Assembly (NCBI RefSeq): GCF_000015945.1
Contig: NC_009033.1
Location: 1,350,001 to 1,382,000, forward strand
DNA from: Staphylothermus marinus F1
GTDB lineage: Archaea > Thermoproteota > Thermoprotei_A > Sulfolobales > Desulfurococcaceae
Direction of reading: 5' to 3'
DNA: 32,000 nucleotides
Part shown: positions 1-32,000 of the stretch, piece after piece
Numbering within the stretch: the first letter of the stretch is position 1
Layout: the number at the start of each line of letters is the position of its first letter
Program-made: the position numbers and the translations under genes
Notes under the pieces: generated by a model
What the model was told of the DNA's origin: nothing
Databases searched by the model: none
Seen by the model: only the letters and a program-made list of their open reading frames with translations

Positions 1-1551
1 TTGAGCGATATTGTATTCATGTTTGAAGTGCATCAACCATATAGACTTGATAGAAACGCATATAATAAACTACTCGAAAAAGCTCTACGAGGAAGACTTG
101 AGCCACATGATCTTGAAGACGCTATTTTCGATAATGGACTGAACAAATTAGTGATAGAAAGAGCTTCTACAAAATGCTATATTCCAGCAACTAAGATAAT
201 ATTGGAAAACATAAAGAGATATGCTAATAGTAATAAACCATTTAAAGTCGCTTATTCTATTAGTGGTGTTTTCATAGAACAAGTTAGGATGTGGAAGCCT
301 GAAGTAATAGATCTATTTATGGAGCTACGTGAAACAGGTATGGTGGAATTTGTTGAGCAAACATATTATCATAGCATGGCTGCTTTCATGCCTTTAAAGG
401 ACTGGTCTGAGTTGAGAGAGCAAATACTTGAGCACCGCAGAGCTATGAAGGAATTATTCGATTATGAACCTAAGAGCATAGAGAATACTGAGTTCTCATA
501 CAATAATGATATTGCTTGGCTATTCTCCTCTATGGGATACAAAGTTGTATTAACTGAGGGTGTTGACTGGGTTCTCGGATGGAGATCGCCTAATTATGTT
601 TATAGAGCATATGGTAGTGATATCAAGGTTTTAACGAGAAATTATAGGTTAAGCGATGATATAGGTTATAGGTTTAGCGATAGAAACTGGGATCAATACC
701 CATTAACAGCGGATAAGTATGCATCATGGCTAGCTGCAACTCCTGGAGACGTAATATTTCTCGCAATGGATTATGAGACTTTCGGAGAACATCACTGGCC
801 AGAAACCGGGATACACGAGTTCTTGAGATGGTTGCCGGGAGAGATATTGAAGTATAATCACTTATATACTTCGACTCCAAGCGAGGTAGTAGATAAGTAT
901 CCTGCTAGAGACATCATAGATGTTCCACCATGGAATACGATTAGTTGGGCTGATGAACGAGATCTAAGTGCTTGGCTAGGAAATCATATGCAGAGAAACG
1001 CGTTCAAGATCCTTGTTGATCTAAGGCCTTATGTGAAAGCATTAGATGAGCCCGAGATTACCCGTATCTGGAAGCTTCTAACAATAAGTGATCACCTATA
1101 CTATATTGCCACAAAGTTTGGAAGCATAGAACAAGTACACAGTTATTTCTCGCCATACAAGAACGCACCAGATGCTTATGCAATATATGTTCAAGCCCTA
1201 AGTCTTCTAGCAGGATTAATAGCGGAGAAAATAGAGCAGAAAAAATATGATGTGGCAAGAAAACTAGTACTACCAATGAATAAGGCGTTCTACTTCTATA
1301 AACCAACAGGAGAATATACAGGATATAGTGCAACCAATATAAAGGAATTCCTAGAAATAATTAGTAAAGCCCCAGCAGAATCAATACTATATCATTTAAA
1401 AAGAGGAGATTTCCAAGCATGGCTAAGAAGCATATTCGGTTTAGACGAAATAGCTGACGAACTAGACAAGATATCTTCTCAACCATTATCAGCTGAGGAA
1501 GCTCGGAAAGCCGTCTCAGATATAATAAGAAAATTTCTGAGCAGTACATAA
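1..1551 (+). CDS. GH57-family alpha-glucan hydrolase (alpha-amylase/AmyC-like); N-terminus at or just beyond the window edge
   Basis: The frame is open from nt 1 (TTG) to TAA at 1549-1551. 'FMFEVHQPYR' at residues 6-15 is the GH57 region-1 HQP motif, which normally lies within the first ~15 residues. 'IENTEFSY' is the probable nucleophile-Glu region and 'LAMDYETFGEHHW' the acid/base-Asp region. An extra ~100-aa C-terminal domain contains 'LYHLKRGDFQAWL'. Confidence 0.8.
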   Translation: MSDIVFMFEVHQPYRLDRNAYNKLLEKALRGRLEPHDLEDAIFDNGLNKLVIERASTKCYIPATKIILENIKRYANSNKPFKVAYSISGVFIEQVRMWKPEVIDLFMELRETGMVEFVEQTYYHSMAAFMPLKDWSELREQILEHRRAMKELFDYEPKSIENTEFSYNNDIAWLFSSMGYKVVLTEGVDWVLGWRSPNYVYRAYGSDIKVLTRNYRLSDDIGYRFSDRNWDQYPLTADKYASWLAATPGDVIFLAMDYETFGEHHWPETGIHEFLRWLPGEILKYNHLYTSTPSEVVDKYPARDIIDVPPWNTISWADERDLSAWLGNHMQRNAFKILVDLRPYVKALDEPEITRIWKLLTISDHLYYIATKFGSIEQVHSYFSPYKNAPDAYAIYVQALSLLAGLIAEKIEQKKYDVARKLVLPMNKAFYFYKPTGEYTGYSATNIKEFLEIISKAPAESILYHLKRGDFQAWLRSIFGLDEIADELDKISSQPLSAEEARKAVSDIIRKFLSST

Positions 1552-1622
1552 ATCATAGAATCCAAGAGGATTATCTTAGAAAAACTATTTTATGTGGGAG
1601 GATTTTTACCTTAGATCATGGG

Positions 1623-2963
1623 TTGAGGTTGAGGCTGATGTATCTCCGTAAATCCCTATCAGTCATATTGCTGGTACTTATAGCTGTGTTCTTCATGGCT
1701 GATCAAAATCTTTTACCGCCTAATTACCAGTTTATTATGAAGGAATTCGGCATATCTGAAGTTCAAATAGGGCTTGTTTCATCAATATTTGTCGCTACTA
1801 GTGCGGTCATTACTATACTGTGGGGTTTTCTAGCTGATGTGGTTTCGAGGAAGAAATTATTGCTTATAGGAGTGTATTTAGGGGAAATCCCGTGTTTTCT
1901 CACAGCATTCGTAACTAACTATTGGCAATTATTGTTTCTAAGACTCCTAACAGGTATAGGTATAGGATCAATAATACCTATAGCTTATACACTAATAGCT
2001 GATATGTATGAAGAAGCGAAGAGAGGGCGTGGATACGGCTATATAAGTACTGCATTTGGAATAGGTATACTGCTTGGAATGATACTTGCAGGGGTTATTC
2101 CTAGCTGGAGACTTCCTTTTATATATGTATCAGTTCCCAACTGGATACTTGCACCATTATTTTATATAGTAGCTGAAGAGCCTAAGAAGGGTGCTGGAGA
2201 AAAGGTTCTCAGAGAAGCATATGAAAAAGGTATTGAGTATACTTATAAGATTTCATTGAGCGCTATAAAAAAGAGCTTTGAAACCGTTACAAACATACTC
2301 ATATTTGCACAAGGCATCTTTGGAACAGTTCCATGGGGAGTTCTAGTTTATTGGCTAGTATCATTTCTTATGATAACGAGAGGAATGACAAAGGAAACTG
2401 CAACAATAACGTTGCTTCTGCTAGGGATAGCGACAGTTATAGGCAATTTTATAGGTGGTTTTCTAGGTGATTATGCGGAGAAAAAGAAGAGAGGCGGAAG
2501 AGCGATACTTACTGGTCTAGCTATCTTTGTGGGCATGATCGTGACTATATTCATATTAGTATATCCATTACCAAGTAATCCCACCCTTACAGACTGGATA
2601 TTCATAGGGCTCTACAGTATCGGGTTAATACAGTTAGTTAGCTTTGCTTCTCCAAACGTTCCAGCTATAATATCTCAAGTAAATCTACCGGAGGATCGTG
2701 GAACGGTTTTCGGCATATTCAATATACTTGACAATGTTGGACGTGCCATAGGCCCAGTTCTTGGAGGAGCATTAATTGAGTATTTTAGGTCGATTGGATA
2801 CTCTAATCCGGATGCATATTTATGGGCACTAATAGTTTCTACATTATTCTGGATTCCATGTTCATTGATTTGGATATTTATCTATAAGAAGTATCCAGAG
2901 GATAGGGATGAGATCATTAGGATTCTCGAGGAAAGAATTAAGGTTTTAAGTAAAGCGAGATAA
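1623..2963 (+). CDS. Major facilitator superfamily (MFS) transporter, substrate unknown (possibly sugar-related by context)
   Basis: 446 aa, hydrophobic throughout, with about 12 predicted TM segments. Has the MFS motif-A-like 'WGFLADVVSRKKLLLIG' and a central hydrophilic loop ('EEPKKGAGEKVLREAYEKG'). Start is ambiguous: TTG 1623 or ATG 1638. Confidence 0.8.
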   Translation: MRLRLMYLRKSLSVILLVLIAVFFMADQNLLPPNYQFIMKEFGISEVQIGLVSSIFVATSAVITILWGFLADVVSRKKLLLIGVYLGEIPCFLTAFVTNYWQLLFLRLLTGIGIGSIIPIAYTLIADMYEEAKRGRGYGYISTAFGIGILLGMILAGVIPSWRLPFIYVSVPNWILAPLFYIVAEEPKKGAGEKVLREAYEKGIEYTYKISLSAIKKSFETVTNILIFAQGIFGTVPWGVLVYWLVSFLMITRGMTKETATITLLLLGIATVIGNFIGGFLGDYAEKKKRGGRAILTGLAIFVGMIVTIFILVYPLPSNPTLTDWIFIGLYSIGLIQLVSFASPNVPAIISQVNLPEDRGTVFGIFNILDNVGRAIGPVLGGALIEYFRSIGYSNPDAYLWALIVSTLFWIPCSLIWIFIYKKYPEDRDEIIRILEERIKVLSKAR

Positions 2964-2968
2964 AAATT

Positions 2969-4234
2969 TTATTCGAGGTTCTTTAATCCATATTTTTCTA
3001 GGTATTCATCACTTATAGTCTTGGTACGTGCTATTTGACTATATACATATGCGCTTTTTCTAGGTTTTCTCTCAAAAGTCTTATAATCAACTTCTACTAG
3101 TCCGAACCTTTGGTTAAATCCTTTATCCCACTCAAAATTATCCATGAAGCTCCAGTAGAAATATCCTTTCACCTTTGCTCCTTCATTCATGGCTTTATAT
3201 AAGTATTGTAAGTGCCTGATAATGGATAAAATCCTTAATTCATCATTTTCTACTGCAACACCGTTCTCTGTAATGATTATTTCTTTGCCGTATTTCTCAT
3301 GAGTTTTCATTACAACTTCATATATTCCTCTAGGATATATGCAGTAACCCATAGTTGTCCATAGACCTGTATCTAATGGTTCGACTTTAATATGTAGTTT
3401 AAAAGGATTCCAAGTATATTTTACAATATATGATGAATAATAGTTTATGCCTATGAAATCAATATTTCCGGGCTCAACTCGGTATTTTCCACGGAGAGTT
3501 TCTAGTTCTCCCCTTAATATTCCGTTGAGAAATCCCCAGTTGAATGCTTTATCGACTTTATGATAAATATTAATGTCTTTTCCTCTATTAGATCCTGGTT
3601 TAAATGCTATCATGTTTTTAGCTATGCCTACAATACCGTGTTTATGAAGTATATTATAGGCTTCATTATGTGCTTTTAAAAGATTCTTAGTTACTTGATC
3701 AGCTATTTTTAAATTTTTAATTCCAGGTGGCCATTCGCCGGAAATATATCCTTGTAAAACATATATTATTGGTTCATTAATAGTGATCCATATTTTCACG
3801 TCTTTTATCTCGGAAGCTATAAGTTCTACATATTTTATAAAATATTTTATGTTCTCTTCCCTAGTCCATCCACCAATTTTCATAAACCATTGCGGGTTTG
3901 TGAAGTGGTGAAGAGTGATTACAGGTTCTATCCCGTATTTTCTAAGTAGATTAACTATTTCCTTATACTTATTAAGCGACTCATAATCTATATGATCTTT
4001 TCTGGGAAATATTCTACTCCACTCTATGGAGAACCTATAAGCATTATATCCCAGCTCAGCCATAAGCTCTATGTCTTCTTTATAGAGTTCCCAATGATTA
4101 CATGCCTTACCCGATCTCACCTTAATCCTGCCTTTAGTCTCCCACTCCCACCAATCATTAAATATGTTATTACCCTCGATCTGGTGCGATGATGTAGCTG
4201 TTCCAAACAAGAAATAATCAGGAAACCTTATCAA
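2969..4234 (-). CDS. GH1 beta-glycosidase (short ~420-aa Pyrococcus horikoshii BGPh-like type)
   Basis: N-terminus 'FPDYFLFGTATSSHQIEGNN', acid/base motif 'WITINEP', nucleophile motif 'IIITENG', and 'YFYWSFMDNFEW'. TTG start at 4234-4232 with GAGGA 6 nt upstream on the minus strand. The resemblance to BGPh is recalled from memory, not aligned. Confidence 0.9.
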   Translation of the reverse strand: MIRFPDYFLFGTATSSHQIEGNNIFNDWWEWETKGRIKVRSGKACNHWELYKEDIELMAELGYNAYRFSIEWSRIFPRKDHIDYESLNKYKEIVNLLRKYGIEPVITLHHFTNPQWFMKIGGWTREENIKYFIKYVELIASEIKDVKIWITINEPIIYVLQGYISGEWPPGIKNLKIADQVTKNLLKAHNEAYNILHKHGIVGIAKNMIAFKPGSNRGKDINIYHKVDKAFNWGFLNGILRGELETLRGKYRVEPGNIDFIGINYYSSYIVKYTWNPFKLHIKVEPLDTGLWTTMGYCIYPRGIYEVVMKTHEKYGKEIIITENGVAVENDELRILSIIRHLQYLYKAMNEGAKVKGYFYWSFMDNFEWDKGFNQRFGLVEVDYKTFERKPRKSAYVYSQIARTKTISDEYLEKYGLKNLE

Positions 4235-4280
4235 GATTTATCCTCTATAACTTTACTAGATTAAACATAAAATGATCAGA

Positions 4281-4288
4281 TTTATAAA
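4281..4288 (-). promoter_or_regulatory. TATA-box-like element for the GH1 gene
   Basis: 'TTTATAAA' lies about 50 nt upstream of TTG 4234 on the minus strand. This leaves room for a short leader carrying the GAGGA SD. Confidence 0.3.
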
Positions 4289-4302
4289 ATATTATGTCTT
4301 AT

Positions 4303-4346
4303 CTGTTCAAATAAATCTAGTTTTTTATAATATTTATTGTGAACAG
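4303..4346. promoter_or_regulatory. Imperfect inverted repeat (candidate operator) centred in the divergent GH1 / GH57-glgA promoter region
   Basis: Left arm is CTGTTCAAATAAAT (4303-4316). The reverse complement of the right arm ATTTATTGTGAACAG (4332-4346) is CTGTTCACAATAAAT, identical apart from one extra C. The 15-nt spacer contains T6 plus ATAAT. The repeat midpoint (~4324) nearly coincides with the midpoint between the two start codons (~4322). Confidence 0.4.
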
Positions 4347-4377
4347 TTTTGGACAACCATTATAAAAATGGGGGAGC

Positions 4378-4389
4378 TAAATATATTTA
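4378..4389 (+). promoter_or_regulatory. TATA-box-like element for the GH57-glgA operon (implies a leaderless or near-leaderless mRNA)
   Basis: 'AAATATATTTAA' is centred about 26 nt upstream of GTG 4410. No SD-like motif lies between it and the start. Confidence 0.35.
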
Positions 4390-4409
4390 AGAAACATTAA
4401 GCTCTAACT

Positions 4410-6356
4410 GTGGTGAAACATGTCTTGGCCAGAATAAACTTTATATTTACAATTCACTTTCATCAACCAACAGGCCAGCTTGAATGGATTAATAGGAGAA
4501 TATTTGAGAACAGCTATAAGTTGTTGCTCGACATTATGAAGAGTTATGCTGATCTAAAATTTACAGTTCATATTAGTGGTCCCCTGCTCCTATGGTTAGT
4601 GGATAATTATCCTGAATGGATAAATGAAATGGCTAGACTCGGAGACTATGGTACTATCGAGTTTTTAGCTGGAAGTATGGGTGAAGCCATTCTACCACTA
4701 CTTCCCTCGGAGGATAGATATTATCAAGTAAGAGAGTATCTTAGATTCTTCGAGAAAATATTTGGGTATAAACCTAAAGGATTATGGCTTCCGGAAAGAG
4801 TATGGGAGCCTAGTCTTCCAGAACCATTAGCTAAGAACGGGATTGAATACGTATTCATAGATGATTCGACACTGTATAGAGCTGGGCAAAGCAGTGATAA
4901 TGCATATTATGCATGGATTACTGAGGAGGGAGGAAAAATTGTTAAGTTATTCTTTATAGATACAGCTTTAAGATACATTCTTCCTTGGAGAACTAGTGAA
5001 GAAGTATTCAACTATATGCTTTCGAAAGGAGATGAGGAAGGAAGTAGGGTGATCGTGTGGGGGAGTGATGCTGAAAAGTTTGGTGAGTGGAAAGATGCGG
5101 AATGGGCTAGGTGGTGGTTAAACGATTTCCTATCTAAAATTAGGAGTAGAAGACACGAAATAAACATGGTTCACCCGCTCGAGTACCTAAGAGAATACGG
5201 CGCTAGAGGATTAATGTACTTACCAACTGGAAGCTATGATAAAATGCTGGAGTGGAGCAATGGCTTCTTCCGTAACTTCTTGATTAAGTATAGAGAAAGC
5301 AATAATATGCATAAAAAAATGTTGTGGGTGAGGAGAAAACTTAAGAATGCACCAGAAGTAGCTGAAGAGGCATGGAGATATTATCACTTAGCACAATGCA
5401 ACGATGCTTATTGGCATGGATTATTTGGAGGAATATATCTCTCTCATCTAAGACAAGCAATATATGAGTATTATTTGAAAGCGGAGAGACTAGCCGAAGA
5501 AGCTATGGATTATTATGATGAGGAACCTCTACACATATATTATACTGATTTCGACTATGATGGTAGAAACGAATACTTGTTTGAAACTAAAAAGCTTAAC
5601 TTATATTTCAAACCGGACGATGGTGGGACGCTTTTCGAGTTCGATATAAAAGCTAAGAAACTAGAACATAATATCCAAGATACCATGACAAGATATTGGG
5701 AACCATATCTTGAAGGCGTAAAGTTTAATCCTGACTGGTATAGGAGAGTTAGTCTACGAATACATCTCTGGGCCCCCGACACTTCTATATGGGATTGGAT
5801 CAATAATACACCGTTCAAGGATCAAAGCGATCTTGCTTTGAAAAGGTATAACACATCTTTAACAAAGGATAATGAGTTGATAATGAGAGCTCTGGGAGGA
5901 CACTATGTTTATGGTATAGAACCAGCTAAGATCCTTGCTGAAAAGAAGATCAGGATCTTGGATGAAGGATTACTGACCGATTATAGAATAGTGAATCACG
6001 GTAATAGACTTGTAAACACAATAATAGGATTGGAATATCATGTGGCTCCAAAAATTGATAGGACCGGTAAAGGGGAACCAATTGGTTACGAAGTAAAAGA
6101 TGGTTTCCACCGCTCAAATGAGTACTGGGTAGGAGACTATGATAAAGTCGTGATTAAAAGCTCAGTGTATCCAGATATAATACTTGAATCTAAAAATACT
6201 GAACAAGTATGGGTAGCACCATTAAACAGCTTAGCTAGAACGGATAAGGGAATGCAGGAAATATTCCAAGGAATAGCGATCATGTTTGTAAAGAATGTAG
6301 AGTTAAAGCCCCGCGAAGAGTTCAGATCTACTGTTAAGTACTATGTAGCACCATAA
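4410..6356 (+). CDS. GH57 4-alpha-glucanotransferase / alpha-amylase (Thermococcus litoralis / Pyrococcus furiosus type)
   Basis: 'INFIFTIHFHQP', 'GTIEFLAGS', 'GLWLPERVWEP' (nucleophile Glu), 'VWGSDAEKFGEW' (acid/base Asp) and 'AQCNDAYWHGLFGGIYLSHLR'. The 648-aa length matches the ~650-aa enzymes of that subfamily. GTG start at 4410 or 4413, with a TATA-like box centred about 26 nt upstream. Confidence 0.88.
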   Translation: MVKHVLARINFIFTIHFHQPTGQLEWINRRIFENSYKLLLDIMKSYADLKFTVHISGPLLLWLVDNYPEWINEMARLGDYGTIEFLAGSMGEAILPLLPSEDRYYQVREYLRFFEKIFGYKPKGLWLPERVWEPSLPEPLAKNGIEYVFIDDSTLYRAGQSSDNAYYAWITEEGGKIVKLFFIDTALRYILPWRTSEEVFNYMLSKGDEEGSRVIVWGSDAEKFGEWKDAEWARWWLNDFLSKIRSRRHEINMVHPLEYLREYGARGLMYLPTGSYDKMLEWSNGFFRNFLIKYRESNNMHKKMLWVRRKLKNAPEVAEEAWRYYHLAQCNDAYWHGLFGGIYLSHLRQAIYEYYLKAERLAEEAMDYYDEEPLHIYYTDFDYDGRNEYLFETKKLNLYFKPDDGGTLFEFDIKAKKLEHNIQDTMTRYWEPYLEGVKFNPDWYRRVSLRIHLWAPDTSIWDWINNTPFKDQSDLALKRYNTSLTKDNELIMRALGGHYVYGIEPAKILAEKKIRILDEGLLTDYRIVNHGNRLVNTIIGLEYHVAPKIDRTGKGEPIGYEVKDGFHRSNEYWVGDYDKVVIKSSVYPDIILESKNTEQVWVAPLNSLARTDKGMQEIFQGIAIMFVKNVELKPREEFRSTVKYYVAP

Positions 6357-6377
6357 TAATTTATTGGAGGGTTTATT

Positions 6378-8042
6378 TTGAAAATATGGCTCTTAACATT
6401 TGAATCAACCTACACGAGAAAAGTAGGTGGATTAGCAGAAGTTCCTCCCAGACTAGGTACTGCTTTAAAAAATAAAGGTCATGATGTAACTATTATTGTT
6501 CCAAGTCATGGATTCATAAAAGAACATTCTAAAGAATTAGAATTCATAAAGAAGTATAGGATTAGAAATAGAACAATAGAAATATATATGTATTCTAAGC
6601 CTCCAGTAGAACATATTATTATTGGAGGAGACATACTGGAAGAAAGCGAAGTATATGCTTCAGAATACCTATTAGAGAAGATTATTCTATGGAGTATTGG
6701 TTTAAAACTCTATGCAGAATATTTATTGAATAATGAGGGAATAATACCGGACATTGTCCATGCTAATGACTGGCATAGTGTTCCAGGAATTGTAGGTTTA
6801 AAATCTGTTTATGATATGAAGGGATCAAGGGATTATGTAGGCTTCTATTATCAAATACATTTATTGTCTAGACACTATTATCCTATTGAACACCTAACCT
6901 ATATGATAGGAGTAGATCCGAATAAGGAGGTTCGAGGCATTTATGGATGGAAAACGTTCAGGGAATACTATGAGTTATCACATGGATATGCTGATAGATT
7001 GGGGGGATTACTCAGTGATAAAACACTCACGGTTAGTCGAGAATATATAAAGGAAGTAGTTAAGAGAATAGGATGGGATCTAATAGAACATGTTGACTAT
7101 ATACCTAATGCTACTACTTGGAAAACAGAGGAAATAATAAATAATGTTCTAAAAATACATGAGACGCTTAAAACATATATTAGAGAACTCAACGACATCA
7201 TATCGAATCGTATCAATATTAGAAAGTATTTCTTACTTGAAGGCTTAAGCAAAATGAGTAGTGAAGAACCGGTTATTGATGATAAAGACTTCAAAGCATT
7301 CATAGATAAACTAGATGTTCCCCCATTTATAGGTGGAGGCAAAATAGTTCCTTTCAAAGAAGAGGGGCCACTAGCTATTATTACTGGTAGACTGGCTAGA
7401 CAAAAGGGTATACATGTATTTCTCAAAGCTGTTGAGGAAATAATTTATCGTGTACCAGAAGCAAAATTTATATTACTACTCTTGCCTGTTTGGGGCGAGA
7501 AAAGATTAGCTGAAGAACTAATAGAGTATACTATAACTATGCCTGATAATATTAGAGTAGTTTTCGGAAGAACTAAGAGCATATATCAGTTAGCTCACCT
7601 CGCAACAGATATAATGATTGCTCCAAGCATATATGAACCATTTGGGTTAATGGCTCTTGAAGCAATGTCTGCAGGTGCACCTGTAGTTGCTAGTAAGACT
7701 GGGGGATTAGCTGAAACAGTTATAGATATTATCATGAATGGTGTTACGGGTACAGGATTACATGTTATCCCCGGAGATCCAGATGATCTTGCTGATAAAA
7801 CAAGTGATCTCCTATTATTCATGGAGACAAGTAACTATGAAGCATGGAGTCGTGAATGGAAAAGAGTTTTGGAGAGAATAAATAATAAAGCACTAGTTGA
7901 AATATTATTATCGAATCCTAAAGCGCCAGAACTTGTTAGAAGATCAAGTATTAGAAGAGCCATGAGCTATACATGGGATAAATCAGCTGAAAAAGCTTTG
8001 AAAATATATATGGGAGCTAAAAATGATCTTCAAAAGATTTAA
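6378..8042 (+). CDS. glgA: Glycogen (starch) synthase, GT5 family
   Basis: 'RKVGGLAEVPPRLG' is the K-x-G-G-L motif. Also has 'TGRLARQKG' and the E-x7-E motif 'EPFGLMALE' followed by 'AMSAGAPVVASKTGGL'. TTG start at 6378 is preceded by GGAGG at 6366-6370. Lies 21 nt after the upstream GH57 gene. Confidence 0.9.
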   Translation: MKIWLLTFESTYTRKVGGLAEVPPRLGTALKNKGHDVTIIVPSHGFIKEHSKELEFIKKYRIRNRTIEIYMYSKPPVEHIIIGGDILEESEVYASEYLLEKIILWSIGLKLYAEYLLNNEGIIPDIVHANDWHSVPGIVGLKSVYDMKGSRDYVGFYYQIHLLSRHYYPIEHLTYMIGVDPNKEVRGIYGWKTFREYYELSHGYADRLGGLLSDKTLTVSREYIKEVVKRIGWDLIEHVDYIPNATTWKTEEIINNVLKIHETLKTYIRELNDIISNRINIRKYFLLEGLSKMSSEEPVIDDKDFKAFIDKLDVPPFIGGGKIVPFKEEGPLAIITGRLARQKGIHVFLKAVEEIIYRVPEAKFILLLLPVWGEKRLAEELIEYTITMPDNIRVVFGRTKSIYQLAHLATDIMIAPSIYEPFGLMALEAMSAGAPVVASKTGGLAETVIDIIMNGVTGTGLHVIPGDPDDLADKTSDLLLFMETSNYEAWSREWKRVLERINNKALVEILLSNPKAPELVRRSSIRRAMSYTWDKSAEKALKIYMGAKNDLQKI

Positions 8043-8406
8043 AGGTATAAGAATCGAGAGAGAGCAATGGCTTAAATCAATACCCGTACGTGTAGTTGAG
8101 GACTACACAGAAGATGATAATGGTATAGTTACAATTCTCGTCGAGCTCGAATATAGAGGTTTAATCGGTAAAATAATTAAGGCGATCTCAATTACTCCAC
8201 CGCCAAAATATAAACGAATAGTACTTGATAAGATAGGATCTGTTGTGTGGAAAATGTGTGACGGAAAACATACTGTAGAAGACATAATTAAGAAACTAAT
8301 GTCTATAACAGGTCTTTCTAGGAGAAATGTTGAATTAGCCGTCTACCACTATATAAAAACACTTGTAATGAAGGGTTTAATAGAATTAAAAATCCCGGAA
8401 AAATAA
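8023..8406 (+). CDS. PqqD-family / RiPP-recognition-element (RRE)-like small protein
   Basis: C-terminal half 'LDKIGSVVWKMCDGKHTVEDIIKKLMSITGLSRRNVELAVYHYIKTLVMKGLIEL' fits the PqqD winged-helix pattern (iW.l.DG..tv.eI...l......v..dv..fl..L...glI). ATG 8023 overlaps the glgA 3' end by 20 nt. GGGAG lies 7 nt upstream. Confidence 0.65.
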   Translation: MIFKRFKGIRIEREQWLKSIPVRVVEDYTEDDNGIVTILVELEYRGLIGKIIKAISITPPPKYKRIVLDKIGSVVWKMCDGKHTVEDIIKKLMSITGLSRRNVELAVYHYIKTLVMKGLIELKIPEK

Positions 8407-8419
8407 CGGTGTAGTATGC

Positions 8420-9268
8420 TTGAAACTAATTTCTTGGAATAAGGTTGAAGTGAAACTGCCAGGTGGATGGGAAATAACAAGAGAGGGAGGAACAAGTATT
8501 AATGGAGTCCTAGTAGCAGCACCTGAAACTGGTGCAAAACTCGAAATATATTGGAGACATAGTAAACCAAGTGATTTTCCTAAAGCCTACGAGAAATACC
8601 TTGAAAAACTCGAGAAGAAAGGATTTGTTAGAAAAAATAGTTTCTCAACGACGCTACATAAACATAAAGTATTAGGGTATTTTTTGAGAGATGAAAACAA
8701 TAAAGTATTTACAGCATCGTGGTTTTGTGACGAAACAAGGAGACTATTCATAGTCCAATTAGACGGTAAATCAGTATCTATGGGATTATTTACGAGTATT
8801 CTGAACAATATAAATTGTCATCCAATCCATAATGGAATGGTTAATTGGAGACTAATGGGTATAGGGTTAAGACTGTATGAGGACTATTTTGTTAATCTTA
8901 GAGATTTCAAAATAGGTTATAGCATGGCTTATTTTATGAGTAGAGATAAAAAAGTACATGTAATACAGTACTCTATAGCTAGATACGTAATCGAATCACA
9001 AGAGACAAGCGAGGATGATGTTTTCAAAAAGCATCTAAGATACCTCACACCTCGATTCACTAAGCTAGTTCTCATTGACAAGAATTCTTATGAAAAATAC
9101 TATATAGTACACACTTTGCTACAGAAAATCAAATACGGTGTCTTATTGAAGAAGGTGAATAAATGTATTAAACCCGACTATGTACAATACACACTAGTTA
9201 AGGCACCCCGTAAAAGACTGGATGAAGCAATAGATATTGTGAAGGGTACTTATTGTGTTGAATGGTGA
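8420..9268 (+). CDS. Hypothetical cytoplasmic protein (282 aa), no family recognised
   Basis: Long ORF in a tight same-strand series: 13 nt after the PqqD-like gene and overlapping the next gene by 14 nt. TTG start. No TM segments or motifs that I can name. Confidence 0.55.
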   Translation: MKLISWNKVEVKLPGGWEITREGGTSINGVLVAAPETGAKLEIYWRHSKPSDFPKAYEKYLEKLEKKGFVRKNSFSTTLHKHKVLGYFLRDENNKVFTASWFCDETRRLFIVQLDGKSVSMGLFTSILNNINCHPIHNGMVNWRLMGIGLRLYEDYFVNLRDFKIGYSMAYFMSRDKKVHVIQYSIARYVIESQETSEDDVFKKHLRYLTPRFTKLVLIDKNSYEKYYIVHTLLQKIKYGVLLKKVNKCIKPDYVQYTLVKAPRKRLDEAIDIVKGTYCVEW

Positions 9269-9620
9269 AAAATACTTAACAATACCGATTGAGACAGCTC
9301 TACATGATTTATTGAGAGAATATGGTATTGAACTAAATGATTTGTTCGCTGCAATGATTGATGAAGGAATAGATGTGTATAGAGAGCTTCTGAATAGAAT
9401 TGATCATGTAACTAACGATATAGTACAAGTAATAAGGAATACGCCGTGGAAACTAGTTGCATTGACCCTATTTGTTCTACAAGCATTCTACATAACTAAT
9501 TTATCAGGTCTCTACAAAGGATATTTTCTTGATCCTCCCAGGGAAGATATTATGAATGGTTTAAAAGCACGCTTCACAGGAGTCTTAGTGTTGATGCATA
9601 GACTTAAATTCTTGATATAA
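9255..9620 (+). CDS. Hypothetical small protein; possible ribbon-helix-helix N-terminus plus one TM helix
   Basis: GTG start overlaps the upstream stop. 'YLTIPIETALHDLLREYGIELNDLFAAMIDEGI' has a strand-helix-helix look (CopG/Arc-like). The hydrophobic segment is 'WKLVALTLFVLQAFYITNL'. The domain call is low-confidence. Confidence 0.45.
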   Translation: MLNGEKYLTIPIETALHDLLREYGIELNDLFAAMIDEGIDVYRELLNRIDHVTNDIVQVIRNTPWKLVALTLFVLQAFYITNLSGLYKGYFLDPPREDIMNGLKARFTGVLVLMHRLKFLI

Positions 9621-9645
9621 ACATATCAATTACTGCGAGAAACAA

Positions 9646-9651
9646 TTTTTT
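9646..9651 (+). terminator. Oligo-T tract after the glgA-associated operon
   Basis: T6 lies 26 nt after the stop at 9620. Oligo-T tracts are the known archaeal intrinsic termination signal. Confidence 0.35.
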
Positions 9652-9707
9652 GGATACAATCCTTTAATAAGAATAGTTTTTAATATTCTTTTTAATAAAC
9701 CAATTAA

Positions 9708-11546
9708 ATGTGGTGGTATTTAATGAAGTTGCTTGATAAGTTTCTGGTAAGCCTCTTACTAGGAGTGGTAATAGCTAGTATATTATCTATATCAACAACC
9801 ACTTTATCTGCAGTAACAGCAACAGATAACACCGTCACAGTAACAGAGTCTTATCTAAAAATTACTTGGGACCTAGATCATGGTGGAGCAATACAAAATA
9901 TTCAGCCCGTATGTAGCGATTTCAAAAACACCCCTGTAGCTAAAAAAGGAATAGCTGCTGACAGGGGTGGATTAGCTGGAAAAGAATCCACTATTCACGC
10001 AGTAATGTGGGATATTATATCTGATAACAATCCATGGGAAGGATACGCTGTTTATGCTAAAGCTTCATATGAAGTATTGAAGGAGACGCCAAATTATACA
10101 ACTATTCAGATCACATATACTCTTCCCAATGACTCGCCTTTTGCAGGACTAAAAGTAATTAAAACGTATCGTGTATATAATAATTCATTTATTGTAGACT
10201 TTAATATGACGCTAACCAACACCGGAACAAACCCTGTAACAATTGATCTATCAGATGCTTGGGGACGCCCTGTAGGCCCAATGATCGAGCTAGTGTCGTT
10301 AATGGGTAGTAAGCAGGATGAATATCAGTTTATGTTGTTCAATAATGGAAAACTAGAATCTTATTATCAAGGATCAAGCTGGGGAGGAGCTCCCGGCGGA
10401 CCAGTAAAGGTTGACGGCACATTAAAGGGTATTGGAATCTATGATAACACAACTGATCCGTCGCCATGGGGCTTTATGATCGCATTATTCATGGCGGACG
10501 ATGAAACAGTTTCAAAAACAAGCTATGTATGGTTTGAAACTAGTGCTGGAGGATCTCAGAACACCATTATACGTGTAGAGTTTAAACCATTAACACTTAA
10601 CCCTGGCGATAGCGAAGAATACCATATGAAAATCTATGCTGGGCCTCTTCATCGTGAATACTTGGTTAAAGAAGCAGGTTTTACAGAACAACAATATAAG
10701 ACCTTCTTCTACAACCCAGCTTTCTCCCCCAAAATACCGTGTAGGGTTGTTGCTGTAGAGCTCAAGTACCCCGTTAATGTTAAGATAGTTACTGAAGGAG
10801 GAACTGGTGTGCCTAAGGCAGCGATTTCCGTTTACGACTATTATTCTGGAACACCATATGTTCAAACGGAAATTGAAAGCAATGAGTTCACGATTAAAAT
10901 ACCATACAATAATGCAACATATACTCTAGGAATTTCTCCGCAGACAGGAACTACACGAGATGGCTATGGAGAATTTATATTCAAGAGCTGGATACTACCG
11001 AATGGAACAGAAATCACGGGATCAAAAATAAATGTTACATTGAAGGAAGGCGATACTATTACTTTAAAATTCGGGATCAGGCCATTAGCTAAACTAGTTA
11101 TACTCTTCGTATCACCTGATGGATCATACCTACCACAACAAGCTGAAACCATAAACTTTACTATATTAGGCTCTGCTGGGGAACTATTATTCAAGGGCTC
11201 CTCAGCTCCAACATCAAGAAACATTACAGCATTGGATCAATCAGTTTCACCTCCTAGACCTGGTTTTAAAGTGCCGGGAATATATGTTATACAAGTACCT
11301 TTAAAGGCGGGTGTTTATACACTAAGCAAAATAATGATCGATAATACTGAGTTACAGTATACAATAATAGGAGATAAAGCACAAGCAACGTTTACACTGG
11401 ATCAAGCAGGTAAACACGAATTAAAAGTGGTATATTCAACAGGAGGCATAACAGGCGGTGGGGGAGGATTATTAATCTGGATTATAGTAGTTGCGGCACT
11501 AATAGCTATCATTATAATAGCTTTGCTATTGAAGAAGAAAAAATAA
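9708..11546 (+). CDS. Extracellular, C-terminally membrane-anchored glycoprotein of unknown function (possible glycan-binding beta-sandwich)
   Basis: N-terminal signal/anchor 'LVSLLLGVVIASILSISTTTLSA'. Many N-x-S/T sequons. Gly-rich linker 'GGITGGGGG', then TM 'LLIWIIVVAALIAIIIIALLL' and a 'KKKK' tail. A TATA-like 'TTTTTAATATT' at 9677-9687 is centred about 26 nt upstream of ATG 9708. Confidence 0.7.
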   Translation: MWWYLMKLLDKFLVSLLLGVVIASILSISTTTLSAVTATDNTVTVTESYLKITWDLDHGGAIQNIQPVCSDFKNTPVAKKGIAADRGGLAGKESTIHAVMWDIISDNNPWEGYAVYAKASYEVLKETPNYTTIQITYTLPNDSPFAGLKVIKTYRVYNNSFIVDFNMTLTNTGTNPVTIDLSDAWGRPVGPMIELVSLMGSKQDEYQFMLFNNGKLESYYQGSSWGGAPGGPVKVDGTLKGIGIYDNTTDPSPWGFMIALFMADDETVSKTSYVWFETSAGGSQNTIIRVEFKPLTLNPGDSEEYHMKIYAGPLHREYLVKEAGFTEQQYKTFFYNPAFSPKIPCRVVAVELKYPVNVKIVTEGGTGVPKAAISVYDYYSGTPYVQTEIESNEFTIKIPYNNATYTLGISPQTGTTRDGYGEFIFKSWILPNGTEITGSKINVTLKEGDTITLKFGIRPLAKLVILFVSPDGSYLPQQAETINFTILGSAGELLFKGSSAPTSRNITALDQSVSPPRPGFKVPGIYVIQVPLKAGVYTLSKIMIDNTELQYTIIGDKAQATFTLDQAGKHELKVVYSTGGITGGGGGLLIWIIVVAALIAIIIIALLLKKKK

Positions 11547-11571
11547 TCCATTAAAAATTATTTAAACATCA

Positions 11572-11577
11572 TTTTTT
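11572..11577 (+). terminator. Oligo-T tract after gene 9708-11546
   Basis: T6 lies 26 nt downstream of the stop codon. Confidence 0.35.
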
Positions 11578-11655
11578 ATAAAACAATATGGAAATAAAAT
11601 ATGTCAATATTTAAAAAGTCTTTATCAAGATAGAGTATTTCTCGGTGAAACAAGA

Positions 11656-14600
11656 ATGAAAAAAACGATATTTATCTATTTATTTTTCTTAATCGTTATT
11701 TCTCTTCTCTCATCTATAAATTCCACTGGTGCATATTCAGTAAGTAATAATAGTGATTTTTTAAACAATCCAGTTTATGGTGTTTTTAATAAAGTATTAA
11801 ACATTAATTTAACAACAACGAATACGAGTGCTAAGCTTAATCATTATCTTCACTTATTTGCTAACATACCTGATAGATTAACAGGGCATAAAGGATATTT
11901 CGAAGCTACAAAGACTCTATACAATTTAATTAAAAATATCACTTACAATGTCGTCCTAGATAATTATACAGTTGTAATCCCAGTTGATGAGGGTAGTTAT
12001 CTAAGAATCGGTGATAGAACTATAAAGGTTTATCCGCTATGGCCTAGTGGAGGTGTTCCAGTTAATGCTCGTTGCAGAGGTAAAATTATTGTTGCAAATA
12101 CCATTAATGATCTTAACGGTGTAGATCTTCATGGAAGCATATTATTAATAAGCTACTCAACTGATTGGCGCTGGTTATGGCTTCTTGATCCACATCTAGG
12201 AGTAAAAGCAATTTTGTTCTATGAAGATAATATTATTAATAGTCAGAATTACGACAAATACCTTGATGCACCAGTTGATCTCCCTATAGGCTATATATCG
12301 ACTCGAATGCTTAAAGAAGAATATGGTTTAACACTTAGTGATCTCAATGGTAAGACGGGCTATTTAGAGCTAAGATCAAAATGGATAGAAGTTAATGTTT
12401 CAAATATTGTTGCATATATACCGGGACAAAACCATGATTATAAGATCATGTTAGTAACTCATTATGATTCATGGTCTCCAGTAGTAGGGCTTGCTCCTGG
12501 AGCAACCGATATTTTGGCTCCAATATACTTGTTAATGTATGCTGAGAAACTAGTAAATGAGATCCCTCAGTATGATACTATAATGGTGTGGTTCTCTGGA
12601 TACTATGAGGGTTTAGAGGGGCAGAGGCATTTTGTGGATAAATATATTTTTAATAAACAAGAGTTGTCTTTTGGAAATACATCTATAGCTATAGATCCTG
12701 CAAAAACATTATTTATAGGATTAGATCTAAATTATCGTTCCAAATACATAGCTCCAACTAGTATAGGATATTTCTATACAGCACAAGCAGTTGGAATAAC
12801 TCGTGGCCCAATAAACTATTATGCTGGTTTTATATCAAATGTTTTTGATCTGAATAAGCTTGAACAAAGTGTTTCGAATAAGTTAGGAAGAGATCTAGGA
12901 TCTGCTGTTAGACAATTATTCTCATATTCACGCGACCCTAATACATGGTGGACTCTATTTCCCGGCCCATACTGGCTCGATACAGAGCCGTTTTGGAGTG
13001 CTGGATTAGCAGCTTTCACTCTTAAATCAGCTTTCGCTGAAAAAGGTGTAAGAGGGACACCGATTGATTATTTTGATAAAGTCAATTTGGAAAATATATT
13101 GTTGCAGTATAGCTTGCTCGATATAATATTGGATCAAGTATATAATAAGGATCCACAACAACTAGGACACGCTATCTCAACAGGGTTATCTCCAAATGCG
13201 CCAACACGTATTAGTACGAGTCCTCGTAATGAAATGTTTGCTAATTTAATTGGACAAGTTATGGTTTGGGATCCGAAGCTTGGACAACGAGTTAGTCTTA
13301 AGAAAGCAAATTTAAGCAGAGCCTTAGTTATTATTAGTGCTGGATCGCGGACTCAGACAAGTAGTCCTTGGAATTTAAGGATAGTAAGGTTTACCGATGA
13401 GGAAGGATATTTTAGTGTTGAAGGATTACCTACATCGAGATCAACAGGTTTAACAATAACTGCTCTTGTCCTCACGACTAATGGGAGTGTGGTAGCGTTA
13501 AATGTTATGGGAGCTGTGTCTAGGGGTTCATATGTTTCAATTTCACAGCCAATACTAGGATCGAAACTAGCACCTTGGGAAGTATGGATCATTAAGTTTA
13601 AAGGAAACATAACTGTAAACATGGTTGTAGATCCCTTATCTTATCAAGTGCCTATTGAGGGTGGAAGCATAGGATGCAGAATCGTAAGAATGGATACAAT
13701 GGCTGAGCCAGACTATTACTATTTAGGGATCGATGAAACAGGATTCTTTGTAGCTTATCTATATAAGGATCTTAATTATAGCCTAGTATTCGGTCCTAAC
13801 CCAGTATACTATGTTATTGAAAATGCTAAGGTCGGACATAAATATAGCTTGTTTGATGCATTACACTCTACAATAAATGTCGATAATAGGAGGTTGGCGA
13901 AATTATCTAGCTATAAAGTAAGGAATCCAGCTGCAGAAGAATTCGTTACTAGAGGTATGTCTGCATTATCTAATGCAACCAAATCTCTCTCAACATATAA
14001 TTATACAGCATATAGAGCCTATATCCTTGAAGGCTTAACTTTAGCATATAATGCTTATCAATTAACTAAATCTGCTTATCTAGACGTAGAAAACACTGCT
14101 ACATTGTTCTCAGTATTACTAGTTTTGTTCGCGTTTATTATGGGGCTCTACTTTAGAAAACCAGGTGCTAGCCCATTTAATGTAATTGGGAAAACACTAG
14201 TAGCAACTGCTATTCCAGGTGTAATATTTTATTTTATACATCCCGCTCTCCATTTAACAGCCAATGCTATAATGACTATTATCGGTTTCGTGATGATAAT
14301 CCTAGTAATACCAGCGCTTCTAGTTCTCCTAGGCGATTTCAATAAGGCATTGAGGGAAATAAGGAGAAAAATAGTCGGTGTCCACGAGGTTGAGAGAAGC
14401 AAGCTCGTAGCTGGTTATATGTCTTTCAGTTACGGCGTTGAATATATGAAGAAGAGAAGATTGAGAACACTATTGACAATAATAACTTTAATTGTTGTCG
14501 TAATAAGTGTTGTTTTATTCACAAGTATGACAAGCTATGTGGCTCCTAAACCAGTTGCTTTGACAGGCTTTGAGCCTACAAGGCCTCAAGGCTTCTTATT

Positions 14601-16086
14601 GCAGAGGGAAACAATAGATAGAAATCTGCCAATGGGGAGCCAATTATATGATCTAGTTAAGGTTATCATTGGCAGAAATGCTGTTGTAAGGTATTGGGCT
14701 GTTGGATCAACTTATCTATTCCTATACGATGATCCCTCGAAGTATTACCCGATAAATTCTATAACAGCAGTAGAGCCTACAGAAGATACAATCAGTAATA
14801 TATCAAAGATTATTGTTAAGGGTAGATGGTTTAATAGCTCAGACCAATTCGTTGCAATAATACCTGCTACAGCAATAAGTGATACCAATGGAGTTATCGA
14901 TGTTAATAAAACAATTGTTATCGCAGGAGTAAAGTTTAGGATCATAGGAGCATATGATGATAGAAAAATCTTGGAGATAAGAGAGCTAGACGGACAAACT
15001 ATTACACCCGTAATCGGATTCCCACGAGCTAGAACTGTTAGAACAATATTTATTCCAGCTAGAATAGCTGAAACCAATCCATGGCTGAATAAAGGTTTAA
15101 ACTTTTATTTAGCTCAAATATCCATTAAGACGAGGAACGATCCATATATTCTAGGCAAAGATATAGTATTTATCCTGCCATCAACAGATACTTATGCATA
15201 CTCTCCTATTCATGGAGTAGCCAAGTATAGTAAAATGATTGCATTGAGCGGCGCTGGCTTCAACTATGTTGTTGCACCAATTATAATTGCCAGCGTTTCT
15301 ATTCTTGGTGTTCTTCTCGGAAGCATATATGAGAGGAGAAGAGAAATATTCATTTATGCCGCACTAGGATTATCGCCTAGCCAGATAGGTTTAATGTTCA
15401 TAGCGGAGGCATTAGCATATGCTCTAATAGCTACTGTGATAGGCTATGTTACAGGAATACTTATAACTACTACAGCAGCAACATTTTTGCCTGGAGTATT
15501 CCGGCCAAACTATAGCAGTGGATACGTTGTATTGGCTATTGCTGCTACATTTATTTCTGTCTTAACAGCTACTATATACCCTGTATTCAAAGCAAGCAAG
15601 ATGGCATTACCAAGTCTCCGCAGGAAATGGGAGTTCCCAACAAAGCCCAAAGGAGATGAATGGATTATACCTATGCCCTTCAAGATCACAAGTTATAGGG
15701 AACTAGTTGGCTCACTATATTATGTATACGAATATATTAGTGGATTCACAAGCCCAGACATAGGTAATTTTGTGGTTGAGAAGATAAGTATTAGTAAAAC
15801 AACAATGAATAGCAAAAATGTTGTAATATTAGGAGGTATTGTTAGACTTAAGCCATGGCATGCAGGTGTAAAACAAGAATTCCAGATTAGAGCGTTGGAA
15901 GTTAATCCGAATGAGTGGGAGATCAGTATTTATCTTAAGAGATTATCGGGTAATACAAGATTATGGATTAGGTCAAACAAGTTCTTCATAGATGCTCTCC
16001 GTAAACAATTACTATTATGGAGAACCATTACTCCCGACGAGAAGAAACAATACATTGAAAAAGCTGAATCAGTAATCAAAGCTTAA
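11656..16086 (+). CDS. Giant membrane protein: signal peptide, M28/PA peptidase-like ectodomain, 3 TM helices, MacB/FtsX-type ABC permease module, cytoplasmic tail
   Basis: PA-like segment 'CRGKIIVANTINDLNGVDLHGSILLISY...GVKAILFYED'. M28-like segment 'NIVAYIPGQNHDYKIMLVTHYDSW...GATD...SGYYEGLEGQRHF'. MacB ectodomain-like segment 'VKGRWFNSSDQFVAIIPATAI...IVIAGVKFRIIGAY'. FtsX core 'IYERRREIFIYAALGLSPSQIGLMFIAEALAYALIATVIGYVTG'. GGTGA lies 7 nt upstream of ATG 11656. Confidence 0.75.
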   Translation: MKKTIFIYLFFLIVISLLSSINSTGAYSVSNNSDFLNNPVYGVFNKVLNINLTTTNTSAKLNHYLHLFANIPDRLTGHKGYFEATKTLYNLIKNITYNVVLDNYTVVIPVDEGSYLRIGDRTIKVYPLWPSGGVPVNARCRGKIIVANTINDLNGVDLHGSILLISYSTDWRWLWLLDPHLGVKAILFYEDNIINSQNYDKYLDAPVDLPIGYISTRMLKEEYGLTLSDLNGKTGYLELRSKWIEVNVSNIVAYIPGQNHDYKIMLVTHYDSWSPVVGLAPGATDILAPIYLLMYAEKLVNEIPQYDTIMVWFSGYYEGLEGQRHFVDKYIFNKQELSFGNTSIAIDPAKTLFIGLDLNYRSKYIAPTSIGYFYTAQAVGITRGPINYYAGFISNVFDLNKLEQSVSNKLGRDLGSAVRQLFSYSRDPNTWWTLFPGPYWLDTEPFWSAGLAAFTLKSAFAEKGVRGTPIDYFDKVNLENILLQYSLLDIILDQVYNKDPQQLGHAISTGLSPNAPTRISTSPRNEMFANLIGQVMVWDPKLGQRVSLKKANLSRALVIISAGSRTQTSSPWNLRIVRFTDEEGYFSVEGLPTSRSTGLTITALVLTTNGSVVALNVMGAVSRGSYVSISQPILGSKLAPWEVWIIKFKGNITVNMVVDPLSYQVPIEGGSIGCRIVRMDTMAEPDYYYLGIDETGFFVAYLYKDLNYSLVFGPNPVYYVIENAKVGHKYSLFDALHSTINVDNRRLAKLSSYKVRNPAAEEFVTRGMSALSNATKSLSTYNYTAYRAYILEGLTLAYNAYQLTKSAYLDVENTATLFSVLLVLFAFIMGLYFRKPGASPFNVIGKTLVATAIPGVIFYFIHPALHLTANAIMTIIGFVMIILVIPALLVLLGDFNKALREIRRKIVGVHEVERSKLVAGYMSFSYGVEYMKKRRLRTLLTIITLIVVVISVVLFTSMTSYVAPKPVALTGFEPTRPQGFLLQRETIDRNLPMGSQLYDLVKVIIGRNAVVRYWAVGSTYLFLYDDPSKYYPINSITAVEPTEDTISNISKIIVKGRWFNSSDQFVAIIPATAISDTNGVIDVNKTIVIAGVKFRIIGAYDDRKILEIRELDGQTITPVIGFPRARTVRTIFIPARIAETNPWLNKGLNFYLAQISIKTRNDPYILGKDIVFILPSTDTYAYSPIHGVAKYSKMIALSGAGFNYVVAPIIIASVSILGVLLGSIYERRREIFIYAALGLSPSQIGLMFIAEALAYALIATVIGYVTGILITTTAATFLPGVFRPNYSSGYVVLAIAATFISVLTATIYPVFKASKMALPSLRRKWEFPTKPKGDEWIIPMPFKITSYRELVGSLYYVYEYISGFTSPDIGNFVVEKISISKTTMNSKNVVILGGIVRLKPWHAGVKQEFQIRALEVNPNEWEISIYLKRLSGNTRLWIRSNKFFIDALRKQLLLWRTITPDEKKQYIEKAESVIKA

Positions 16087-16191
16087 AGCATCAACGTTTA
16101 ACTATATGAATAAATATTTTATTCTTGACATGATAAAATATTATTGTAAAGATTTTATTGCATAAATCAATATGGTCTCTGGTGGAGTTAT

Positions 16192-18222
16192 ATGTCCGCT
16201 GAAGAAGGAAAGAAACTATTCTGGGGAGTTTCACCTACTAATATTACTATTAAAGGAGTCGTTGTAGCTATAATAATGGCTATTCTAGCCCCAATTATAA
16301 CAAACCTACTATATGGATTAGTGTGGCCAAGCACTTTTCTAGAATGGGTCTGGGCATGGGCACCGCTTATATTGTTGCTGGTAATAGGCGTTCTCAACTT
16401 AATAGTTGCATTGATCAATAAACGGTTTGCTTTAACAGTTGCTGATGCGATTTTGATCTATGTTGCTATTGCTGCTAGTGCTGGTTATGCTTTTTCAGCA
16501 AATTTCCTACTAATCCACTATGCCTATATGACTTATCAGGTCCCATCAATAACTGATAATGGAGCATTAATGCCTGATCTATGGGTTCCTAAAGGTTCGA
16601 TCATTGTTAATGGCCAAGAAATACCTGCACTAGCACCGATATTTAATGAATCAGCTCGTTCAATGCTATTATCTGATCCCAACTGGGTAGGCATAGTATT
16701 AAGTGCATGGGCGCCATCACTGACTTTGTGGATTCTTGTCTTCTTTGGTTTAGCAATGGCTCAAATAGGTATTGCGTTAATGTTTCGTAAACCATGGATA
16801 GATGAAGAGATGCTACCATTCCCATATGCACAAATGGCTGTTGAAGTTATGAGAATAACAGGGTTCAAGGGGGCTTCTGAACATAGGTTTATCTCGAAGA
16901 TAATGTTCCTGGTAGGAGCTATTGTTGCAGTAGTTATATTATTACCTAATCTATTGGCTTCATTAAAGATAATACAAAACCTACCATCAATCTATGGTCA
17001 ACTACTAGTATCCCAGTTCGGAGGCTATGATCTCTCTCCATCAATAGGATATGATGTAGCATTAATGATCACTGTTGCACCATTATTTATTGGTTTAGCG
17101 TTCTTAATGCCAATGGATATATTGATCACAGCTATTGTATGGTATTTCCTAATGTATATAGTGTTGCCACCAATCGAGGTATCCTTAGGCATAGTACCAC
17201 TCACGGAAACACAGGATGCACACACAAACTATTTCACTGTTGGTCACTGGTATGGTCTAATGCCACATATGGTGACAAGGGGATTAGCAATAGGCTTCCC
17301 CATAGCATGGTTTGCACTGGCTTGGAGGCATCTCAAGAATTTAAGAAGCGATAAAGAAGTATTGTTTGGAGCAATCTTTGCAATAATAGGCTTCTTATTA
17401 GCATGGGGATTACTAGCTGGAACCGGCTTGGAGCCTCATATTGCATTGCTCGTCGTAGTAATAACTCTACTATTATATATTACATGGATGCGTATACGTG
17501 GAGAATCAACATGGACAACAGCAATATACAACTATGGGCCTTGGTGGCATGAAATGCTGGTTTTGCCATGGCTACCTTATAGGTACAGCGGTAACTGGCA
17601 CTCAAAAGAAGCATTTGCAGCTGCAGCATCATTTTACCCATTAGTTACGGATCGTACATTGGCAACAATTCCTGGACCAGCAGTTATGGAGGGATTCAAA
17701 CTAGCTAAGGTCGGAGGTGTAAGTCCGAATAAAGTAGTTAGAATATCTTTCATAGCAGTAATTTCCGGCATAGTGTTATCGTTCTTAATAACTTTACTAG
17801 GACTATACTATTATGGATGGTTCGGTTCTGTGGGTGGTAAATGGGTTGGTGGAGCAGATACAGGGTTTGAGCCGAACTGGATAGATAGCATGGTTCATCA
17901 AAACTATATACAGCACATGAGTAATGATCCAACACTCTTTATGCCGCAATTTATTGTTGGAATAATACTTGGAATACTACTGGTGTGGGTAAGATTATTG
18001 TTCCCTGGCGTACCGTTTAATCCAATAGGTATACTGATAGGTGATATGCCTGTAACAGGACTACTAATGTTCATACCAAACATTATAGCATTAATTTCCA
18101 AATGGATCATTATAAGGATTACAGGTGTAGAGGGATACGAGGAGAAAATAGTACCATTCATGGCTGGCCTAGCAATATTCAGCTATATAATGATATGGTT
18201 ATCATATGTATTGGGAACATAA
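16192..18222 (+). CDS. Polytopic membrane protein, divergent OPT (oligopeptide transporter) superfamily-like paralogue
   Basis: 676 aa, hydrophobic throughout (about 16 TM segments). 'EEMLPFPYAQMAVEVM' resembles the OPT 'LPFPeG.A.AEvl' motif. The C-terminal region is colinear with the neighbouring OPT-like gene but lacks its 'GLGLGEGL' motif. GGTGGAG precedes the ATG. Confidence 0.5.
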   Translation: MSAEEGKKLFWGVSPTNITIKGVVVAIIMAILAPIITNLLYGLVWPSTFLEWVWAWAPLILLLVIGVLNLIVALINKRFALTVADAILIYVAIAASAGYAFSANFLLIHYAYMTYQVPSITDNGALMPDLWVPKGSIIVNGQEIPALAPIFNESARSMLLSDPNWVGIVLSAWAPSLTLWILVFFGLAMAQIGIALMFRKPWIDEEMLPFPYAQMAVEVMRITGFKGASEHRFISKIMFLVGAIVAVVILLPNLLASLKIIQNLPSIYGQLLVSQFGGYDLSPSIGYDVALMITVAPLFIGLAFLMPMDILITAIVWYFLMYIVLPPIEVSLGIVPLTETQDAHTNYFTVGHWYGLMPHMVTRGLAIGFPIAWFALAWRHLKNLRSDKEVLFGAIFAIIGFLLAWGLLAGTGLEPHIALLVVVITLLLYITWMRIRGESTWTTAIYNYGPWWHEMLVLPWLPYRYSGNWHSKEAFAAAASFYPLVTDRTLATIPGPAVMEGFKLAKVGGVSPNKVVRISFIAVISGIVLSFLITLLGLYYYGWFGSVGGKWVGGADTGFEPNWIDSMVHQNYIQHMSNDPTLFMPQFIVGIILGILLVWVRLLFPGVPFNPIGILIGDMPVTGLLMFIPNIIALISKWIIIRITGVEGYEEKIVPFMAGLAIFSYIMIWLSYVLGT

Positions 18223-18239
18223 CATATACAATAATAATC

Positions 18240-18245
18240 TTTTTT
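18240..18245 (+). terminator. Oligo-T tract after gene 16192-18222
   Basis: T6 lies 18 nt downstream of the stop codon. Confidence 0.35.
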
Positions 18246-18377
18246 ACTCATTTAAGAAAAAATTGTTGAATAATTATTTTTTAGCTACTACTTAATTTTA
18301 AATATGAGTCTTAAAGATTCTATTTATTTTAGGCAAAGGGATTAGAGTAACGCGGAATATGGGAGGTTGCATCTTAA

Positions 18378-20333
18378 TTGGGTGAATCAAAGATCATTGG
18401 TGGATCAGCGGTTACATGGCGTGTTGTTTTAGCCATTCTTTATGGAGCATTAGTGTTTGAACCAGCAGCTATATGGCTTAACTTGGTTGCAGGTCTTAAT
18501 CCTTGGCAAATAATTAATTCTGCAGAATATACTACACTACTACTGTTCACAACTATTGCCGCAATAATGGGGGCTAGGCTTACTCGTCAAGAAGCATTTG
18601 TAATGTTTAGTAATGTTGGAACAACAATTTCTGAAAGCTTGTTTGGAGTAAACCTTATACTTGCATGGTATATTGCCATAAGCGAGTATGCTAGAAGTTT
18701 TGGATTATATGGTAAGATACCCTTCTGGTATGCTCCTAGCATTCCTGAACTGCCTAGAACGCTTTTCCAAGCAGTATTTATTCCACCTCTTCTTGTAGCT
18801 ATTGCGTCTGCTTTACTCACTAAAGGCATGGATCTTAGCTTGGCATATGTGCTCTACAAAATATATGCTGTAGAAGAAAAATTACCTTTTCCAGGTGCTA
18901 GGGTATGGGCTGAATCTAGTATTGTTCTTGCAGAAAAACATATTTGGAGAGATAAGGCTAGGGTAATGATCAGCGTTGCAATATTCAGTTTACTTTATAC
19001 TTTCCTACTATACGGTGTTTGGTTCATGTTTGGTGTCCAACTACTTCCTGTTCCATGGGCTGATCTAACGTCTTCTCTTGAATCTATAGGATTAAATGGT
19101 GCTAGTCTAGGTTTCAGCCTAGATCTATTATTGATAAGTGTAGGTATGATTATGCCTTGGAGAGTTAATGTATCAATATTTATTGGAGGAATATTTGCTT
19201 ATCTAATAGGTGCTCCAATGGCTGTTAAGTATGGATTATTCACATTATGGAGGCCGGGAATGAATCTAGGAGATATTTTCCAGTATGGACTGCTCCAATT
19301 ATATGTAGGACCATTAATAGGGTTAAGTTTTGCGGCTGGATTAGCGCCAATGGTTATTAATTGGAGAAGTGTTGTTAGAGTATTTAGACCTCCTAAGATA
19401 CGTGGTAGAGAAACAAGCGCAACATCAGAGCCTACTATTTGGGGGTTATCGCTCACAAGATTTGCTCTCTTAATATATTTATTGTCAGCTACTGGGTTAA
19501 GCTTGTTTGTTTATTATCTGATATATATTGTTGAGCCACAATATGCTACTCTTCAATTCCTATTATTATTCCTAGCATTAATAGTGGGTTTCTCCACGTT
19601 ATTCCAATTAGCAAATACTCGTGCTCTAGGTGAAGCGGCTACTGGGATAAACCTACCATATATTAAAGAGGGCGCTTTACTAGCGAGTGGTTATAGAGGT
19701 GTTGCAGCATGGTTTACACCCATATATGTTTATGGAGGAGCTAGTGGATGGACAGCAGTCTATGTTGCATGTGATTGGACGAATACTAAGAAGAGCGATT
19801 ATTTGAAAGCATACTTTATAGCGTTTCCTCTAACATATTTGATGGGTCTATTATATGCAGATATATTCTGGAGAATAGCTCCTATTCCAAGCTCGGCTTA
19901 TCCAGCAACAGCTGTTTTCTGGCGTGTAGCAGCGTTATGGGCGTTATTATGGCCTGCATGGACAAGTGGTGCACTAAAAACAGGTGAAAGCAGTATAGCA
20001 TCCGCGTTATTATCGCACTTCTCTAACTGGCCCTTACGGATAATGCTACCATTTACAATTGGAGCAATAATAGTTGCCTTAGTCAAAATATTCTCGATAC
20101 CATTCGAACTCATAGGATTCACTATAGGTATTAGTCAGCCAATATCATATACTATGACAATGTTCATCGGAGGCATTATTGCTAGGATACTGGAGAAAAA
20201 GAAAGGGTCCGAGTGGTTTAGAGAATATGTTGCAGTTATATCAGCGGGTCTGGGGCTAGGAGAAGGGCTTATGATAGCTATATCGGTTGCTGTTGCATTA
20301 ATCATGAAAAGCCTCTGGCTACTCGTATATTAG
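18378..20333 (+). CDS. OPT-family (oligopeptide transporter superfamily) membrane transporter
   Basis: 651 aa with about 16 TM segments. 'EEKLPFPGARVWAESSIVL' matches the OPT LPFPeG.A.AE motif. The C-terminus 'FIGGIIARILEKKKGSEWFREYVAVISAGLGLGEGLMIAI' resembles the OPT terminal 'f.GG.ir.......aSGLIaGE.L.g' pattern. TTG start with GGGAGG 11 nt upstream. Confidence 0.62.
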   Translation: MGESKIIGGSAVTWRVVLAILYGALVFEPAAIWLNLVAGLNPWQIINSAEYTTLLLFTTIAAIMGARLTRQEAFVMFSNVGTTISESLFGVNLILAWYIAISEYARSFGLYGKIPFWYAPSIPELPRTLFQAVFIPPLLVAIASALLTKGMDLSLAYVLYKIYAVEEKLPFPGARVWAESSIVLAEKHIWRDKARVMISVAIFSLLYTFLLYGVWFMFGVQLLPVPWADLTSSLESIGLNGASLGFSLDLLLISVGMIMPWRVNVSIFIGGIFAYLIGAPMAVKYGLFTLWRPGMNLGDIFQYGLLQLYVGPLIGLSFAAGLAPMVINWRSVVRVFRPPKIRGRETSATSEPTIWGLSLTRFALLIYLLSATGLSLFVYYLIYIVEPQYATLQFLLLFLALIVGFSTLFQLANTRALGEAATGINLPYIKEGALLASGYRGVAAWFTPIYVYGGASGWTAVYVACDWTNTKKSDYLKAYFIAFPLTYLMGLLYADIFWRIAPIPSSAYPATAVFWRVAALWALLWPAWTSGALKTGESSIASALLSHFSNWPLRIMLPFTIGAIIVALVKIFSIPFELIGFTIGISQPISYTMTMFIGGIIARILEKKKGSEWFREYVAVISAGLGLGEGLMIAISVAVALIMKSLWLLVY

Positions 20334-20418
20334 ATACTACATGTTTTTATAAACAAATAATTCAATAACTTATATACAAGATATAGTCTTATTAATGCTA
20401 ACACATAATTCTTAGCAT

Positions 20419-22944
20419 ATGGGGGTTGCCATGAATAAAGCTATCATGCTTATGCTTACTACAATAGTTATCATTTCATTGATCACAATATCACCTAGTA
20501 TAAGCCAGACATATAAAATATATGCTTTTGTAACAACAGATTCACCAATATACCTTCCAGGATCACAACTAGTTGCAGAAGCATACATATATCCGCTTGT
20601 TCAAGAGAGCAGAGAAGCCATCGTTAAATTTTATTTTACAGATCTACCCAACGCTCCCACTATCCCAGAAATACATGTAACAATACCCTCAGTAAATGAT
20701 GCAAGAGTTATTCATGTAGAATCACAGCCGGTTACCGTTCCGGATGTAAATGATGGAACATATCATTTACATATGCAGATCATAGTAAATAACCAAGTCA
20801 TATATGAGGACACAGTTGATTTCTGGGTTAGACATGGACCACCATCAGGTAAGCCGCCTATGATACTTTTCGTTTGGCATAACCATCAAGCACCAAACTA
20901 TTGGCCCGATGGAACATTCTTCGCCAACTGGCATATAGATCACTTTTTCAAAGATAGTTTAACGCCATACTTCAAGATCGATAATGTATATCCTGATATG
21001 GGCACCTATTACCTACACTATTACCTCCTAAAGAAATATCCTAATATCAAAGTGAACCTACATTATAGCCCAAGCCTACTATATCAATTATATATTGCTG
21101 CAAACAAGGGGTTCACAATTTATGATCCAAACACAGGCTCTACCAAAAAAGTACCACCTAACAGCTCACTTGCCCAGACAATCAGGGACTTCTTCAAGGG
21201 ATTAAAACAACTATATGATGAGGGTAGAGTATATCTTTTAACAACAGAATTTGCACATACAATAGCAGGTTATTTGATTGAGAAATTCAACATCCCATAT
21301 CTTCTAAAATACGATATATGGTTAGGTAAGGAATGGACTAAAAAAGTCTTAGGTGTAGATACAGATGCTATATGGACCGCTGAAATGGCTTGGAGCGATA
21401 AACTTGTTCCAATATACTTAGATTTAGGGTTTAAATACACTGTTTTAGACGGCACTTATCATTTTCCCGGTGCACAAGGCGATAAGGGAACAATATATGA
21501 ACCCTACATTGTCAAGGATAGTAAGGGAAGAGAGTTAATAGTCTTCTTCCGTGATCAAGAAGTTAGCGACGGATATATTGGTTTTACAAACAATGATTGG
21601 AGAGATCCTAGAACAGCTGATCGAGATGCAAGAGCTCTCTATTACCACATATACAATAAGCATTCATTTAAAAACTATAAGTATCCTCCTATTGAAGTAA
21701 TCGCTCTTGACGGAGAAAACTGGATATTATTTGCTCCAAGCCACGCTAATGGTGCACTATTTCTCGACAGAATCTATAAATATGTTAGTAGATTAACAGA
21801 TCAGGGAATAATGAATACTGGAACATTTAGAGACGCTGTTAGAGTACATCCGCCGGAGAGAGTATTAACAAGTATTCCATGGACAAGCTGGCTTGGAGGA
21901 TGGGGCAAGTGGACAACTGAGAGAGGAACTGAGCATAAAAAAGAATGGGAAAAACTATATGAACGTATAGGGAAGTATAAGGCATATATGTATTATAAAA
22001 ACATAGATTCATATAGTAAATTCATAGACGAGATCAGAGAGAATCCTAAATTTAACGAGTCAGTAATAGACTTAATACATGCGATCGACAGTGATTTCTG
22101 GTGGAGCGAATTCTTCTCACCAGGCGTAATAGATGCTTGGCTCGGAGAATTTGACCTTGATATTTCAAACATTATGAAATACGAGATATCATTCACTACA
22201 TTACCTTCTCAACCAGTTTCACAGACTACGACTAAAGCAATAGTTACAATTACAAATAATAATGATTACCCAATGAAGGACACCATAATAACTCTAAGTA
22301 TGCCGGGAATAAATGCGACAACTAAACAAGTAACAATAACCCCGGGCGACTCAGTAAATGTATCATTGATATTCAAGGTGGAGAAAGCCGGAACAAAACA
22401 ACTAGTATTAACAATGTACACACCAAACGCAAAAATTGGTAAAAATATATATTATTTCGAAACAAGAAGCTTCAAAATAAAATTCCTTAGCCCAATTGAT
22501 CTATCATTAAAAATAACAGTTGTCGGTCCGAACGGTGTATTAGGAGGCATAAATCCTACACCTCCCGGCATACATAAAATATTCGCAACTGTTTCACTAT
22601 CTGAAGGCGAAAGCGCTTCATTCGATGTTCCCGTTAAAATATATTTGAATATAGGGGGACAAACATATGTCAGAGAAGCTACTATATTCCAGGGAGAAGA
22701 TAGCGCTACAGTAGTGTTTAATGTGGATCTGAAGACTGGAACCTATACATATGAAGTCAATGCTATATCACCATATGATCCATTCCTTGACAACAATAAA
22801 TTTGTTGGGCAAATAATAGTGATGCAAACTAAGCAAGAAAATACAGGTGGAAATACGCAACTACTCATAATACTAGCAATCATTCTATGGATTATAGTGG
22901 CTATTTTAGCTATTCTATACTACATCAAACATAAAAGATCATGA
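20419..22944 (+). CDS. Secreted, membrane-anchored GH57 amylopullulanase-like glycoside hydrolase with CARDB-like C-terminal domains
   Basis: Signal peptide 'AIMLMLTTIVIISLITISPSISQ'. GH57 motifs are 'LFVWHNHQAPNYW', 'IWTAEMAWSDKL' (nucleophile Glu) and 'VIALDGENWILF' (acid/base Asp). Has two beta-sandwich repeats ending 'DPFLDNNKFVGQIIV'. C-terminal TM 'LLIILAIILWIIVAILAILYYI' plus 'KHKRS'. Start is ATG 20419 or ATG 20431. Confidence 0.85.
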   Translation: MGVAMNKAIMLMLTTIVIISLITISPSISQTYKIYAFVTTDSPIYLPGSQLVAEAYIYPLVQESREAIVKFYFTDLPNAPTIPEIHVTIPSVNDARVIHVESQPVTVPDVNDGTYHLHMQIIVNNQVIYEDTVDFWVRHGPPSGKPPMILFVWHNHQAPNYWPDGTFFANWHIDHFFKDSLTPYFKIDNVYPDMGTYYLHYYLLKKYPNIKVNLHYSPSLLYQLYIAANKGFTIYDPNTGSTKKVPPNSSLAQTIRDFFKGLKQLYDEGRVYLLTTEFAHTIAGYLIEKFNIPYLLKYDIWLGKEWTKKVLGVDTDAIWTAEMAWSDKLVPIYLDLGFKYTVLDGTYHFPGAQGDKGTIYEPYIVKDSKGRELIVFFRDQEVSDGYIGFTNNDWRDPRTADRDARALYYHIYNKHSFKNYKYPPIEVIALDGENWILFAPSHANGALFLDRIYKYVSRLTDQGIMNTGTFRDAVRVHPPERVLTSIPWTSWLGGWGKWTTERGTEHKKEWEKLYERIGKYKAYMYYKNIDSYSKFIDEIRENPKFNESVIDLIHAIDSDFWWSEFFSPGVIDAWLGEFDLDISNIMKYEISFTTLPSQPVSQTTTKAIVTITNNNDYPMKDTIITLSMPGINATTKQVTITPGDSVNVSLIFKVEKAGTKQLVLTMYTPNAKIGKNIYYFETRSFKIKFLSPIDLSLKITVVGPNGVLGGINPTPPGIHKIFATVSLSEGESASFDVPVKIYLNIGGQTYVREATIFQGEDSATVVFNVDLKTGTYTYEVNAISPYDPFLDNNKFVGQIIVMQTKQENTGGNTQLLIILAIILWIIVAILAILYYIKHKRS

Positions 22945-22969
22945 AGTAACGACGTGAGGAATAAATCAT

Positions 22970-23521
22970 ATGAGTAGCTTAACCGGGGAAACATCAAAAA
23001 TTCTTAAAAAAGTCTTGCCTACCGATGCAGAAATAATATACGATAAAGGAGGAGCAACACTAGTTTATTTCAAAAATAACCCGTATATAAGGTATTTTTT
23101 CATAGGCAAAAACACAACCAAGTATACAGGCGAATTCTATTATATAACAATATCTGTTCTAGAATTAGATGAGCAATTAGAGAATATTGGATACGTTGAC
23201 ATCATAGTTAAAAAGGGTATTCTGGGTCTAGGTAAGAAATTATTATTGAGTGGAAAGGGAAAACTCAAAGATATAGTTGATAAACTGATCGAAAAATTAA
23301 GGGATCAAATATTTTCTACAAAATATGAGGAAATAATATTAAAAACAAGCGGCAAGCTCGTGCTTGTTGATAAGGAGATAAAGCCTTCTAAAGGATCTAG
23401 TATCGTATTAGTGGGGAGAACACGTGTTTTCTATACACTAACGCCTGCCTCAGATATTAAGAAAATGTTTTTACTGAATGAAGAGTTTTTGAAAGAAGTA
23501 TATTCTAGCCTATATCAATAA
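22970..23521 (+). CDS. Hypothetical cytoplasmic protein (183 aa)
   Basis: ATG lies 25 nt after the GH57 stop and is preceded by GTGAGGA. No recognisable motifs. The 3' end overlaps the convergent ABC ATPase gene by 17 nt. Confidence 0.5.
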   Translation: MSSLTGETSKILKKVLPTDAEIIYDKGGATLVYFKNNPYIRYFFIGKNTTKYTGEFYYITISVLELDEQLENIGYVDIIVKKGILGLGKKLLLSGKGKLKDIVDKLIEKLRDQIFSTKYEEIILKTSGKLVLVDKEIKPSKGSSIVLVGRTRVFYTLTPASDIKKMFLLNEEFLKEVYSSLYQ

Positions 23522-24236
23522 TTATATCTCTTATCTCAGCTGTTTGTCTCTCCTCTATTCTCTCAATTTTTCCATCTCTAATATAAACTATTCGATCACT
23601 TACATCAATCATTTTTAGATCATGAGTGTTAGTGACAACTGTAACGTTACGTGTTAAGCTTATATCTTTCAATAAATTAATAACCTGCTTACCCGTAACT
23701 AGATCTAAGTTAGCTGTTGGCTCATCTGCTAGTATTATTGATGGATCGTTAGCTAATGCTCTAGCAATAGCCACTCTCTGTTGCTGACCTCCGCTGAGCT
23801 CAAAGGGTCTATGATAAAGTCTTTCTCCAAGACCAACTGCTTCTAAAAGCTTACGTGCTTTCTCAACACGTTTTCTTCTCGGAACACCTGCAAATACCAT
23901 GGGCAATGCTACATTATCTAATGCAGTTAAATATGGTATGAGATTATATGTTTGAAACACATAGCCTAGCTTTTTATTTCTAAAATATGCCAGTTTCTTC
24001 TTTGGCAAAGAATAAATGTCTACTCCATCAACATATACTTTGCCTGATGTAGGTTTATCTAGTCCTCCGATCATGTTGAATAATGTTGTTTTACCACTAC
24101 CACTAGGACCAAGTATTGATACGTATTCGCCCCTATAGATCTCGAGATTTATTCCCTGAAGAGCTTTTACAGTTTCTCCCTTCAATATATAATATTTATG
24201 GAGATCAACAACTTTTATTACGATATCCTCCGCCAT
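23505..24236 (-). CDS. ABC transporter ATP-binding protein (MacB/LolD/FtsE-like class), paralogue A
   Basis: Walker A 'GPSGSGKTT', Q-loop 'VFQTYNL', signature '[15 protein letters not shown]', Walker B '[12 protein letters not shown]', H-loop 'TNTHDL'. Its ATG shares one nt with the upstream TAA (TAATG). Confidence 0.92.
23593..23624. repeat. 32-nt tract identical to 24312-24343 (H-loop region, [12 protein letters not shown])
   Basis: CGATCACTTACATCAATCATTTTTAGATCATG occurs in both copies. Same 719-nt offset. Confidence 0.9.
23722..23765. repeat. 44-nt tract identical to 24441-24484 (Walker B region, [15 protein letters not shown])
   Basis: TCATCTGCTAGTATTATTGATGGATCGTTAGCTAATGCTCTAGC occurs in both copies. 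Same 719-nt offset. Confidence 0.9.
24056..24110. repeat. 55-nt tract identical to 24775-24829 (Walker A region of the two ABC ATPase paralogues)
   Basis: Hand comparison gives the same sequence in both copies: TATCTAGTCCTCCGATCATGTTGAATAATGTTGTTTTACCACTACCACTAGGACC. Flanking bases differ on both sides. Offset between copies is 719 nt. Confidence 0.9.
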
Positions 24237-25000
24237 TACTCGCTCACCACGGCTTCAATATCTCTTCTAAGCTCGATTTTCTCTATCTTACCATCTCTTA
24301 TCCAAACAATACGATCACTTACATCAATCATTTTTAGATCATGTGTGGCGGTGACAATAGTAACACTCTTTTTCTCATTTATTTCCTTCAATAAATTGAT
24401 TAGCTTCAAACCAGTGTGTAAGTCTAGGTTTCCAGTGGGTTCATCTGCTAGTATTATTGATGGATCGTTAGCTAATGCTCTAGCGGTAGCTACTCTTTGT
24501 TGTTGTCCGCCGCTAAGTTCTGCTGGTTTATGATGTATGAATTTTCCGAGCCCGACAAGTTCTAGCAGTTTCTTCGCTTTCACTATTGCATCTTCATATG
24601 GTGTACCAACAAAGATCATCGGTAACATGACGTTCTCTATTGCTGTGAGTACAGGTATTAAGTTGAATGTTTGGAAGATATATCCTATCTTTTTAGCTCT
24701 AAGCCATGCTAGCTCATAAGCATCCAGCATTGCTATATCGACTCCATCAATGTAGACTTTTCCACTGGTCGGCCTATCTAGTCCTCCGATCATGTTGAAT
24801 AATGTTGTTTTACCACTACCACTAGGACCCATTATGCTAACGTATTCTCTTCTCTTCACATTAAATGTGACACCATCCAGTGCTTTCACAATGAACTTGC
24901 CCATCTTATAGTATTTTTTCACCTCGACTGCTTCAACAACATATTCAAGTTTTCTCTTACTAGGCAATTTTACATTCTTAGCTTCTTCAACATTCTGCAT
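24236..25000 (-). CDS. ABC transporter ATP-binding protein (MacB/LolD/FtsE-like class), paralogue B
   Basis: Walker A 'GPSGSGKTT', Q-loop 'IFQTFNL', signature '[15 protein letters not shown]', Walker B '[12 protein letters not shown]', H-loop 'TATHDL'. Has an N-terminal extension of about 20 aa. ATG lies 3 nt after the FtsX stop. Confidence 0.92.
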
Positions 25001-25003
25001 TTT

Positions 25004-25561
25004 TCACACCTCAACTCTAAGTGCTTCTACAGGGCTCATACGAGCGGCTTGATAGGATGGATATGATGCTGAAACCAAGCCGATAATAATTGCTACAGCT
25101 AATGATTTTCCTAAAAGAAATACTATGTCTCCACTACCACCAAGCATGTATCCTATTCCCATACCAATAATATATCCTAGGAATCCACCTATAACTGTAA
25201 GAATAACAGCTTCCAACATTAATAATTCGAAAATATGAATATCTCTAGCTCCAAAGCTTTTCATAGTTCCAATTTCATGGTATCTCTCAGCAATCATTAT
25301 AAGTAACGAATTCATTGTTCCCGCAGCCGCAACTGTGAAAGCAGTTAGATCAAGCAACAACATATATACTTCAGCACCTTGGGGACTAATATTTGATATA
25401 AGAATAGAGGATAACATGTCTAAGCTAACCATATACGCTATGCTGGCGGTTATAGCGATTATGACAATTAATATACTCCCAATTCGGAGCTTAATACTGT
25501 GGAGAACAAGATATATAGCTTCAGATAATGGCAGTACAGTTTTTTCCTCGCTCATATTCAT
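25004..25561 (-). CDS. Minimal FtsX-family ABC permease (4 TM helices, no large ectodomain)
   Basis: FtsX core 'IAERYHEIGTMKSFGARDIHIFELLMLEAVILTVIGGFLGYIIGMGIG' and C-terminus 'SYPSYQAARMSPVEALRVEV'. Only about 20 aa separate TM1 and TM2. The ORF is open to TTG 25570, but ATG 25561 lies about 27 nt downstream of a TATA-like 'TTATAAA' (plus-strand 25585-25591), which suggests a leaderless start. Confidence 0.8.
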   Translation of the reverse strand: MNMSEEKTVLPLSEAIYLVLHSIKLRIGSILIVIIAITASIAYMVSLDMLSSILISNISPQGAEVYMLLLDLTAFTVAAAGTMNSLLIMIAERYHEIGTMKSFGARDIHIFELLMLEAVILTVIGGFLGYIIGMGIGYMLGGSGDIVFLLGKSLAVAIIIGLVSASYPSYQAARMSPVEALRVEV

Positions 25562-25584
25562 GACCACCAAGTCATGTATAAGTA

Positions 25585-25591
25585 TTTATAA
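25585..25591 (-). promoter_or_regulatory. TATA-box-like element for the ftsX/ATPase-B/ATPase-A operon
   Basis: Minus-strand 'TTATAAA' is centred about 27 nt upstream of ATG 25561. Confidence 0.35.
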
Positions 25592-25689
25592 GATTCTTTT
25601 AAATATCTATATTGTTTACTTTATATTGAAACCATATATTTTAATTACACCATTAAAATAAATCATTTACCGTATCAATAGTTATTAAC

Positions 25690-26145
25690 TTGAATAATTT
25701 ATTAAATCATACTTGGATTACCAAGCTTAACAAAAGATATGGGGGGGAAGAAAGTATTTTGTCATCCAAGGAACAAGAAGACTTCTTACAATGCCCATGC
25801 GGCAAAACATATAGATCGCCAGATGAATACAAAATAGTTTTCGTTAAAAAAGATCAATGCGAAATAGATATTCTTTGCGCAAATCCTGCTTGTCACCTTA
25901 AAGAACTGGGTTATATAAAATTTAAGGTTGATAAGGAGAAGAAAAAAATACATGTAGAAGTAGCATCATTTTATTCACCATATGTTACTTGGAACGCGAC
26001 TAGGCTAGGCCGTGAAAAAGCTAGAAGGCTTCTTGAAAAACATCTCCGATATATTGTTGAGCAGAGAATTGATTGGAAAAGAATAGCTGAGGATGCACCC
26101 AGTATTTGTACGGAAAAAATAGAGGTTCACGAGCTAGAAAAATAA
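25690..26145 (+). CDS. Hypothetical Cys-rich (possible zinc-ribbon) protein
   Basis: 'LQCPCGKTY...DQCEIDILCANPACH' gives a C-x-C ... C-x6-C-x4-C arrangement. Ends 15 nt before the cytosolic GH57 gene. Start is uncertain: TTG 25690, or in-frame TTG 25759 just after a G7 tract. Confidence 0.5.
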   Translation: MNNLLNHTWITKLNKRYGGEESILSSKEQEDFLQCPCGKTYRSPDEYKIVFVKKDQCEIDILCANPACHLKELGYIKFKVDKEKKKIHVEVASFYSPYVTWNATRLGREKARRLLEKHLRYIVEQRIDWKRIAEDAPSICTEKIEVHELEK

Positions 26146-26160
26146 TATGGGTGATTTGTT

Positions 26161-28080
26161 TTGGAAGTATTGGATAAGTATTCTTCGTTGATAAAGCCCA
26201 AGTTAATTAATAATATTGAAGCCTACATGGTTTTTGATAAACCAGCTCATAAACCCAATGCTGAAGCAAAAATCTATGTTCTTCTAAATAATCATGGGTC
26301 GAGACGAGATATACATTATAAAATTGTTTCCATAGATAGAAACAGGGAAGTATTTTCTAAAAGGATAAATGTTGACGAGAAAAAATTTTTGATCGAAACT
26401 ATTTCTATAGAGACTCCGGATAAGCCTGGTAGATTCTGCTATAAATTATTTATTGATAATGAACAAATAGATAATACATGTTTCTTAGTAGGTGATCCGA
26501 GTTCGAGAGAACAAATGTATTTTACAATTGTATGGCATCATCATCAAGCCCCCAATTATTTGCCTGATGGACGAATACATGGACCATGGGCTTATATCTA
26601 TGTTTGGAGCGATCTGTTAAAACCATATGGTAAAGGACCATATCATTATCACTCGGTAATGTTGAATATACATCCACATTTTAAAGCAACATATAATCTC
26701 AGTCCAAGCCTTCTCAGACAATGGCAGATAGCAGTTGAGAAAGGTGTAGAATTTGTTAATGGTGAAAAATATGATCCAAACCATGAGAAAATAAGGCTTG
26801 TAGAAGAAACTTTGAACAATTATAGAGAAGCATTATTTAAAGGCCAGATCGATGTATTGACCAGTATTTATGCACATACCATAGGGGGATTCTTAACCGA
26901 CGTACTAGGAGCAACTAATATTGTTGAAGAAGAGATAAGGTATGGTAAAGAAGTCACAAGCAAAATCATGGGTAACAATTATAATCCTCAAGGTATATGG
27001 ACTCCTGAAATGGCTTTCTCAATGAAACTAATCCCCATATACTATGATCTAGATATTAAATACACTGTTCTAGATGATAAGTTTCATTTCTTCCATGCAG
27101 AGGGAAATAAGGATAGTCAATACGAGCCCTACATGGTGATCGACACAGAGTCAAAGAAATATATAACAGTGTTCTTCAGAGATCATGATCTAAGCGACAT
27201 CCTTGGTTTTAGAAATAATTTCTACAGCGAGCCGCATGCTTGGAGAAACGCATATGAATTCGCATTAAGAGTTGCCGAGAAATGGTTTGATAAAAACGTT
27301 AAAGTCCTTACAATCGCTCTTGACGGAGAAAACTGGATGTCATTCTCAGTTAATCCACCGTTAACAGCGTATTTCTTAGACAAAATGATAATTTATCTTG
27401 AAACGTTAAGCGATAATAAATTTATTAAACTAAGCACTCTGCGAGAAATATATAATAAAGTACCAGCTAATCGTATATTGACAAATATACCTACAAATTC
27501 TTGGCTGGGAACCTTCCGTAAGTGGAGAGGAGAAGTCCCTCAGCACGAAGAATACTGGATTAAAACATATAGTGTTTATCGAAAACTACTAGCATACGAA
27601 GAAATGATTGGTGGTAGAGACGAGTTCAGTAATGAAGCAAGATGGGCTTTATGGCACGCATTGGATAGTGATTACTGGTGGGCAGAGTTTTGGTTACCTA
27701 AAATAATAGATACATGGCTAAGTGTGGCAGAGAATATTCTTAATAATAGAATAAATAAGATACAAATTATAGATGTGAGACCAGCATCTGAATTCTATGA
27801 AGACGAGAAAGCAGGCTTAGTTGTTACGATTAGAAACCAATTAGAGAAAGAAATACGTGTATCATTTGCTATAGGTGGTACGGGATTTTCATCTGTAAAT
27901 AATGATCTTGAAACAGTAAAAATGAACCCTAATTCGTCATATACAAGAATAATACCTGTAAAAGCTAAGTTCATAGGCAAACACAAAATGGTGGTTTCAG
28001 CGATTTCTAAAGGATTAATTATAGATAGCAAAATCATCGATATAAATGTGAAACCTAAACTATTACCAAATCCAAGATGA
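26161..28080 (+). CDS. Cytosolic GH57 amylopullulanase-like glycoside hydrolase (paralogue of 20419-22944, no signal peptide or anchor)
   Basis: 'FTIVWHHHQAPNYLPDG', 'IWTPEMAFSMKL', 'TIALDGENWMSF' and 'ALDSDYWWAEFW' are colinear with the secreted paralogue. Has one C-terminal beta-sandwich ('LVVTIRNQLEKEIRVSFAIGG'). TTG start with GGTGA about 8 nt upstream. Confidence 0.85.
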   Translation: MEVLDKYSSLIKPKLINNIEAYMVFDKPAHKPNAEAKIYVLLNNHGSRRDIHYKIVSIDRNREVFSKRINVDEKKFLIETISIETPDKPGRFCYKLFIDNEQIDNTCFLVGDPSSREQMYFTIVWHHHQAPNYLPDGRIHGPWAYIYVWSDLLKPYGKGPYHYHSVMLNIHPHFKATYNLSPSLLRQWQIAVEKGVEFVNGEKYDPNHEKIRLVEETLNNYREALFKGQIDVLTSIYAHTIGGFLTDVLGATNIVEEEIRYGKEVTSKIMGNNYNPQGIWTPEMAFSMKLIPIYYDLDIKYTVLDDKFHFFHAEGNKDSQYEPYMVIDTESKKYITVFFRDHDLSDILGFRNNFYSEPHAWRNAYEFALRVAEKWFDKNVKVLTIALDGENWMSFSVNPPLTAYFLDKMIIYLETLSDNKFIKLSTLREIYNKVPANRILTNIPTNSWLGTFRKWRGEVPQHEEYWIKTYSVYRKLLAYEEMIGGRDEFSNEARWALWHALDSDYWWAEFWLPKIIDTWLSVAENILNNRINKIQIIDVRPASEFYEDEKAGLVVTIRNQLEKEIRVSFAIGGTGFSSVNNDLETVKMNPNSSYTRIIPVKAKFIGKHKMVVSAISKGLIIDSKIIDINVKPKLLPNPR

Positions 28081-28095
28081 TCTTTAGATTTCAAC

Positions 28096-28101
28096 TTTTT
28101 T
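28096..28101 (+). terminator. Oligo-T tract after the cytosolic GH57 gene
   Basis: T6 lies 16 nt downstream of the stop codon, followed by TTTT. Confidence 0.35.
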
Positions 28102-28221
28102 AATTTTAAATAACAACACTATTGTACAACTACTTTTCGAGATAACTATATTTAATACAAAAAATAAGATTGTCTTTGAGGAATAAAACAAGGATAAGCG
28201 TCAAACATAAGGTTTTCAATA

Positions 28222-28965
28222 TTGAAAAGCACTATTCACTTAATAATATTAATTATGGTTTTAATGAGCGCTTTAATAATTAGTAGCTTAACGAATGCTG
28301 AATCATCGTTAAATGATCAATTAGTTTATGTCGATGTACATATCAACCATTACATTCGAGATAACAATATAACAATTAACTTCGTTGTAATAATAGTCAA
28401 TAACTATAATTCTATAATTGAGCTCGATGTTTTAAAGCATCCCCAAATTTTGATGCTAACAAATAATAGCGTAGTATATAGTAATAGATATGTATTATAT
28501 ACGGAGAAATTATTAGTTAAACCAGGTAAACATTCAATTGTTAATATATCCATTACTTCAAAGAATAAATTCGACGAAATTATAGCGTACTCCGGCAGAT
28601 ATCTGGTAGTAGTTAATGGAAAAGCATTATTTTCCGTAGAAGAACAAAAAAGAATTAGAATATATCTAATAAGTCATAATAATCAATTTAATGAATCAGA
28701 AACCCCATTCTCAATAAATACTATTAAAACAACAATATCTACTTCAAAACTCCAACAAAAAAATAATCAAAAACCAGAAACAATATCATACGTAGCTATT
28801 CCCATAGTTAATACTAATTCATCTCATTTGTTTAGTTTAGATTACCCTAACAGTACCCAAGATTCTACGTATATTTCATTATTCATAAGTATTTCAGTAG
28901 TGTTTTTCTCATTAATGATAACATATAAGATATACATTTTAGCAATAGAGCTATTACGGAAATAA
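28222..28965 (+). CDS. Hypothetical Asn/Ile-rich surface protein with N-terminal signal and C-terminal TM anchor
   Basis: Signal-like 'IHLIILIMVLMSALIISSLTNAES' and C-terminal TM 'YISLFISISVVFFSLMITYKIYILAI'. Very A+T-rich coding sequence. No family recognised. TTG start. Confidence 0.45.
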   Translation: MKSTIHLIILIMVLMSALIISSLTNAESSLNDQLVYVDVHINHYIRDNNITINFVVIIVNNYNSIIELDVLKHPQILMLTNNSVVYSNRYVLYTEKLLVKPGKHSIVNISITSKNKFDEIIAYSGRYLVVVNGKALFSVEEQKRIRIYLISHNNQFNESETPFSINTIKTTISTSKLQQKNNQKPETISYVAIPIVNTNSSHLFSLDYPNSTQDSTYISLFISISVVFFSLMITYKIYILAIELLRK

Positions 28966-29136
28966 TGAATAGTTTTTCAGATGCAATTCTTATAACCTTT
29001 ACTGAAAACCTATCATAATAAGGTTAAATGTTTATATGTTTTCTAACACTTATACATCTATATACTTTTCATTGTGGTCGTTTCATATTTAGAAAAGGCA
29101 AAAGATAATTAATTTTTTTCACTAATTAATAATGTT

Positions 29137-29616
29137 GTGGGATGTAGATTGCTTAGAAAAGCCAAACAAATATCAATGAAGCACCGGGATCCTTTAATAG
29201 AGCTTAGTGGTAGTAGTTTAGATGTATATATGTTGCTTCTTAAACATAAGGAACCTTTGAGTATAAGGGAAATACAGAGAATGATGGGGTTTAAGAGTCC
29301 TAATAGTGTCAGGCACCACTTAGAGAGATTGATAAGTTTGGGTTTTGTTGAGAAGACTAGATATGGATATATTGCTGTTAAACCTAGAGAATCAATTCTT
29401 GATTTGATTTTTGAATTTAAAGGCCTAGTCGTTCCAAAACAATTCTTTACATTGCTTGTAACAATTTTTCTTACTATAGGATATATAATATTGTTTACAA
29501 ATACAATCAATATTTACGTTCTATCATCATTTTTAGCAATAAATATATTACTACTAAATGATATCTTAAAGATCTATAATAGACTTAAAAACATAATAAA
29601 ACGTTACAGATCTTGA
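29137..29616 (+). CDS. Membrane-tethered winged-helix (ArsR/MarR-like) transcriptional regulator
   Basis: wHTH pattern 'SSLDVYMLLLKHKEPLSIREIQRMMGFKSPNSVRHHLERLISLGFVEK', followed by two hydrophobic helices ('FFTLLVTIFLTIGYIILFT' and 'IYVLSSFLAINILLL'). Start is GTG 29137 or ATG 29176. Confidence 0.7.
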   Translation: MGCRLLRKAKQISMKHRDPLIELSGSSLDVYMLLLKHKEPLSIREIQRMMGFKSPNSVRHHLERLISLGFVEKTRYGYIAVKPRESILDLIFEFKGLVVPKQFFTLLVTIFLTIGYIILFTNTINIYVLSSFLAINILLLNDILKIYNRLKNIIKRYRS

Positions 29617-29662
29617 CTATATATCTAAAACTGTCCCCCCAGCAATATTGTTGGTGACGGGG

Positions 29663-30604
29663 ATGAAGAGGATAGTAATAAGTCACTGGGACCTAGACGG
29701 TATAGCTGGAGCTACAATTGCAAATCTATATATGAATGTATCAAAAACGATTCTTTCATCAATTACGGCATTGACGAAATATTTAGCATCAGCAATTAAC
29801 TATGTTGGCGGACATGGCGAGATATGGATAATAGATCTCAATCCCCAAGCAAAACATGCTAGGGATTTAAGAAATATACTAGTTGAAGCACGAAGGAGAA
29901 AAATAAAAATTTACTGGTTTGATCATCACGAATGGGACAGGGAAATATATGATGCAATGATTGGATTTGATGATATATTATGGTATAGGGTTGATCCACG
30001 TACTATAGCGTCAGATCTCGTTGCTAGATATTTTAATGCTTTAAATAATGAATATGTTTTCAAACTAATCGATCTAGCGTTTGATGATGACTTCTTCATT
30101 AATAGATATGAAACAACAATAATGTGGAGGAGAGTTCTACGCTGGTATGGATGGCCTATAAGGTATAAGGCACTGGATTCCTTTATTAAAGGAGAAATAA
30201 GACCTGCTTGGATGCTTGAAATGTATAGGAGAGAAGTTAAGAACATTTATGAAAACCTGATTAGAGAAGCAATGGGACGAGTAGATAGTGTCGTTACAAA
30301 AAATGGATTGCAACTCCTAATATTCCAAGATGTTGATCCCCGAGTACATCCGGGAGAATTAACATCGATCGCTAAGCTAAACGGGCTAAAAGCTGATGTG
30401 TATATCATAAGGTATCCTAGAGGTGTAAGCTTAAGAAGTGATTATATAGATGTAGCTATGATCGCTAAAAAGCTTGGAGGAGGCGGACACAAAAACGCTG
30501 CTGGAATACCCGGATTAATTGATGTTAATAAAATACTGGAGATAATTAGTAACGAAGAAAAATTTAAGAAAGAAAGATTCTTTATCTTTTCGTATCTTCA
30601 ATGA
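29663..30604 (+). CDS. DHH/DHHA1-family phosphoesterase (NrnA/RecJ-like fold; substrate unknown)
   Basis: Motif I 'SHWDLDGIAG', motif II 'IWIIDLN', motif III 'WFDHHEW', DHHA1 motif 'LGGGGHKNAAG'. ATG 29663 is preceded by GGTGA at 29653-29657. The ORF is also open from TTG 29648. Confidence 0.85.
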   Translation: MKRIVISHWDLDGIAGATIANLYMNVSKTILSSITALTKYLASAINYVGGHGEIWIIDLNPQAKHARDLRNILVEARRRKIKIYWFDHHEWDREIYDAMIGFDDILWYRVDPRTIASDLVARYFNALNNEYVFKLIDLAFDDDFFINRYETTIMWRRVLRWYGWPIRYKALDSFIKGEIRPAWMLEMYRREVKNIYENLIREAMGRVDSVVTKNGLQLLIFQDVDPRVHPGELTSIAKLNGLKADVYIIRYPRGVSLRSDYIDVAMIAKKLGGGGHKNAAGIPGLIDVNKILEIISNEEKFKKERFFIFSYLQ

Positions 30605-30842
30605 ATCAGCCACTAACCTATTATATCCTATGCATATGTTATAGAAATCTTATAAAGCGAATATTATTCTGCGTTTGCCGAAACAACTAAAATATATGGT
30701 ACAAACAAACACTCTGTTTCTATATGGATAATACTAGGTTCTATAGATGTGGGATTCGTGTCAAAACATATATGTTTTATATCCCAGATACATTATACTA
30801 TTATGAGAAATAGAATATAGTCATTAATAGGTGAGTATTGTT

Positions 30843-32000
30843 ATGAGAAGGCTGCTCGTAATATTATCATTAATAATTATAGTTGGGCTGATAATGCCCT
30901 CTTTATCATTATCAGCCCCAGTAACTGTAGGGAACAAAGATCTTAACAAGTTCACTATTGATCCAAATTGGCAGAACAAGATACCTAAGAAACTATTTGA
31001 CGATGTTTACACAAATGCCAAAATTAAAAAGGCTGCTTTTATGCCGTATGGAATACAAACTGTTAAGAAGATAATGCTGTTCGATTCTAATAGTAGAACA
31101 TTACTGTTGATCGGCGATAATAGTGAAAATACAGTTAGATACATTATTCAAAACACTGAAAAGCTCCTCTACAAGTTCCCATTACTAGGCAACCATGTAA
31201 TTTACTATGTTGTCGCGACCCCCGATCAAGTTGTTAAACTAGCAAAATATCCAGGTATTTATAGAATAACACCTTCTCCACCCATTACTAAGTTGATAAA
31301 ACTAAACAATATGATTAAAAAAGCTGAAGGTGCTGGGTCAAGTTTTGAAATAAAAACTGCTGATAATAATGAGAACGCAACAATAGACACTAATATGGGT
31401 GTTAAATTGATTGGTGCAACTGAGGTTTGGAGAGAATACAATATTACGGGAGAAGGAATAGTTGTCGGAATCGTTGATACAGGAATTGACCTATCTAATC
31501 CAGATTTAGGATTAGACGTTATAGCTAGAGATGACAATGGTACTCCATTATTACTAGCTTATGATAATGGATTAACACTAGTAACTGGTAAAGCTGTAGC
31601 CTATAATGGTACATTAAATACGACAGGGTTAACGGTATTAGCGTTTGACCCATTATACACGCTCGTGTATGGTATACCGGTACTTATAGAAGCACAGTTC
31701 AACTATAACATAACTGTTGGAAACATAACTAGTCAGAGCGGTATATACCGTGTAGGATTAGCTCCATACTTATTCAGTGACACATTAACAGGCTACTATA
31801 TTAGAACATTTGTCCCAGTTGTCTTAGTAGACTCGGAGACTCCTGGCGTATATGATGAAGCATATTTTGACTTATCAACAGCATTCTATGATTTATCAGA
31901 ATACATGAGGTACTTAGAAAACGTGACTCTTGGACACATATATTGGAGAGCACCTGATCCAGCATGGAACGATACAAGCATAACTGATGAAACACCCTTC
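30843..32000 (+). CDS. Secreted subtilisin-like (S8) serine protease, N-terminal 386 codons only (runs off the window)
   Basis: This ORF is not in the supplied track because no stop falls within the window. My hand translation from ATG 30843 is stop-free to nt 32000. Signal peptide 'LLVILSLIIIVGLIMPSLSLSA', propeptide-like region, and catalytic-Asp motif 'GEGIVVGIVDTGID' (Asp codon 31476-31478). GGTGA lies 8 nt upstream. Confidence 0.8.
   Translation, partial: MRRLLVILSLIIIVGLIMPSLSLSAPVTVGNKDLNKFTIDPNWQNKIPKKLFDDVYTNAKIKKAAFMPYGIQTVKKIMLFDSNSRTLLLIGDNSENTVRYIIQNTEKLLYKFPLLGNHVIYYVVATPDQVVKLAKYPGIYRITPSPPITKLIKLNNMIKKAEGAGSSFEIKTADNNENATIDTNMGVKLIGATEVWREYNITGEGIVVGIVDTGIDLSNPDLGLDVIARDDNGTPLLLAYDNGLTLVTGKAVAYNGTLNTTGLTVLAFDPLYTLVYGIPVLIEAQFNYNITVGNITSQSGIYRVGLAPYLFSDTLTGYYIRTFVPVVLVDSETPGVYDEAYFDLSTAFYDLSEYMRYLENVTLGHIYWRAPDPAWNDTSITDETPF

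What the first reader, a model, noticed from the sequence alone, without database searches (positions are those of the whole stretch)
11656..16086. 1476-aa fusion of an M28/PA peptidase-like ectodomain to a MacB/FtsX-type ABC permease
Seen in sequence: this is one uninterrupted ORF.
- Residues ~60-330 follow the M28-plus-PA-domain pattern: 'CRGKIIVANTINDLNGVDLHGSILLISY...GVKAILFYED', then 'NIVAYIPGQNHDYKIMLVTHYDSW...GATD...SGYYEGLEGQRHF'.
- The last third is a complete MacB-type module. It has a basic stretch plus TM ('KKRRLRTLLTIITLIVVVISVVLF'), an ectodomain with 'VKGRWFNSSDQFVAIIPATAI...VIAGVKFRIIGAY', and the FtsX core 'YERRREIFIYAALGLSPSQIGLMFIAEALAYAL'.
- Between the two lie ~450 aa of unassigned ectodomain and three extra TM helices. 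A ~140-aa cytoplasmic tail follows the FtsX core.
- TM parity is self-consistent: the peptidase-like part is outside, and the FtsX N- and C-termini are inside.

Established knowledge: MacB/FtsX permeases work by mechanotransmission. Bacterial FtsEX regulates separate extracytoplasmic hydrolases or their activators (EnvC, PcsB, RipC, CwlO).

Inference: here a hydrolase-like domain is fused in cis to the permease. That would make it an ATP-gated surface peptidase or receptor. The canonical M28 'EE' pair appears to read 'YE', so the domain may be a non-catalytic binding module, as in transferrin receptor. That point needs a real alignment.
Basis: partly seen in the sequence, partly recalled or inferred. 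Interest (0 to 1): 0.7.

Follow-up and report, generated by a model that had tools for sequence, protein, structure and literature searches.

The report
Dead-peptidase receptor fused to ABC permease
This 1476-residue archaeal membrane protein joins an aminopeptidase-like outer domain that has lost its catalytic residues to a MacB/FtsX-type ABC permease. It is the hallmark subunit of a widespread, unstudied multi-gene membrane machine that always sits next to two OPT-family channel-like proteins.

Summary
Window 11656-16086 (+) is one ORF, identical to Staphylothermus marinus F1 ABN70489/A3DPC9, annotated only as a DUF214/FtsX-like permease.

- **Domains.** Profile, fold and Pfam evidence place an M28+PA ectodomain and a MacB_PCD/FtsX module in one chain. 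All 22 aligned homologues show this, and 132 of 146 additional distant cluster representatives are over 1300 aa.
- **Catalysis.** The M28 part is a pseudo-enzyme. The last His ligand is also lost.
- **Gene set.** The protein belongs to a conserved set:
  - two paralogous OPT-superfamily membrane proteins (DUF6785 and OPT-like);
  - a second FtsX protein;
  - two MacB/LolD-class ATPases;
  - a PqqD-like protein.

  All are in this window. In bacterial metagenome loci they form one operon.
- **Context.** In S. marinus the set lies inside an alpha-glucan island with four GH57 genes, one being the crystallised amylopullulanase 7E1Y, plus glycogen synthase.
- **Best reading (inferred).** An ATP-driven receptor captures an extracellular oligomer and works with the OPT-like conduits.

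No paper describing this system was found. I class it as a new variant of type VII ABC systems.

The parts
11656..16086 (+). Whole ORF, 1476 aa ('BIG' subunit). Smar_1398 by gene order (inferred); ABN70489 / A3DPC9.
   Evidence: Locus-tag inference from Smar_1393 (glycogen synthase) and Smar_1400 (OPT) in PMC2678158.
11668..11718 (+). N-terminal hydrophobic helix (aa 5-21): a signal sequence or an uncleaved TM anchor with the N-terminus inside.
   Evidence: Hydropathy. Relative P0028 carries a PqqD domain N-terminal to this helix, which argues for a cytoplasmic N-terminus there.
11818..13185 (+). Pseudo-aminopeptidase ectodomain (aa 55-510): M28 fold with a PA (apical) insert at about aa 112-240. 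The catalytic Glu pair is replaced by Y316-Y317 and the His256-equivalent by G467. H269, D271, D285 and D357 are retained.
13237..13830 (+). Beta-sandwich region of the ectodomain (aa 528-725). It includes a 'TDEEGYFSVEGLP' motif that, from memory, resembles carboxypeptidase-regulatory-like sandwiches.
   Evidence: AF2 secondary structure with pLDDT mostly above 85. No Pfam hit in this protein. CarboxypepD_reg was detected in the second large FtsX partner of locus L006.
13849..14094 (+). Three-helix stalk (aa 732-813). Its last helix continues into the membrane.
   Evidence: H732-752, H758-779, H783-833.
14095..14340 (+). Three extra TM helices (aa 814-833, 847-865, 872-895) preceding the FtsX module.
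   Evidence: No detectable homology to FtsX TM2-4 (hhalign probability about 1%).
14476..15588 (+). MacB/FtsX type VII ABC permease module (aa 941-1311): TM1, periplasmic core domain (958-1205), TM2, coupling helix 'ERRREIFIYAALGLSPSQI', TM3, TM4.
15601..16083 (+). Family-specific cytoplasmic tail (aa 1316-1476), strongly conserved ('PSLRRKWEFPTKPKGDEW..RKQLLLWRTL'). Alpha/beta domain with weak START/Bet v 1-like fold matches.
   Evidence: E about 7e-3 to 1e-2. No PDB sequence relatives.
8023..8406 (+). PqqD-like small cytoplasmic protein, a conserved component of the system.
   Evidence: Pfam PqqD E 9e-9. Homologue lies between the two ATPase genes in Sumerlaeota L002. Fused to BIG in P0028. 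Recurs.
8420..9268 (+). 282-aa soluble protein with no family assignment. Syntenic in Desulfurococcales and also present in loci L034 and L137.
9255..9620 (+). 121-aa protein with no family assignment; syntenic in Desulfurococcales only.
9708..11546 (+). 612-aa surface protein: N-terminal signal/TM, beta-rich ectodomain with a weak YidC_periplas / GH36N (beta-supersandwich) match, C-terminal TM followed by KKKK. Specific to Desulfurococcales.
16192..18222 (+). DUF6785 polytopic membrane protein (676 aa), an OPT-superfamily paralogue. Encoded next to BIG in nearly all loci.
   Evidence: Pfam DUF6785 E 2.7e-28. Synteny. hhalign to the OPT-like family gives probability 99.9%, E 4e-36.
18378..20333 (+). 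OPT-like polytopic membrane protein (651 aa; Smar_1400).
   Evidence: Pfam OPT E 7.8e-11. TIGR00728 weak. Homologous to the unannotated 635-690-aa genes next to BIG elsewhere. Locus tag from PMC2678158.
20419..22944 (+). 841-aa GH57 protein with an N-terminal signal/anchor sequence, so predicted extracellular. Syntenic between the OPT-like gene and the ATPase genes in relatives.
23505..24236 (-). ABC ATPase 1 (243 aa), MacB/LolD-class nucleotide-binding domain (NBD).
   Evidence: Pfam ABC_tran E 1.7e-36. Best PDB hits are MJ0796, Spr0694, the MacB NBD and LolD. 53-58% identical to the operon ATPases of Sumerlaeota.
24236..25000 (-). ABC ATPase 2 (254 aa), 67% identical to ATPase 1.
25004..25570 (-). 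Minimal FtsX protein (188 aa, 4 TM, no ectodomain): inferred heterodimer partner of BIG.
   Evidence: Pfam FtsX E 4.3e-16. Hydropathy. Its homologue follows the OPT-like gene in the bacterial operons.
25690..26145 (+). 151-aa Cys-rich (zinc-ribbon-like) protein encoded divergently from the small FtsX gene. Co-occurs with the small FtsX/ATPase block in L009, L022 and L059.
26161..28080 (+). GH57 amylopullulanase (PDB 7E1Y) with no signal peptide. Context marker for alpha-glucan / cyclodextrin catabolism.
   Evidence: 1488.9 bits over residues 1-639. Identity of 7E1Y and its reported pullulan- and cyclodextrin-degrading activity from PMC12106739. N-terminus.

Best explanation
**What it is.** The gene encodes the large subunit of an uncharacterised type VII (MacB/FtsX-class) ABC machine.

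**Shown.**
- One polypeptide carries an extracellular M28+PA aminopeptidase-fold domain, beta-sandwiches and a helical stalk. These are followed by three extra TM helices, a complete FtsX module with its periplasmic core domain, and a conserved cytoplasmic tail.
- The aminopeptidase-fold domain has lost the catalytic Glu pair and one His ligand throughout the family.
- The gene is almost always adjacent to two paralogous OPT-superfamily membrane proteins.
- It recurrently sits in one operon with a second FtsX protein, two MacB/LolD-class ATPases and a PqqD-like protein.

**Inferred.**
- The two ATPases form a heterodimer on an asymmetric FtsX pair, made of this protein plus the minimal 188-aa FtsX.
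- ATP binding and hydrolysis are transmitted through the stalk helices, as in MacB/LolCDE/FtsEX mechanotransmission.
- This movement opens and closes the dead-peptidase/PA receptor, which captures an extracellular oligomer.
- The receptor hands the oligomer to the neighbouring OPT-like pair, which provides the transmembrane path. The net function would be nutrient uptake.
- In S. marinus the likely cargo is an alpha-glucan oligosaccharide (maltodextrin or cyclodextrin). In other lineages the cargo probably differs.

**How sure.** The architecture and the pseudo-enzyme status are near certain. The receptor-plus-OPT-conduit import mechanism is a hypothesis at about 35%.
For: **Architecture.**

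**Loss of catalysis.**
- E151/E152-equivalents are Y316/Y317 here and are never Glu in 22 aligned or 176 hmmaligned relatives.
- The H256-equivalent is G467.
- The H97/D117/D179-equivalents are partly retained.

**The fusion is the rule.** 686 representatives match the ectodomain. 132 of the 146 new representatives listed are at least 1300 aa.

**Conserved gene set.**
- Sumerlaeota L002: DUF6785/6784 - BIG - OPT-like - small FtsX - ABC - PqqD - ABC.
- The same order occurs in at least 14 metagenome loci.
- All 20 archaeal loci with enough flanking DNA have the OPT-like gene or DUF6785 next to BIG.
- PqqD is fused to BIG in P0028.

**The two OPT-like proteins are paralogues.** hhalign probability 99.9%.

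**The ATPases are of the MacB/LolD class**.

**Nutrient-uptake flavour.**
- Up to 7 paralogous loci occur in one Bathyarchaeia MAG.
- GntR+Peripla_BP_3 sugar-type regulators lie upstream of the operon, directly adjacent in at least 3 of at least 5 bacterial loci.
- GH130, GH172, GH43, rhamnosidase and fucosidase genes are neighbours.
- In Desulfurococcales the set is embedded among GH57 genes and glycogen synthase. These include a predicted secreted GH57 and the cytoplasmic amylopullulanase 7E1Y, which is reported to degrade cyclodextrin.
- The ectodomain evolves faster than the C-terminal module (identities).
Against: - No physical or expression data exist. Complex formation, stoichiometry and direction of transport all rest on gene order.
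- Known type VII ABC systems export, extract or activate; none is an importer. OPT transporters are proton-driven and need no ATPase.
- The carbohydrate association is moderate, not universal. Many Bathyarchaeia and metagenome flanks are housekeeping, methyltransferase/corrinoid or peptidase (M16, M24) genes.
- S. marinus is described as a peptide fermenter and Smar_1400 was annotated as a peptide transporter, so peptides are an equally natural cargo.
- In most archaeal loci the ATPases are not within 10 kb.
- Three of five metal ligands (H269, D285, D357) survive in S. marinus, so a single-metal site and some non-canonical chemistry cannot be excluded.
- The cytoplasmic PqqD-like protein and the START-like tail have no role in this model.
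Confidence: 0.45

Rival explanations
1. Envelope export or extraction machine. Like LolCDE, MacAB or YbbAP-TesA, the ABC pair extracts or expels a membrane-associated or cytoplasmic molecule (lipid-linked glycan, lipoprotein, peptide). It passes the molecule to the ectodomain for hand-off to the cell surface. The OPT-like proteins would act as flippase-like partners. The cytoplasmic PqqD-like and START-like parts would bind the cargo on the inside.
For: - All characterised type VII ABC systems work outward or within the envelope (established knowledge; reviews listed).
- The tail shows weak START/Bet v 1-like (lipid-binding fold) matches.
- PqqD-family domains are peptide-binding chaperones in RiPP pathways (established knowledge). 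Here the PqqD-like protein is cytoplasmic and operonic with the ATPases.
- GT2 glycosyltransferases and UDP-glucose dehydrogenase occur in some flanks.
Against: - Up to 7 diverged paralogous loci per genome, sugar-type regulators and catabolic glycosidases as neighbours fit uptake better than a housekeeping envelope function.
- No precursor peptide, RiPP enzyme or glycan-assembly genes are conserved in the operon.
- The START-like match is weak (E about 1e-2), and nothing was found by sequence.
Confidence: 0.2
2. FtsEX-like regulator or sensor. The ATP cycle does not move cargo. Instead it switches the ectodomain so that it activates or tethers a separate surface enzyme, such as the secreted GH57 or the 612-aa surface protein. 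Alternatively it reports substrate flux to the cell, as BceAB does.
For: - FtsEX-EnvC/PcsB/RipC/CwlO and BceAB are precedents (established knowledge).
- A predicted secreted GH57 and a surface-anchored beta-rich protein are syntenic with the gene in Desulfurococcales.
Against: - Those candidate partner enzymes are lineage-specific. The universally conserved neighbours are the two OPT-like polytopic proteins.
- No two-component or other signalling genes are conserved in the operon.
Confidence: 0.12
3. One reading: an ATP-gated, catalytically active surface aminopeptidase.
For: - M28+PA fold and sequence homology.
- H269, D271, D285 and D357 are retained in S. marinus.
- The organism ferments peptides, and an OPT-type neighbour could take up the products.
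Against: - The general-base Glu and the Glu ligand are replaced by Tyr-Tyr here and are never Glu in 176 relatives.
- The His256-equivalent is Gly.
- H97- and D117-equivalents are themselves variable: Tyr in 46 members and Glu in 76 members respectively.
- Bacterial relatives are more degenerate still, reading 'YDA..APGAxRA'.
Confidence: 0.04
4. Gene-model artefact: two genes joined by a frameshift or mis-assembly.
For: None found.
Against: - The sequence comes from a complete genome.
- Hundreds of independent homologues of the same length and domain order come from isolates, MAGs and metagenomes.
Confidence: 0.01

Closest known systems
MacB / LolCDE / FtsEX / YbbAP / YtrEF (type VII ABC, mechanotransmission)
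   Same: - FtsX four-helix core with a periplasmic core domain between TM1 and TM2, and a coupling helix after TM2.
- MacB/LolD-class ATPases encoded in the locus.
- An asymmetric pair of FtsX proteins, as in LolC/LolE.
   Different: - A ~790-aa additional ectodomain, three extra TM helices and a 160-aa cytoplasmic tail in the same chain.
- The partner FtsX has no ectodomain at all.
- Two distinct ATPases.
- Obligatory genomic linkage to two OPT-superfamily proteins and a PqqD-like protein.
- Found in Archaea. Every characterised type VII system that turned up in my searches is bacterial.
FtsEX with EnvC/PcsB/RipC/CwlO, and YbbAP-TesA (type VII ABC plus a separate hydrolase)
   Same: A hydrolase-fold module is coupled to a type VII ABC motor on the outer face of the membrane.
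   Different: Here the hydrolase-fold module is fused in cis and has lost its catalytic residues. It is therefore not a regulated enzyme of the known kind.
Bacterial M28+PA aminopeptidases (Aneurinibacillus AP 2ek8, B. subtilis YwaD/BSAP 6hc6, P. aeruginosa PaAP)
   Same: Closest sequence and fold relatives of aa 45-510 (E 1e-26 by profile, 6.7e-22 by Foldseek). The PA insert lies at the same position.
   Different: Those are soluble, secreted, active di-zinc enzymes. Here EE is replaced by YY and the last His by Gly, and the domain is membrane-tethered within a permease.
Transferrin receptor, nicastrin, nicalin (non-catalytic M28/PA-fold ectodomains in membrane complexes)
   Same: M28/PA fold retained while the catalytic machinery is lost. 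The domain is used as a receptor or gatekeeper in a membrane complex. Profile hits to TfR at about 5e-11 and nicalin at 1e-7, and a Nicastrin Pfam hit in 2 of 22 members.
   Different: No TfR-type helical dimerisation domain was detected. These comparators are eukaryotic single-pass proteins that are not linked to an ATPase motor. The origin is independent, because the nearest relatives here are the bacterial aminopeptidases.
OPT (oligopeptide transporter) superfamily and SBP-dependent secondary transporters (TRAP/TTT)
   Same: The two invariant neighbours belong to the OPT superfamily. The idea of an extracytoplasmic receptor feeding a secondary-type carrier has a precedent in TRAP/TTT systems (established knowledge).
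   Different: No OPT member is known to work with an ABC motor or a receptor subunit. The DUF6785/6784 branch is uncharacterised: no papers and no sequence relatives with solved structures.

Membership tests
Peptidase family M28 (co-catalytic zinc aminopeptidases) | M28 fold and sequence homology, here with a PA-domain insert | tested here: met
   - Pfam M28: 27.0 bits against a cut-off of 21.3, and 22 of 22 homologues.
- Profile against 2ek8: E 1e-26.
- Foldseek: 6.7e-22.
Peptidase family M28 (co-catalytic zinc aminopeptidases) | Five metal ligands (H97, D117, E152, D179, H256 in Aeromonas aminopeptidase numbering, recalled from memory and checked only against the motifs in the 2ek8/6hc6 alignments) | tested here: not met
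   In S. marinus the positions read H269, D285, Y317, D357 and G467, so 3 of 5 are kept. Across 176 relatives the E152-equivalent is never Glu (W81, Y45, H17 and others). The H256-equivalent is mostly Gly or varied.
Peptidase family M28 (co-catalytic zinc aminopeptidases) | General-base glutamate (first E of the EE motif) | tested here: not met
   Y316 in S. marinus. Across 176 relatives it is H128, Y26, F9 and others, with no Glu.
Peptidase family M28 (co-catalytic zinc aminopeptidases) | Aminopeptidase activity | not testable with these tools
   Needs an enzyme assay on the purified ectodomain.
Type VII ABC transporter permease (MacB/FtsX) | FtsX core: TM1, extracytoplasmic domain, TM2-TM4 with a coupling helix | tested here: met
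   - Pfam FtsX: E 3.9e-12.
- phmmer against MacB: 1.6e-5.
- Profile against MacB: 9e-13 over positions 910-1325.
- Foldseek against MacB: 7.1e-13.
- TM positions.
Type VII ABC transporter permease (MacB/FtsX) | MacB-type periplasmic core domain (Porter/Sabre) | tested here: met
   - Pfam MacB_PCD is below the cut-off in the query alone (21.1 against 27 bits), but is matched at E <= 0.01 in 17 of 22 homologues (best 9.4e-11).
- The profile alignment to MacB spans it.
- AF2 pLDDT is mostly 80-95 over aa 960-1195.
Type VII ABC transporter permease (MacB/FtsX) | Cognate MacB/LolD/FtsE-class ATPase | tested here: met
   Two such ATPases lie 7.4 kb downstream and sit in the same operon in bacterial relatives. 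Physical coupling was not tested.
Type VII ABC transporter permease (MacB/FtsX) | Mechanotransmission: ATP-driven movement of the extracytoplasmic domain with no transmembrane substrate path | not testable with these tools
   Needs structures in nucleotide-free and ATP-bound states.
Transferrin-receptor / GCPII-type M28/PA ectodomain | C-terminal helical (TfR dimerisation) domain after the protease-like domain | tested here: not met
   No TFR_dimer Pfam hit in the query or in 22 homologues. After aa 510 the AF2 model shows beta-sandwiches and then a stalk.
Duplicated FtsX permeases (BceB / YbbP / ADOP type) | Two homologous FtsX four-helix units in one chain | tested here: not met
   The topology TM(5-21) - ectodomain - 3 TM mimics an FtsX unit. 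However, hhalign of aa 815-925 against aa 1190-1325 gives a probability of about 1%. TIGR03434 ADOP matches only the C-terminal unit.
OPT superfamily (for the two neighbouring genes) | Sequence membership of both neighbours | tested here: met
   - Window 18378-20333: Pfam OPT 41.8 bits against a cut-off of 25.8.
- Window 16192-18222: DUF6785 E 2.7e-28.
- The two families align over 578 columns, probability 99.9%.
- Transport function was not tested.

The most novel reading that the evidence does not exclude
This would be a new class of hybrid nutrient importer. A type VII ABC mechanotransducer carries a built-in pseudo-aminopeptidase receptor and uses ATP to capture extracellular oligomers (glycans in some lineages, perhaps peptides in others). 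It then loads them into a heterodimer of OPT-superfamily conduits. That would be the first import role for the MacB/FtsX class, the first ATP-coupled OPT system, and a PUL-like uptake device. The M28-bearing form would be shared by Thermoproteota, including Bathyarchaeia and Brockarchaeota, and seen in one Promethearchaeota (Asgard) MAG. A degenerate form would be shared by many uncultured bacteria.
Probability: 0.3. Interest if true: 0.85.

Novelty: new variant of a known kind. Interest (0 to 1): 0.62.

Why it matters
**For ABC transporter biology.** Type VII ABC systems are currently understood from a handful of bacterial envelope machines: MacAB, LolCDE, FtsEX, BceAB, HrtBA and YbbAP. This family adds three things.
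- An archaeal and environmental-bacterial branch with hundreds of 50%-identity clusters.
- A receptor built from a dead aminopeptidase and fused in cis.
- A fixed partnership with OPT-superfamily proteins that nobody has linked to ABC motors.

**For microbial ecology.** If the uptake reading is right, it would explain how sediment lineages rich in carbohydrate-active enzymes (Bathyarchaeia, Brockarchaeota, Sumerlaeota) and starch-using Desulfurococcales take in oligomers. It would also give function to two DUF families, DUF6785 and DUF6784.

**For annotation.** Even if the mechanism is wrong, two current labels are misleading. The protein is named only as an FtsX-like permease or DUF214, with an M28 domain hit that could be read as a peptidase. 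Smar_1400 is labelled a 'peptide transporter'. Both should be revised.

Tried and rejected
1. **Single-sequence search of aa 1-520 against PDB.** No hit at E <= 1. Only the family profile exposed the M28+PA relationship.
2. **Duplicated-FtsX hypothesis.** The idea was that the N-terminal helix, ectodomain and three TMs form a degenerate first FtsX unit. Profile-profile probability was about 1%. I rejected it as unsupported, although the topology is suggestive.
3. **Tail domain.** The profile against PDB sequences gave nothing. Foldseek gave only weak START/Bet v 1-like matches. Its role is left open.
4. **OPT-like and DUF6785 proteins against PDB sequences.** No hits.
5. **The search for homologous proteins with aa 1195-1476.** It returned nothing, not even the protein itself. 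I treated this as a tool miss, not as evidence.
6. **Apparent ABC-PqqD fusion ORFs in metagenome loci.** These were start-codon over-extension by my own ORF caller. I do not use them. The PqqD-BIG fusion in P0028 rests on the database's own gene call and Pfam hits.
7. **Shared regulatory motif in the window's intergenic regions.** Only AT-rich TATA-like words recur.
9. **Literature.** Nothing on this family for the following:
   - FtsX + M28 + archaea (one unrelated paper);
   - DUF6785 / DUF6784;
   - Smar_1397-1399 (Smar_1400 appears only in the genome paper);
   - FtsX + OPT + PqqD;
   - the protein's accessions.
10. **Carbohydrate link.** A strict, universal link was considered and downgraded. 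Flanking-gene Pfam counts are mixed.

Full report
**1. The observation**

Window 11656-16086 (+) is a single 1476-codon ORF. It is identical to Staphylothermus marinus F1 ABN70489.1 / WP_011839683.1 / A3DPC9. The sources name it only 'protein of unknown function DUF214' or 'FtsX-like permease family protein'. The genome paper calls the glycogen synthase Smar_1393 and the OPT gene Smar_1400 (PMC2678158). By gene order this ORF should therefore be Smar_1398, which is an inference.

Pfam places three domains in the one chain:
- FtsX at aa 1209-1316, E 3.9e-12.
- Peptidase_M28 at aa 250-329, E 4.2e-6. This is above the curated cut-off but covers only the first 80 of 193 profile positions.
- MacB_PCD at aa 939-1118, E 4.1e-4, below the cut-off.

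Across 22 aligned homologues, FtsX and M28 are found in all 22, MacB_PCD in 17, PA in 2 and Nicastrin in 2.

**2. Depth of the homology**

The single sequence finds nothing M28-like in PDB. A profile of 22 family members does:
- M28+PA aminopeptidase 2ek8 at E 1e-26, profile positions 45-328 and 429-488.
- B. subtilis YwaD at 3.5e-20.
- Then transferrin receptor, GCPII, PaAP, nicalin and the Aeromonas aminopeptidase.
- Independently, MacB at 9e-13 over positions 910-1325, plus LolF, YtrF and LolC/E.

The AlphaFold2 model of aa 1-860 is confident, with pLDDT 87.2 and pTM 0.82. Its best Foldseek hits are the same M28+PA enzymes at 6.7e-22, then TfR and GCPII.

The model of aa 831-1476 has pLDDT 75.9. 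It matches MacB at 7.1e-13, followed by LolCDE, YtrEF, HrtBA and YbbAP.

The anatomy, from the models plus hydropathy:

| Residues | Feature |
|---|---|
| 5-21 | hydrophobic helix |
| 55-510 | M28 domain with PA insert |
| 528-725 | beta-sandwiches |
| 732-813 | three-helix stalk, continuous with TM 814-833 |
| 847-865, 872-895 | two further TMs |
| 896-940 | basic cytoplasmic linker |
| 941-1311 | FtsX module, with its periplasmic core domain at 958-1205 |
| 1316-1476 | cytoplasmic tail |

**3. Is the peptidase alive?**

It is not, at least by the M28 mechanism. In the profile alignment to 2ek8 and YwaD, the enzyme motif 'GAEExGLxGS' aligns with 'SGYYEGLEG'. The EE pair therefore corresponds to Y316-Y317, and E318 sits at the variable x position.

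Column counts over the family (22 members; 176 members hmmaligned):

| M28 position (Aeromonas numbering) | S. marinus | 176 relatives |
|---|---|---|
| General-base Glu (E151) | Y316 | H128, Y26, F9...; never Glu |
| Glu ligand (E152) | Y317 | W81, Y45, H17...; never Glu |
| Last His ligand (H256) | G467 | mostly Gly or varied |
| H97 | H269 | H111, Y46 |
| D117 | D285 | D80, E76 |
| D179 | D357 | D148 |

The last three positions are only partly conserved. One metal site might therefore persist in some members, including S. marinus, but the canonical chemistry is gone.

The replacement of acidic ligands by aromatic residues suggests a binding pocket. That is my inference only.

**4. The fusion is the rule, and the family is large**

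An exhaustive phmmer search with the ectodomain against 1.84 billion representatives gave 686 hits at E <= 1e-3 and 461 at E <= 1e-10. Of the 146 new representatives listed, 132 are at least 1300 aa. The shorter ones look like fragments.

A scan of one genome per species found 54 loci, all archaeal: Desulfurococcales, many Bathyarchaeia, Brockarchaeota, Thermofilum, other Thermoprotei and one Promethearchaeota MAG. One Bathyarchaeia MAG has seven loci. This scan used the M28 motif as its pattern, so it was biased towards that clade.

More distant relatives of 1650-1900 aa occur in a Sumerlaeota bacterium and in at least 514 metagenome stretches. Pfam sees no M28 domain in these. Their consensus still reads 'YPFLPNH ... 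AxYDAxSVLPDxAPGAxRA'. This is the same block in a still more degenerate form, so the dead-peptidase ectodomain is ancestral to the whole family.

**5. The conserved gene set**

Around the Sumerlaeota homologue the gene order is:
- DUF6785/6784
- BIG
- a 690-aa protein homologous to the window's OPT-like gene
- a small FtsX
- ABC ATPase
- PqqD
- ABC ATPase

The same order recurs in at least 14 metagenome loci. In all 20 archaeal loci with enough flanking DNA, the OPT-like gene or DUF6785 lies next to BIG, and usually both do.

The OPT-like and DUF6785 families are full-length paralogues, with hhalign probability 99.9% and E 4e-36.

Every part is present in this window:
- PqqD-like at 8023-8406.
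- DUF6785 at 16192-18222.
- OPT-like at 18378-20333.
- On the minus strand, two ATPases at 23505-25000 and a 188-aa, four-TM FtsX with no ectodomain at 25004-25570.

The ATPases are 67% identical to each other. They are 52-60% identical to the Sumerlaeota operon ATPases. Their best PDB relatives are MJ0796, Spr0694, the MacB NBD and LolD, which is the class that partners FtsX permeases.

In many Bathyarchaeia loci the second FtsX protein is instead about 1000-1130 aa. It has a CarboxypepD_reg N-terminal domain, and its tail begins with the same motif.

One relative, P0028, has the PqqD domain fused to the N-terminus of BIG. This places PqqD at the cytoplasmic face and argues that the first helix is a true anchor in that protein.

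**6. Genomic context**

In S. marinus and syntenic Desulfurococcales MAGs the set sits in an alpha-glucan island. The island contains:
- a GH57 gene;
- a GH57 4-alpha-glucanotransferase-type gene;
- GT5 glycogen synthase;
- an 841-aa GH57 with an N-terminal signal/anchor, immediately after the OPT-like gene;
- a GH57 at 26161-28080 that is PDB 7E1Y.

PMC12106739 identifies 7E1Y as the S. marinus amylopullulanase and cites it as pullulan- and cyclodextrin-degrading. It has no signal peptide.

Bacterial loci carry GntR+Peripla_BP_3 regulators upstream in at least 5 cases (directly adjacent in at least 3). They also carry GH130, GH172, GH43, GH42, rhamnosidase, fucosidase, GFO/IDH/MocA and GDSL genes.

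Many flanks are unrelated housekeeping, methyltransferase/corrinoid or peptidase genes. The carbohydrate link is real for Desulfurococcales and for some bacteria, but it is not universal.

**7. Mechanism**

Shown: the architecture, the loss of catalytic residues, the conserved partners and the class of the ATPases.

Inferred:
- The two ATPases form a heterodimer on an asymmetric FtsX pair (BIG plus the minimal FtsX).
- The ATP cycle is transmitted through the stalk, as in MacB/LolCDE/FtsEX, to the periplasmic core domain and the pseudo-aminopeptidase/PA receptor.
- The OPT-like pair supplies the membrane path for a captured oligomer.
- The net function is nutrient uptake: alpha-glucan oligosaccharides in S. 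marinus, and other cargo elsewhere.

Four observations point towards uptake: paralogue multiplicity, the faster-evolving ectodomain, the sugar-type regulators and the catabolic neighbours.

Against it: no type VII system is known to import, OPT carriers need no ATP, and the cytoplasmic PqqD-like protein and START-like tail are unexplained.

The rivals are an export or extraction machine, an FtsEX/BceAB-like regulator, and an active peptidase. The last is very unlikely.

**8. Comparison with known systems, and novelty**

It works like a type VII ABC system and passes the tests for the FtsX core, the periplasmic core domain and the ATPase class. It fails the catalytic tests for membership of M28 as an enzyme family.

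It resembles transferrin receptor, nicastrin and nicalin in using a dead M28/PA ectodomain as a receptor. It lacks the TfR helical domain, and its nearest relatives are bacterial aminopeptidases, so this is an independent recruitment.

No paper was found on the family, on DUF6785/6784 or on the locus tags. The type VII literature retrieved deals with bacterial systems.

I class it as a new variant of a known kind. There is about a 30% chance that it represents a new hybrid ABC-OPT importer class.

Noticed in passing
window 23505-25570 (-) compared with L002:17321-20265: The two ABC ATPases are 52-60% identical between the archaeon S. marinus and a Sumerlaeota bacterium. The large FtsX subunit is only about 25% identical over its C-terminal half. 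This means either very strong constraint on the ATPases or inter-domain transfer of the system.
   Followed up: partly
window 25004-25570 (-): An FtsX protein of only 188 aa, with four TM helices and essentially no extracytoplasmic loop between TM1 and TM2. This is an unusually minimal member of a family defined by its extracytoplasmic domain.
   Followed up: partly
window 25690-26145 (+): A 151-aa Cys-rich (CPCG ... C ... CANPAC) protein encoded divergently from the small FtsX gene. Homologues sit beside the small FtsX/ATPase block in L009, L022 and L059. It may be a further component or a regulator.
   Followed up: partly
window 9708-11546 (+): A 612-aa predicted surface protein with an N-terminal signal, a C-terminal TM followed by KKKK, and a weak YidC-periplasmic / GH36N-type beta-supersandwich match. 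It lies directly upstream of the large FtsX gene but is restricted to Desulfurococcales.
   Followed up: partly
window 1-8042, 20419-22944, 26161-28080: Four GH57 genes are concentrated in 32 kb together with GH1, an MFS transporter and GT5 glycogen synthase. One GH57 is predicted secreted and one is identical to PDB 7E1Y.
   Followed up: partly
window 8023-8042: The PqqD-like ORF starts 20 nt inside the 3' end of the glycogen synthase ORF. The 282-aa and 121-aa ORFs also overlap each other at 9255-9268. This suggests translational coupling of the small upstream genes.
   Followed up: no
window 28001-29000: The lowest G+C content in the window (0.26 against about 0.36 elsewhere). The stretch spans an AT-rich intergenic region and a 247-aa ORF at 28222-28965 with an N-terminal signal-like sequence.
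   Followed up: no
L012, L014, L023, L036, L047, L049, L056 (one Bathyarchaeia MAG, JAWCEH01): Seven separate loci of the BIG / OPT-like / DUF6785 trio in a single MAG. L055, from another MAG, has two tandem copies.
   Followed up: partly
L006:10859-14176 and similar genes in L012, L015, L035, L036, L053, L054: A second, roughly 930-1130-aa FtsX protein. In L006, the only one scanned, it has an N-terminal CarboxypepD_reg domain and a longer, different C-terminal extension. It replaces the minimal FtsX in many Bathyarchaeia/Thermoprotei loci.
   Followed up: partly
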